64,000 nucleotides of DNA, taken from positions 19,096,001 through 19,160,000 of the forward strand of contig OZ231126.1 in the NCBI GenBank assembly GCA_965153355.1. The letters run 5' to 3'. The stretch comes from Flaccisagitta enflata (lineage: Eukaryota). The position numbers were made by a program, and so were the translations under genes. Numbering within the stretch: position 1 is the first letter of the stretch; every line of letters begins with the position of its first letter. The notes beneath the pieces are model-generated. The model made no database searches. It was not told where the DNA came from and saw only the letters and a list, made by a program, of their open reading frames with translations. Below are positions 1-64,000 of the stretch, piece after piece.

Positions 1-1060
1 CATAATTACCCATAATTACCTATAATAACATATTGACCTAAAATTACCTTTAATGACCTATGATTACCTATAATTACCTATAATTACCCAAAATTAAATA
101 ATGACCTATAAGTACCTATAAAGACCTATGACTACCCATAATTACATATGGACCAATAATTACCTATATTGACCTATGATTACCCATAATTACCCATAAT
201 TACCTATTACAATTGCATGATGACCTATAATTAACTGTAATTACCTATGATTAGCTATAATTACCTATAACTGAATAATGACCTATAATTACTTAATATT
301 GTCTATTGACATATAATTACCTATAATGACCTATAATTACCTATTATTACTTAAGATTACTTAATGACCTATAATTGCCTTTAATGACCTTTGATTACCT
401 ATAATTACCCATAATTTCATAAAGACCTTTAATTACCAATAATTACCTATAATGACCTATAATGACCTATAATTACCTAAAATTACAAAATTACCTATAA
501 CTACCTATAATTACCTATAATTACCTATAATTATCTATACTTACATAATGACCTATAATTGCCAATAATGACCTATAATTGCATAATGACCTATAATTAC
601 CTATTATGACCTATAATTACCTATAATTACATAATGACCTATAATTACCTATAATTACCTATAATGGCCTATAATTTCCTATAATTACCTATAATTACCT
701 ATGATTACATACTGACCAATAATGACCTATAATTGCATAATAACCTATAATTACCTATAATGACCTATAATTACCTATAATAACCTATAATTGCATAATA
801 ACCTATAATTGCATAATAACCTATAATTACCTATAATTACCTGTAATCACCTATAATGACCTATTATTACCTATAATTACCTATAATTACCTATAATGAC
901 CTATAATGACCTATAATTGCATAATAACCTATGATTACCTATAATGACCTATGATTACCTATAATGACCTATGATTACCTGTAATTGCATAATGACCTAT
1001 AATGACCTATAATTACCTATGATTACCCAAAATTACATTATGACCTATAATTACCTATAA
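1..1060. repeat. Degenerate ~10-bp tandem repeat (ATAATTACCT / ATAATGACCT)
   Basis: Continuous array visible from the window start. It grades into AAATGACTTA-type units at ~1070-1455. Confidence 0.95.
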
Positions 1061-1570
1061 TTATGTAAATAAAAATTGACTTATACTGCCTTGAATTGAC
1101 TTACACTTAGTTAAACTGACTTAAATTGACTTGAATTTACTTAAAATGACTTGAAATGACCTAGATTGACTTGAATTGACTAAAATTCAATAATGACTCA
1201 AATGACTTAATTTGACTCAAATTTGACATAAAATGACTTAAATTGACTTATACTGCCTTAAATTGACTTATACTGAGTTAAACTGACTTAAATTGACTTA
1301 AAATGACTTAAAATGACCTAGATTGACTTAAATTGACTAAAATTCAGTAATGACTCAAATGACTTAATTTGACTTAATTTGACTTAAAGTGACTTAAAAT
1401 GACTTAAAATGATCTAATTTGACTCAAAATCACTTAATTGACTTAAAATGACTTGATAGGAATAAAACGAATAAAAAAAGTAAAATGGGGACAGACCGAC
1501 CGACCGACCGACCGACCGACCGACGGACCGACAAAGCGGGGTATAGAGTCGCGTGCACGCGACTAAAAAT
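1061..1570 (-). mobile_element. Helentron/DINE-1-like non-autonomous element, family A
   Basis: Internal AAATGACTTA repeats, a (GACC)n microsatellite, and the terminal palindrome AGTCGCGTGCACGCGACT next to an A/T run. Related copies at ~4200-4490, 11540-11880, 46850-46905, 53295-53570 and 58765-58970. Confidence 0.7.
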
Positions 1571-2985
1571 CGCACAAGGACGCACAATGAGCGACCTATG
1601 CCAAAATGTAGCTCAAGGGGTCCTGAATCCAGAATGCTATGGCTCAAGCCGTGCTTTGCCGTGCAATTAGTTATTTTCTTGGCCTAAAATGGACAAGTAA
1701 TAATGTGGATAAAAGTAAAAATCTATATTTGATCGGAAAAAAAATGAGTAAAATGAGCTAAATAAGCAAAAGAATGATTTTTTTTGAGGACCTTATTAAG
1801 GAATCTTATTGAACAAAGACAAAAGTTTCATTGATTTGGTCAAAACTTAAGACAATTCAAATAACAAATGTAAGAGAGTTTAGTAGTATTTTCTACTTGA
1901 TTTTCTCAACTTTCTCTTCTTTTGCATCCTTACCTCATAAAGCTTTTAATCCAATAGAAATAAGTCAATATTGGGTATGAATAGTTTCATAACATCTGAA
2001 AATATGCAGAAAAAGGTTATTCACTGTGGATATTTTATAAGGAACAATGTAATGGAAAATATGTAATGTTAATCCCCAATGAGCCGCCAAGCGCACAATT
2101 CAGCCCACAGTGCGCCGCGCCGACATTCTCTACCAAGGTACTGATACTTATGATAATTGTAAAAAAAGTCACTTACAAAAATAAAAGTGTATTAGACTGC
2201 CTACAAGTCTGCTACCAAAAACTTAGTTTGAATACGTACCACCAGAAAACAAGTACCCCGGGGGTACAACGATGCGTCCACATGCGGCTTAGCTTGTTAA
2301 GAATGATGCAATATTGCATCAACCATGTGGAATGATGCAATAATCTGAGATATTTCCAAGATTCTATGCATCTTCATCATTCTCAACTCGATCACCACGG
2401 ACGGACCGACGGACGGACGGACGGACAAAGCCTCTTATAGAGATGCGTGGACGCATCTAAAAAAGCATGAGGTTTCCAGCCAACGAAGAAAAAGAACTGA
2501 AAAACAAAAGATCATGGCCTTTTCATTGTTGCTTTTTAAGTTGTGGTCTTGTGGACACGCAACTCTGTGAGAGTCTTTGTTCGTCCATCGCGTCGGTCCG
2601 TTAATGAAAAAATAAATGTTTCAAATACTTTTCGAATAAAGAGAGATGTAGTGGAATGAGCGTAAGATATGGATGAGGGTTGGATGCCTCAGCCCACCCG
2701 TCAGCAACGATATTGTGACCCCGCGTCACTTATTATTTATATTTTTCATGAAATGTAAGAGGCTGCGTTTGTGGGTTGGTAGTTCGGTGCGTAGATTGGT
2801 ACATCCGTCCATAGGTAACGCGGTTTTTTGCCTGGAGGAAAATTGATCAAGCTTCCAACTAGTCTAGTGGATATACTATCTGAAAAAAAATAAAATCCTC
2901 ACAACTTTGTTTTTTTTTTTTTTTTTTTTGGTTGTATTTTTTAATGAATATACCGGAGTCAATCGCAAATTAACTAAATTAACTA

Positions 2986-3577
2986 ACAGGGTGTCCAATA
3001 AATTTGGTAAAATCATTATTGAAAAAAAATACACTTCTAGATGACCTGGGAAGCTGAAATTTGACATATACCCTCCCAATTAGTTCTAATACATGTTAGA
3101 ATGCACAGTTTTTCATGATGACTTCCCTGGTTTAAATAGGAAGGAGTAATGCTCAAGACGAATTTTCCAATTTTACAGGATTTTTACCAGTGAAAATTGG
3201 TAAAGGAGAGCGACCATATAGTGAACTATGACATCAAATTTGGTTTCCCAATAAGGTCAACAAAAAAGAGCATATATATTATTGAAACAGGACTGCCCTA
3301 CTGACTCAAAATTGGATCAATGCATTGAAAAAAATCCGCTGAAATGATCCAAAAGATACCATCTATTTCATTCATTTCATTTTCTCAAGACCACTGCAGA
3401 TGAACCTTTCCTGCCTTTTACAGATCCCATTTAATGGATTCTTGCTGCCTGTGTGGTGAAGAATATTCATAAACAACCAACCCTCATGTTTAACCCTTTT
3501 TTCAACTAAAATAATCATCTAGGAATAGTTTTTAGATGTTCTTTTTTAGATTTTACCAAATTTATTGGACACCCTGT
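2986..3577. mobile_element. MITE, Tc1/mariner-like
   Basis: TIR ACAGGGTGTCCAATAAATTTGGTAAAATC / GATTTTACCAAATTTATTGGACACCCTGT, with TA on both sides. Confidence 0.85.
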
Positions 3578-4535
3578 TAATATACATTTTCTAAGACCCA
3601 AAATTCAGTGAAAAAAAAAGACAACTGTAAACGGTCCGCTTTTGTAGGCACATTTAGCCGATATCTTCGCACAATTGACCTAATCAAATTAGAACAAGGT
3701 CAACACCTATGAAAGTTGAAACAACATTGCCCTTATAAAAGGAGGCCAGAATTCTCCAATTAACTAAGGATGAAAGCCTTGCAAGCTTTCAATGGTGTTT
3801 ACTCCAGATTGCTCACAACTATCCTTTAATACTGACAAACAAAAAGCTTACCTGACAAAAGTCAGCTTGACTGCATACCTCATTAGCATAGGGTCGGACA
3901 GGCCTATACTATTTAGTATACACAAAATATCTTTAAAAAGTTAAAATCAAAGATTACTAATGTACTGATGGAAGTACTGACACTAGCAATATTGATTAAA
4001 AAACCATACCCTTAGAGGCAAGAATCGAGGTTCAACCAACTGGGACCGCCGGCATTCCTTACCAAGGTACTGATACTTATGAAAGTTGAAACAACACTGC
4101 CCTTACAAAAGGAGGCCAGAATTCTCCAATTTTTTAAGGATGAAAGCCTTGCAAGCTTTCAATGGTGTTTACTCCGGATTGCTCACAACTATCCTTTAAG
4201 TCGCGTGAAGGACATAAATAGCTTAAGATGACTTAAATTGAGTTTAAATGACTCAAGGTGACCTGAAATGACTCAAAATGACTTTAATGACCATATTGAT
4301 TTTAATGACTTAATATAACTTAACATGACTTATAATGAATTAAAATGACTTAGAATGACTTATAATAGCATTTGGGAAGGAGCTGTGAGCCCAAAGACCT
4401 AAAAAACGCCGAAAAAGTAAAGAGGAGACCAACCGACGGACCGACGGACCGACGGAGCGGGGTGTAGAGTCGCGTAGCACGCGACTAAAAAAAATGTTCG
4501 GTTGTCGTTAGAACTCGATTGTTAAGTATGTGAAT

Positions 4536-6073
4536 CTCGGTCGCCACATGAAGTGGAGGGCAAGTATCTGAAAGAGCCCCTTAAAGTATCCAGAAAGTAT
4601 CTAGACTTTTTTCAATAGTATCTAAATAAGTATCCAGATGTTTTATTAAAGAATTCAATGTTTATTCTGTTATCTGGTAAAACAATGACAACCAGGCGAT
4701 GTCCCATAAAAGATTTACTAATGTAGAGGAGTTGCAATGAGTCATTGGGCCAAAGGCGTATGACGCTTTTTATCTATAATCCATAACCTAAGCTCATAAT
4801 TTAACAATGCTGAAAGGGTTTGAGCAAAGACATTTAATACTTATGGAGTCAGACTGGCTTGTTACAGCAGGGATAAACAACAGATTTGTTAAGGTTAATA
4901 GTCTCATTGCTATTTTGCTCAAAGCCACTATCATCATATCCCCCCCCCCCCAAAAAAAAAAAATGTGCAGGAAGTATTTAGGCCTCCAACACCTAATATC
5001 TTAAAATGAAGTAGATGGCGACCAAATTTAAAATTGACCACACAGCCATAAAAATTTACATTTCGTGATTTACAAAGCTGGTCTCTATAGGCACCACTAG
5101 ATTTGTTACAATGAGGGTGAGTGGGGTAGAGAAATTGTTACCACAAAAACATCAAATAGTGAAGTATGATGGATGGACTAAAAGTGATGGATGGAACATA
5201 AGAAAGACCAATGGACAGGCCGATGGATGGACCAACAAATTTGAGTGTAGGGTTGCGGACTAAAAATAGGGTGTGGTGAGAAATATCTCTCTAGCCATTG
5301 AAGAAAAAGGAGCCATTCTATAGGTAGACCCAACAATATAAACTGCAACACCTGGTAATCTCTAATAGAAATATGTGAGATTAATACCCAAACAATACCC
5401 GAGCATACCCAAGAAATACCCAAGAAATACCCTAGCAATACCCGAGCATACCCGAGCAATACCCAAGAAATACCCGAACATACCCAAGCGATACCAAAGC
5501 AATACCCAAGTAATACCCGGGCATACCCAAACAATACCCAAGAAATACCCTAGCAATACCCGAGCAATACCCAAATACCCGAGCAATACCCGAGCAATAC
5601 CCGAGCATACCCGAGTATACCCCGGGTTTTAATCTCACCTGAGATTACATGGTGTGCAAATACAGTGAAATTGATTTGGATTTGGGTAGAAGTTGCATTT
5701 CCCCGCCTATTTTTGAAACCCAGTTGAATTACTGAAAAACGGCAGAAATTGCAAAATATCACTATTTTCATCATATTTTACTAAAAACAGACAAACTCCT
5801 TTATATAAGGTAAATACATAATTAGTTAATGTTGAAAAAATTTTTTCTTGCCCAGATTTTTTTGTTTCCTTTAAGCTAAAAAAAAGGTTAAAATGTTTCA
5901 ATGAACGATTTGATGCCACTATTTAAAAGTATCTAGATTTGAACTGAAATATCCAGATTTTTTTCTCAAAAATATCTAAATTAGTATCCAGTATCTAGAT
6001 GGCTTTTTTAATATCTAAACACCCCCAAAAAGTATCCAGATCTGGATACTAAGTATCTAGTGTGGCGACCGAG
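4536..6073. mobile_element. Non-autonomous hAT-like DNA transposon
   Basis: TIR CTCGGTCGCCACA / TGTGGCGACCGAG. Exact 8-bp TSD ATGTGAAT (4528-4535 and 6074-6081). Subterminal AGTATCYAGA repeats at both ends. Confidence 0.85.
5385..5622. repeat. Short tandem repeat (CAATACCCGAG-like units)
   Basis: Visible array inside the hAT-like element. It explains the ORFs at 5178-5774. Confidence 0.9.
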
Positions 6074-7220
6074 ATGTGAATGAGGAAACCCTCGTCCCAC
6101 TTTACGCGGCAGTAGGTAACGCTGCTTTGCTTGCCAGATAGCGCCCCTGTGGCGACTGCAGCGTAAATTTAACGCAAGAACAATCTCACTAGATGCAAAA
6201 ATTTGGAATGGATTATTCGCAACACTAACATCTTAAACCATGAATGATGATTGAGATCTCTTGCAGAAAGGGTTTTCTTTCCAGTTGAAGCATCCTCTCT
6301 AGAACGAGATAATATTTGGGGAAATAGAGTTTTCCTCTCCGCAAATTGCCTAAACTTGCATACCAGGAGTTTCTAGCGCTTACTGTCTCAAATCATTTAT
6401 CACTGCATTATGCAAATCATACTATCTTACCATGTCCTATTTGTTATCCCATTTCGCAAGGTTCTTTTTATATCTTTTTGTCTCTATTTCTGTCTGTCTT
6501 TGTACGTCTCTTTCTTTCATTTTGTCTCTCTATCTCTCTGTCTGTCTCTCTCAATCCGTTCCATCCTTCCTCGCTTGACCACACCCTGCAAGCCCCTTAG
6601 CTTCCGTTCCTCCTTTCGACGCGTCTTCAATGCCCACGACGACAAGTCGCTCCCCTGATCGCCGACCGGATATGGTCGTGGTTGTTGTCATTGTGGTGGT
6701 TTTCGCGGTCGTGCTGTGGCGAAAATCATTGTTTTTGAGTCGATTTTGACACCGGTTTTGTTGTCGATGTCATATATGTCGCATGAGCTGAACAAATGTT
6801 TGTCACTGGAGAGTTGTCATTGTCGAAAAATTTGTCATCGGGTCTGTCGTCGTCATTGTCGTCGTCATCGTCGTCGTTGTTTGGTCAACGAGTGGTCATA
6901 TTGCGTAAATGAAGGCGCCAGTGGAGGAGGGAGTGGGGGAGGAGGGAAGGAGAAAGGAAGATGTGGTTTGCCGTGGTAGAAAGGAGGAAAAGGTATTGAG
7001 GAAGAGGATGAAGAGGCAGAGGATGAAGATGAGGAGGAGGCGGAAGTGGCCGAGGCGAGGGGAAAGAGGAAGAGAAGATGGAGGAGAGGAAGAAGAAAGG
7101 AAAGGAAAAAGACGATCAAGAAGAAAAAGAAGAGGGGAGGAAGAAAAAAAGATTTTTCACTGTTTTTTAAAAGGATTTGTACAGTAAAATACTGTAAAAA
7201 ACAGCCTTTTTGTCCTTTTT

Positions 7221-7745
7221 GGGCAGCGGCCCCGAAGGGGACGAAGTCCTGTAGAACACAGGGGACTTTCGTTCGTTTGTCCGTTCGTTCGTTCGTTCGT
7301 CCCCCCCAGGCCCTCTCAGGCCTGAAATCTGCCCTCTCAGGCCTAAAATCTGCCCTCTCAGACCTGAAATCTGCCCTCTCAGGCCTTGAATCTTCCCTCT
7401 CAGGCCTAAAATTTGACCTTTCAGGCCTGAAACCTGCCTGTCAGGTTTTAAATCTGTCCTCGCAGGCCTGAAATTTGCCCTCTTATATTCAAGGCCTGAG
7501 AGGGCAGATCTCAGGCCTGAGAGGACAGATTTTAGGCCTGAGAGGGCAGATTTCAGGCCTGAGAGGGCCTAGGGGGGGGGGGGGGGCGGACGGACGAACG
7601 GACGGACAAACGAACGAAAGTCCCCTGTGTTCTACAGGACTTCGTCCCCTTCGGAGCCGCTGCCCTGCCTCTTATTCCAATTTACAACCATGCAAAGCAG
7701 GGCAACGGGTATCGCTGACCACATATTGCCCTTGGGCGACCTGTT
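7221..7745 (+). mobile_element. Helentron/DINE-1-like non-autonomous element, family B
   Basis: Starts TTTT|GGGCAGCGGCCCCGAAGGGG and has internal 20-21-bp repeats. Related copies at ~10581-11046, 13065-13342, 14735-14835, 33962-34523 and 50247-50842, all at T/A runs. Confidence 0.7.
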
Positions 7746-8691
7746 CTTTAATACTTCTACAAAAATGGATACAGTGTCCTCAAAATTCATGTGGAACTAT
7801 ATGTTTGTGGAACTACATGTGTGATTTTTTTTCTTCAAGCTAAGCATGAACTCATAGTGTAAAATACTGTGAAAGACACGATGAAAATTATCGTGACAGT
7901 TCAGTTTCACGAAGGGTAAAAAAATTTTCATTTTTTCTCCAAAAACAATAGATTCATATGATAGTCTATACTTTTTATGTGGGTAGCAGAAAAAATTAAT
8001 GCAAAATCTCAAAAATTTAAAAAGTTACAGCTATTTTCCTCTTAATAAAACTATTTTTCATTTCTACACATTTTTAGATATTTCACTAAAAAAATAAAGA
8101 CTACGTTTTTCAAAACCGTGTTATATACGTTTTTCAAAACCGTGTTATATTTATTCAGCAGTGTATTATTCAATATCAAGAATATAAAAAAAAATTTTTT
8201 GAGATTTTTAAAGATTTTTTTCAATTTTTTTGCCAAAAAACGTTATTTTTTAATTTTTTTTCATTTGGAATATTTCAATCGCCTGTTAAGTCCAGACAAA
8301 TATGAAATGAAGGTAAAACAAATTGATAAACAAATATACAACTTTAAACTAATTTTAAAATATTATAATGATATTAAAGCAAAGAGATAATAGAAAACAG
8401 CAAGAAAAACCTCATTTTTTACATTAGATTAGCTTTTCAAGTTCAAATATTTTCTGACAACTGGAAAATACCTCATTGTATGTTAGATTAATAAGGATAC
8501 ATGTATATATACATTCTACAACTATTCTAAAGATTTAGTGAAAATTGGTCTCCAATTTTCTTTCACTTTTTTCAACTTGTCATAAATCTACCTGACAAAG
8601 TTTTTCTTGACCAGCGTTTAACCTAATTGCACTTCTAAATTTTAATCCAACATTCTCTTTCCCTACAGTTTGAAAGATTGACATAAACAGC

Positions 8692-9665
8692 GGCTAGAGT
8701 AACCATGGCGACAATAAAAATGGCCGCCTATTCAAACCCCTCCCCTGAGTTCAATTTTTTAACTAGCTTCATAATTTTCTAGGTGTTAATAGAACTTCAA
8801 ATTTCTGGCTCAGAGAAAAAATCAGAACTCAAAAAAGTTTACAAATGTACCCGTGGCATCAATTTTTGTGAAAGGCATCCAAATATGGATCTGCCAAATC
8901 ACTTTTTTTTTGCGCTTTTTGGTTTTTGTAATGTTTTACAAAAACTCATGCCACAGGCACAAAAATACACTTTTTCGAGTTCTGATTTTTGCAGCAGGTC
9001 AATAAGTTGTAAAACTCTCACACACTTGAAAAAAATAGCCCCTGTTTTAAAAAATTATTTGTTAAAAGAAGGTGGGACGACCGGTGTTTAAGAGATAATT
9101 TTGCATATTTTCAGTAAAATCATCAAAAAGTAGTGCAAAATTCAACATTTTTAAGTTCTGATTTTTTTGTTGAGTTGGAAATTTGATGAACTATCTTCGC
9201 CTAAAAAATTAAGAGACTAGTTGAAAAAATGAGGTCACTGTAAAAAATTGAAGTTAGTAAAAAAATTCAATCAAAAACTGATTTTAACTTCTTGTTTCAA
9301 AATCACTACTATGGCTACAAAAATTAACTTTTTTGAGTTCTGATTTTTTTGCTGAGTCGAATATCATCAATACTTTCTTCATCTTTGAAAAATTCAAAAG
9401 CAATGATGAAAAAAAATCATTTCTTAAAGTTCTGAAAGAATCATTGTAAAAAGGTATTGATCAATTTGTATTAGGATACTGTTCACAAAAATTAATGTTG
9501 CGGACACAAAAATCAACTTTTTTGAATTCTGATTTTTTTGCTAAATCAGAAATTCAGAATATCATCATCATCTTAAAAATTATGAAGCTAGTCAAAAAAT
9601 TGAACTCACAGCAGCAAATTGAACATGGCGGCCATTTTTATTGTCGCCATGGTTAGGGCTAGTCA
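8692..9665. repeat. Foldback / inverted-repeat element
   Basis: TAACCATGGCGACAATAAAAATGGCCGCC near 8700 is inverted at ~9628-9655. Several internal TTTTGAGTTCTGATTTTT motifs. Confidence 0.7.
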
Positions 9666-11046
9666 CAGGGGGAGGGGGGGGGCAAGGGCATTTACAGACC
9701 TATCTCCACCAGTTTTCGGCAGATGTTATAGAAGACAACCATTTTTCAAAAGTAACTGACTGACCGACCCACTGACAAAAGACACCAACAAACGTAACCA
9801 AATGAAACAAAAAAACAGTTGCGGACGGATGGGCAGGGGCGGAAATGCGCGTTTTCACACTTATCGACTCAATCATTACCGACGGACGGACCGACGGACG
9901 GACAAAGCCTCTTGCGTGTCCGCAACTAAAAAAGACACATCAAGAGACCAATCAAGCGAGTGAATCAAGAGACCAACAAAGAGACCAATCAAGAGACCAA
10001 TCAAGGAACCAATCGAGTGACCAATCAAGTAAAGATATGCATTTGCGCAACTGCGAATTTAACCAACAAATTATGAATATACTTAAAAATTTACTCTTTG
10101 AGCAACAATAAATAAGCATGCAATGAATTGCGAATAAATACAAAGAACACGATAAATAAACAACACACGTGTCCGCAACTAGAAAAGACACACTGCTCAC
10201 CCATCCGCAATTTAGATTTTCTTGTATCCAGTCATTTCTAAGTGCGTCCTCGCACTTCTATAAGAGGTCATGCCCGTCTGTCAGTCTGTTGGTTGGTTGG
10301 TCACGCACACGTTTGAAAACAGCTGATTTCGACATATTTCTTCATTCCTAACACATATCATGCCTCACTACATTCATTCATTCATTAATTCATTCATTCG
10401 TCAAAAACGTTCATTCACAAATTCTTATTCAAGCTAGGCGCGCTTACTGGCCATAACTTGGCCTCGTTTTTATACATTCTCTTTTTTCTCCTCCTTTTCT
10501 TTCTTTCTTTCTATTTTTCTCTTTCTTTCTTTCTATATTTCTTTCTTTCTTTTTTGTATTTTCTCTCTTTTTCCCCCCTTTGGGCAGCGGCTCTGAAGGG
10601 GTCGATGACTTATGCTTTCACACAGGGGAATTTTCTCCTCCTCCTCCTCCTTCTCCGTACCCCCCCCCCCCGACCCCACCGCCCATATCTCAGCCTTGAA
10701 GCCCATATCCCGGTCTTGAGGTCCAAATCCCAACATCAAGACCCAAATCCCATCTTATAGCCAAAATCCTATCTTTGAGGCCCTTATTCCAGCCTCAAGG
10801 GATTTGGGCCTCATGAATGCGATTTGGACCTCGAGGCTGGGATATGGGCTTCAAGGCTGAGATATGGGCCTGGAGGTGGGGGGAAGGGGGAGGAGGAGGA
10901 ATAGGAGGAGGAGAAAATTCCCCTGTGTGAAAGCATAGGTCATCGACCCCCTTCGGGACCGCTGCCCTGCTCCCCCCTCAACTTCAACCACAACTTACTA
11001 AGGCAGGGCACGGGTACCGCTGACCATCTTACGCTTTTGTGACTAT

Positions 11047-11058
11047 TCTTTCTTTTTT

Positions 11059-11125
<67 letters not shown>

Positions 11126-12003
11126 ATCTTTCGTTCTTCCTTTTTTTTTTCTTTCTTTCTTTCTCTCTTTCGTTCTTTCTTTCTTTCGTTACTTCTTTCT
11201 TTTTTTCTTTGTTTCTTTCTTTGTTTCTTTGTTTCTCTGTTTCTTTGTTTCTTTCTTTTTTCTTTTTTTCTTTTTTTCTTTCTTTCTTTCTTTGGTTCTT
11301 TGGTTCTTTCGTTCTTTCTTTTTTCATCCTTTCTCTCTTTTTTTCTTTCTTTCTTGCTTTTTTTCTATCTTTTTTTCTTTCTTTCCCTCTTCCTTCCTTT
11401 CTTTCTTTCTTTCTTTCTTTCTTTTTTCTTACTTTCTTACTTCCTTTTTTTTTGTCTTTCTTTCTTTCTTTTTTTCTTTCTTTCTCTCTTTCTTTTTTTC
11501 TTTTTTTTTTTCTCTTTCTTTCTTTCTTTCTCTCTTTTTTTAGTCGCGTGCACGCGACTCTACAATCCGCTTTGTCCGTCGGTCGGTCGGTCGGTCGGTC
11601 GGTCGGTTGGTTGGTTGGTCACACTTTACTTTTATTATCACTTTTATTTCCTTAAGTCATTTTTAGTCATTCTAAGTAATTTTAAGGCATTCTAAGTCAT
11701 TCTGAGTCATTCTGAGTCATTTTAAGTTATTTTAAGTCATTTTTGATCATTAGGTCATTTTGTCATTCTATGTCCTTTTTGGTCATTTTAAGTCATTCTA
11801 AGTCATTCCAAGTTGTTCTTAGGCATTCTAAGTAATTCTAAGTCAGTAAGTCTTGCACGCGACTTATAGGTGTTGGGCTTATTTTCTTACATTCTTACTT
11901 TCTTTTTTCTGTCTTTCTGTCTTTCTTTCTTGCTTTCTTACCTTATTTCGTTCTTTCTTTCTTTTTTTCCTTCTGTCTTTTTTTTGTTGTTTGTTTGTTT
12001 GTT

Positions 12004-12100
<97 letters not shown>

Positions 12101-12120
12101 TTTTTCTTTCTTTCTTTCTA
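11047..12120. repeat. (TTTC)n-rich microsatellite tracts flanking a family-A element
   Basis: Seen directly. Source of the F/L/S-rich pseudo-ORFs. Confidence 0.95.
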
Positions 12121-13369
12121 GTCTTATGGCAGCTGGGTAAAGATAAAGTCACTAACTTCAGAACAGGGTGTTCTGAAGTTAACGACTTCACTGTTTTCAA
12201 AGCTCACTTTTTAAGCAGGTAGTATCAGGATGTGTTTACATTTTTTTCTGCTTTCTCACACTAAAAAATCCTCACGCTTCCTCGTTCTTGTTAGCAAAAA
12301 TGCTGCAGATGTTAGAAAAACCATTGGCAAAATTTTTTTATTGATTGCCTTTTCAAAAAATGACAAAATGCGGGGGGAAGTGGCTCGGAAAAAAATAGGG
12401 CTAAAACACTTTTTCATTTTTTTCTCAATATACGTCATCTTCAAATTTTACCATTTTTTCAGCAAAGTTGCCCCTTTAGGTGATGTTGATAACAGCAAAA
12501 AAAAATTGGATACTTATCCTCTCAAAACGGGACAAAATGGCAAAAAAAAGTTTTAAGCGTTAAAGTCGTCAATTTCAGCGATTTTACTGATTTCAGTAAT
12601 TTCACTGATTTTAACAATTTCAATCCCCTTTTGCGCAATACCATTCTAATGGTTCCAAAGTTGCTGATTTTAACGACTCTGTTACATCCTGAAGTCGCTG
12701 AATTTAGTGACTTGTCCCACTTTTAATCCTCAATTTACAAGATATGTTACAAAACTTACAATTACCTGAGAAGACAATGAGACAACAACTACCCAGGAAA
12801 AAACAACACCCACTACAACAACAACAACAGCAACAACAACAACTGCAACAAAAACAACAATACTGAAGACAATGACAGTGACAAAAAGTTGTTTTTACAG
12901 AAATGGGGGGGAAAAGAAAATGTGCTGATTGGAAAAAAACAAGGCCATATACACGGCTACCCTAGTCGCGTGCAGGTGGGCAGGGGCAGCGCTGGAGAAG
13001 ATCACCAGGGCATCTGGGCAGGAGTAGTATGCTCAAAAAGCTAAAAAAAAACTAAAAAGTTAAAGTCGCAAAAGCGTTAGATGGTCAGCGGTGTCCGTGC
13101 CCTGCCCTAATAGGTTGTGCTTGAAATTGAAGGGGAAGCAGGGTAGCGGCCCCGAAAAGGTTGATGACCTATGCTTTCACACATATGGGGAATTTTCTCC
13201 TCCTCCTTCTCCTCCCAAAAAGCTGGGATATAGGCCTCAAGGCTGGGAAGGGGATGGACGGAGAAGGAGAAGAAGGAGAAGGATAAAATTCCCTATATGT
13301 GTGAAAGCATAGATCATCGACCCCTTTGTGGCCGCTGCCCAAAATGACAGGAAAGGACTCTTTCTTTAG

Positions 13370-14170
13370 GCGAACTGAGGTTGAATTCATCAATATGAGT
13401 ATGACAAAATTATTTGAATGGCGCTTAATGATAATTCAGCTCTGTTGCTCTAAGTGCCAAGATATGATGATACAGTTAGTTATCTCTATGTCAAAAGTTG
13501 TTGAGCTGGGACCAATATTTGACCTTTCACCGGCTTATTGCATATATTTCCAGTTTGCTTAATTATGTCAGAGATGTTATATACAAGAACTCATTAAAGG
13601 ATTTGGCTAATAGCTCACTTGACCTTACAGGTGCGATGCTACAAACTGGTGTGGAGATGTTGGTTAAGTTATACCTTGAATCAAAGCCAAGACAGGAGAC
13701 ATTTCAGGGATTTTCTGACTTCATCGCTAGAAGCAAACATAAGAATGTGAGGTTTTAGCACAAATGACATTTGATCACGTATTGGGTTACTTTGTACTCA
13801 AAGCTGGCATAAGACAATGCAACTATGAATATTTCTGGACAGGAAAATCCATGGTCAAGAGTTTGTTTTTCGCCAAAGCCCATCCTTTGTACAGGAAACT
13901 GTACTTGTTTTTAGATTTTGATTTGGCTTAGATGCCACAACCCATGTATGAACAGTACAAAAGCATGATAGGCTTGAAAGTTGAATCAAAAGGTGGTTCT
14001 GACATGGCCTGTTGTGAGGGATTTGACTTTGTGGTCAAAAACGTGAACAAAGCATTGAAGCAAAATCTTAGCTGGGCACCGTCACATAAAGCATGGTTGA
14101 CTGCATGTCGTTCTTTCAACTTCACCTCCAAGCTCATGTCTAGATTCAACACTTGGTTGCCATTTTCAAG
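13370..14170 (+). pseudogene. Decayed DDE transposase fragment (Academ/DUF6589-like motifs)
   Basis: Reading through a frameshift at ~13753 and a stop at 13929 gives ...YFVLKAGIRQCNY...FFAKAHPLYRKL...*MP...EGFDFVVKNVNKALK. This resembles the R-x-x-N / FFA-x-x-H-x-x-Y / D-x-x-x-E-x-x-NK pattern. It lies inside the TIR element. Confidence 0.55.
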
Positions 14171-15611
14171 GTTAGTTTTCAATCATTACTTAGTTATGAC
14201 TTAGAATTACAAATACACGACCATGGACGTGGAGTCTACTACATCCATGGTGTAGGGTAAGGCAGGGTCACAGCGCCCCTTGGCAAACTCATGTTGAAGA
14301 ACTCAATGAACAGAATCACACTGTTTATAAAACAAAGTTATATCAAAAGAGAAATGGAGGTGTTGTGATGTGTTACTTTTTTAAAATTTTGATAATCTTT
14401 CTTTCTCCAAGGCTTGACAACTCTAACTCCAACCACAAAACATGTAACATGGAAGCAATGTGTACCCATCTGAGAGTTTATCCGTTTGAAAATGGGAAGT
14501 TTTTGAAAGAAAAGACTTTTACATTGCCAAAGGGAGAATCACTGGATGTTGACCTTTTACGTATCAACGAGGTTCACAAATTTTCTCAGTATCTTGTTCT
14601 CAATCATAGCTTTTTCATTTTGCATGTTCTCTACGTTTTATAGATGATTAATTGATTGCAAGCGAAATGAATTGTAAGAAGATAGTTTGGAAATTCACCC
14701 CTGAATTGTAAGAAGATAGTTTGGAAATTCACCCCTTTGGGGCCGCGGCCCTGCTCTCACTCCAATCCTTTAACTGATCACTCCAAGCAGGGCATTGGGT
14801 ACCGCTGACCATGTGCAATCCTTGGATGACTGGTTACTTTTACTACTTGACTAAAAAAAAAGCCGCACCCTATTTTGAGTTGATAAATGAGAAAAAGAAA
14901 TGAGTTGAACATTTTTCGGTTGAAGTGAATTTAAAGGTTTTTAAATTTTCTTTTATTCTAGACCAATCCCAGATCTGAATCTCAAACAGTTTAGGAGCTA
15001 GAGCTTGTCATAGTCATCTTCTAATTTGTAAAAATGCTTGTTTTTCAATGTGATTGCAAACTGATAATGGCAATGTTTCTACTCATTCTAATGCCATTTT
15101 TAAATGAATAAAGCTAGAATTACGAGATTAGCGCCAAATGAAAGATCTTTTCAAGAGCTTTCTAATGATCTATGATTCTAATTAATTATTCTTAATCCAT
15201 TATGACAATTTGCATTTTAAAAAGGCAGCTTTTTTATTGAGATAGAACCATTATAAATCGGAAATCAGAATCAGATGTCGAAATCAAAATTGATTAATTG
15301 AAATTGCCACATTGCATCTTTTTCTATCAAGGTTGGAATTGAAAACCAAAGGATACTGTATGAACACTATCTCCAAACTGGAAAAATTGCTGACCACTTA
15401 CTCAAAAAAATCTGAATTGGCATCGTTGAAATGGAACCAGATAGCAGCAATTAATCATTCCCACTTTTCGCTTTTCTGAGGTTTTTTTAAGTCCTTCCAC
15501 AAGTGATTACCACTGATCTTGGTTTGGTTTGATGGTTAATTATTCTTTTAGGGTCCATCAATAAGATATTGAGTTGTAATTTTCTGCATAAAATATATCC
15601 CTTTTTAAAGA

Positions 15612-15653
15612 AAAACAACAATAGCAACAACAACAACAACAACAACGACAATG

Positions 15654-15723
<70 letters not shown>

Positions 15724-15724
15724 A
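15612..15724. repeat. (CAA)n microsatellite
   Basis: Seen directly. Confidence 0.95.
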
Positions 15725-18700
15725 AGTCAAGCTGCTCAATTCGATGAAAAATTATGGTTGAGGCGGTTGAAAGAAAATCAAGGACCCATAACAAGTTGCC
15801 TACCAGTTTCACAATTTTCCTTTGGTTTCATTTGGTATCTTGTGCCATTTGGTCTTCAATATTTGTCTGTCTATCAATGTTTGGTTGTAGGTTTGTTTGA
15901 TGAGTCAGTAACATATCAATAGGTAATCAAAAGGATAATAGTGTGAGTAACGGCTTGCCTAGTGGTAATAAATCAACACCATGTCAAAAAATCTTTCTTC
16001 TTCTCTCCACACATGCCAAAGTGGGGAAAAAATTTGCTTGTCTACTACATTAAAACGGATTTTCAAACAGGAAACAGAAAATGGGAGAGAGAATCTTCAA
16101 TCTCTTGCAACAACTAAACAGAAATAAACTTGAGATTCACTGCCATAACGAAACAGAATTCATCAGTAAATAAGGCTAAATAAACAACTGTGGGCAACGG
16201 TGATGTATAGGTCCCTTCAGGTACTTTGTAGGAGCGACAATGCAAAATCTTATGCATCATTATAGGGAAGAATTTCTTTCCATTTGTTCCAGAATATTTC
16301 AAGGCTTCAGCAAACCATGTCCTCTCAGGTATTTTACCAAAATGATCTCATAGCCCATTCTCATCCGCTCATTCATCGCCAATGATGAATCTTAAGGATA
16401 GGTGATCCCAAATGTGAAAGATTAACAAATGATTTTCTTCCTAAGCAGGAATTTGTTTAGTCTATTGAAATGATAAATTTTACTCAATTCATTTCATTTT
16501 CAGATGGAGTGCGTCAAAAGTCCTTTTGGTTTAATGAATCTTTTCTTCATTTGCTTTCCAATTTACAGCTCTTCTCGTGTTGGCGGTTCATTCCCTTGCT
16601 CGACTCAGTCATAATCACAGATTTCCAGTTCTTACGACGATTCCTGTAAAGAGTCCTCTCGCGGAAGACATCCAGTCACCGTCTTTGTGAAAGACGTGTC
16701 ATCTCGATTTGTTTCATTTGATATCTTTTTGAATGTATTGAATTCATTTGAGATTTTGATATGAAAAACACTCTTAACAAAATCTCCAATATAACCATTC
16801 AGTCTTGTAGCACATCTTGTAAATTGAGGATTAAAAGTGGGACAAGTCACTAAATTCAGCGACTTCAGGATGTAACAGAGTCGTTAAAATCAGCAACTTT
16901 GGAACCATTAGAATGGTATTGCGCAAAAGGGGATTGAAATCGTTAAAATCAGTGAAATTACTGAAATCATCAAAATTGCTGAAATTAACGACTTTAACGC
17001 TCAAAACTTTTTTTCGCCATTTCGTCCCGTTTTGAGAGGATAAGTATCCAATTTTTTTTTGCTGTTATCAACATCACCTAAAGGGGCAACTTTGCTGAGA
17101 AAATGGTGAAATTTGAAGATGACGTATTTTGAGAAAAAAATGAAAAAGTGTTTTAGCTCCATTTTTTTCCGAGCCACTTCCCCCCTCATTTTGTCATTTT
17201 TTGAAAAGGCAATCAATAAAAAAATTTTGCCAATGGTTTTTCTAACATCTGCAGCATTTTTGCTAACAAGAACGAGGAAGCGTGAGGATTTTTTAGTGTG
17301 AGAAAGCAGAAAAAAATGTAAACACATCCTGATACTACCTGCTTAAAAAGTGAGCTTTGAAATCAGTGAAGTCGTTAACTTCAGAACACCCTGTTCTGAA
17401 GTTAGTGACTTTATCTTTACCCAGCTGTATGGAGGCTATTTCGTTAGAAAGTATGTCCATTTATGTCAAATCAAATATTTTCTACATTGGTGCTCCTGTC
17501 CTGTCTCCACACAGCCCCCGCCTACCCAATTACTACCCCTACCCATCTGCATTACTGCCACTGACCACCCATAGGTGATAACTCTTCGGTCGGGTATCAG
17601 GTCTTGTCTTTTTAGGTGCGACCAAGCACCTCTATAACTGGCTCGGTCCTTTGGTTGGTTGGTTGGCCAGTCAGTTGGTCGGTCGGTCGGTCTGCCGGTA
17701 TGGCATTCATCCGACAATCCACACATCGCACCTTATTGGCCTACTTGGCCTTGTTAATCTCATTTGATCATTTTTCCATCTCCTTCCCTATTGTGACAAT
17801 TTGCAAATTTTGTCAAGCTCAAAATTAACAAGAACCATCTGAGCGCGGAATAACAAATTGGCATGGAAAATGAAAAAATAAAAAAACCAAAAACATCAGA
17901 CATTTCTAAAATACTTTATTTAAGGTCTGATGTTTTCAGAAATGCAAAATCTTCATCCGCGGTGGAGATTTGTTATTCCGCGGTTTGGAAATGTTTTTTT
18001 CGAAAATGGCCAATGAGCCTGTTACAAAATCGATACTTATTATTGGCCAAATGTTATGAAATTTGTTATTCAAGTAGGTTAATGTTCTCTCCTACCACAG
18101 TAGAAATTTCATCCCTTAACTCCGACAGTAAGTGCCATTAACAAAAAAAAAGAAACTGAACCGTCATTTTTTTCATGTTCTCTTTGTAACCTGACATTTT
18201 TTACAACATATTTGTAAAGGACTAGGAAAAATAAGAATTTGCTTGGCAGAAATTTTTCATAGTCGTACCAAATGGGTTTAAGCTGACCTGTAAAAAAAGA
18301 AAGACCATTCGACTCCAACTGTGTCGTAGATATTGTCAAGAAGTTGGTGCATGACAATGATTGTCAGGTGATTTTGTTTTTTTGCATAGGAATTTTGTTC
18401 TTTTTTTAACATATCCACTGTATAGAACCCTACACTAATGACATTAAGGTGTCTCGGTCAGACCATAATTTGCACAAAAGGTTAGAAATTACCCAAAAAA
18501 CCATTGGAACATCATAATTGATATCTATTATGGTGGAAAAAAGGCTTAAACAGCCTCTGAGAGCCAAAATGTGCAGAATCTAGCCTGTTTTTGAGCAACT
18601 ATCAAAATCGCGAAAAAGCTATAATTTTAAGGCTTTTACAGAGTCAAAATTCTTTACAATTGAGTCTTGTGAATTTATATGGACCAGATAACATTAATTC

Positions 18701-19669
18701 TTATAGTGTAAAATAGTTAGGATTCAATTCCCCAGAATTTTTCATGTTCATTCAATGTAAAATCACTGTTTTTTGCAACTTTTTGACCATTTTCTTTCAA
18801 TTTTTAATCGTTTCTGCCCTGTCTAGTTTCTTCAGCATCAATAAGGATCTTATTTCAATATTACAATAAATCTTTTTAGATGCATCCTTGGGAAGTGCAT
18901 CTCTATAAATGTGTCTGTCCATCCATTAGTCTGTTTGCCCATCCATCCATTGGTCCATTTATTGGTCTATCCATCAAATGTCCGTTACACCTGAAAATGG
19001 CAATCCTTGGCGCTTTTCAGCCATTTCCATGTGTGACACCAAACTGAACACTTTCAAGCACCTTTTGAGAGCCTCCTTTGTTTTTATTTAGTCAGTCTGT
19101 TAGTCCATCTGTCCCTCCATCTGTTACATGCTTAGCGCCAAATAGAATACATGCAGACACCAACACATTGTTGCCAGATCCAGCTTATTCCAGGTAACTC
19201 AAGGAAGTCAACAGTTCCTGGAGGTGTTACGCTCAATTCATTGGTTGTCATTCATTTGTCATTTTTTGGTGTTGCCAATCCATGATAGTTTCTCTGAAGA
19301 TTTACTCATCCTGCAACCCTATTGATCGTAGTAGCCATGGAGTCAATGATCCACAGAGTGGATAACATGTACTGCTACCATCAATAGAGCTCAAGCGTGA
19401 GCTCAAGCACCTGTAAAAAGAATAATCATCAGTGTAAATAACAATAAAACCAATGAAGTTGCAAAGGTACACAAGTAATTAAAATCAGATAAGGAAATCA
19501 AACATGTACTAGGTCAACCAGCCTTTGAACTGCTAAAAGTCAACCAACAATCTGTGTACAGTCAAACTCCACTATAATGGATCTGAGTGAAAAAGAAAAT
19601 TTTTAAAATCCATCATTGTAGATTTAAACTGTATGAAAGAGTGTCAACCAGCCATTTAATACTGAATGA

Positions 19670-19935
19670 AGTCAACCAGCCAAAACTGCTGGCCAGCCAC
19701 AACTGCTGACCAGTCAAAACTGCTGGCCAGCCACAACTTCTGGCCAGACCCCACTGCTGGCCAGCCACAAATGCTGGCCAGACTCAACTGCTGGCCAGCC
19801 ACAAATGCTGGCCAGACCCAACTGCTGGCCAGAACCAACTGCTGGCCAGATCCAACTGCTGGCCCTACTTCATTCAGTTGCTGGCCCTACACCCTTTCAG
19901 ATTTTGGCCCTACTTTTTAGCAGCAGCTGGCCCTA
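19670..19935. repeat. ~20-bp minisatellite (ACTGCTGGCCAGCC core)
   Basis: About a dozen degenerate units just downstream of the large transposase stop codon. Confidence 0.85.
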
Positions 19936-20030
19936 CCTGAGTCAATACTATGATTTTTCCTCTATTTGTATGTTCCTCTCCTTGAAAAAAAATTGCTGTA
20001 TTACTTGATATATCAAAACAACAAAAAAAC

Positions 20031-23000
20031 CTATGATGAATCAAGGGACTCAACTAATTGCTTTATAAGGTCTAGGTTAACAAGAAATAATTTCAATGTC
20101 TTTCTGCTTCCTTTTGTCTCAAAAACAGGCCTCATTGGTAAGACTGACTCCTTAAGAATAGAGGAAGGCTTTGCAGATACATCATCAACCCAATGGGACA
20201 AAGACTGTTGTCCTCTGACATTCACAGACTTCATAAAAAGTACATCTGCACATTCCAGATAGCATTTTTGCACATTACCAATGCAGAAACTATTCCCAAC
20301 TAAAACTGCTATATGCTCTTGTTCTTTCAGGGGCCAACAACCATTTGAAAGCCACACTGAGGGATCTAATGAGACCTCAGGTGAAAGGTCCAGTCTTTCA
20401 ACCTCATTTACTCCACCTGCCTCATCATAAAGTGCTTCTATGTCGCTTAAGGATGCATGACATTTTGGTTTTGTATCATCTGTCAAGAGCTGTTTCAGAT
20501 GAATGATGCGGACTTTGTTATCAATTCCCTGTTGTTTGAAAAGCTCATTGTTGGTAGCCACTTTAAGAAGGCAAGTGAATTTTCTGTATCGAATTTCAAA
20601 ATTCAATGCAGAAGCAAGTTCCTTGTCATTTCTTTTATCTTTTATCAGCTGATCTAATTCAGCTAAAGTGTGAATGGGTCCACCATGACTTTCTTTGCAT
20701 TGACGGACAACCCTCTGAACCTTGGATTCCTTGGAAAGAACCACCGCTTCATCTTCACGTAAGCCAGCAGCCATAAGTGACTTTTGTCTTTTATCAAACT
20801 GCAACTGGAGTTCATCAACCTCCTTAGTAATAGTTTTTAAGGGCCTCAAGTTAAAGTTTCCCTTTTCCAAGTATTTTTGAATTAGGTCCTCTGTGTGTTT
20901 TATGACAAGGTCATCACATATTTTGTCTTTGGATTGACATCCTCCAGACACTTTTGTTTTTTGGTCGACTTCACCAAAAAATTGTTCAACTGCAATGGAG
21001 GTTGTCTCAACATTATCCACGTTTTCTTCTGATACTTGATTGAGAATACTTAGCTGTGGCTGTGAACCATCCCCAAATCCAAATATATCTCCCTTTTGAC
21101 GCTTAAACCCAATGGCTATTTCTTGTGCTACATCCTTGCAAAAAAGTTCCAAATATTTGGTATCAATTTCATGGAGATAGTTTTCCAAAAAATCTATTTG
21201 TGTTTTTGGGTATGGTGGGTCAATTTCATCATTGGGGTCAATCCAAGCATCCTTTAAACAAGGGATGGCAGGTTCTCTCAACTGAGTGAAGCTAAGAGGA
21301 GTTTCAAGCATTTCCTTGTAAAGTTGTGGAAAAATTTTCATTAACTCAGACATTTTTGCCCGCTTAATCATAAGCAAATTGACATAGGGCTCTCCTATGT
21401 GGATGCCAATCAATGCTGCTCCAATCCAATAAAACAAAATAACATCATGCATAGGGAAAGCACTTCTTAAAAAACATGTTAACTTATTACGAATATCCGA
21501 GTGGATCTGCAGAAAATGTTCAATATGGCTGAAATGATAAGCTCCAGTAAGTGCTTTTGCCTCCAGCTCCCCAAACCTTATTTCACGCAAGGGGCCTGTT
21601 TCATTTTTCAATCCCTTCCTTTCAAGCCACTCAGTGAATTCATGATACTTGTTCCATGACCGCTCTGCCCACTGCTTTGAAGCAAGACTCATCAATGCAT
21701 CCAGCACTTGCTTGACAAGTGAATCACTGGAAGCATCCAAATTGCAATACTCCAAGCTTGGGAAGAGTTTGTCATGGCCAATTTTTGACTGATGCCTCAT
21801 CCAAATTTCAACAACACTTCTGGACATCATAAGTCTAGGGTGAAGGTTGCAGTATGCTTGTCCTGGTTGCCAAGCACACCCAAGTTGTTGAGCCACATCT
21901 ATGGCCAGATTCATATTTACCTTACACATGTCTGAGACTAGGACCATGATGCTTTGCCAAATGCTAGAGACTTCTTGTCCTGAAGCAATTGCCAGGCGTT
22001 TGATCATGTGAACAATAGTTTCAACCCATGATGAATGATTTTCTGAGCCCAGTGTTTGAAGTCTTAATGCCCTATATTTCTCACCAACTTTGACAATTGC
22101 TCCTGCCATTTTCCCCCACCCTCCTTGACGTGCGGTGCCATCTGGGATTAAATTTGCATTTTGCAAACTAATCATTTCTAAAGCCTGTTCCTGTTCTCCC
22201 AGAGTACTGATTAAGTGATGTGCAGCCCTCAATGCAGTTGGTGTACATAGCATTCTTGATAAAACCTCTTTCCTCCCTTGATCTGATATTCCGCGTTCTT
22301 CTACCTCAATCAAGTCATCATTCTTTTCATTTTCTGAAAGGCAGTTGCTATCTACTGGTAGTTGTTCTTGGTCAGTCTCCAAATCTGCATGAGTAGTTAC
22401 TATGTCTGCTACTTCCTGACGCGTTTGCACAGTCTGTTCAGTAGTACTTTCTTGGCTAACTGATGGAGTCATTTTGGCTAGCTTTCTACGCAGTTTCATT
22501 TTTTTCCTGTATTCTTTCTCAAGTGAAGGTGGGAGGATGTAATTTTGTCGAAAAAGAATGTTAGCAGCAATCTTAGTGCAAAGGATTGCCTGTTTAGTGC
22601 TGACACCTGCTACTCCCATCATAAGAGAACCAGTTGCAAGGAGACGAGGATTTAATCTCCGTGAGGTAGATTTGTTTTTCTTAGAATAAAGCCTTGTGCT
22701 AACAGTGGGGAAGAGACTATCATCAGTTTGACTAGCTATGCTCCGTTTGCTAGTTCCATTTATTGCAGCTTCTAAATCAAAACTTTTAGTTGAGCGAGTC
22801 CTCACTGCTGAAATATATTGAACTTCTCCTATGTCAGATGATGAGTCCTCAAGAACCTCCTCTGTCTCATCTGCCCTACAGTCAGAATCAGTTGAAATAG
22901 CAGAATAGTCCATAGTTGCACTAGCTATGTAATTTCTGTGTCTACGTTCTCGTTCGCTTTTTTGGCTTAAATGAAGCTCAAATTCCTCTGTAACCTTTGA

Positions 23001-23663
23001 TGTGTCCAAGCGTAATTTTCTGGGTCCTCTTTGGTCTGCAAGGAATTCCTCATCGAAAGCATCACCATGTGTGATTACTTTGACCCTTTCCTGCTTGCTA
23101 AAAATATCAAAAAGTTCACAACCTACTTGAGACAACCATTTTTGTTCAGCACTAGAATCAGTTCTCAAATTGAGTTTACGTGGCATATCTGATTTTTTCT
23201 GAACCTGAACATTCACCACTTCATCAATAATTTCTGAAAGTAATGCAGAAACATCCTCATTTATGTCACTATCTTCAAATGGTGGGAGTGTTACACATCT
23301 TTTGAACTTTGATGTAGATGCCCTCTTAGATGGTTGCCTACTTGTATTGGGGAGCCTACGCTTCTTTGTGAACTCTGAAGGTGATCGGGATGGCATTGGG
23401 GGATTGATGCAATTTTTTTCATTACGCAACTTGTCTAAAAAATAACTGCGGTCTTTCAGAAGACTTTTGCAGTGTTTTATGATGGCTGGTTTAGACATGG
23501 GGCATACATCAGCATTTTTCCAAATCTTTCCAATTTTTTCAGCTGCATCAGCCATCGCACCATTTTGTGAATATCCCCCATGTTTTGTTCGAGTTGTAAT
23601 AAATGTAAAAACTTGTCCCTTAGTAGGTAGCATATCTTTTTTAAAGAAAAAAAGCTTATCCAT
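20031..23663 (-). CDS. Intact single-exon DDE transposase, ~1210 aa (hAT/Kolobok-type CxxH class; hATm-like N-terminus)
   Basis: Uninterrupted ORF; first ATG at 23663 (MDKLFFFK). N-terminal LPTKGQV...IWKNADV, LFDI and FLADQRGPRK motifs. Candidate catalytic D (IPDGT), D (VSDMCKVN), CxxH (YCNLHP) and E (VEQFFG). Confidence 0.85.
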   Translation of the reverse strand: MDKLFFFKKDMLPTKGQVFTFITTRTKHGGYSQNGAMADAAEKIGKIWKNADVCPMSKPAIIKHCKSLLKDRSYFLDKLRNEKNCINPPMPSRSPSEFTKKRRLPNTSRQPSKRASTSKFKRCVTLPPFEDSDINEDVSALLSEIIDEVVNVQVQKKSDMPRKLNLRTDSSAEQKWLSQVGCELFDIFSKQERVKVITHGDAFDEEFLADQRGPRKLRLDTSKVTEEFELHLSQKSERERRHRNYIASATMDYSAISTDSDCRADETEEVLEDSSSDIGEVQYISAVRTRSTKSFDLEAAINGTSKRSIASQTDDSLFPTVSTRLYSKKNKSTSRRLNPRLLATGSLMMGVAGVSTKQAILCTKIAANILFRQNYILPPSLEKEYRKKMKLRRKLAKMTPSVSQESTTEQTVQTRQEVADIVTTHADLETDQEQLPVDSNCLSENEKNDDLIEVEERGISDQGRKEVLSRMLCTPTALRAAHHLISTLGEQEQALEMISLQNANLIPDGTARQGGWGKMAGAIVKVGEKYRALRLQTLGSENHSSWVETIVHMIKRLAIASGQEVSSIWQSIMVLVSDMCKVNMNLAIDVAQQLGCAWQPGQAYCNLHPRLMMSRSVVEIWMRHQSKIGHDKLFPSLEYCNLDASSDSLVKQVLDALMSLASKQWAERSWNKYHEFTEWLERKGLKNETGPLREIRFGELEAKALTGAYHFSHIEHFLQIHSDIRNKLTCFLRSAFPMHDVILFYWIGAALIGIHIGEPYVNLLMIKRAKMSELMKIFPQLYKEMLETPLSFTQLREPAIPCLKDAWIDPNDEIDPPYPKTQIDFLENYLHEIDTKYLELFCKDVAQEIAIGFKRQKGDIFGFGDGSQPQLSILNQVSEENVDNVETTSIAVEQFFGEVDQKTKVSGGCQSKDKICDDLVIKHTEDLIQKYLEKGNFNLRPLKTITKEVDELQLQFDKRQKSLMAAGLREDEAVVLSKESKVQRVVRQCKESHGGPIHTLAELDQLIKDKRNDKELASALNFEIRYRKFTCLLKVATNNELFKQQGIDNKVRIIHLKQLLTDDTKPKCHASLSDIEALYDEAGGVNEVERLDLSPEVSLDPSVWLSNGCWPLKEQEHIAVLVGNSFCIGNVQKCYLECADVLFMKSVNVRGQQSLSHWVDDVSAKPSSILKESVLPMRPVFETKGSRKTLKLFLVNLDLIKQLVESLDSS

Positions 23664-24666
23664 TTTTACATTAATAAAAGAAAAGAAAATATAGTATTTT
23701 ACAACTGGATAATATCTAAGAAATACTATATATTTCACTTAAGTATTCTCTTAAGAAAAAAAACTTTTAAAAACTTTAATGCCCTACTTTAATGTTGTCT
23801 CAAGATACCCTACTCAAAGATAAGCTCATGTACCTCTAGTTAAGGAAAAAAATGTGAAAAAAAATGGTTGATATCGATAGTAACAAGAAAACAATCAACG
23901 CTTCTTTCAAAGGACAGATAAAGTTATGGATACACAGACGCACATAAGCGAAAGGAAACATAAGTCAAGCTCAATCAGCTTCGTACAAGCAGCTTGACTC
24001 TTTTTTACACAAGATCGCAAGAGATAACACTTTTAAAAAGTGAATTATTGGTTTAAGAGATGTTTTTTTTTGAAAGGAAATAACGAGATCGCTCCGAAGG
24101 TAACAAAATTGTAAACCGCAGCGAGCAGCAACCGGCAACTGTGATTCACGCTAAGCCGCGCCGCAGCAGCAGCAGCAGCCGCGGCAGGAACCGAGTTTTA
24201 CCTGACAGCAGCGCGCTCGTCAGAAATCGAAAGTTGAGAAATATTGTGACAGACATGTCAACGTAAACAGCCTAGATTCTGCACATTTAATTATAAAACC
24301 CCTCAATATGAGTATCATTAGAAAGAGAAAGCCTCGCTCTTACTATGTCAGTAGTTTTTTCGCTGATTTAACCCTCTCAGTCCCCTCTACTAATGATTGG
24401 TTTTCAATTGAATATCATCGGGGCGTGTGATACACACGTCAAAACAGTTTTGAGTCAAAATTGGGCGATTGGATGTATTAAGATATGCTGGAAACATACT
24501 GAAATTTAAGTGTTTTAAATCGGTTCAACCTGTCGAAAACGATTTTTTTTGCCTTTTATCATCATTCTCATAAATGAAAAGAGAAAAAATTTGAGGTGCT
24601 GATTATTCCGGGAGCCATTTAAAAAAAAGGCAAAAAAAGGTTGTTTTTACAACATTTTACTGTACA

Positions 24667-24842
24667 CAGTTGAACCCCGCTCTAACGGACCCGCCACAAA
24701 CGGAATTCCGCCTATAACAGATGCAAATTCATAATCCCTTCAGTTAATTTCTTTTATTTCCTATGTTGGCAATAACAAAAGTCCTTCTATAACAGAAAAA
24801 AATTATTGGTCCCATGAAATCCGTTAGAGCGGGGTTCAAGTG
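24667..24842. mobile_element. MITE, pogo/Tigger-like
   Basis: TIR CAGTTGAACCCCGCTCTAACGGA / TCCGTTAGAGCGGGGTTCAAGTG. TA on the right, CA on the left. Confidence 0.85.
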
Positions 24843-26115
24843 TAATTATAAATCCACGATTTAAAGGGGCCCGAAGAGCCCCTTGACTATTCTTGAAATA
24901 AAGGAAAAAAAGAAATAAAAAAAGAAAAAACAACCCAATATAAAACCAGGCCCCTGAAAAAGTGGTGTGTAAAACAGGACCCTTATCTGATAAATTTTGC
25001 ATTCTGCTGTTACTTTTTATAATCCCTTTTACAGTTCAACATTGAATTCTTCTGAAAATTGAATCTAAAGATAAGTAATCTATATAAAAACTGCATATGC
25101 TACTATTGGAACCTTAATCGTGCCAAAACAAAAGAAAGAAGGTTGAAGCCTGAATTTGTTATATAATTATGTAACACTTCTTTAAGCCGCTAATAAAATC
25201 TAATATTTATTATTTAATATTTTTCTTTCTAGCAAAACTTTTTTCTATTGATGTATTTTTAAGAGTATACAATTGAGTCACTTTTGATTTTTCCCCCCTG
25301 CCTTTTTCTCCCGCGACGCGATGCATAGCGTTTTAAAATCTACGATTTTCTTTCCCTTAAAGCTAGAAAACCGTGTAGTTAAGGTTTAGATAGGGTTTTA
25401 AATTGTGATTTACTATTTATGATTTAGTACTTAAGTTACTTTTTCCAATTTCTCTTTTTGGGGGGGGGGGGGTCCCCATCTCCAGACCCTTTGATTTTTT
25501 CCCCTCACAAGGGGAGGGAACTCAATTATATACAGGCCTGTGTATTTTTGAGTTTTTGGTCAAACGGATATTCGACCGTTATGACCCAGCTACTCAGCGT
25601 AAGCCAACCTTTCAATCCAGCCGAACTCGGTGTGACCCTACTCGCCTGTTCAAGAGTCCGTCAACCCAACACCCCTATTTAATATTTTCTAAATCATTTT
25701 ACATACGCTTTTTTTTGAGTAAGGACAAAGTTTATAAGCACATGAGGCTGAAATTTTACCAAAAATTAAGGACATTAAGAATAAAACCCAGCCTCAGATT
25801 TATCAAAAAAATTTTGATTCAAAATTCAGATTGTTTTATGCATCTTTTTAAAGAAATAGCTATATTTTTGCATAATATAATATTTATATAAGAATAATTA
25901 CAAAGCAATACATCTAACTCCTCACTCATATTTACTTATATTGAACATCAGTTATTTCAATGCATAAAATATAATCAAAAGAATATTATAAGAAAATATT
26001 AAGGACATACTAAAAACATTTCAGCCTGAAATTTACAAAAATGTAAAGACATCCCAGCCTCAGAAAAAATTTACTGGTCCTTATGAAAAAAAAGTGTACT
26101 CTCAGAAACTCATTA

Positions 26116-26878
26116 CGATGGGAGCAAAGAGGACGTAGACTGGAGGATAGATTTTAAATATGTTAATTTCATTCGATTTATAGAAAAAATTGCGATCTAT
26201 GCTAATCAAAAGCTGCATTATTGTTTGAACATGCTAACTTTTCTCATTGACATCAGAACTTTATTAGTCGCATGCTACACGACTACACCCAGCATGGTCG
26301 GCCTGTCCGTTGGTCCGTCTGTCGGTCCGTCCATTGGTCTATCCATCACACTTTACTCTTTATGGATTTTTGTGGTCTTAAGCCTTACAGCTCCTGCTCA
26401 AATGATCAAGTGACCTCAAATATGGCCCCTGCCCATCCGCATGCGACTGGGGTAGCCGTGTTTCCGGCCTTGTTTTTCAACATTCTAACCTAGCCCTAGA
26501 TTGAGCTGAAAATTATATTATTTTCAAAAAAAAAATCAGCCTAATCGGATTATTTTTGCAGGTTTTACAGCCATTTTTAAAAAAAAACAAATATATAAAT
26601 TTATATCTGGGCAAAGCTTAAAACTAGCATAGAACCAGTTAAAATAGTCCCATTGAGCTGATTTTCTCTTAATTTCATAGAATTTTCTGCCTGATCTGAT
26701 GAGCTAAGTTAGAACATGGAAAAATGAAGTCCTGATGAAATCAAGTCACAAGTTAAAAAATAAGAGAGGCCAATATATTCAAGCAATAAAACAACCTTAA
26801 ATTAGTATAAAATTAAATTAAATAAAATTAAGATACCTAAAATCTATCCTCCAGTCTAGGTCGTCTTTGCTCCCATCG
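26116..26878. mobile_element. MITE, Tc1/mariner-pogo-like
   Basis: TA|CGATGGGAGCAAAGA...CTGGAGGATAGATTTT and its inverse ending TTTGCTCCCATCG|TA. Confidence 0.85.
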
Positions 26879-27149
26879 TACTGTACCTTTGGAGAAGTTA
26901 CACTCGAAATTAAGAGGTTGTGTCACATGTGTCCATCCAAAATACCCATACCGAGCCCTACCCTGACCTTGTCCCCACCCATATCCTAAAATTTTGCAGA
27001 AAAAAGTTAGTTACAAAGCTAAGCTGAAACTGGCCGATGTTGTGTGGATGATTTAGTATAAAATCCAAAGAAACACCAAGATGAGCAATTAGAGTGATAA
27101 TGCAATTTTTAAAATTGCAGAAAATCAAGATGAAACATCTTTTCATATG

Positions 27150-27700
27150 CAGCAGATATTGTCTAGACTTGGAAATACGGGGAATTCATTACAAAAAGAA
27201 AAATATACCTAAGAAACTGATATTTGGAATCTAGACTAATAAAAAGATGCTTTATTGCCCATAGGTATTTGTTGCTATGTAAACACGTTCATGTGTTCAA
27301 GCTGAAGTATCAATATTTGATAAATTTGAGAGAACTTGGTTTAAATTAAAATTTGCTACAATTTTCCCCTAATTTGCTCTGTAAGAACGTCGCCCATTCA
27401 GCCATTGCTAGGGAGCGTAACTATGTGACAGCCCTGTGATGCTCCCTAGCAACCGCAAACATGCGATATTCTTACAGAACATTTTGCGAAAAAATTATGG
27501 CAAATGTTATTTCAAATATTCCCTCAAAAAATCTCTAAATATTGAAACTGCGTGAATACATAAAGATGTGTTTCCATGGCAACAAACACCTATAAGCGAT
27601 ATAGCTTCCTTTTATTAATTTAGATTTCAAATCAGCCTCAAGTTTATTTATCTTCCTGTAATAAATTCCCCGTATATCCAAGTCAAGACGACATCTACCG
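27150..27700. mobile_element. Palindromic MITE, Tc1/mariner-pogo-like
   Basis: CAGCAGATATTGTCTAGACTTGGAAATACGGGGAATT versus AATTCCCCGTATATCCAAGTCAAGACGACATCTACCG|TA. Same TIR family as 42447-45792. Confidence 0.8.
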
Positions 27701-27924
27701 TAACAATTTGAAGAAACAAGGATGAATGCCTATCTATGGATACGTTATTTGCGCTTTCTGCGACTACATTTGGCGCGTACCCCCAGGAGAGGGGGGTTAC
27801 TCATTTTTACGCGCACAAAAAACAACCACAGACCAACAGACAGACGACAGACTGATGGACGAGGCTCGCATAGAGATGCAAGGACGCATCCAAAAATTTT
27901 TTTAGAAGACATTTTCCATTTTTG

Positions 27925-28263
27925 ACTTGCATCTAAATTTTTCAATCTGCGTTTTAACCTTCTTGCTCATAATTTGATAATAAACTAGTGGCCAAAGAAA
28001 AAAAACAAGAGAAACAAAAGAGCGAGAAAGACAAAAACAAGAAAAAGATAAGAAGCCCATAAACAAAGATAGAGGGAGAGATAATCTGCATCTAAATTGC
28101 ATCTAAATTGCATCTAAATTTTTCAATCTGCGTTTTAACCTTCTTGCTCATAATTTGATAATAAACTAGTGGCCAAAGAAAAAAAACAAGAGAAACAAAA
28201 GAGCGAGAAAGACAAAAAGAACAAGAAAAAGATAAGCCCATAAACAAAGATAGAGGGAGAGAT
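27925..28263. repeat. Direct tandem duplication of ~180 bp
   Basis: TGCATCTAAATTTTTCAATCTGCG...GATAGAGGGAGAGATAA occurs twice (~27928-28084 and ~28109-28265). Confidence 0.9.
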
Positions 28264-28776
28264 AAAGAGACAAAAAACAAACAAAACGAATCACTAAATC
28301 AAACAATCAAACAGCAATTACGCGCAATAAGCTGCACTGAAAAAAAAGACTCCCATTTACGACATTTTCCCGGTCGGCGATAGACGCCTATATTGTACTC
28401 GCTATATGCTTTTAGAAAGCTAACTTCACCTATTTAACTGATTAGCGAACTGACACTGAAGCCCTTGGGCCACCCTCAGGGCTGATTGGTCGGTTGGCGG
28501 CCCACATGTTGCAATGTCCCAATAGATTCCAACGAAGGAAAAGAAACGGACACTGTTGGAAGTCTGTTTGCTTGCAGTGGAGGCCATGATTGGACGATAT
28601 CTTGTTAAAGGAAGCTCAAAACGTGTCTAAATAGGGTCGGTTTTAGGTTTTATCGCGTCAAGGACGGCCCCAGTACACTCGAAAATGGACAGGATCACCC
28701 CCGCCCAAGGAAGGAAGAAGAGATGGAAGCTTTTCTATACTCTGTAAAAAAAAGCAAAGAGGTGGAAGCGACAAAA

Positions 28777-28782
28777 TTTATT
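28777..28782 (-). terminator. Candidate polyadenylation signal of the nucleoplasmin-like/miRNA transcript
   Basis: First minus-strand AATAAA I can find downstream of the stop at 30352. Followed by a U-rich tract (A-run at ~28746-28753 on the plus strand). Confidence 0.5.
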
Positions 28783-28889
28783 AAATGTAATTTGATGGTT
28801 TAGGAAACAATGACGACGGATTCAATAGACAAACTAGTTGACAGAGAAATCACTCGGAGGAAAATGGTCGTAGACAAATAAGGCAATAA

Positions 28890-28945
28890 CGAGAACTGTC
28901 GATCTGTGATAAATATCATGAAAATCGCAAAAAGACAATCCAGAT
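28890..28945 (-). ncRNA. pre-miRNA-like hairpin K1; predicted 3p UAUCACAGAUCGACAGUUCUCG
   Basis: Arms TGTC..TGTGAT / ATCGCA..GACA around a ~13-nt loop. Seed AUCACAG. Confidence 0.6.
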
Positions 28946-29009
28946 CAGTACCCACATAAGTGAATGAATGCCGGAATGAAATGAGCACGATGGAACTAGA
29001 TAGCAATAA

Positions 29010-29068
29010 CAGAAGCTGTCATTCTGTGATAATTTGTTAATAATCATATCACAACTTGACAACCTTAG
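29010..29068 (-). ncRNA. pre-miRNA-like hairpin K2; predicted 3p UAUCACAGAAUGACAGCUUCUG
   Basis: GCTGTCATTCTGTGATA / TATCACAACTTGACAAC arms, 15-nt loop. Confidence 0.7.
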
Positions 29069-29103
29069 CCATCACCATTTTTTTGGCGATGTTAATAAGC
29101 TTA

Positions 29104-29175
29104 TGCTCAAGATGGCACAACACGCTGCCCAATTTAGGTAAAAACATTGGGCAAAATGCGGTGCCATACTGCGCA
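29104..29175 (-). ncRNA. pre-miRNA-like hairpin G1; predicted 5p UAUGGCACCGCAUUUUGCCCAA
   Basis: ATGGCAC...TGCCCAAT / ATTGGGCA...GTGCCAT arms, 12-nt loop. Plus-strand A-C mismatches become G-U pairs on the minus strand. Confidence 0.75.
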
Positions 29176-29246
29176 GCAAAGCGAAAAAATCAAATGAGTC
29201 AAGTAGCGTTAAAATGTTTGCGAAAACGTAAAACAAATGGCAACGA

Positions 29247-29307
29247 CGATAACTGTCGATCTGTGATATACGACAACAAATACATCACAAATAGACAGCC
29301 CTTATCG
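29247..29307 (-). ncRNA. pre-miRNA-like hairpin K3; predicted 3p UAUCACAGAUCGACAGUUAUCG
   Basis: CTGTCGATCTGTGAT / ATCACAAATAGACAG arms. Confidence 0.7.
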
Positions 29308-29406
29308 GCACCAATGTATTCACATAACTGCCCCTGAACGTCAAGATGATACTGAAAGGAAGACGGTGCATTAAGACGACATCGAAAGGAAGAATTTGTA
29401 AGGCAA

Positions 29407-29466
29407 TGGTAAAAGCTGTCATTCTGTGATAATTTCATTACCATCACATTGTGACAACTTGAACCA
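29407..29466 (-). ncRNA. pre-miRNA-like hairpin K4; predicted 3p UAUCACAGAAUGACAGCUUUUA
   Basis: TGGT..AAGCTGTCATTCTGTGAT / ATCACATTGTGACAACTT..ACCA arms, 12-nt loop. Confidence 0.7.
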
Positions 29467-29514
29467 GCACCTTTCCGTAATATCAAGCAGAGGACGTAAA
29501 CAGCTTGCGATTAG

Positions 29515-29572
29515 AACGGCACTGAACATGGCCCAATTTCAATAATATTGGGCAAAATACAGTGCCATTATG
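29515..29572 (-). ncRNA. pre-miRNA-like hairpin G2; predicted 5p AAUGGCACUGUAUUUUGCCCAA
   Basis: GGCACTG...GCCCAAT / ATTGGGC...CAGTGCC arms. The arm variant (CAGTGCC versus CGGTGCC) is matched by GGCACTG in the opposite arm. Confidence 0.7.
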
Positions 29573-29677
29573 AACATTCAAGCAGTAAGTAATGAGGTAA
29601 GAAAATTAACGGGCAATAAGTTGTTTTTTTTTCTAAAGAAATGCTCAATTTGAAGCAGTAGTCGACTCATGGCAATA

Positions 29678-29736
29678 GCGCAGGCTGTCTTACTGTGATA
29701 ATCAGATAACCATATCACTATAAGACGGCCTGGGCC
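29678..29736 (-). ncRNA. pre-miRNA-like hairpin K5; predicted 3p UAUCACAGUAAGACAGCCUGCG
   Basis: CAGGCTGTCTTACTGTGATA / TATCACTATAAGACGGCCTG near-perfect stem, 12-nt loop. Confidence 0.75.
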
Positions 29737-29773
29737 AGCACCAATAACATTGACAGAGGAAAGGGGCTTGCAA

Positions 29774-29840
29774 TCAGAATAGCACGGCACCATGCCCAAT
29801 TAAAAGGTGAAGTTTGGGCAAAATGCGGTGCCATAATGAA
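29774..29840 (-). ncRNA. pre-miRNA-like hairpin G3; predicted 5p UAUGGCACCGCAUUUUGCCCAA
   Basis: ATAGCAC...TGCCCAA / TTGGGCA...GTGCCAT arms. Mature arm identical to G1 and G4. Confidence 0.7.
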
Positions 29841-29889
29841 CGCTAAGCTTTAGTCGCAGAATAACAATGACTGAGAATTAAGGCCATAA

Positions 29890-29946
29890 AAAGAATTGTC
29901 ATTCTGTGATGTCCGGACAAGCTAAGATCACAAAGTGACAATTCTC
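29890..29946 (-). ncRNA. pre-miRNA-like hairpin K6; predicted 3p CAUCACAGAAUGACAAUUCUUU
   Basis: AGAATTGTCATTCTGTGAT / ATCACAAAGTGACAATTCT arms, 16-nt loop. Confidence 0.75.
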
Positions 29947-30029
29947 ATTAGCACCTCTAAAAAAGTGTCAAATTGGAGTAAGAAAACCGTCAGTCAATAT
30001 ACCCAAAGAGCTAATGATGGCATCGCAAA

Positions 30030-30082
30030 AAGAGCTGTCGCAATGAGAGCTGTCATACTGTAATAATCAAGAAAGACAGCCC
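30030..30082 (-). pseudogene. Degenerate K-type hairpin K7
   Basis: GAGCTGTCATACTGTAATA has a mutated seed. The opposite arm is truncated (AAGACAGC), and there is a local AGAGCTGTC duplication. Confidence 0.5.
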
Positions 30083-30112
30083 AGCATCGGAAAAGTTAAG
30101 ATGTAAAAGGCT

Positions 30113-30190
30113 CATGTTGAGAATAACACAGCACGCAGCCCAATAGGACGGTCATGACATTGGGCAAAATGCGGTGCCATATTGTACATT
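30113..30190 (-). ncRNA. pre-miRNA-like hairpin G4; predicted 5p UAUGGCACCGCAUUUUGCCCAA
   Basis: ATAACAC...GCCCAAT / ATTGGGC...GTGCCAT arms. AACAC pairs fully only as minus-strand RNA (G-U). Confidence 0.7.
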
Positions 30191-30351
30191 TAAGCGATAA
30201 GGACGGAAAGAATTGCTGTTTAAGTGTAGCGAGTAAAATCCTTGTGAAAAAGAGGCGGAGAGTTGTTACGGAGCGAGATTAAAACGCGAGATTAAAGGAG
30301 AGACGATTGAGAAATGAGTCAAATGTGAGTCCCATATTTGTCGACAAAAGT

Positions 30352-31921
30352 TCATTCTTTAGCCTTGCGGTCCTTGGACGTTGGTTCTCCGACTTCCTTG
30401 GCGTCCTCGGTGATATCCTTGACCTCATCCCCATCAACTTCGTCACCTTCGGTCTCCATTCCAGACGCGTCGGAGGTCTCCAAGTCGGCCTTCGAGTCGT
30501 CTGGCTTGAAGTCCTCCGTGTCGACGTCGGCATCGGCGTATGACTCGACGATGTAATTGCCGAGGATAGACACGGGACCGGATCCCTTGACCAGTTTCAG
30601 CGTAACGTCTCGGCCGGAAATCATCTCAATGCGAAGATCCAATCGGCAGAATTCGCTGACGCCTAAGAGAGGGGTTAAGGATTATGATTGAACTTAATTA
30701 CACCAGCTATTGGACAGCAGTTACAAATCTTATCACCTACGCCATTAGGCATAATTACTGTTACCACTTAATTGTAAAATTATGCGGGTCATGGAACTGA
30801 GCGAAAACACGACCTGAGATACATGAAATACACTTTTTAAAAGAACATCAAGGCTTCAAAATGCACTAAAATTACAAACGTATTAGTAGCTATCTCTTTT
30901 GAAAGCTTCGAAAATAAAATGACGTTCTTATAGAAAAAAGTCGGTCCGTCGGTCGGGTTGTCGGTCCGTTACGCCTGTGCAAAAACCGCGTTTCTCAGCT
31001 GTTTTTGGCCACGGTGAGATCCTATACTGAAACAAATGATCAACCAACATGTTTTGAGAGCCTTTTCTCCCTGTCTGTCCCATCTGTCTCTCCATATACA
31101 TGTCACATGATCAATACACAAAGAGACACAGCCCGGACGCATCGTTGCCTGGTCGGGCTTGTTAAAAGAACATCAAGGCTTCAAAATGCACTAAAATTAC
31201 AAACGTATTAGTAGCTATCTCTTTTGAAAGCTTCGAAAATAAAATGACGTTCTTATAGAAAAAAGGTCAAAATTCATAAAATTCATAAAATTCATAAAAT
31301 TCGTAAACATGATGGCAAGACAAACCGAGAGTGAGGGCAGTAAGCACATGACGCGCCTCCTTGTCGTCGCGATCGTGGTAATGAATCTCGACCACGTTGC
31401 GATCCTTCTCAGCGTCGACGCCCAAAGCCGCAGACTTGAACACCAGGAAGTGACTTTCGGTGTCCGCGTCAGCGTCGACCGGAAACTTGACGGCGTGCGT
31501 GTCACTTTTCCTATGGAAACAGACAAAATAGAATTATTACAAACTTTCGACTTACCTAACGAGCCGTTTCAGCGTTATTTATCACAAATGCGCAGTTCAA
31601 AGTCCAACAGAAGAAAACGTTCCAAATTTTTACACACCTGGAAAGTTCGCATCCCCACAGATGGTGAGTTTCGTTGGGCTCGAGATATTCTTCCATTCTG
31701 GACGACCCGTTGGAGACGAAGCTGCTCTCATCACCGGAATCTGCCGAAGTGGAACGACCGGACTTCATAGAAGCCGTTCTCGACGAAGAACGCGAACTCC
31801 TGGAGCTTCTCTTTTGGGCCGCGGCCTTTTTCAGAGCGTCGATCTTTTCCGCGGTAGATTCCGTGGAAGCCGCGGCGGTGGTGGTGGTGGTGGCAGCGGT
31901 GGTAGTTTCCGTCGGAGTCAT
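30352..31921 (-). CDS. Nucleoplasmin-like (NPL-domain) histone chaperone, 259 aa; exons 31921-31638, 31510-31326, 30662-30352
   Basis: GT-AG introns with matching phases (2, 1); CDS 780 nt. Motifs HLWGCELSR, AALGVDAEKDRNVVEIH and TLKLVKGSGPVSILGNY, then an acidic tail and basic C-terminus. Has a T/A/S/R-rich N-terminal extension. Confidence 0.88.
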
Positions 31922-32149
31922 CTTGTTAGAGTGGACGGCGGCGGTTGTGGGATTGAGTGTGAGTGAGTTTAACTGCGGAGAGAAGAGAAAATGAAAATGG
32001 CACAAGGCAATCGACATGAGCGCAAGTAACCGTTGGAAAAGATTAAGAGCAGACGGCACAATTAGAAAAACCTAACACTGACGACAGACTTAAATTGCAT
32101 TCTGCTTGGCTTCATAATTAAACGACCAAGAAACACGAGGTGAACGTCA

Positions 32150-32193
32150 AACCGAATTGAGTGACAAGGAGAGTAAGGAACAGGTATTTATAC
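32150..32193 (-). promoter_or_regulatory. Candidate TATA box plus initiator of the nucleoplasmin-like gene
   Basis: Minus-strand TATAAATA at ~32192-32185 and TCAATTC ~30 nt downstream (~32160). A 5' UTR splice acceptor lies at 31974-31973. Confidence 0.5.
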
Positions 32194-32387
32194 CCATGCA
32201 CTGCTAACGACACAGCCCTAACAGCTGATCGTTCCGACTTCACCTCACCTCACAGCTGTCTCTCAGGTGAGAGAGGTGAGTTCCTGGGCCGGGTAAGAAT
32301 GAAGGACCTGCAAAGTCAGATATGGCAAGGAAAACGTGGAGGGCAGTGGCAATCAGACAATTTTTAGTCGCGTTCCCAGAACAAAGT

Positions 32388-32389
<2 letters not shown>

Positions 32390-32419
<30 letters not shown>

Positions 32420-32525
32420 GCCTTCATCAACATTTATTCCCGTCTTAATCATTCACATCATCATCATACTCATTTTCATCATCATTATCATCATTGTCAA
32501 CATCATCACTATCAACATCATCACT

Positions 32526-32567
<42 letters not shown>

Positions 32568-32659
32568 GCCGCCTTCATCAACATCATCATCATCATCATC
32601 ATTTTTATCAGCATCATCATCATTGTCAACATTATCACCTCCATTATCATCATCATCAT

Positions 32660-32691
<32 letters not shown>

Positions 32692-32692
32692 C
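32390..32692. repeat. Degenerate (CAT)n microsatellite
   Basis: Seen directly. Confidence 0.9.
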
Positions 32693-32915
32693 CTTTGATA
32701 TTCTGGTCTTGGTCGTAAACGTGTCAGCCACTTCTTTGTCCCTGACATCATCATTCCTTTGCATGGAGCGACCCTAAACATAGTGATGGCATCTCTAGGC
32801 CTCTCTAGTTATGGTCTTCTGGAATTTCTATGGTATAAATGGGCGTGTTGAATCGGGAAGAAGGCGCGTGCCACTGAATTGAATAAGTTTGAGACTAGAA
32901 TTATGATGGACGAAA

Positions 32916-33267
<352 letters not shown>

Positions 33268-36077
33268 TTGGAAAGAAGTACATAAAAAGAAGAGAATCAA
33301 ACATGTAAAAAAGAGAAAGCAAGACGAAAAATTGAAATGTCAGCTCACTATCATTTTTAGCTCTAGCTTAGCTCTAGCTACTGTTGGGTTCATGTAAAAA
33401 CTGCCAAAACTAGCTTTGACTTAGTCTAGTCTTAACTAGATGGAGGTATTGAGGCCGGTTAAGGCCTGATTAGAGGATGAAATGAGGATCCGTAGATCTT
33501 GTTACAGGCACAATTTCGTCTTGGTCCTCGATGAAGGGGGGCGTAGAATAGAGGGACACAGAACCAATTAGGTCATCGCTCTCTCTGGTGCCGATGCTCA
33601 TGAAAAAATGAATGGAAGGAAAAGTGAAAAAAGTGGGAAGAGAAAAGGAAGTAACATTAAAAAAGGTCTAAAAAGAGAGAAAAAAATCGATTGCATAGAA
33701 GTAAAAAATTGAGAGGCGGATTTAAAGGGAAGAAAAATACGAATATTTGCCATGAGGAAAAAAGCTTCCCATGAAAATGATAAGACTGATGGCCTTTTTG
33801 CGTTGCATAGAAAAATATCAGGGTGATGAAAGATGACTGATGAGGCAATTTTGAAGGAAAAAGAAAGGGTCTTGTTAAGGAGGGGGAGGGGGCAAGAGCA
33901 TTAAAAGGAAATGGAGGGTTGACAAGTAGTCAACGAGGCGAGCGGACAAATGAAGCTAAATAGTCGCAAAAGCGTTAGATGGTCAGCGTTACCCGTTGCC
34001 CCTATGAGTATATGTGGGTTTGTGATGCAGAGAGGGGCAGCGGCCCGCAAGGGGCTGATGACCTATGCTTTGTAAGTTTTGAAGCACTAGGCTTGAATTT
34101 CAGCAGCAATATTGAGATTTGAGCCATGATGCTTTGATTTGAGCCTCAAGGCGGTGATTTGAGCTTTGAGGCTGTGATTTAAGCCACGAGACTGTGATTT
34201 GAGCTGAGATGCCGGAATACAAGCCAAGACGTTGGGTTTTGAGCTTCAAGGCAGGGATTTGAGGCTTGAGGCTGGGACGTGAGCCTCGAGGCTGGAATTT
34301 GAGTCTTTGGCTGATTTACCTCAAGGCTAGAATTTGAGCATCGAGGCTGGTATTTGAGCCTCTAGACTAGGATTTGGGCCTCAAGGCTGGGATTTGAGCC
34401 TCAAGGCTAGGATATGAGCTTTGATGAGGGTTGACGGAGAAGGAGGAGGAGGAAGAGGAGAAGGAAAAATTTCCCTTATGTATGAAAGCATTGGTCATCG
34501 GCCTCTTCGGGGCCGCTGCCCAAAAAAGAAACTTCGGTAGGAACATAGATGGGAAGACTGCCCAAATTAGCTTAAGCACAAGTGTTATGGCGGATGGATG
34601 GATGGACAGACGGACGGGCCAACGAACGGACGAGCGTACCTAGCGTACACGCAACTGAAATATTCAGCTCTATAAAAGGCAGGGCTATAGGGTGGAGGTG
34701 GGGCGGGCCGCGTAATGATCCACTTGGATCTCCCTCCGCTGTGAGAAGACCGAACAAGAAACCGGGCAAAATTAAGAACATGGATTTAGAAGGGAAGTTT
34801 TTTGCGCCCATCAAGAGAGACGGGATTCTTGGGCTTAATCCAGCGTCTCATATCGTTTTCGGAAGGATCGCTCTCTGTCTCTTTTCTGGTCAATCTGTCT
34901 TTTTATACTTTTTCGGAGGGCTCGCTCTCTGTCTCTTATTTGGTCAATCTGTCTCACATCGCTTTTGGAAGGCTCTTTCTCTTTCTCTCTTTTGGCCAAT
35001 CTGTCTCGTATAGCTCTCGAGAGGCTGTTTCTCTTTTTTGATCAATCTGTCTCTCTGACTGTCACTGATGACCTTCAGTCAAAATTAATTTTGTTTCATA
35101 ACATGTATTTTTACCCTTCTCTCCATTGTCCCTTCTTTCACCCCGTCATGTCTCCTCTTTTTTTTATACTCTCTGGTGTCTGTAATGACAAGGTTCTGTC
35201 ATAGAACGTGAGACTGGTTTCAGTGGACCGATGAATGCATGTTATGAATGCTATGTAATCAAATATTATATTAGGTGCAATTTATCTTCTTTCACTGCAC
35301 AACGTCACCATCATGTCAGCCCACTCAGCTTAGTCCGCTACGTCAAAACTAAGCCACCATGACAAGCCATCACTGAGGCCGGCCATATAACGTGGGCTAG
35401 ACTCAAACTACTTTTGATTCCTGAAGGGCTGTAAATCAAACGTCGTTCAATGAATTCACGACGTTAGTACGATCAAGCGTCAAAGTTCCACGATGTCATT
35501 GAGAAGTCTCGATTTTAATCAACTTTCAATGACGGATCGGACGGCGAATGGAAACAAGGCCGGATACACGGCTACCCAAGTGGCGTTTGTGTGGGAAGGG
35601 ACAGTGAGAAAAAAGCCTAGCCGAGCCAGGCCGAGCATGAGGGCAAGAGCAAATATATGCAACAAGTGACGCGAGGTCACAATATCGTTGCGGACGGGTG
35701 GGCAGGGGCATCCAACCCCTATCCACACCTCAAGTCCCCCGCTCACATACACAAAAAGCATCTTAAACGCTTGTCTCCGCACTTTTCGAATTGGGTCACG
35801 GACCGACGGACGGACCGACGGGCGGACAAAGCCTCTTATAGAGTTGCGTGTTCGCAACTAAAAAAAAAACGCCCATAAACGCTAGTAAAGCTATGTGTTA
35901 CGGACGGACCGACGCGACGGACGAAGCAACAGACAAAGTGGAAACTTTTGAAAGTTTTGATATTCCTTACAGCCCTACACAAGACGGGGCATATACAACT
36001 TTTGTTTTTCATACTTGTGGTTTTGTGGATATTCACGCAGCATGAATCATGCTCATGTTGCTGTTGCTGTTGTTGTT

Positions 36078-36175
<98 letters not shown>

Positions 36176-36186
36176 GAAAGAAAGAA

Positions 36187-36222
<36 letters not shown>

Positions 36223-36223
36223 A

Positions 36224-36287
<64 letters not shown>

Positions 36288-37449
36288 AGGAAAAGAAAGA
36301 AAGAAAGAGAGACTGGGAAGGCAGAGAAAAATCTCTTCTTGAAGACGAAATGTCAAAAAGATTGAATCGTGAAAAGGGTAAAGCCCTCAAAAGGCCCCCA
36401 GATCTGGACGCAAGAACATCAACGGAATTCTACGCTTCATTAAAACGAACACAACTACAGACGGGACCCTAATAAGAGCGGAGGAGGGACCCAAAGTTTT
36501 AGCATCACCCCCTACAGCTTATAGTTCGGACGGAATATAAAATGCTATATGTCACTTTTCAACCCACCATACCCTACAGCCCAAACGGATCATCATATTG
36601 ACCTGAAATTTGGCATGGAGACTCACCATGACCATAGTTTTGGGGCCACCGAGGCGATTTTTGAGAAGTCGCCCCGTTCCAGAAATATGGGGGTGGGGTG
36701 GGGGTACCCCTGGGGGCAAAAATGTCAAAAATTTTTTTTTTCGATTTTTTTAATTTTTTTGACTCGGAGGCTTAATTTAGTGTCTTTGGCACCAAAATAA
36801 AGCATTTTTTCGGTATTTACTTTGATTGAATGCATATTTCTGTTATTTCAAACCTAACATGTCATTTTACTCATTTTTCCAGATTTTCGTCGATCTTCGA
36901 GGCTTGCGAATCATGCGCCAATAATAGCTACTATTAGCTAGTCCAGAGTTCTACAGTGGCTACCAGAAACAGTACGTTAGCTCATTAACATTAGAAAATA
37001 GGAGATAAGAGGTTGAAAATGCCTGATTAGGGTCTGGCAGCCTGCCTAATGATGCACCAGGTATCGTAGGGCGAAAAAAAAGGTAACTTTTTGTCTTGGC
37101 GCAACGCAAGAGTGAGTTAGGAATTCGGTTGAGAAATCCTTCTGTCGTCTGCTCAGGAAAATGAAAGTGTAATTTGTTTACCACAAGTCGTCAAACTTGA
37201 GCTAGGCTGACAAAATGACTGCCAGTCATGTACATGTTCTAATCTATTAGTAACTATTCTGCATCATTTAGGCCACAAGTCAAAGGCGACCAAACATTCT
37301 GCACTCATTCAAATTCATTACGCGATCATCCAGCACGAAGACTCCGAGGTAACTAGACATGTAAAGTAATTGAATGATAGGTGTAATGATTGGAAAAAGC
37401 TATAATTTAGGAGATAAAAAAACACCTGTTTGATATTTTACTCACAGAT

Positions 37450-37956
37450 ATGGCCGAGGGAGTGGACGATTGGATGCCCATTTTGTTTACGAAGATGATA
37501 CTTCGACACGATGTTGAAATTTCCACCTTCCTTGGCAAAGAAGTCATTCTTCAAATCGACGAAGCTTACACCATTGGAAAATCGATTGCCGTAATCTTTG
37601 ATGAGAATGTAATTGGCCACGTCGACAGGAGTGCTAGAAGAGTGGTCTGGCGTTTCCTACGTTCAAAATCAAAACTGCAAGCTAACGTCTATGTTAGAGT
37701 GGGAGAATGGTGTAACCAGTCATGCTTGTCCGTCGTGACTCATTCCCAGGAGATTGGCTTGAGAATCCGTTTCAACGATTTAAATAGGTCTGATGCAAAA
37801 TTCCTTCTTGCCCATTTCACACGAAAAAGAATGTATTCATTTCCTGGGGTTGGCGTCATGAATTGCCCCGACGTCTTGAGGCCATTTATTTGCCCCTGCA
37901 AAGATGAAAATGGAGTTTCTTCTCTCGTTTTTGGCATGAACATGCCGGTAGATTGA
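37450..37956 (+). CDS. Transposon-borne HIRAN-like domain protein, 168 aa
   Basis: Intact ATG-to-stop ORF directly after a splice acceptor (TTTTACTCACAG|ATATG). Motif SIAVIFDENVIGHVDRSARRVVWRFL resembles the HIRAN A-V...(V/I)GH-x-x-R...FL pattern. Confidence 0.55.
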   Translation: MAEGVDDWMPILFTKMILRHDVEISTFLGKEVILQIDEAYTIGKSIAVIFDENVIGHVDRSARRVVWRFLRSKSKLQANVYVRVGEWCNQSCLSVVTHSQEIGLRIRFNDLNRSDAKFLLAHFTRKRMYSFPGVGVMNCPDVLRPFICPCKDENGVSSLVFGMNMPVD

Positions 37957-38071
37957 TTTTTTTCTTCTAAAGAGCACAATGTCATTTCTCATCTCTTTCC
38001 AGGTTTCTTTACTGTAACATACAGTAGTTTGTAGACCGTAATCTGTAGTTTGTAGACTGTAGTTTGTAGAA

Positions 38072-39014
38072 ATGGCCAAGCGGAAGCGCAGAGACATTGA
38101 TGACAACGACGACAATTGGGAACCGGATAAACCTATCAAACCAATTGCCAAAAATGCCAGTTTGTTGGTGGCCCTCGCCAAGAAGAGGAGGACGAAAGGG
38201 AAGGTGGAATGGCGATGCGTCACCTGTGGGAAACGCTGCACAGACCGAACACAGTTGAACAATCACAAAAAATTGCATGGTAGTTGTAGCTTCACAAACT
38301 AGTAGTAGTACTAACATTTCTTTTTCAGGTTCTTGGACAATCCGTTGACCAAATCAAACGGTAATCTTCTTTGACCAAATGCTATGTCTATTTTTCTCAG
38401 TCCAAAAATCCGATTTGATGCCTCAAACTCAACCATCGATTCTCGGCGAACCATCAACTTCCGGCGAACCATCAACTTCCGGCGAACCATCGACTTCGGG
38501 CGAACCATCAACTTCCGGCCAACCATCGACTTCCGGCCAACCATCGACTTCCGGCCAACCATCGACTTCCGGCCAACCATCGACTTTGGGCGAACCATCG
38601 ACTTCGGGCGAACCATCGACTTCCGGCGAACCATCGACTTCCGGCGAACCATCGACTTCCGGCGAACCATCGACTTCACGCGAACCATCGACTCCCCACG
38701 AACCATCGACGTTTGGCCTCCCTTCGACTTCTTGCAAACCAACGGCTCAACAGAAAAGGAGAAAAAAAAGAGAAAAGCGTAAAGGCAAGTATAAAACTGA
38801 AATGTCAAGCATGATTTTTTTCCTGACGTTAGATAAGACATAAGTGAAGACCTCAAGAAAGTGATAGCTTTAGCGACTAAAAATCTGAAAGCAAATTAGT
38901 TTTAAAAATGATGGCAGAAAAGAAATTTTTGAGTTGAGATCACCAGTGTTTCAACTTGCTGCTGTGTGTGAAGTGTTAAAACGTTATCAATGTCAATTTA
39001 ATTAAATAGTGAAT

Positions 39015-39085
<71 letters not shown>

Positions 39086-41194
39086 GCCGGATTATCGTGC
39101 AACTTTTGTGGCAGACGTTACGCTTCCGTCGACAGTCTTTGGCTGCATAGAAAAACTTTCCACCTCAAGCGTGAGGTTTACCGATGCAAACGCATTGGTT
39201 GTCGATTTTCTTCCATCGACAAGTCCAATGTTGCTCGTCATCACGCACTCATCCATGTCCGTGGAAGAAAAGAATACATCTCGAGAAGGAGCATCTCATT
39301 GAAGAAAAAACGCGACGCCATCGAGTTTTGGAACACCTCCACCCTCTCAACTCCCGAAAAACGAAACCATGTCGAAATTCGCTTCCATTTGACCCCCAAT
39401 ACCCAGTCAAGAGTATTCCGAAAGACAGACAACACCATCAAAGCTAGACGTTCACTAGCTAAAAGCTATCGCGTCGAGGGTGGTGGCCGAGAGGTCGATG
39501 AATTTTGGATTCCGATCGAAGAAGGCCTTCTCCTTAAGTTTAAAGAGCGCCGGGCGATGGGCGCCGTTGTCAAAATTCGTCATCTCTTGGAGTTTGTCTA
39601 CGAGATTTGCGCAGAAAAAGGATTCAACATCGCTCTTGAGGCTCAAAAGCGTCAATGGGAGAACACGCGCGAAGTTCTTCGGAAAAGAGTCGGTCGCTTT
39701 CTGGAGAAATACAAAATTGTCGACAAACGCGCCAGTCGGCAAATTAACAAGAACGAGAAGGTAAATTAATCAAATAACCATACCGTCATACCAAACCTGA
39801 TGCTGTTTACTTCCTCACAAAAAATATCATGCTGTTTACTTCCCCACAAAATATCATGCCGTTTACTTCCCCACAAAAATATCATGAGACATTTAATTGC
39901 TTTCATGAAGGTTTTGGCCAGAGGCTCAGCGGAGATGCTTCAAAAAATTCGATGGATGCGCGCGCACTATGACATTCCTCCATCCCGAGTTTACAACTTT
40001 GATGAGCTCCGTTTGAATTCGTCCGAGCAAGGTCTGAATCAACGCACTCTTGAATTCGCTTCCGTTAAAGATCCCATCGTCAAAAAGATCGCCAACCCGA
40101 AGGAGGCATTTACTGGCATCTTGTTTGCAAACGCCGATGGGTCAGAGTTAATGGTTTTTCTCGTGACGAAGAAAGGGCTTCCGGTTGACAGCAACATCCA
40201 CACCATCACGGTCGAAGATCGAGATTGGAATTCAAAGGAACAAAGCGTCAATGTGAAGAAATTGGACGTTCAATTCACCATAATAAATGGAGTTACCGTG
40301 GTGAAGGTGCCTCCCGGCATGAAAGCTTGGTGCGGTGGGAAGGTCACAATCGCTTTTCTCCTTCTCACCTTGTTTCGTATGGACGAACCATCTATCCTAC
40401 AAGTAATTGACATATTCTGAGTTGATTTTCCAAAAGATTTCATAATAACTTCATCTTTGTAGAGTCGAGCATAAATGCTCCTCCAATCACTTTTTCCTTA
40501 TTTCAAATATATTCCATTTGCAGTTTGACGCAGCACCAGGACACTTAGATCCTGTGATTTGGCGCATCATCGCAGAATCGGGTCGTCTTCCCGTTCTCAC
40601 GCCACCTGGAGCATCAGGCTACGTGCAACCATGCGACTCCTTCATCAATGCATCCTTTCAAAAAGCCTATCAAACAGTAAGACAATGGGGTGCTTGAAGC
40701 AAAAAAAAATGACACTTAACTTAAATGACACTTAACTTAAATCAGTAAAACCTGTATCTTTTTTGCCATAGGAAACTGAAGAATGGTTGATCAGCAACAT
40801 CATTGCCCGACATCGCGACGACAACTTGGAAGACAGTGTCCCGAATCCTTCGCTTGCTGAAGTGTGCCAGCTGGTGGGGAAAGCTGCTCAAGCAGTTACT
40901 CCCGCCGTGCAGCGCAAGGCGTTTCGTGCAACAGGTGTGTCGTTAGCCATCGACGGGTCTGAGGACGATCAGATGACCAAGCCTTTGAAGGATCTGCTCG
41001 AGAAGCACAACCAAACCCCCGTCGTCAACACCGCGAACCTCACGCGCTTCATGACACCAGCTGCCTCAATGCAAAAGACGTCCATTTCAAAAATTTTCGA
41101 GATTCTCTGTGCCGATGCGGAAGCTTCAAAATCTTCAGAGTTTCGGCACGATCCCCCAGCTTTTTCCAAAAAACTCAAAAAAGATCAACGGTGA
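38072..41194 (+). CDS. Spliced pogo-type transposase, ~777 aa: 3 C2H2 fingers, (GEPSTS)n linker, CENP-B-type HTH, DD35D domain; exons 38072-38279, 38401-38784, 39087-39760, 39911-40402, 40524-40676, 40772-41194
   Basis: Exons join in frame (2334 nt); intron 2 uses AAG|GCAAGT. Fingers CVTC..H..H, CNFC..H..H and CKRIGC..H..H. Catalytic motifs YNFDE, QFDAAPGH and VQPCDSFIN with 35 residues between D2 and D3. The last four exons are more secure than the first two. Confidence 0.8.
38432..38732 (+). repeat. 18-bp coding minisatellite (GGCGAACCATCGACTTCC)
   Basis: About 16 units, all keeping frame; encodes GEPSTS/GQPSTS in predicted exon 2. Confidence 0.92.
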
Positions 41195-41212
41195 GAGAGA
41201 TACGAGAAAGAG

Positions 41213-41497
41213 ATGTCAATCACAAGCCCATTTTCAGATTCTCTTGAGTACACCAGACTTTTTGTCTACAGATTCAAATGTGCGGGATGTGGAGTCGAAT
41301 ACGCCACGAAAAATTATTCCAAAGCGAAAGTACATGTGCACGACTGCCCCACTCGCGCGTTTCTCTCAAGTGGATGGCGCCCCAACTCCAAGTCTTGGCT
41401 AGCGGCAAACGGTTTTTTTTGGAGGACGGATGCAGTGGTGGAGGGAGAGGTCTGTGTCTGTCCTAGACCTTGCAGGGCAGTCCACAAAATCGATTAA
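41213..41497 (+). CDS. Small Cys/His-rich (zinc-finger-like) protein, 94 aa
   Basis: Starts 18 nt after the transposase stop. Motifs FKCAGCGVEY...KVHVHDC and CVCPRPCRAVH. Confidence 0.45.
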   Translation: MSITSPFSDSLEYTRLFVYRFKCAGCGVEYATKNYSKAKVHVHDCPTRAFLSSGWRPNSKSWLAANGFFWRTDAVVEGEVCVCPRPCRAVHKID

Positions 41498-42462
41498 CTG
41501 TGCTGCTTAAATGGACACCTTGCATCATTTCTTTGTTTTCAATCCATTTCAAGCTTCCGGTTTCAATTTATATCTCAGCGTGGGTTCTTCACCAAATGTC
41601 TATTGCATTCCATTTCCTTTTGTGTTCATTAGATAAAAACAACATTCAGTGCTTGAAAAAAATTATACCTCTTTTGTGAAAATGGAGAGTGAAGCATGAT
41701 CTAGACGAAATAGTCAAATCGGCAAAAAGCAAAATTCTGCGTAAGTCTCAAATTTGACACTCTCTCATCAGAAGTCAATAAATCGTGATTGAAAACAGTT
41801 AGATAGGTTATAATGACATTTACTGGTGCCAAAGACACCAAACTAAGCCTCCGAGTCAAAAAAATTTAAAAAATCGAAAAAAAATTTTTTGTCATTTTTG
41901 CCCCCCAGGGGTACCCCCACCCCACCCCCATATTTCTGGAACGGGGCGACTTCTCAAAAATCGCCTCGGTGGCCCCAAAACTATGGTCATGGTGAGTCTC
42001 CATGCCAAATTTCAGGTCAATATGATGATCCGTTTGGGCTGTAGGGTATGGTGGGTTGAAAAGTGACATATAGCATTTTATATTCCGTTCAAGTTCAAGC
42101 AAATTTCTAACTTGCTGTGGTGGAATATACCTTAGGTGGATACAATTGGCGCCACTGTGGCGATTTTAAAATTTCCACCTAGAACACCCCTAAATTGTCA
42201 AAATTGGAGAAAAAATTGTTCATTTTTTTGGGGGGCGCCAGAGGGTGATTTTGCAAAATCTAAGGGTGTTCTAGGTAGAAATTCAAAAATCGCCACGGTG
42301 GCGCCAATTATATCCACCTAAAATGTCAACCGCCATAGCAAGTGAGAAGAATGCTTGAGCCATATAAGCTCTTGGGGGTGATGCTAAAACTTTGGGTCCC
42401 TCCTCCGCTCTTATTAGGGTCCCGTCTGTACATATACAACTACATAAAGTAGATGTCGTCTG

Positions 42463-45296
42463 ACAGTAGCGACAGAAAATTTGATACAAAACTTTTTGAC
42501 AATATCTATTGACTTATTGACAACTTTGGTTATCATTCAATATTAGACCCATTTTTTCCCGAGACTTTTGTAGTTAGAAAACATATGACAGTGCCATATT
42601 ATTGCAAAGTCTATAAGCTATCATAATGTAAAAAGAAAAAAACAATTTTCAAAATTCTTGGCTCGGGTTTTGAACGGTGAAATTTGTTAAAAATACATGA
42701 AATTGAAAATTTCAAAACGAAAATTTTTAAAATCTGATTGCAGATTCTTATTCTCCATGAAAAAGTATGTACACAAAGTATAATTCATTTTCTAAAATTC
42801 TTATGGGAACATGACAAAAAATCTGATTTTTGTTGAAAAAAGTGAACAAAAGAACAATTACGCGCTTTTCGTTAGTTTTTTTAATATTTGACAGGCTTCT
42901 TGTAAAAATATCAAAAAAAGAAGAGCACTTTTCAATTATACTTTTTCATGAAGAATCTGAATCTGCAATCAGATTTCAAAAATTTTCATTTTGAAATTTT
43001 TATTTTCCTATACTTTTAGCAAGTTTCACCGTTCGAAACCCGAGCCAAGAATTTTGAAAATTGTTTTTTTCTTTTTACAACATGATAGCAGATAAAGTTT
43101 GCAACAATATGGCACTGTCATATGTTTTCTAGCTACAAAAGTCTCGGGAAAAAATGGGTCTATTCAATATCAAACAATACATCATTTGAAAGGTTATCAA
43201 AAGTACTTAAAAAGCTGAATTGGTGCAAGTTGGTCAGTCCTTTGGTTTGGCCTCAATATTGAGTTAAAGTATGGTGGTTAAGATTTCGCTACTCAGAATT
43301 TGTATTCATATAAAAGAACTTTGAATCTGTTTTTTACTACTATCTAGAACATAAGTATATCGACAGTATGGGGATTGGTAAATTTAACAGTATAGGAATC
43401 ATAGAAAAACCGCCAAAACATGTCAGATACTTAATAATACGTCTTTGGGCTTCAACACATATTTGTATGTGGATTTTCTAAGCACTTTAACACAAATGCT
43501 TTGTATAAATGCATGATAACTATCCCTCATAAAATTTTTTTTTTAAAAATTCCTTAGTGTATGCCATGTTCTCCCTTTTGCTTCAGTTGCAATCCCAATG
43601 ATTCAGAGAGGTTGAAATCAACGAAGATAATGTAGCGAAGGTGTTGGGCGCTGTAATTAGGACCAAAAATAGGGTGGAAAAAACCTCCAATCTATCTGAA
43701 AGGAGACTTAGTAACTTGTAAAGAAACTAGATGCATTTTTTTGGCCATTTTCTAATTGAAGTATCAAACTTGTGTAGGAGGAGGATTCGTGTAGAAGACG
43801 ACGATGCTTTGGTGACAAACTTTACCCATCAAGATTGGCGACAGTTCCATTGTGACATTGCTTTATCATGGATTTGTGAGCATTGTAAACTTTATCATTG
43901 TTGTATCCCTTTTCCATTGTTTATACAAATGAGAATATCTTTAGAACATACAACGGTTTGTACCCAACTGTCTCTCTTTCTCCAAACAGATAGACAGACC
44001 GTTGGGGTCTTTAGTTCAGACAAGTCTGTTTCGCCGCCCGTCACTAATCATCTTCCTTTGTCATCATCTTTCAGGTCCCATATGAGGCTTCACACTGGCC
44101 CTCTTCCAATGACAATTTGTGACACTCGGGGAATACTAAAAAGACATTAAATAGACAATGAATATCTTCGATTCATGATGCGATTCATGGGCCATTGGGA
44201 CGGAGAACCATAGCATAAGGATTAAGCGAGCTAAGCATATAAGGGGCAAGTTCTCCCTTCAATATCAGTGGGAATTTCCCTCTTATAAGTGGTGCATCGT
44301 CCACTTTACCCATAACCAGTCTTGTCTTAAGCCATACACCTTCCAAGTGCGGATAGGGTGGTGTCTGACCAGTTCAAGTGGAAGGACAGCAGCCGATGCC
44401 GTATGCGGCAGCATACGTGTCTTTTATAAATGAATTCTAAGTGCGTCCCAGGTTTTATCTACAAGGGCCCGTAGTCTAACCCGATGTGGCAGGGACGCCC
44501 GACCGGATTGTACCGATTCCTGTTAGGGCATGAAGGCCGATTCTCTTTACCCATTCACCCTCATTCTTAATTAGCCCAGTGTTTGCGAGTATTTGGTGAT
44601 TATTTGCTCCGTTAGTCAGGAAATTGGAGTGACAGCAAATAGTTCAACTTGCACTTAGCAGCATTGCAGTTTCCGGGGAACGCACGGAGGTGACTAAAGA
44701 CCCCAACCCACCCTAGTCCCGGACATGACCTTTTTCTTTTAGGAGATTAGCTTCCATCATTGAGTTATAGCCTGTCAATTCTAAACGCCTTGAGCTAAAA
44801 GGATGCGGTTTGCGGCATTTGGTCAGAAATTTAAAATAGTTTCAGAATCTCACTGATTTTTATATAAATTTTTTATTCTTAACAGAGTTATTGCTTAAAG
44901 TGCCTGTCGATATACATATGTTCTGGATAGTACTTCAGCTTAAATTACCTAAGAAAAATCGAAAAGGCCATAATTCAAGTACTACAGATCAGCAGATGAG
45001 ACAATGGGCCAACGAATAGCCTGACACAGCAGCACAAAGAGCCGTGGAGCAAAAATGAAGTAATGAAGGATTTACAGACAAAATTTGTCTAAAATGATAT
45101 TTATTCAACCATCATGATTGAAATCATTACTGAGCCTAATTCATACGAGCAAAATACCTCCACATGGTCAGCTTTTGAGGTACTTTGGAAGAGTTTTCAA
45201 GTAAAATTCCATGCAGGGTGGAAAAATATGTCTGATTAGCCAAATATGCATGTAAGATGGAGATCAACTTTGTATCAAATTTTCTGTCGCTACTGT
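42463..45296. mobile_element. Nested TIR DNA transposon
   Basis: ACAGTAGCGACAGAAAATTTGATACAAA / TTTGTATCAAATTTTCTGTCGCTACTGT, flanked by TG / TA. An internal inverted pair lies at ~43341-43366 and ~44904-44929. Confidence 0.8.
42544..43162. mobile_element. Palindromic MITE with 8-bp TSD
   Basis: TAGACCCATTTTTTCCCGAGAC... / ...GTCTCGGGAAAAAATGGGTCTA. TTCAATAT duplicated at 42536-42543 and 43163-43170. Confidence 0.92.
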
Positions 45297-45476
45297 TATA
45301 CTTGGAAATACGGGGGCCCTAATATCCTCATTACCATTTGTGCAAATTAAATGAAACTGTATGTATAATGCTTATGTCCTATAAGGTTGACGATGGCGTA
45401 TAGTAGCTCTATTAATAGAAAATTCTTTTGAATATACTAAATCAAATTCGCTGATTAGTAAATCAGCTTCTGGAAT

Positions 45477-45556
45477 TGGTCTAGTGGTTAACTCACTTGA
45501 CATCAGGTTTATCTTGATCATTTTATTTAGTCAAAGGTTCCAGGTTCAAATCCAAG
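45477..45556 (+). pseudogene. tRNA-derived remnant / SINE head
   Basis: A-box-like TGGTCTAGTGG and B-box-like GGTTCAAATCC. No convincing acceptor stem. Confidence 0.4.
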
Positions 45557-45967
45557 TCAGGCAAAGGGATGAAGGCAAATGGATGAAGCTGAAGTTCTGC
45601 AGAAAAAGTGATTGATCCTAAAATTTTATACTTAAAGTTTTTTTTCCAAGGGTAAGCGGTAGGGGGATGCCATACCCCATCGTCAACCCCTTAGGGTCTA
45701 TACATTATATCAGCAAAATATCAGTCCCCTCACTATACTGATGCGCAGGTTATGAGCTCCCCCGTATTTCCAAGTCTAGACGACATCTACTGTACAAATA
45801 TATACCTTCTATCCTCCCTCCCTCCCATCCCCCCGTCTTTTTCTTTTTCTTTTTCTTTTTCTCTTTCTTTTTCTCTTTCTTTTTCTTTTTCTTTTTCTCT
45901 TTCTTTTTCTCTTTTTCTCTTTCTTTTTCTCTTTTTCTCTTTCTCTCTCTTTCACTTTCTCTCTCTT

Positions 45968-46020
<53 letters not shown>

Positions 46021-46076
46021 TTCTTCTCTTTCTCTCTCTTCCTCTTTCTTTTCTTCTCTTTCTCTCTTTCTTTCTT

Positions 46077-46123
<47 letters not shown>

Positions 46124-46926
46124 CTTTCTTTCTTTTTCTTTCTCTCTTTCTCTTTCTCTCTCTTTCTCTCTTTCTTTCTCTCTCTTTTTCTTTCTCTCTC
46201 TCTCTTTTTCTCTTTCTCTTTCTTTCTCTTTCTTTCTCTCTTCTTCTCTTTTCTCTTTTCTTTCTCTTTCTTTCTCTTTCCTTCCTTCCTTCCTTCCTTC
46301 CCTCCTTCCTTTCTTCCTTTCTTCCTTTCTTTCTTCCTTCCTTTCTTCCTTTCTTCCTTTCTTCCTTCCTTTCTTCCTTCCTTTCTTCCTTCCTTTCTTC
46401 CTTCCTTTCTTACTTAATTTCTTCCTTTCTTTCTTTCTTCCTTTCTTTCTTCCTTTCTTCCTTCCTTTCTTCCTTCCTTTCTTTCTTCCTTTCTTTCTTC
46501 CTTTCTTTCTTCCTTTCTTTCTTTCTTCCTTTCTTTCTTCCTTTCTTCCTTCCTTTCTTCCTTCCCCTCTTCCTTCCGTTCTGCCTTTCTTCCTGCCTTC
46601 CTTTCATCCTGCCTTCCTTTCTTTCTTCCTTTCTTCCCTTCTCTGTCTTTCTTTCTCTTTCTTTCTTCCTTCCTTTCTCACATCCAAGGCCGGGCGATAT
46701 ATTTCGGGTATTGTATGGGGTTGTATTATTTAGAATTACTGGGTTTACCCAATACCCGACACCCGATACTTTCGTACTAAATATCTGATATTTAATTCTA
46801 GAAACAACTAATTTTACCTTAAAATACCGCCCTCCAAAAAATTAAATAAGCTTAGGACAGACCAACCGACAGAGCAACATGTAGAGTCGCGTGCACGAAA
46901 CTAAAAAAAAATCCTAGAAAACTAAC

Positions 46927-47976
46927 CAGCGTCGGGTCCACCAGGGAGGCCCGGTCCCGCTCCGGCCAATGGATTGCGGAGAGGATTTCTCATTACTGCA
47001 ACGGCGGAACCGTCGGCTGCGCTTCTCCCGGGCCAAAACGGAGCCGCGCGATAAGAGGCGTAGGACTGCGGGAGATGAGAACTAGAAGTACCGGCACTAA
47101 CCGACCCATTTTCCTGTGCAGAAACAAAATAGTATGAGACGCTATAATATATATATTGTTCCACCTTTCATACAGTATGATTGTTTTCGTTTGTAACATT
47201 TTATGACAACATAATTCAAAAAGTAATCAAAATAATTCAATTCCAAAAAAAGTTTTTAAAAAAATATGAAAATACATTTTATAACTTATCAATCATAGAA
47301 TCTGCTTAGAAAAATCTGATTCTCTCAAAACTAAATTAACCAAAGAACCAACTTGACAAATTGGCAAATTGAAAAATTTAGCAAAATTTGACAGATGGAC
47401 TGTTTACCTTTAAATAGTTCTCATTTCTGAACCGTTTGAGCTACATATGCCAGATTGGACTCAATTGAAAGATGATTTTGGACTCAATTGAAAGATGATT
47501 TTATGTAGTTTTTAGCTCTTCTGTCTTCTTAAAAGTAAGCACTGATTTGATGTCTTGAATACATTTGGTAAACTATAAGCAGGAACTGTCGTTAAATTTT
47601 CAAAAAAGATCATTTCATTCATGTTTTTTTATGATACATGTTTCCAAAAAAATACTTTTCTTTTTAGTTGCGCACACGCAACTCTATAAGAGGCTTTTTC
47701 CGTCCGTTGGTCGGTCCGTTGGTCGGTCCTTCACGTATTATTCTAAATTTTCTAAATTGACAGTTAACTGTTCCCTATCGCTTCATTTTCAGAGGTCGCC
47801 AATACTTAATTCAACGACTAACCAAAAATGATGACTGTGGAAGTGGCGCGAGGCAAAAAGCCATATCGGCGGTGAACGTCTGCGGATTGGCAGCGACGTA
47901 CTTCCACTTTGGAAATCCACTCGGCGAGGGGAAATTCGACGATCGATAAATGGAATCTTTCGTCACCACGTAAAGA
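46927..47976 (-). CDS. Two internal exons of an unidentified protein-coding gene (47976-47823, 47113-46927)
   Basis: GC-rich blocks with AG acceptors and GTTAGT donors that join in phase 0: LYVVTKDSIYRSSNF...PQSSFL|ENGSVSAG...GGPDA. Flanking exons not located. Confidence 0.5.
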
Positions 47977-48008
47977 CTAAAATGAGATAATAATATGATA
48001 TATATATG

Positions 48009-49259
<1,251 letters not shown>

Positions 49260-49567
49260 TATATGGATATCAAATAGACAAAACTCGGGTCCATGACAAT
49301 TTTATGAAGACCTTAAGATAAGACATTTCCACGATAGGACAGTCACATTTCCCAGATTATCTGGGCCAGATAACTAGGTAGACTTCAATACTGCCTGTTG
49401 AGCTAGCATCAATCCGTCAATCATTTCCTCCCATTCCAATCATTTCCACCAAAGCCTCAATGATCAATCCGTCACCACTGGTGATTCGCCAGCACCAGCA
49501 CAATCATTTTTGCCCTCTTGGATAACATCTCCCTTCAGCCGGATGACAAGACCACGTAATCAGGTAA

Positions 49568-50905
49568 CTATACCAATAAAGGCGGCTCTCGCCGTAGGAA
49601 AAAAATCGTAAGTGCGAGGTTTTGGAATTTCATGTGATTGTGTTTTGTCTGGTTGATTGCCTTTTTTTTCTCCGGGCATCTTTTTGGTTTGTTCCACTCT
49701 CTACATGTGTTTCTCTGTTTGTTCTTTTTTTGCCAGTCTCTTTCTCTCTTTCTCTTTCCCATTCTCTTTTTCTCTCGGGGTTACAATATTGTTGCGGACA
49801 GGTGGACAGAGGCATCCAACCCCCATCCACAAGCCAAACAGAACCCCCACACACAAGCATCTAGACCGCTTGTTTTTCCACTTTTTAACTTGGACGGACA
49901 GATGGACCAACAGACCAATGGATGGACTGACAGACAAAGCCTCTCATAGCGTCCAGAGCTGAAATGAGAGAGAGACTGTGCTGCTAGGATGCACAATCAT
50001 CACCTAGGACATTTCAAAGTTCAAATAGACTTCAACTAGGTCGATTCCTCATTTTTGGGAAAAATGCAAAAAATGCGAAAAAATATAAAATGATTCAAAA
50101 AATCCTAGCTCCAAAACTATCGATCACACAGAATTCTGCTTGGCGTCATCTGAAAGTGGAGAATTAGATCTTTCTTAGCTATTAATTTCATGCGTAGTAC
50201 CATTTGGCCCCAAAAGCTTACCAACTTTCCCAAACGCTTCATGAGAAATAGTCGCAAAAGCGTTAGATGGTCAGCGGTACCCGTTGCCCCTATGTGAGTG
50301 TATGTGTGGGAGAGGCGATTAGAGGGGCAGCGGCCCCGAAGGGGCCGATGACCTATGCTGTTTTTATTTGAGCCTCAAGGCTGGGATTAGGGCCTGGAGG
50401 CTGGAATTTAGGCCTCCGGACTGGGATTTGAGCCTCGAGGCTGGGATTTGAGCTTCAAGGCTGGGATTTGAGCTTCAAGGCTGGGATTTGAGCCTCGAGG
50501 CTAGGTTTTGGGCCTCGAGGCTGGGATTTGAGCCTCGAGACTGGGATTGGAGCCTCGAGGCTGGGAATTGAGCCTCGAGGCTGAGATTTGAGCCTTGAGG
50601 CTGGGAATTGAGCTTCAAGGCTGGGATTTGAGCCTCGAGGCTGGGATTTGAGCCTTGAGGCTGGGTTTTGAGCCTTGAGGCTGGGTTTTGAGCCTCGAGG
50701 CTGGGATTTGAGCCTCGAGGCTAGAATTTGGGCCGGGCGGGGGGACGGAGAAGGAGAAGAAGGAGGAGAAGGAGGAGAAGGAGAAAGTTTCCCATATGTG
50801 TGAAAGCATAGGTCATCGGCCCCTTCGGGGCCGCTGCCCAAAAGGGAAATCCAAAAAACTCTGCAGGACTCAAAAAGACCGAAGGGACTTCGTCTCTTCG
50901 ACTTT
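49568..50905 (-). mobile_element. Helitron-like interspersed repeat, copy 2, with nested family-B element (50247-50842)
   Basis: Inverse of 48360-48993 at both ends. Confidence 0.55.
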
Positions 50906-51972
50906 GTTCTTAATTTCTTCAATGTATATAGTATTTAAAATGTATAAAAATACCTCATTATTACAATTGTATCTCAAACTTGATTATTATCATGGTTTTT
51001 TTTTATATAATGCAATGCCTGATTTCATAAGCAAACTTAAAAAAAGAAGTAATTTTTACAGATAAAAAACCTATATTTCTTTAAAAAATTGAGTAAAACT
51101 TATATTTTAGATAACAAAACTTAAAAAATGTTCTTTTGAAAATAGCCAAAATTAAATCTCAGCGTGGGCATTCTCTTATTTGATTTTTAAAATTTTGGCA
51201 AATCTCAGTCTCATGTCTCTTAAAAACTGGTCTCCTATAAAAAAAAAGTGTACTTTATTGGTGTGTAAGATTTAATAGTGGGAACGCTATAGCGATGCTT
51301 CACTGTATGCTACACTTTTGCAAAGTACTCGTGACATTTACAGTGTCATTTACACCCCTGCTGCCATGTTAATATTCCCATCGATTGAGCATTTCCTTTT
51401 TTTTTCTTTCTTCATGCCCATCTTTCATGTAATATGGAAGGTCTCACTACGTAGTCTGAAAATAATCGAGGAAGTCGATGATATCATTCATCAGCGTGGT
51501 AAGAATTATTCACGTTTGTAGTTAACACATTTTCTGTAATTGATTGTCGTAGAATACACTCAACTATTGTTGACAACTATTTCAATAAATAATGGTATGT
51601 AATATCTATCTTTAGACACGCATTTTTAGGTGCGACAAAGCACCTCTATAACTGGCTGTGTCCGTTGGTCTGTCTGTCGGTCGGTTGGTCTGTAACGCAT
51701 TCGTTCGACGATCCACACCGTCGCACCTATTGGCCTACTTGGCCTTGTTTTTAAATATTTTTCATTTTAAACTATCAAAATAGGTGAATACAATTCTCCC
51801 GGCACTGACAAAATCAGCGCATTCGCAAAACCCAAGTCTCAAAAAGCAAAAAATAAAAACGGGTAAAAGGATAGTGATCGACTTCATTATTTTTTTTCTT
51901 CTATAGAATATTATTTCTGAAGCATTCATAAAAGATAGAGATACAGTAGATCTTGTCTAGACTTTAGAGAAT

Positions 51973-53058
51973 GGTGGAAAGGAAGAAAGGTGGAAAGGAA
52001 GAAAGAATTGGAAAGGAAGAAAGGTGGAAAGAAGAAAAGGTGGAAAGGAAGAAAGGTGGAAAGGAAGAAAGGTGGAAAGGAAGAAAGTTGGAAAGGAAGA
52101 AAGGTGGGAAAAAGGAAAGAAAGGTGGAAAGGAAGAAAGGTGGAAAGGAAGAAAGGTGGAAAGGAAGAAAGGTGGAAAGGAAGAAAGGTGGAAAGGAAGA
52201 AAGGTGGAAAGGAAGAAAGGTGGAAAGGAAGAAAGGTGGAAAGGAAGAAAGGTGGAAAGGAAGAAAGTTGGAAAGGAAGAAAGTTGGAAAGGAAGAAAGG
52301 TGGAAAGGAAGAAAGGGGGAAAGGAAGAAAGGTGGAAAGGAAGAAAGGTGGAAAGGAAGAAAGGTGGAAAGGAAGAAAGGTGGGGAAGGAAGAAGGTGAA
52401 GAAAGGGTGGAAAGGAAGAAAAGGTGAAGGAAGAAAGGTGGAAAGGAAGAAAGGTGGAAAGGAAGAAAGGTGGAAAGGAAGAAAGGTGGAAAGGAAGAAA
52501 GGTGGAAAGGAAGAAAGGTGGAAAGGAAGAAAGGTGGAAAGGAAGAAAGGTGGAAAGGAAGAAAGGTGGAAAGGAAGAAAGGTGGAAAGGAAGAAAGGTG
52601 GAAAGGAAGAAAGGTGGAAAGGAAGAAAGGTGAAGAAAGGTGGAAAGGAAGAAAGGTGGAGAGGAAGAAAGGTGGAAAGGAAGAAAGGTGGAAAGGAAGA
52701 AAGGTGGAAAGGAAGAAAGGTGGAAAGGAAGAAAGGTGGAAAGGAAGAAAGGTGGAAAGGAAGAAAGGTGGAAAGGAAGAAAGGTGGAAAGGAAGAAAGG
52801 TGGAAAGGAAGAAAGGTGGAAAGGAAGAAAGGTGGAAAGGAAGAAAGGTGGAAAGGAAGAAAGGTGGAAAGGAAGAAAGGTGGAAAGGAAGAAAGGTGGA
52901 AAGGAAGAAAGGTGGAAAGGAAGAAAGGTGGAAAGGAAGAAAGGTGGAAAGGAAGAAAGGTGGAAAGGAAGAAAGGTGGAAAGGAAGAAAGGTGGAAAGG
53001 AAGAAAGGTGGAAAGGAAGAAAGGTGGAAAGGAAGAAAGGTGGAAAGGAAGAAAGGTG
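51973..53058. repeat. 16-bp minisatellite (GGTGGAAAGGAAGAAA)n
   Basis: Homogeneous polypurine array. Explains all ORFs at 51926-53206. Confidence 0.97.
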
Positions 53059-54382
53059 GGGGATGGGAGAGAGGGAGGATAGAAGGAATATGTTTGTATG
53101 TAGTTGTGTGTACTGTAATTGTAAACCGGAGCACGCAACTGTTTGCCGGTTGGGCTTTTCTTCGTCATATCAGGAAAATCGGCCCTTAATGGGAGTACTT
53201 TCTTAAAGAGTCTTAAACTGAAGTTGAGTTCATTCCACGTTTTATTGGTTGAGCGTTTGCTTGGTTTTGCGATTTAGAATGACGAGTCGAAGTACAAGGC
53301 CAACACCTATAGGTCGCGTGCTTGACGTAAGTAACTGAATGGACTGAACTCTTTAAATAGTCATTCAATGAATGACATAAGTCGATTAAGACTATCTGAA
53401 GGACTAGGAATGATTCATTTTGTTTAAAGATGATTTCAAAAGACTTACGACTTACAATGGCTTACGACGACTTACAATGATTAGAAATTACTTGAAATGG
53501 CTTAATACGCAAATTGATTCAGACCGACCGACGAACCGAGGTACAGAGCGGGTCAGAGCGGGTCAGAGCGACTTAGAATAAAACAATTTAGGTTCTTATG
53601 TAAAATTGTTATGAATTGCTTCAGTATGACCCATTGGAAGACCTTCCGCTTTGAAACTAAATGTATCGATTTTTCGGTTCCAGGTCATCGTGCTGCTCGT
53701 AATAACCGCGGTGGACCAGACGGCAACGACGAAGAGATTCTCATCAACTGGGAAATTTTGGAGGGTTAACACTTTTTACGTGAAGGCAATTTGTCAAGTC
53801 GGTTCCGAGTCTAGTCAATCGTAACCCATATGTAGTGCGTCGCTCCGATTCCTGCCTGTTAAACTTTTTCTTTCCGGTTCCCTTTTTTGAAGGAACACGA
53901 ATTCGATCGTTTAGCACGTTTCCTAATATATGTATATTTTTTGGCTTTCTGTCCTCTGTCGATACAAGTTTATCCCATTGCTCTACTGTAAAACCATCAT
54001 CCAACAATCCGTGAAGTGATTTTTTTGTGTTACCATAACGCCTTTCTATTTGACTATTTCATAATGGATTTTCTGTTATCAATTATTTTGAGTTCAGGGG
54101 AACATGATCAATTGGTAGTTAGCGTTGCTCATTGCACTTTAAGGAGTCAATTATGTTTCATTAGTATTCCGCGCAGCTATTTAGGTTATACGGAGCAGAT
54201 TGGGCCTTCATATAGTCCATGATAAACTTCTCATTCCGCGAATCTAAATCTATGAATATGTAGATCTTGCTCACTGTCAATGTGGTTGCATAGGTAATTG
54301 GTAGTTACGCATGTTGTTTTGTTCCTCTGTCGAAGAACGATTCTCTTTTGCAGTAGATAGCCCTTCGCACAAGCTGGCAAAG

Positions 54383-56574
54383 ATGACGAAGGAAGCAGAA
54401 CCCTCCAAACCCCGCGGCATATCCTTTAAAGAATTGATTCAAAGGGCCATGAAAGAGCTTCCCGCCGATAGAAAGGGAATCACGAGGCAATCAATCGCGA
54501 AGTTCGTTTCAGTACAGGTAAGGTGACAAGGAATTCTTATGATCTTATGACTCAATTACGTCGAATATCATGGCTGTCTTTTTAAAGATTCGAGGTGTTG
54601 GTCTGCTACAACTAGGGATGTGGAAGCGGTCGATTTTTATGCCGCTTCCACCGCTTCCGCTTCCGCTTCCATTTTGTAGTTCAAATACTAGTAGCTATCC
54701 CATCCTCCAAATTGGAAGCGGTCAATCGCTTCCACATCCCTAGCTACAACGGAGGTGTGTGTATAGGTTGAGTAGTCAAATTTTTGGTATGTACCTATCG
54801 TATCGACCGGCTGCTTGTCGGAATGATTAACCCACTAACACTATTAAAGTAAAGAGCTACCTTTGTTAGCGTCCGTATGAATTGCTCTTTTGTTTGAATC
54901 CTGCATGATCATGAAGCTTTATGTTAAGTTCAAGTTGACCGTGCGAAATTGAATGACGGAATTGAATGACGAGGGGAAAAACTTACCGACAGAAAAAAGA
55001 ACGTTGGATGGAAAAAGGGGAAAAAGTGTAGTGATCGGTCAGGTTGGCAGCTCTAGGCTGATTGTGAGAATAGAGGAAACAAGGCCAAGTAGGCCAATAA
55101 GGTGCGACGTGTGGATCGTCGAACGAATGCGTTACCCGACCGACCGACCAACAGATCGACCAACCGACGGACACAGCCAGTTATATAGGCGCTTTGTCGC
55201 ACCTAAAAAGAAGATCTTGCATTTTCATTCTAGATTTGATCGTGTGCAGGTTAAGACTACATTTTGCATGACCTCGATGTGCCACATACATCATTACAGA
55301 GGCAATGAAAATACAATGAGAGGAGCAGCCAAAATCTCTAGCAACCCCCCCTGCAGCTGAAACGATTAATTTCAAGTTAACTTTTAAGGTAGCAGCTGAT
55401 AACTTGTCCCAGTAGAATTCCCGCCATCGGGGCGATTTTTTCATTTCAACTTAGTTTTCAAGAAACAGCTTTTTAAAGGGTCAAAATCAACCATTTTTGC
55501 AAGTGTTGAATTTTGCCCTATTATGGCTATTATCTCAGATATTATGAAGAAATTGAAAAATCGCCTTGATGGCGGGAATTGAATTGAAATATACTAGCAT
55601 CTACCATTTCACTCACCCCTATTTTATTCACAGTAAAAACTGCAGGGGGGGGGTTGCTAGAGATTTTACGGCTCCTCGCATTGTATTTTCATTGCAACTG
55701 TTCATGTAATATCCACAATTCCACATTAAAAGGATGACCGAAACGATGAACTGGCGCCGGCGCGCGAAAGGAGTCTCACCAACGCCGCCCTCAAGAAGCT
55801 CGTCTTTACCCAGGAGCTGATCGAAGTCTCCTCAGGACGGTAAGATCAGAGATATATTTGACCGCAGGAGGGCTGGGGGGGGGGGGGGGAAGGGAGACAC
55901 ACGAAGGCAAAAATCTTACTCATATCCGTCTGTGACTATATTGTAGACCCATTTTCTACCGGTAAAATGGAGGTAGGATACATTTGGGCAGCTCATTTGA
56001 TTCCTCTTTTCATGCTCAATCGATTGATACCCATAATGACCGTGAAATCTGAATTCTTGGCTCCCGCCTCGCGCTCCAAAGTGCCACGTGCGTCAATTGG
56101 CGCCAGATCTCGAAAAAACGCGATTTTCCTCAATCAAAGAAGCGAGTTGCACATTTACTTCACATGAAATTTGTGTCATGCAGCAGAAAAAAATGATTTT
56201 GGAGGAAGAAAATGTCTGCCCGCATATTCATGAGCAGATTTGGGTGAAAAAATGTGCTTTTTTCGAACCGGAAGTGGGTAAACGTGTTATTTGTGATGTA
56301 AAATTCGCCTATCGCAAAAATCTGTGACATGATCACCGTAAGATTCCTATTTCAGTTTGTCCAATGGTCTTCCAAAGTATTGCCGTTTCTTAGTTGCAAT
56401 TCTGCGCAATCAGGTCTTATTTCCTCTATTCTTTCTGCAGGATCATTTCAGCAGGAGCAGTGCGGCAAAGACCTCAAAAATATGGTAAAACTAACGGCCG
56501 GACAAAGCCGGTTGTAGTCGTATGCACGCGACTATAAAGAAACATTGTCGACATTGAGAAAGCTCTATCATTTG

Positions 56575-56658
<84 letters not shown>

Positions 56659-57872
56659 CAACAAAGCTTATGAAGAAACAAGATGAGGTAAAATTCGTTT
56701 GAGGTTTTTGGCGCAGTAAGTTTCAGGCGTTTCAGGCATTAAGGAGGAGGTTCAAGGCCGTATGCATGGCAGCATTTATCGCAGACGGGTGGACATTAGC
56801 GGATAACCTTGAAAAAACAATTGATAGATGGACGGATGGATGGATGGACAAACTGAAAAGTGGCAGTCGCGCGTGCGACCGCGTGTCCGCGACTAAAAAG
56901 CCGAGAAGGTCAGGGTTCGTCAGTAACAGCAATACGAGAGAGAAGCAGGCGTGCATGCTGTTCTGTATTTCCCTCCCCCCCCCCCGGCAGAGAGGGAATA
57001 AGATCAGAGGATTTGAAAATAGGGAAGGTAATCAACGGAAGAAAGAAAATACGAAATAAAATTTTTTTTTATACTTTTGGCAGTAAAGATGACATTTGAT
57101 TGCAATCACACAAAGTTATATATGAATAAACCAAAAAAAAAAAAATAACTACATTATTACTACATGAGTGCATGGGGGATTTTTAGTCGCGGACACCTTG
57201 TTGTGCCAATTGGTACATCGGTACGTGCTAAATATTTTTGAATTTTGAGCGGGGTCATCTGACCAAAGGAAGGGGAATTTTTCAACGTGGTGTTTGAGCA
57301 AGAAACCTGTTTTGAGTTCTTTACTACTTCCATTGATCGGGCCGGCATTTCTTCTTTCAACATCGGAATTTCGTATTTAGGCGTTGATTTCATTCCTTCA
57401 CTCCCATCAATAGGGGGAGGTGGGTCACACACTTTATCATGCCCTTGTATTGTTTTCAGCAAAATTTCTGCTTCATCCAAAACTAGATACGCTATAGCTT
57501 CCTTATCAGAATTGCCAACATTTTCCTCATATTCTTCAAAAAAAGTGGTAGACCCAATTTCCAAATTCCCAATTCCCAATTAACCCCAATTCCTATTTCC
57601 CCCTTGATTCTTTGTAATAATCAATTCTTTCCCTGATTGTACTTTGTGGCTGTTTTATCGAGCCCCTTAAACATTTCTTTGATTCCTGTGTTAGCCACCC
57701 TATCAATTTTGAGTCTTCCACTGTGAACAGGCGACCCTGACTCTCATAGCGACATCATCATTATCATCATCGTTTTCATGATGTTTCATCCACACTGATT
57801 TTCTTTTAAGAACATTTCCGCGCATTTTGGTGCCAAAAAGCGTCATCAAATTCATCATCAATACGCTCATGT

Positions 57873-57944
<72 letters not shown>

Positions 57945-60900
57945 CTGGCGTATCCTAAAAGCCGTCAACGGCAATCTCACTGCTGTCAAAAAGACGCGAT
58001 ATGGCCAAAGTGAAAAAAATGGAAATAAGCGAAAAACAGGGATCACGGCTGACCACTTCTTTTAGCCAAACAGATTACAATTTATCGTCAATTTCATGAG
58101 TACTACCTTTCTTTGCCAGGTTTACAGAAAAATCTAGCGCAGTAACAAAATTGACGCCAAGTGCGTCACTTCCCGTCACTTCTAATTTAGTGAACAATGC
58201 AAGATACATGTTCCTGTTTGAGATTTGTATATCTAAAGACACCACAGACATGAGACCTGTAAAAAAGGGACCAAAATGTAATTTTTCTGTGCAAATATTG
58301 CACAAAAACTGGAAGTAACAATGAAATTTTGCTAAACTTGAAGCATTTTGAGGCACGTGGCAGTAATCATTTGATGAAGTTGTGTCCGGTGGTTTCCATG
58401 GCATTCTACTCCTTGATTTCTTTTGTAAACAAAGTTCCCTCATGAGTTATTAAGAAAACTATGAATAGAAAAGTCTGCTGAAAAAAAGGAAGAAAAAGGG
58501 CGCGAAAAAAGCTTACCGTAAGAACCGTCAAAAATGATTTTCCATCTATTCTTCCGTCTGAAAATTTAAAAAACGCTTGACCGAAACATTTCTGGAAGTT
58601 TAGGGTAATACCCCAAAACTAAGCTCTTGCAGTGAAGTGATTTCCTGCTCATGGACACCAGGTCCAAGCCAAAAATTTTGATATCATAGTCCTTATGGGT
58701 ATCAATTGATTTAGCTTGGAAAGACGAATCGATTGAGCTTCACAATGATAGCCTAGCTCTATTTTCAGTCGCGTGCACGCGACTCTACACCCCACTTTGT
58801 CGGTCCATCTGTCTGTTAGTGGGTTGGTCAGTCTGTCAGTCTGTCACACTTACTTTTTTTATCAATCTTATTCCTTTAAGTCATTTAAGAGTGAGTCATT
58901 CTAAGTCATTCTAAGTCATTCTAAGTCAATCTGCAAGTCTCGCACGCGACTTATAGGTGTTGGCCTTGTTTCCGGTAGAATATGCCACTTCCGGTTTAGT
59001 TAGTGACGTCAAAGAAAGGTTCCCAGGTCCCCGATTGATGCTTTCAATCCTAGAAAGATGGTTTGGGTACTTGAAATAACAGAAATTAGTCAGAATAACA
59101 TTTTTTGTGCGATAGAGAGCTCGGTAAACAACAACAAGATCAACGTCAACAATGAACTTTTGCCATTTAACGCTAATTGACGCACGTGGCACTTTGGAGC
59201 GCGAGGCGGGAGCCAAGAATTCAGATTTTATGGTCATTATGGGTATCAATCGATTGAGCATGAAAAGAGAAATCAAATGAGCTGCCCAAATATAACCTAT
59301 CTCCATTTTACCGGTAGAAAATGGGTCTACTATATTGCATTGCAACCCCGCGTTAGTTGTTAAGTCTGAAAGCACATGTTTGCTAACCTATCAAGCTTGG
59401 TAAATGATGGCTGTTGCCGCTCTGTGCTCCCTTTCAGACGGTGATACTGCTTCGGAGTCCTGACCATCTTCTTTTTCATTTTAACATGAAACAGTTACAA
59501 GATCAATAAGGAACTCGAAGCCGCCAAAGCCAAGAAAGCGAAGCAAAAGAAGAAAATGCTGTTGACGACCGAGGAGAAAAAGGAATTGGCGGCCAAAAAG
59601 ACCGCGGCCAAGAAAACGGAAAAGGAAGGAAAAGCGAAAGAGAAGAAGGCGGCCGCTGCAGCTGGAGGTAAGAAAGCCGTTAAGGCGTCGGACGAGCAGG
59701 AAAAGGGAAAGAAGGGCGCCGCCAAAAAGAAGGAAACTGCGGCCGAGAAAAAGTCCGCGGCGGCTAAGGATAAGAAAGCTTCGACAGCGGGCGCCAAGAA
59801 GAAAGCCGCAACACGTGGCGCTAAAGTGGCCGTGGCTCCGCCTAAGCCGCGTAAAGTGGCCGCGGCCAGTTCCGCCTCGTCCGCCGATGGCGAATCGGAA
59901 TCGGAAGTGGAAGATCTGCCTCTGAGCGCCGTAGTGAATAAGCCGGCGTCCACCCGAGGACGCGGTGCGGCGAGGGGAGCTAGAGGGACGAAGAGAGGCG
60001 CTTCCAACGCTTCGTCGACGGCGTCGAAACGTGGTGGTGACTCCGCTGATGAAGATATGGTGCCGGAGAAGAAGGGTAGAGTAGGGAAACCAGCAGGTGA
60101 GATGGGGAAGAAAAGGGCAGAGGTTGGTAGTAATCATGTGTATATGCGGACTCTTGAAAGCCTTTTTGCGGCAATATTTATTGAATGGTATTCCTTAGTT
60201 TATTCCTTGATTTGATCAGGGAAAGGCGCAGCTGCGAAACGGGGCCGAGGAGCGAAAACTAACGTTTCTAGCGACCCGCGCCAGGCCGCTCAATCGACCG
60301 GTATGGCTTGTGTTAGGGGGGGGTGGGGCAAATCGGGCCAGGGGCAAATCGGGCCACTTCTGTATAATTATGTCACTTCTGAAATGAATATTGGGATAAA
60401 AGTAGTGATGATCCTGCTATGAGTTGCACCAGTCAATGGGGTTGTTGGGGTGATGTTTCTTCAGAACTGCTGCAGCAACAGCAGCATCAGCACAACTTCA
60501 TTCCTAACCTTTACTGATACGATAACTGATAGATTGTGATAAACTTTATCACAACTTCAACAATTGTCATTTTGCGTAACTTTTTGGTATTGGATATGGG
60601 GATTGGGTCCAATATCTTTGATACCAATTTGCTAGTCTTGCTGTATGACAAGATGATCAAAACGTGGGGCAAATCGGGCCACCAGGAAAGTCCTTTACAG
60701 GTCAGAGCGTAATTGAACGCGAGGCCCCCTTGAAAACTGTAGCAGACCCCCTACAGCCCAGTATGTTGAAGCTAGGGGTATGATTGAGGTATCATTTGAA
60801 AGCTTATGAGAATACAAATGGCGCCATCAGAGCGTTTTTTCAGTTTTGAGCCCTGACTAAAATTACAGCACTTTAAAGGTGTAAAAATTGATTTTTTTGG

Positions 60901-62174
60901 GGTTGTTTTAAAAAAGTTAAATTTGTTACTTTGAAGAGCTATAACTTGAGCTAGAAAACAAAATTAAAAAAACCCTCTGATGGCGCCATTTGTATTCTCA
61001 TAAGCTTCCAAATGATACCTCAATCATACCCCTAGCTTCAACCTACTGGGCTGTTGGGGGTCTGCTACAGTTATCTTTCCTGAAAGTGGGGGCCTCTCGT
61101 TCAAATACGCTCTGTTCTGTAATTTCTTTGTTAGCAGATTTTTCATGGCTGTAAAAGGCAACATTTTCGGGCTCAGGAGTAGTTCTCTTTTTTCAGTATG
61201 TAAAATCGAACAAATTTGGCAATTAAGTAATTTAATCAAACCCCAACTCAGCTCCTGGCATCCTGGCAAAAAATTTTGGGCAATTTTGTGCGCCCCTAGA
61301 GGAATATGCAAATAAAGCTTAAAGTGGCCCGATTTGCCCCACCTGGGGTAAATTGGGCCACAACAGGTTTTTTCAAAAATATGGGCCCCTATGGGGCTCA
61401 CTCTGGAATTCATTATGTCAGCCCTAAACCTATGGATAAATGCTACCTTAACATGGAAATCATTTGCTTTGGAGGATAAATTTGAAAAATTCCCATTACA
61501 AAAACCGTAAAAATGGCCCGATTTGCCCCCCCCCCCTACTGTCTTCAATTTGTTGGGTGTCTTTGATGCCGAATAACGAAATGTTCAGATAATTCAAGTT
61601 TTGTCGTGACATTTGTTTCTGCAGACGAAGAAGAGGAAGAACCGGCGAGCAACGCCAAGGCCCAAAAGACTAAGGCTACACGAGGGAAGGCGGCCAAACC
61701 GGCTCAAGCCAAGAAAAAAACTGTCGTTGAAAAGGAACCACAAGGTCAGTATTTGGTCGTTGTTACCTTGTCTTGTCCTTTTCTTTTTCTTGGCCATGGC
61801 CGATTACATGTATGTCAATGATTATAATTGTAAGTCTGAGTCTCTGAGACTGCTTTTCATTTTCAGAAACCAACAGCGAAGAGGATGAGGAGGAAGAAAA
61901 GGATGAGGATGATGATGAAGAAAAGGGAAAAGAAGACGAATTGTCAGAAGAGTTGTCTGAGGAGGAAGTTGAGGAGAAGAACGTGAACGGGGGAGCCAAA
62001 GGAGACGGTGAAGATGACGAAGAAGAATCTGTCGATGAAGAGGACGGCGATGGTGAAGGCAAAGACGACGACAGAGGATCAGCGTCTGAACCGGAAATAC
62101 CCCTCAAGGCGGCGCCGGCCAAGTCCAAGGCTGCCGCGGTTAAACCAAACTTTGACGATTTGAGCAGTTCCGAG
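54383..62174 (+). CDS. Intron-containing linker histone H1-like protein (>=451 aa); exons 54383-54517, 55733-55839, 59495-60096, 60220-60300, 61625-61744, 61867-62174; last exon unresolved
   Basis: GT-AG introns with consistent phases (0,2,1,1,1,0). H15-like globular domain SFKELIQRAMKELPADRKGITRQSIAKFV...LTNAALKKLV...ELIEVSSGRYKI, then a K/A-rich tail and a D/E-rich block. A possible in-frame upstream exon lies at 53684-53764. AATAAA at ~62552. Confidence 0.8.
54613..54742. mobile_element. 130-bp hAT-like MITE
   Basis: TAGGGATGTGGAAGCG / CGCTTCCACATCCCTA with 8-bp TSD GCTACAAC. Confidence 0.9.
55944..59329. mobile_element. 3.4-kb non-autonomous TIR transposon in an H1-like gene intron
   Basis: ~155-bp TIR starting TAGACCCATTTTCTACCGGTAAAATGGAG. 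8-bp TSD CTATATTG (55936-55943 and 59330-59337). Confidence 0.92.
60314..61539. mobile_element. MITE with a nested foldback (~60710-61095)
   Basis: TAGGGGGG..GGGGCAAATCGGGCCA versus TGGCCCGATTTGCCCCCCC..TA. The inner inverted arms are near identical. Confidence 0.75.
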
Positions 62175-62694
62175 GTAACTTATTGTGAATGGCTTTTATT
62201 GTCCAACTGTACAAGTATATCGATGCGTGTTAGACACGGATGATCGATAATCGATATTGGATAAAGATTTACTGATAACTAAGACCAATTTCGGTTTAAA
62301 TTGGCCTCTTGGAATTATGTGAATTAAATGATCGATCGATGAAAGAATTAGTTGTCCCAGACGTACATGCATGACCTTGCTTCTAGTTGGCTGTAAATTG
62401 GCAATTATTCCCGACTCAAACGGTCAGTGTTAGGCGGCGCGGTGACACGCTTTTCCATTTGCGTCCTACGGATGAAACAAAACTTGTTAGTGAGGGCGGC
62501 GTGTCCTCGTATGATAGCGCGGCTTGTCTGTCTTCGTTAGTTCCTCCGATCAATAAAAGATGGCCAAGACGGTGCGCTTGGGTGCTTCACATAGCAAAAG
62601 TTGCTTATTTCTTTTCATCCTCTTTACCTAATGTGGAGTGGCAAATTTTAGGAGCCTTACCATTTTTCTTTTATCAAAAATCATTCATCTTCCG

Positions 62695-63900
62695 TTTTTG
62701 TCCGCGACGGAATACCATTCCGACGCGGACTATAATTCGAGGCGGGTGGGTGTCGTTGTCGTTGTCGTTGTCGTCGTCGTCCACACTTTTAAAAATGGGC
62801 TAACTTTTGAACGCCTTGACCGATTTGCTTCATATTTGGAGGAAAGTTGTATTAGGGTAAGCCGCTTTGCAGCCTATGCGTATGTTATGATCCGACCCAC
62901 CCAACCGGCCCAACCAGCCTACCAGCCTAAAAGTGAAAAACGTGCATAACTTCGGCGTTTTTCTACCGATTTGGTTAAAATTTGGTATGTAGTCCCTAAA
63001 TGGAAGAACTCAACACATGTATTTGAATCGTAAAGATTTTAGCATGCTAACCGGCCAAACCGGCCTACCACCCAACCAGCCCACCAGCCTAAAAGTGAAA
63101 AACCTGCATAACTTTGGCATTTTTCAACCGATTTGGTTAAAACTTGGTAGGTAGTCTCTAAATGGAAGGACTCAACATATGTATTTGATTTGTAAAGATT
63201 TTAGCATGCTAACCGGCCTACCACCCAACCTGCCTACCAGCCTAAAAGTGAAAAACGTGCATAACTCTGGCATTTTTCAACTGATTTGGTTAAAACTTGG
63301 TATGTAGTCTCTAAATGGAAGGACACAACATATGTATTTGAATTGTAAAGATTTTAGCATGCTAACCGGCCAAACCGGCCTACCAGCCAACCAGCTGAAA
63401 AGTGGAAAACGTGCATAACTATGGCATTTCTCTACCGATTTGGTTAAGATTTGGTTTGTAGTCCCTAAATGGAAGCACTCAACATATGTATTTGAATTGT
63501 AAAGATTTTAGCATGCTAACCGGCCAAAACGGCCTACTAGCCTACCAGCCTAAAGTGAAAAACGTGCATAACTTTGGCATTTTTCAACCGATTTGGTTAA
63601 AAATTGGTATGTTGTCTCTAAATGGAAGGACTCAACATATGTATTTGATTTGTAAAGATTATAGCATGCTAACTGGCCAAACTGGCCAAACCGCCGTTTG
63701 ACAATGCCATTTGACAGCACCGTTTGACAGCGCCGTTTGACAGCGCCGTTTGACAACGCCGTTTGACAACGCCGTTTGACAGCGCCGTTTGACAACGCCG
63801 TTTGACAACGCCGTTTGACAACGCCGTTTGACAACGCCGTTTAACAACGCCGTTTGACAACGCCGTTTAACAACGCCGTTTGACTCCAGTCGCGGACCCT
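62695..63900 (+). mobile_element. Helentron/DINE-1-like element with central tandem arrays
   Basis: 5' TTTTT-GTCCGCGAC, a partial inverted copy GACGCGGAC, (GTC/GTT)n, about five ~165-bp tandem units (62890-63690), 14-bp units TTTGACAACGCCGT (63695-63882), and a 3' subterminal inverse GTCGCGGAC. Confidence 0.75.
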
Positions 63901-64000
63901 TACTCTTTTAAGATTTTTTAGAAAATTGTTTTTGAGAGCTTAATTTGTATATTGCAGTGGGATAAAAAAGTATGCTGATCTTCTTTGAATTAGCTTTTAA

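What the first reader, a model, noticed from the sequence alone, without database searches (positions are those of the whole stretch)
28777..31921. The hairpin cluster appears to lie in the 3' UTR of a nucleoplasmin-like gene
Seen: the first hairpin starts ~160 nt after the stop codon on the same strand. I find no minus-strand AATAAA until 28782-28777, just past the last hairpin. Known: nucleoplasmins are histone chaperones often abundant in oocytes and early embryos, and amplified miRNA clusters (zebrafish miR-430, Drosophila miR-309-6) clear maternal mRNA. Inference: one transcript could be both chaperone mRNA and pri-miRNA. Drosha cleavage would then remove the poly(A) tail, making protein and miRNA output competing fates, possibly in germline or early embryo.
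Basis: inference. Interest (0 to 1): 0.75.

Follow-up and report, generated by a model that had tools for sequence, protein, structure and literature searches.

The report
Nucleoplasmin mRNA carrying eleven microRNA hairpins
In an animal that is very probably an arrow worm, the message for a histone-chaperone protein carries eleven microRNA-like hairpins in its tail, and three sister genes repeat this layout, so one RNA molecule probably ends up either as protein template or as a batch of microRNAs.

Summary
Confirmed and extended. The minus-strand gene is nucleoplasmin-like (Pfam above cut-off). A plankton RNA contig joins its spliced coding exons, all 11 hairpins and a non-templated poly(A) tail at 28763, 14 nt past the AATAAA, so the cluster lies in the 3' UTR. 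Four hairpins have a miR-96/263-type 5p arm and seven a miR-2-seed 3p arm (one is decayed). They show compensatory pairing, and 0 of 20 population differences fall in predicted mature arms. Three paralogues (one near-identical; two at dS 0.8-1.15) keep the same order behind the stop. A distant nucleoplasmin pair is flanked by miR-96-, miR-2- and miR-279-seed hairpins. Spliced-leader gene arrays indicate a chaetognath; Drosha and Dicer-1 are present. Not shown: mature small RNAs, Drosha cleavage, stage of expression, targets. Single exonic miRNAs in 3' UTRs are known (FSTL1/miR-198, jigr1/miR-92b, EBV BHRF1). A conserved multi-family cluster on a chaperone gene family did not turn up in my literature searches.

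The parts
32187..32192 (-). TATA box candidate, about 270 nt upstream of the ATG
   Evidence: sequence only; no RNA depth at 32088-32370
31973..32165 (-). probable outron (or short first exon plus intron) ending in a pyrimidine-rich AG acceptor
   Evidence: X1 contig stops matching exactly at 31972 with 5 further letters not shown; only a weak GTCTGT donor; trans-splicing inferred, not shown
31638..31972 (-). first observed exon: 51-nt 5' UTR, ATG at 31921, Thr/Ser/Arg-rich N-terminus
31326..31510 (-). coding exon, nucleoplasmin core domain
   Evidence: Pfam PF03066 28.4 bits, cut-off 25.8, E 2.4e-6; joints in RNA contigs
30352..30662 (-). last coding exon part: end of core domain, acidic tract, basic tail, TGA at 30354-30352
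   Evidence: PF03066 positions 82-100, below cut-off alone
28763..30351 (-). 3' UTR of 1589 nt holding the cluster
   Evidence: X1 record 1 continuous from coding sequence to poly(A); X2 record 9 spans 30498-28880
30120..30181 (-). hairpin A1, predicted 5p arm 30181-30160, miR-96/263-type seed AUGGCAC
   Evidence: z -3.6; ends predicted
30044..30084 (-). hairpin B1, decayed: loop nearly lost, seed variant AUUACAG
   Evidence: z -1.9, 13 of 22 paired; lowest model score, 49.9 bits
29890..29945 (-). hairpin B2, 3p arm with miR-2 seed AUCACAG
   Evidence: z -4.5
29776..29835 (-). hairpin A2
   Evidence: z -5.4
29679..29732 (-). hairpin B3
   Evidence: z -3.9
29513..29569 (-). hairpin A3
   Evidence: z -4.2
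29410..29461 (-). hairpin B4
   Evidence: z -5.1
29247..29302 (-). hairpin B5
   Evidence: z -6.3; Rfam mir-2 18.5 bits, below gathering 45.5
29109..29168 (-). hairpin A4
   Evidence: z -4.5; Rfam mir-96 27.8 bits, E 0.0036, below gathering 65
29010..29066 (-). hairpin B6
   Evidence: z -4.4
28890..28942 (-). hairpin B7
   Evidence: z -2.4; 72 bits with the B model
28777..28782 (-). poly(A) signal AATAAA
28763..28763 (-). observed cleavage and poly(A) site, followed by a U-rich stretch (14 T in 30 nt)
   Evidence: 23-letter non-templated tail in X1; X6 contig ends at 28768
24860..36448 (.). 11.6-kb block holding gene and cluster, duplicated at G000:C9:35376599-35388172 (98.7-99.1% identical)

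Best explanation
The gene makes one RNA polymerase II transcript that is both the mRNA of a nucleoplasmin-family histone chaperone and the primary transcript of a two-family microRNA cluster. SHOWN: spliced coding exons, cluster and poly(A) tail lie on one RNA contig, and the layout is conserved in paralogues. INFERRED (about 85%): the hairpins are cut by Drosha and Dicer into miR-96/263-seed 5p and miR-2-seed 3p microRNAs. INFERRED from known Microprocessor chemistry: a cut at any hairpin separates the coding part from the poly(A) tail, so each molecule is either exported as mRNA or consumed as pri-miRNA, and the share cut sets the protein-to-miRNA ratio. INFERRED (about 50%): the unit serves the germline or early embryo, pairing chromatin remodelling by the chaperone with seed-based silencing of K-box (TGTGAT) and TGCCAT-bearing mRNAs. 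This copy has expanded a 1A+3B cluster to 4A+7B, which would raise miRNA dose per transcript.
For: RNA contig with both joints, whole cluster and non-templated tail. 13 B hairpins from three loci: 88.9% of cells paired, 11 of 25 pairs with changes on both sides, 0 of 500 shuffles as high, slid controls 33-61% paired (the structure was derived from these sequences, which favours it). The A 5p arm differs at 1 position between three loci while last-exon dS is 0.83-1.15 and the UTRs align only at hairpins. 0 of 20 UTR differences of run X2 in mature arms (3.3 expected, P 0.028), 1 of 20 in mature plus star (6.5 expected, P 0.004), and that one is in decayed B1. Predicted precursors are 50-68 nt in 18 of 19, start with U in 17 of 19, and have CNNC at +15 to +19 in 13 of 19, including all 6 A hairpins (ends predicted, no chance control run). 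4 of 4 close paralogues carry the cluster behind the stop. Drosha (E 7e-56 to human chains), Dicer-1 and canonical mir-2 loci (5 of 7 matches at or over cut-off) are in the genome. The ORF is under purifying selection (dN 0.09-0.21; 11 of 17 listed changes synonymous). Germline hints: another nucleoplasmin gene follows a cyclin B gene on the same strand; the distant C1 pair adds miR-279-seed hairpins, and K-box and miR-279 families are two of the four in the egg-biased insect miR-309 cluster (PMC4238352, passages).
Against: No small-RNA reads, cut ends or stage data: the one raw-read run laid gave 0 reads. The contigs are assemblies from mixed plankton, about 98% identical to this genome, and the tool warns that a contig does not prove a single transcript; X6 breaks at 30194-30198 and X2 at 30498-30533. 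No hairpin reaches an Rfam gathering score. Intact long message is present in bulk samples, so cleavage is not dominant there. Nucleoplasmin genes on C2 and C4 showed no such seed hairpins in the stretches scanned. The miR-263/183/96 family is tied to sensory organs, not embryos, in the paper read (PMC2885982, passages). No second species could be examined.
Confidence: 0.62

Rival explanations
1. Same bifunctional transcript, but its role is somatic: miR-263/96-type and miR-2-type seeds jointly hold down pro-apoptotic or sensory-organ targets in dividing or ciliated sensory cells, and maternal mRNA clearance plays no part.
For: In Drosophila miR-263a/b (site TGCCA) and the miR-2 family both repress pro-apoptotic genes, and the miR-263/183/96/228 family is expressed in sensory organs (PMC2885982, passages). 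The transcript is found in bulk plankton RNA of three studies.
Against: The host is a nucleoplasmin, with a relative next to cyclin B. Adult chaetognaths carry ovaries (recalled), so bulk RNA does not exclude the germline.
Confidence: 0.17
2. Protein and miRNAs are uncoupled: a short-UTR isoform with a non-canonical poly(A) site makes most protein, and the long form is mainly a pri-miRNA, as with the long and short jigr1 isoforms.
For: X6 contigs break at 30194-30198, just 5' of the first hairpin. Precedent in jigr1 (PMC4441384, passages). Contigs drop rare forms.
Against: No poly(A) hexamer of 13 tested between stop and first hairpin here, none of 11 tested in the C3 and C5 paralogues. Contig depth over the UTR is equal to or above that of the coding part in X1, X2 and X6 (31.9/31.9, 196/109, 13/6.7; flat contig depths, 3' bias possible).
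Confidence: 0.12
3. The hairpins act mainly in cis, as Microprocessor cut sites or protein-binding elements that set stability or location of the chaperone mRNA (as in DGCR8), and yield few functional small RNAs.
For: Precedent for host control by exonic hairpins (PMC12465437, passages; PMC4723338, passages). No small RNA observed here.
Against: Selection is on the sequence of one arm and on ancient seeds, while the star arm and loop drift; cis cleavage would need structure only.
Confidence: 0.06
4. The joined contig is an assembly fusion of a short nucleoplasmin mRNA with an overlapping, separately initiated cluster transcript.
For: De Bruijn contigs can join overlapping RNAs; there are no long reads.
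Against: Two runs from different studies cross the stop-to-cluster junction in one record (X1 record 1, X2 record 9). In C5 the first arm starts only 90 nt after the stop, leaving little room for a poly(A) site plus a promoter.
Confidence: 0.03

Closest known systems
FSTL1 / miR-198 (human)
   Same: miRNA in the 3' UTR of a protein-coding mRNA, processed from one transcript in a mutually exclusive way (as stated in PMC4441384, and PMC12465437; the original paper was not read)
   Different: one primate-specific hairpin in one gene; here 11 hairpins of two old seed families, conserved over four paralogues; switch not shown here
Drosophila jigr1 / miR-92b
   Same: conserved-family miRNA in the 3' UTR of a long isoform of a coding gene (PMC4441384, passages)
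   Different: one UTR hairpin, and a short-UTR isoform exists; no short form was seen here
EBV BHRF1 / miR-BHRF1-2 and -3
   Same: a small cluster whose processing destroys the polyadenylated mRNA and lowers the protein (PMC4723338, passages)
   Different: viral, three hairpins; here a cellular gene family
Insect miR-309/3/286/4/5/6 cluster
   Same: multi-copy K-box (miR-2 seed) members; a miR-279-seed member (here only at the distant C1 locus); egg or early-embryo bias and maternal clearance there (PMC4238352; PMC10139094)
   Different: no miR-3/36 or Brd-box member seen here; the miR-96/263 seed is not among its four families; those passages do not describe it as a coding 3' UTR; no evidence of orthology
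Canonical mir-71/mir-2 cluster and miR-96/182/183/263/228 family
   Same: shared seeds; A4 aligns to the Rfam mir-96 consensus beyond the seed
   Different: 3' halves diverged, all below gathering scores; canonical mir-2 loci exist elsewhere in this genome
Nucleoplasmin/nucleophosmin family (PF03066)
   Same: core domain followed by acidic tract and basic tail
   Different: divergent (no PDB sequence hit for the core exon), long Thr/Ser/Arg-rich N-terminus, at least 8 gene-like loci in this genome

Membership tests
Nucleoplasmin family | nucleoplasmin core domain | tested here: met
   PF03066 over cut-off on one exon, remainder on the next
Nucleoplasmin family | acidic tract and basic C-terminal tail after the core | tested here: met
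   seen in translation
Nucleoplasmin family | pentamer formation and histone binding | not tested
   no structure prediction or assay run
Canonical animal miRNA | hairpin of about 55-65 nt with at least 16 of 22 arm bases paired | tested here: met
   18 of 19 hairpins from three loci; B1 fails
Canonical animal miRNA | mature arm conserved more than star, loop and flank | tested here: met
Canonical animal miRNA | reads from both arms, homogeneous 5' ends, 2-nt 3' overhangs | not testable with these tools
   no small-RNA run among the 9 listed
Canonical animal miRNA | Drosha and Dicer in the genome | tested here: met
   Pasha/DGCR8 not searched
miR-2 family | 3p arm with seed AUCACAG | tested here: met
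   12 of 13 B hairpins; same seed as this genome's Rfam mir-2 loci
miR-2 family | Rfam RF00047 gathering score | tested here: not met
   18.5 and 17.9 bits against 45.5: seed relatives, not canonical mir-2
miR-96/183/263 family | 5p arm with UGGCAC core; Rfam score | tested here: inconclusive
   5p arm and core present; RF00669 E 0.0036 but 27.8 against 65 bits; that AUGGCAC is the miR-183/263a seed is recalled; RF00706 found nothing in the genome, and its control rang nowhere
Exonic miRNA host mRNA (FSTL1 type) | hairpins within the spliced, polyadenylated coding transcript | tested here: met
Exonic miRNA host mRNA (FSTL1 type) | processing lowers host mRNA or protein | not testable with these tools
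   needs Drosha depletion or hairpin mutants
Maternal-clearance clusters (miR-430, miR-309) | burst at zygotic activation and seed enrichment in cleared maternal mRNAs | not testable with these tools
   no staged data or transcriptome available
Chaetognatha (organism) | chaetognath spliced-leader genes | tested here: met
   14-mer from PMC2566580 found 154 times against 7 for the control, in tandem arrays with a GT donor; no named chaetognath protein among the RPS3a hits shown

The most novel reading that the evidence does not exclude
Chaetognaths have built a germline or early-embryo module in which nucleoplasmin mRNAs are the obligatory primary transcripts of miR-96-, miR-2- and miR-279-seed clusters. 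Microprocessor activity switches the same transcript from a stored chaperone message in the oocyte to a source of maternal-clearing miRNAs in the embryo, converging on the seed set of the insect miR-309 cluster. The operon-like C1:51.31 Mb locus (cluster, poly(A) signal, acceptor, nucleoplasmin, miR-279-seed pair, nucleoplasmin) would record how loss of an internal poly(A)/trans-splice boundary or reshuffling of an operon turns a neighbouring miRNA unit into a 3' UTR.
Probability: 0.25. Interest if true: 0.9.

Novelty: new variant of a known kind. Interest (0 to 1): 0.78.

Why it matters
Known coding mRNAs with exonic miRNAs mostly carry one young hairpin, and processing is expected to destroy the message (PMC12465437, passages). 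Here 4 to 11 hairpins with old seeds have stayed in the 3' UTR of a chaperone gene through duplications old enough to give dS near 1, so the arrangement is kept by selection. It offers a natural series (1A+3B twice, 4A+7B twice, and relatives without a cluster) to test how Microprocessor shares a transcript between protein and miRNA output. It also gives a first handle on miRNAs in a phylum for which my searches listed no miRNA survey, and a test of whether operons and trans-splicing favour such fusions.

Tried and rejected
Rfam at gathering score: 0 matches in the window. Raw-read run X9: 0 of 12.2 million records laid, no test. Metagenome scan for the A arm: 4 of 4 loci were chance matches without hairpin or nucleoplasmin, so no second species was obtained. 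Homologues of the whole spliced protein in other species were not obtained; orthology outside this genome is open. Of the 8 one-mismatch A matches, 2 were true hairpins (C3, C5) and 6 were not. The C7 protein hit is an isolated fragment of the last exon. Internal oligo-dT priming as source of the tail is rejected: the genome is T-rich there. A transposon or MITE origin of the hairpins is unlikely: imperfect stems, one conserved arm, few copies. RPS3a homologues did not name the taxon. Three supplement files of PMC12460157 held as text had no nucleoplasmin term; tables not held as text may bear on germline expression. PMC11114477 (passages) and PMC2486268 (passages) added nothing specific. Earlier scan notes: nothing found in 3 look-ups.
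Full report
1. Observation. The window is G000:C1:19096001-19160000 of a 794-Mb genome in 9 contigs. The minus strand holds a three-coding-exon gene of 259 aa, whose middle exon passes the Pfam nucleoplasmin cut-off. The stop lies at 30354-30352. The first hairpin stem begins 156 nt later, and the first AATAAA is at 28782-28777. Eleven hairpins lie between them in the order A1 B1 B2 A2 B3 A3 B4 B5 A4 B6 B7. Nine of 11 fold far better than shuffles (z -3.6 to -6.3), against 2 of 35 control windows below -3.

2. RNA evidence. Nine runs were listed: 8 marine plankton RNA assemblies from 3 studies that hold part of the stretch, and one raw-read run. I laid 4 of the 9. In X1, one 2468-nt contig covers 31972-31637, 31509-31325 and 30661-28763, skips both introns at GT-AG ends, and carries a 23-letter tail that is not in the genome. 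The genome has 2 A in the next 20 nt and 14 T in the next 30. In X2, one contig runs from coding sequence (30498) through the cluster to 28880. X6 has two contigs that meet with a 3-nt gap at 30194-30198, and its lower end is 28768. X9 gave no reads. Limits: these are assembled contigs, about 98% identical to the genome and so from a related population; they cannot show strand, level or minor ends; and 16 loose-end rows and 281 piece rows were not displayed.

3. Are they microRNAs? A hairpins carry a nearly invariant 5p arm with seed AUGGCAC, B hairpins a 3p arm with the miR-2 seed. None reaches an Rfam gathering score; the best is mir-96 at E 0.0036. Over 13 B hairpins, 88.9% of cells pair and 11 of 25 pairs change on both sides; 0 of 500 shuffles reach this, and slid controls pair 33-61% (the structure was derived from the same alignment). 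All 24 differences of X2's contig were listed, and 20 fall in the UTR. None of the 20 is in a predicted mature arm (P 0.028), and 1 is in mature plus star (P 0.004), in B1, which has lost its loop and changed its seed. Most of these differences are shared by the three runs, so they count once. Predicted precursors fit in length (18 of 19), 5' U (17 of 19) and CNNC (13 of 19) (ends are predicted). The genome has Drosha, Dicer-1 and canonical mir-2 loci. No small-RNA data were available, so processing is inferred.

4. Conservation inside the genome. The last exon finds 5 places: this gene, a 99% copy on C9, paralogues on C3 and C5, and a fragment on C7. The C3 and C5 genes have the same introns and carry A, B, B, B behind the stop. 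Last-exon dS is 0.83-1.15 and dN 0.09-0.21; the UTRs align only at hairpins; neither paralogue has a poly(A) hexamer (11 tested) before the first hairpin. So 4 of 4 intact close paralogues share the layout, and this copy has expanded it. Four more distant nucleoplasmin genes were found. The two in tandem at C1:51.31 Mb are preceded by a unit with two weaker A-seed hairpins (z -1.9, -1.6) and one B-seed hairpin (z -4.7), then AATAAA and an acceptor directly before the ATG. Two miR-279-seed hairpins (z -4.1, -4.2; Rfam mir-279 E 0.067) lie between the two genes. No RNA was laid on that locus. The C2 gene follows a cyclin B gene by about 750 nt on the same strand. C2 and C4 showed no such seed hairpins in the stretches scanned.

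5. Organism. A 14-mer from chaetognath cDNA 5' ends, shown to be a spliced leader in PMC2566580 (passages), occurs 154 times against 7 for the control. It sits in tandem arrays followed by a GT donor. With planktonic sources and miR-2 loci this points to a chaetognath. In another chaetognath, nearly half of genes are trans-spliced, 18% lie in operons, and such genes are enriched in germ cells; that paper's main text has no mention of nucleoplasmin or miRNA (PMC12460157, passages). The region upstream of this gene (TATA, no strong donor, acceptor at 31973) looks like an outron, but the 5 extra letters of the contig were not displayed.

6. Mechanism. Most likely one transcript has two fates. Molecules that escape Microprocessor are polyadenylated at 28763 and translated. 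Molecules cut at any of ten intact hairpins lose the tail and yield miRNAs. This is how BHRF1 mRNA behaves (PMC4723338, passages) and how FSTL1/miR-198 is described. Whether the split is regulated, and in which cells, is unknown. A germline or embryo role rests on the host family (recalled knowledge), the cyclin B neighbour of a relative, and the overlap with two of the four seed families of the egg-biased insect miR-309 cluster (PMC4238352; PMC10139094). A somatic anti-apoptotic or sensory role is the main rival (PMC2885982). Bulk samples hold intact message, so cleavage is partial there.

7. Novelty. Exonic miRNAs in coding transcripts are a known class: about 6% of human miRBase entries, 29 in MirGeneDB (PMC12465437, passages). 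Searches (nucleoplasmin with miRNA terms; chaetognath with miRNA terms) listed no paper on a nucleoplasmin-hosted cluster or a chaetognath miRNA survey. I saw only the top listings of these searches, and the library lacks most subscription papers. I rate it a new variant of a known kind: unusual in size, in the age of the seeds, and in conservation across a gene family.

8. Verdict. Observation confirmed; shared transcript supported by RNA; miRNA output very likely; competition and embryonic role open. Interest 0.78.

Noticed in passing
L060:1874-8045 (G000:C1:51.312-51.318 Mb, +): Operon-like row: TATA, spliced unit with A, A, B seed hairpins, AATAAA, acceptor right before nucleoplasmin 1, two miR-279-seed hairpins, nucleoplasmin 2.
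   Followed up: partly
L062:4723-9040 (G000:C2:22.398-22.402 Mb, +): Cyclin B gene directly upstream of a nucleoplasmin gene on the same strand, with a tiny ORF between them.
   Followed up: partly
G000:C6:32455944-32460824 (L094, L106, L107): The last exon of the Drosha gene is an open frame of 1626 aa: second RNase III domain and a dsRBD-like stretch, then about 1400 aa rich in P, R, D, H and S. In known Drosha the P/RS-rich region is N-terminal (recalled), so this may be a rearranged Microprocessor.
   Followed up: partly
L038, L039, L068 (G000:C3:11.316-11.320 Mb, -): Three miR-2-seed arms close to the B type that pair over 20 or more bases with partners 60-100 nt away: long-loop precursors, no nucleoplasmin seen nearby.
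   Followed up: partly
window 24860-36448: 11.6-kb block copied to C9 at about 99% identity, with sharp ends and unrelated flanks; no terminal repeat or target duplication evident by eye. Real duplication or assembly issue not settled.
   Followed up: partly
G000:C5:2.49 and 2.66 Mb, C6:45.78 Mb, C7:6.68 Mb, C4:24.72 Mb; L081, L082, L086, L091: Tandem spliced-leader RNA gene arrays (periods about 860, 1090, 1370 nt), and scattered leader copies followed by unrelated sequence that look like retrocopies of trans-spliced mRNAs.
   Followed up: partly
L047/L048, L051/L052, L095-L098, L075-L080: Several genes occur as pairs: mir-2 clusters (C5:80.89/80.95 Mb; C1:3.12/3.33 Mb, with a miR-71-like hairpin at L051, name recalled), Dicer (C7:47.53/47.65 Mb) and RPS3a (C3, C6).
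   Followed up: no
window 20031-23738 (-): Intronless open frame of 1235 aa without a Pfam match; possibly transposon-derived.
   Followed up: no
window 37411-41194 (+): Open frames with a weak C2H2 zinc-finger match, broken by stops; looks like a decayed DNA transposon (impression, not tested).
   Followed up: no
window 59490-62243: Lys/Ala-rich basic frame (+, 241 aa, no Pfam match) and an acidic frame further on; possibly exons of one chromatin-associated protein.
   Followed up: no
window 30510: RNA contigs of X1 and X6 carry an in-frame 18-nt insertion in the acidic tract relative to this genome.
   Followed up: no
L066 (G000:C7:61833580-61833678): Isolated fragment of the nucleoplasmin last exon with its acceptor, without the other exons or hairpins.
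   Followed up: yes

Follow-up and report, generated by a model that had tools for sequence, protein, structure and literature searches.

Within the 64,000-nt (64-kb) stretch of DNA analysed here, hereafter the window, the minus strand of positions 28879-30193 folds into ten stable stem-loops of ~35 bp and one decayed copy. We consider it likely that ten microRNA genes and a dead copy, amplified in tandem, make up this array and that the array serves as the 3'UTR of a polyadenylated, spliced mRNA of the nucleoplasmin/nucleophosmin family, probably trans-spliced to a spliced leader (SL) and most likely belonging to a chaetognath. An earlier note on this DNA had proposed a polycistronic cluster with two seed families. 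The geometry of the hairpins, their arm-specific conservation, the arms that carry the seeds and the location on one RNA all agree with this, whereas the cluster is not free-standing, being the 3'UTR of a spliced mRNA, and its membership in known families extends to seed and arm only.

The array has a regular order: a hairpin of the AUGGCAC type is followed by one or two hairpins of the AUCACAG type, and this pattern repeats. The AUCACAG heptamer occupies nucleotides 2-8 of the 3' arm in all six intact copies of its type, with AUUACAG in the decayed copy, and the AUGGCAC-type seed lies at nucleotides 2-8 of the 5' arm in all four copies of the other type, and both arm positions match those given in the earlier note (Table 1). 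Taken in 88-nt windows, the intact hairpins have minimum free energies (MFE) of -23.2 to -36.0 kcal/mol and z-scores of -2.2 to -6.1 (200 dinucleotide shuffles); ten intact hairpins and a degenerate eleventh had been counted before, and each of the ten mature 5' ends then predicted falls where the conserved arm of a stable hairpin begins on the minus strand. All ten intact copies have the geometry of canonical animal microRNA hairpins, namely, an imperfect fold with at least ~16 pairs between two ~22-nt arms, a ~35-bp stem and a terminal loop of at least ~8 nt. The consensus stem of the AUCACAG type comprises 26 pairs, and the loops measure ~9-17 nt; the lower stems of h1 and h6 are weak in the MFE fold. 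The decayed copy, h2, scores 15 bits with a covariance model built from the six good AUCACAG copies (model R1) and contains two haplotype differences. In eight of the ten hairpins a downstream CNNC, reportedly a processing motif, begins at +17 to +20 relative to the predicted 3p end (background 0.17; P ~2.5e-5), a count that relies on predicted cut sites and on copies that, as paralogues, are not independent. The minus orientation proposed earlier is favoured by the summed MFE (-320 on the minus strand versus -240 on the plus strand) and by the number of G-U pairs (53 versus 9), and the transcript described below fixes it independently through its splice sites and poly(A) signal.

Table 1. Hairpins of the array and parts of the host transcript (window positions; MFE in kcal/mol)
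Feature	Positions	Strand	Details
h1, AUGGCAC type	30106..30193	minus	5p conserved arm 30181-30160, opposite arm 30143-30123; MFE -25.1, z -2.2
h2, decayed AUCACAG type	30030..30090	minus	AUUACAG at 30064-30058; MFE -15.9, z -1.6
h3, AUCACAG type	29879..29966	minus	3p arm 29911-29890, first nt C; MFE -29.9, z -5.2
h4, AUGGCAC type	29760..29847	minus	5p arm 29835-29814; MFE -33.8, z -5.6
h5, AUCACAG type	29668..29755	minus	3p arm 29700-29679; MFE -34.1, z -4.3
h6, AUGGCAC type	29494..29581	minus	variant arm AAUGGCACUGUAUUUUGCCCAA, 29569-29548; MFE -25.2, z -3.2
h7, AUCACAG type	29399..29486	minus	3p arm 29431-29410; MFE -33.2, z -6.1
h8, AUCACAG type	29236..29323	minus	3p arm 29268-29247; MFE -33.5, z -4.6; Rfam mir-2 18.5 bits
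h9, AUGGCAC type	29093..29180	minus	5p arm 29168-29147; MFE -36.0, z -4.5; Rfam mir-96 27.8 bits
h10, AUCACAG type	28999..29086	minus	3p arm 29031-29010; MFE -30.3, z -5.8; Rfam mir-2 17.9 bits
h11, AUCACAG type	28879..28966	minus	3p arm 28911-28890; MFE -23.2, z -3.2
Host mRNA 3'UTR, 1589 nt, with all eleven hairpins	28763..30351	minus	continuous RNA contigs in three runs
Stop codon TGA	30354-30352	minus	170 nt ahead of first hairpin
Poly(A) signal AATAAA	28777..28782	minus	contig ends 28763 (X2), 28768 (X9), 14-19 nt downstream
Last exon, coding part: end of nucleoplasmin core, acidic tail, TGA stop	30352..30661	minus	RNA contigs and reading frame
Middle exon, coding; nucleoplasmin core (positions 8-64 of the Pfam profile)	31325..31509	minus	splice joints in 2-3 runs; Pfam 25.6 bits
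First genomic exon, first ATG 31921	31637..31972	minus	starts at pyrimidine-tract/CAG acceptor 31973/31972, the probable trans-splice site

Conservation within the array is concentrated in one arm while the other parts diverge, as had been claimed: pairwise identities in the AUCACAG type average 74% for the mature arm, 64% for the opposite arm, 28% for the loop and 24% for the 5' flank, and in the AUGGCAC type 93%, 72%, 32% and, for the flank, 56-57%. Neither the seed (100% identity) nor any other of the first 8 nt varies within either type. The 22-mer UAUGGCACCGCAUUUUGCCCAA, previously seen in three copies, is the same in h1, h4 and h9 and is changed at three positions in h6; since whole repeat units are only 68-76% alike, the identical arms are maintained by selection. 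The pattern ATCACAGNNNGACA, likewise attributed to six copies, occurs six times in the window, always on the minus strand and inside the cluster, versus 0.02 occurrences expected from shuffles, and the 21-nt AUGGCAC-type pattern occurs four times versus 0.00 expected. Three matches to the latter pattern in JGI metagenome contigs (L001-L003) had neither a hairpin nor an AUCACAG neighbour and were dismissed as chance. As to the further claim that the opposite arms change in ways that keep pairing, compensatory changes are found at 8 of the 26 predicted pairs among the six AUCACAG hairpins; among the four AUGGCAC hairpins none of 18 pairs is changed on both sides, five are changed on one side only and two are broken in one copy. 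Constraint is also seen between the window and RNA contigs ~98% identical to it, which represent haplotypes or sister populations: of the 15 substitutions listed for 28879-30193, the 434 nt of arms hold none, the loops hold two, and the other 13 lie in the dead copy or in spacers (0.67^15 ~0.0025 by simple arithmetic, with ~3, ~2 and ~13 differences beyond those listed in the cluster contigs X2, X6 and X9, respectively, that could fall in arms).

These contigs, which come from three studies of marine metatranscriptomes, span the array and are spliced to two upstream exons. A single 2468-nt contig in X2 covers 28763-30661, then 31325-31509, then 31637-31972, with CT..AC at both joints, that is, GT..AG on the minus strand; the same pieces are found in X6 and X9, from the two other studies, bearing in mind that contigs may merge overlapping transcripts and that a contig across two genes does not show a single transcript. 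The AATAAA at 28782 is the sole poly(A) hexamer between the stop codon and 28740 (AATAAA, ATTAAA, AGTAAA and TATAAA were searched for), and, since this single signal ends the transcript, the cluster is the 3'UTR of the nucleoplasmin-family mRNA. In poly(A)-type libraries, the read depth of the hairpin part versus the coding part is 196 versus 109 (X6) and 13 versus 6.7 (X9); because the depth over the hairpins equals or exceeds that over the coding sequence, either much of the hairpin RNA is uncropped or a second transcript exists. X24, a poly(A) RNA run from the organism itself, had no matching reads among 12.2 million sampled, ~6% of the run, a count that carries no weight as evidence.

The exons join in one reading frame and encode a protein of the nucleoplasmin family, whose histone or nucleolar chaperones are typical of oocytes and early embryos. 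Consecutive parts of the Pfam Nucleoplasmin profile fall on consecutive exons, which singly score 25.6 and 18.3 bits. Over 258 aa that include both exon junctions, the database entry P0017 shares 99.6% identity with the spliced product, and P0017 itself scores 61.8 bits against PF03066 over profile positions 1-100 (cut-off 25.8). The differences listed after the first ATG comprise 10 synonymous and 5 non-synonymous ones and an in-frame 18-nt insertion. Two further versions of the host protein come from JGI contigs: P0018, of 229 aa, from a contig of 2451 nt, and P0019, of 216 aa and with 93% protein identity, from one of 2622 nt; the translation of P0018 continues beyond the stop codon into sequence that matches the window's 3'UTR. 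The 61-aa middle exon had no phmmer match among PDB sequences, and none of the literature matches listed was relevant to a tie between nucleoplasmin and a microRNA cluster.

At its 5' end the host mRNA probably receives a spliced leader by trans-splicing. The X2 contig has 5 unmatched nt at the acceptor 31973/31972, and P0017 starts with L-F-K, the translation of the leader's last 9 nt, TTGTTTAAA (the readable length is 9 nt), which is the 3' end common to SL forms 2-4. Two homologues, P0024 and P0030, start with G-E-A-N-F-Y-Y-F-T-C-L, of which residues 2-11 (E...L) equal our hand translation of SL3.2. The chaetognath leader forms are those of Table 3 in the accessible part of Marletaz et al. 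2008 (PMC2481426). Like the chaetognath trans-spliced mRNAs treated in that part, the host transcript apparently acquires foreign 5' sequence at a CAG acceptor; it differs in that only 9 nt of leader are read, for a near-identical protein, and the leader RNA gene is not among the sequences seen. A genomic donor encoding L-F-K was not found within 8 kb upstream. The calanoid copepod leader, considered as a source of L-F-K, has a different end and does not fit. An Atlas hint at Mollusca, based on a single member of known phylum, is outweighed by the spliced leader. Because the 99.6%-identical protein starts with the translated 3' end of a chaetognath spliced leader, the source animal is most likely an arrow worm.

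How do the hairpins relate to known microRNA families? AUCACAG and AUGGCAC are the seeds of two ancient families, mir-2/K-box and mir-96/183/263, respectively, and membership in these is partly supported, by seed and arm. At the gathering level, Rfam has no match in the whole window. Below it, mir-2 (RF00047) scores 18.5 bits for h8 and 17.9 bits for h10 (cut-off 45.5), the other four copies being unreported at E up to 10, and mir-96 (RF00669) scores 27.8 bits for h9 only of the four (cut-off 65; E 7e-4 to 3e-3), where it is the best of 4227 Rfam families. Weak matches for h8 and h10 are to mir-2944 and mir-2; those to mir-556, mir-36, mir-2076, snoRNAs and bacterial sRNAs were taken as chance or generic hairpin likeness. 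The 3' halves differ from those of canonical members, as the earlier note had held: in the AUCACAG type, this half of the mature arm is unalignable with mir-2, the Rfam alignment needing a 4-5-nt deletion, and in the AUGGCAC type a 3-nt gap follows the seed, with the rest of the 3' half loosely mir-96-like. Linkage to mir-71 is ancestral for mir-2 and not obligatory; the mir-71 start motif (9 nt) has one chance-level match 21 kb off on the other strand and none near the cluster.

According to the accessible part of Marco, Hooks & Griffiths-Jones 2012 (PMC3384581), mir-2 clusters consist of tandem hairpin duplicates in one transcript with the same seed throughout, the 3' arm is the dominant product, its 5' end being set by the Dicer cut, and copy number shifts via tandem duplication and loss. 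The present array resembles the mir-71/mir-2 clusters of that account in its tandem hairpins, predicted use of the 3' arm, shared seed and one dead copy; its AUCACAG copies, however, alternate with a second, unrelated seed family, and the array lies inside the 3'UTR of a coding gene. The miR-183/96/182 family (miR-263a/b in fly), as presented in the part of Dambal et al. 2015 (PMC4551935) at hand, is usually clustered and stems from the protostome-deuterostome ancestor. The array shares with this family the clustering and AUGGCAC at nucleotides 2-8 of the 5' arm but contains four near-identical copies interleaved with AUCACAG hairpins. In the full-text literature, where supplementary files are out of scope and a published name is possible, the mature-arm sequences were not found; a search on plankton microRNAs yielded ecology papers only, and full-text searches retrieved no microRNA catalogue for Chaetognatha.

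We regard the array as a genuine two-seed microRNA cluster, specific to its lineage and unusual in lying within a 3'UTR, and we infer that the hairpins are processed into microRNAs. Microprocessor would crop each ~35-bp stem ~11 bp above its base, aided by the downstream CNNC, and Dicer would release ~22-nt duplexes from the cropped hairpins; Argonaute would then take up the 3' arm where the seed is AUCACAG (six hairpins) and the 5' arm where it is AUGGCAC (four hairpins), and the loaded arms would repress mRNAs with K-box-type sites (the complement of AUCACAG) and GUGCCAU-type sites. Each cropping would sever the coding part from the poly(A) tail, so that protein and microRNA output would be mutually exclusive for a given RNA molecule, and the full-length RNA in poly(A)-type libraries would be the fraction that escapes cropping. 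Such arrangements are not without precedent: the accessible part of Chang & Hancks 2025 (PMC12465437) reports 201 small RNAs in human and mouse, ~10 of them fully exonic in mouse, and that of Shenoy & Blelloch 2009 (PMC2736397) describes Microprocessor cleavage of hairpins in the Dgcr8 mRNA without microRNA function. There, too, the hairpins are in mature mRNA and cropping should destroy the message, but the examples in these parts are single cases, mostly from mammals, whereas here ten hairpins fill a 1.6-kb 3'UTR.

Could the hairpins be real microRNA genes expressed from a primary transcript of their own, one that starts between 30351 and 30193, or arises by read-through, and overlaps the nucleoplasmin 3' end, so that mRNA and precursor are separate molecules? 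In X6 and X9 the depth of the cluster contigs is ~1.8-1.9 times that of the coding contigs, and the assembly breaks between the two parts, at 30498/30533 in X6 and 30194/30198 in X9. However, a 3' bias of the cDNA, itself conjectural, would also give this depth ratio, and the X2 contig is continuous all the way from the spliced exons to the poly(A) end. Moreover, the 2451- and 2622-nt JGI contigs carry the host protein, P0018 continues into the 3'UTR, and the stretch from the stop codon to 28782 lacks all four hexamers, so that the coding mRNA has no evident end ahead of the cluster. Altogether, we regard separate molecules as unlikely.

The chances appear slimmer still that the stem-loops are cis-acting elements of the 3'UTR, serving stability, localisation or a Dgcr8-like decay by Microprocessor, and yield no functional microRNAs. 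The accumulation of uncut hairpin-bearing mRNA would fit such a role, and the Dgcr8 mRNA offers a precedent for cleavage without microRNA function, as far as the accessible part of that paper goes (PMC2736397). A purely structural element, however, would not need one arm to be far better kept than the other, with its first 8 nt invariant; furthermore, the CNNC lies at the expected distance, and both heptamers, seeds of ancient families, are each on the usual arm (for mir-2, the arm given in the accessible part of PMC3384581). Least probable of all, and to our mind very remote, is a transposon- or satellite-derived hairpin repeat acquired by the 3'UTR. The window is indeed rich in repeats and inverted duplications, but neither blastn nor two covariance models run without filters detected another copy of the array in the remaining 62.7 kb, the 21-nt AUGGCAC-type pattern had only the three hairpin-less matches in JGI metagenome contigs, and spacers with identity down to 24-57% next to well-kept arms are the opposite of what a young repeat would display.

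Returning to the microRNA cluster within the nucleoplasmin-family 3'UTR, its operation can be tentatively, and with considerable doubt, envisaged as an obligate two-way switch: the intact mRNA would yield the chaperone, and cropping at any of the ten hairpins would destroy it and yield a burst of two seed families, with the balance set by Microprocessor timing a developmental transition. Amplified microRNA clusters of the early embryo are known elsewhere, namely, the mir-309 cluster and miR-430, and such a switch would make the array resemble these. If true, this would be the first microRNA cluster described for Chaetognatha within the literature searched.

Clusters of the mir-2 type are common in protostomes, and a bare cluster is therefore unsurprising. 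Less ordinary are the co-amplification of two unrelated ancient seed families in a repeating order, the apparent chaetognath source and the use of the entire array as 3'UTR by a gene whose protein is translated and conserved, which would force a choice between message and microRNA for each RNA molecule. The position of chaetognaths among protostomes has long been debated, so that conserved microRNA families are useful characters. Ocean metatranscriptomes already capture the locus, so that its expression can be followed in the wild.

Of the 24 listed public runs, 19 (from 10 studies) contain the stretch; these are mostly marine metagenomes or metatranscriptomes, and 10 of them are RNA runs. When four runs were compared with window positions 27000-32000, a single 2468-nt contig of the RNA run X2 was found to span 28763-30661, 31325-31509 and 31637-31972; the same pieces, in two to three contigs, come from the RNA runs X6 and X9 of two other studies. 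At both joints, the gap edges read CT..AC on the plus strand, that is, GT..AG on the minus strand, which is proof of an RNA origin and settles the strand. All three exons lie in a single continuous reading frame, and a search with the exon-3 product yielded 24 longer proteins, all 24 annotated with PF03066. The related database protein P0017, which scores 61.8 bits against the Pfam Nucleoplasmin profile (cut-off 25.8), is 99.6% identical to the spliced product over 258 aa and colinear with it through both junctions. Past the start codon, the RNA contigs differ from the window by 10 synonymous and five non-synonymous changes, and an 18-nt insertion keeps the frame; therefore, the host is a real, constrained coding gene.

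Since there is a single AATAAA and the RNA contigs end 14-19 nt beyond it, the eleven hairpins make up most of the 1589-nt 3'UTR of the host. One spliced, polyadenylated RNA bears the nucleoplasmin reading frame together with all the hairpins. In two further related proteins, P0018 and P0019, the gene calls extend past the conserved ...KAKE end with the TGA stop read as W, most likely owing to the code chosen by the gene caller; hence, the contigs behind both proteins continue into the same 3'UTR.

Mapped elements of the host transcript and the weak hairpin copy (window coordinates)
Feature	Position	Strand	Remark
Start of first genomic exon	31973/31972	-	pyrimidine tract and CAG acceptor
First ATG within transcript	31921	-	
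Exon 2			Pfam Nucleoplasmin profile positions 8-64, 25.6 bits
Exon 3			Pfam Nucleoplasmin profile positions 82-100, 18.3 bits
Host stop codon	30354-30352	-	170 nt ahead of h1
h2, eleventh hairpin	30030-30090	-	weak fold: -15.9 kcal/mol, z -1.6
AATAAA	28782	-	sole match of four poly(A) hexamers searched, stop codon to 28740

At the 31972 junction, the X2 contig carries five extra letters without a genomic match, and P0017 has L-F-K ahead of the first exon-encoded residues, where the genomic reading would be S-P-Q; no genomic donor encoding L-F-K was found within 8 kb upstream of the acceptor. Chaetognath spliced-leader forms 2, 3 and 4 share a terminal TTGTTTAAA (Table 3 of Marletaz et al. 2008, PMC2481426), which translates to L-F-K and so matches the P0017 residues before the junction. 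The homologues P0024 and P0030, which are more distant, start with M-G-E-A-N-F-Y-Y-F-T-C-L, where the portion from E to L corresponds, by hand translation, to the second frame of SL3.2 of Flaccisagitta enflata. The host gene is, therefore, probably trans-spliced to a chaetognath spliced leader, and the animal very probably a chaetognath, with which its abundance in ocean metatranscriptomes also agrees. A database hint at Mollusca has a single labelled member behind it. A calanoid copepod spliced leader was also considered as the source of L-F-K and rejected for lack of fit. A TATAAATA box is located at 32192-32185 (-), ~220 nt upstream of the acceptor, and, if the host mRNA is trans-spliced, may indicate where the discarded outron begins.

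The array comprises 11 minus-strand stem-loops (h1-h11) within 28879-30193. Upon folding of the minus-strand windows, as suggested in the earlier note, ten hairpins proved stable as 88-nt windows (-23.2 to -36.0 kcal/mol; z -2.2 to -6.1 relative to 200 dinucleotide-preserving shuffles) and h2 weak, in line with the ten intact and one degenerate hairpins recognized there. AUCACAG occupies nt 2-8 of the 3' arm in six hairpins (h3, h5, h7, h8, h10, h11), and AUGGCAC nt 2-8 of the 5' arm in four (h1, h4, h6, h9); the ten 5' ends predicted earlier are the exact starts of these conserved seed arms. The six copies of the AUCACAG-type pattern were likewise recovered: the window has six occurrences of ATCACAGNNNGACA, all within the cluster (0.02 expected). 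For the 21-nt AUGGCAC-type pattern, there are four (0.00 expected), and the 22-mer UAUGGCACCGCAUUUUGCCCAA is the same in h1, h4 and h9, in agreement with the three identical copies noted earlier, with 3 positions altered in h6. The weak copy h2 has AUUACAG in place of AUCACAG and its score against a covariance model of the six good AUCACAG copies is only 15 bits. Neither blastn nor two unfiltered covariance-model searches revealed additional copies in the other 62.7 kb of the window. A palindrome at 7442-7561, which weakly matches both hairpin models on both strands (18.4 and 16 bits), appears to be unrelated to the cluster.

The identity profile between the copies is the pattern expected of microRNA paralogues. 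For the AUCACAG type, mean pairwise identity is 100% in the seed, 74% in the mature arm, 64% in the opposite arm, 28% in the loop and 24% in the 5' flank; for the AUGGCAC type, it is 100%, 93%, 72% and 32%, with 56-57% in the flanks. Hence the claim of one conserved arm amid diverging loops, opposite arms and spacers is borne out. The companion claim, that changes in the opposite arms keep pairing, holds for the AUCACAG hairpins, where 8 of the 26 pairs of the consensus stem (lower stem, internal loop and upper stem) are preserved via two-sided (compensatory) changes. In the AUGGCAC hairpins, the 18 common pairs show no two-sided changes, five one-sided ones and two pairs broken in one copy. 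The proposed minus-strand orientation agrees with the summed fold energy (-320 vs -240 kcal/mol on the plus strand) and with the number of G-U pairs (53 vs 9). The CNNC processing motif is expected at a set distance downstream of microRNA hairpins; here, 8 of 10 hairpins carry one that starts 17-20 nt past the predicted 3' terminus of the 3' arm, most often at +18, with five cases (background 0.17 per 4-nt window of the 3'UTR; P ~2.5e-5, the hairpin copies being related and the trials, accordingly, not independent). The repeat units, each an AUGGCAC hairpin and the next AUCACAG hairpin, share only 68% identity across ~175 nt; therefore, the duplications are old and the identical arms have been maintained. 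The window and the RNA contigs are ~98% identical, and the 15 listed, best-supported substitutions within 28879-30193 (the cluster contigs having about 3 more differences in X2, 2 in X6 and 13 in X9 besides those listed) include none in the arms (434 nt), 2 in loops and 13 in spacers or the dead copy; by our own arithmetic, the chance of 0/15 in the arms is ~0.0025. Judged by its sequence, the array is a well-supported candidate microRNA cluster.

We take AUCACAG to be the mir-2 seed and AUGGCAC the mir-96/183/263 seed. The best Rfam family in the 1.35-kb region is mir-96, which matches h9 with 27.8 bits (E 0.0028; E 7e-4 when 341 nt were searched), the cut-off being 65; for mir-2, h8 and h10 yield 18.5 and 17.9 bits, against 45.5, and mir-2944 matches the same two weakly, with no match to these three families reported for the other hairpins. 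The family claims of the earlier note are thus upheld as to seed and arm, whereas the cut-offs for Rfam model-based membership in mir-2 and mir-96 are not reached. The mir-2 family is described as growing by tandem duplication, using the 3' arm and being ancestrally linked to mir-71 (PMC3384581), and the miR-183 family as dating to the protostome-deuterostome ancestor (PMC4551935). As in mir-2 clusters, there are tandem copies with AUCACAG on the 3' arm here; unlike in the ancestral arrangement, a motif search found no mir-71-like motif near the arrow-worm cluster. It is unlikely that two invariant 7-mers would both coincide by chance with ancient seeds and lie on the correct arm, and descent from mir-2 and mir-96/183/263, with strongly diverged 3' halves, therefore appears more likely than convergence.

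In the proposed mode of operation, Microprocessor would crop the hairpins out of the host 3'UTR, and Dicer and Argonaute would pick the conserved arms, so that two seed families, in six and four copies, would be released jointly at high dosage. Every cut would part the coding region from the poly(A) tail, so microRNA output should come at the expense of host mRNA. That coding genes can harbour exonic microRNAs is already known (PMC12465437); in mouse ES cells, the host mRNAs of such microRNAs are described as showing no measurable effect, with only Dgcr8 being a true Microprocessor target (PMC2736397), and, therefore, coupling of host mRNA and microRNA output cannot be assumed. In poly(A)-type libraries, the uncut 3'UTR is covered at high depth, which shows that much host RNA escapes the predicted cropping in the sampled animals; the same depth could also stem from a second transcript.

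Elsewhere in the window, a 1235-aa uninterrupted open frame at 20031-23738 (-), without a Pfam family, has 15 relatives (31-99% identity; 14 in ENA only, one also in Logan) and may represent either a gene restricted to the lineage or a mobile-element protein; the open frames flanking the hairpin cluster have marine relatives only. The near-identical translations of 113-aa open frames at 12215-12553 (+) and 17004-17342 (-) suggest an inverted duplication whose halves lie ~4.5 kb from each other and may be the two ends of a mobile element. A second pair of similar frames in inverted arrangement, 36525-36797 (+) and 41869-42165 (-), brackets a run of open frames at 39002-41494 (+), one with a C2H2 zinc finger below threshold (23.5 bits vs 25.2), and this arrangement looks transposon-like; a third opposite-strand pair with closely similar translations lies at 55862-56164 (+) and 58929-59387 (-). 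Long purine/pyrimidine-biased microsatellite blocks (11002-11695, 32280-33397, 45695-46788, 51926-53273), one of which begins only ~300 bp upstream of the host acceptor, yield spurious open frames in several reading frames.

A search of the main text of publications found none with the hairpin arm sequences, and the matches listed included neither a publication linking nucleoplasmin with a microRNA cluster nor a chaetognath microRNA catalogue; microRNAs go unmentioned in the main text of the 2025 chaetognath genome paper. The candidate cluster gains interest from its position in the 3'UTR of a coding mRNA that is probably trans-spliced, and from the phylum in which it is found.
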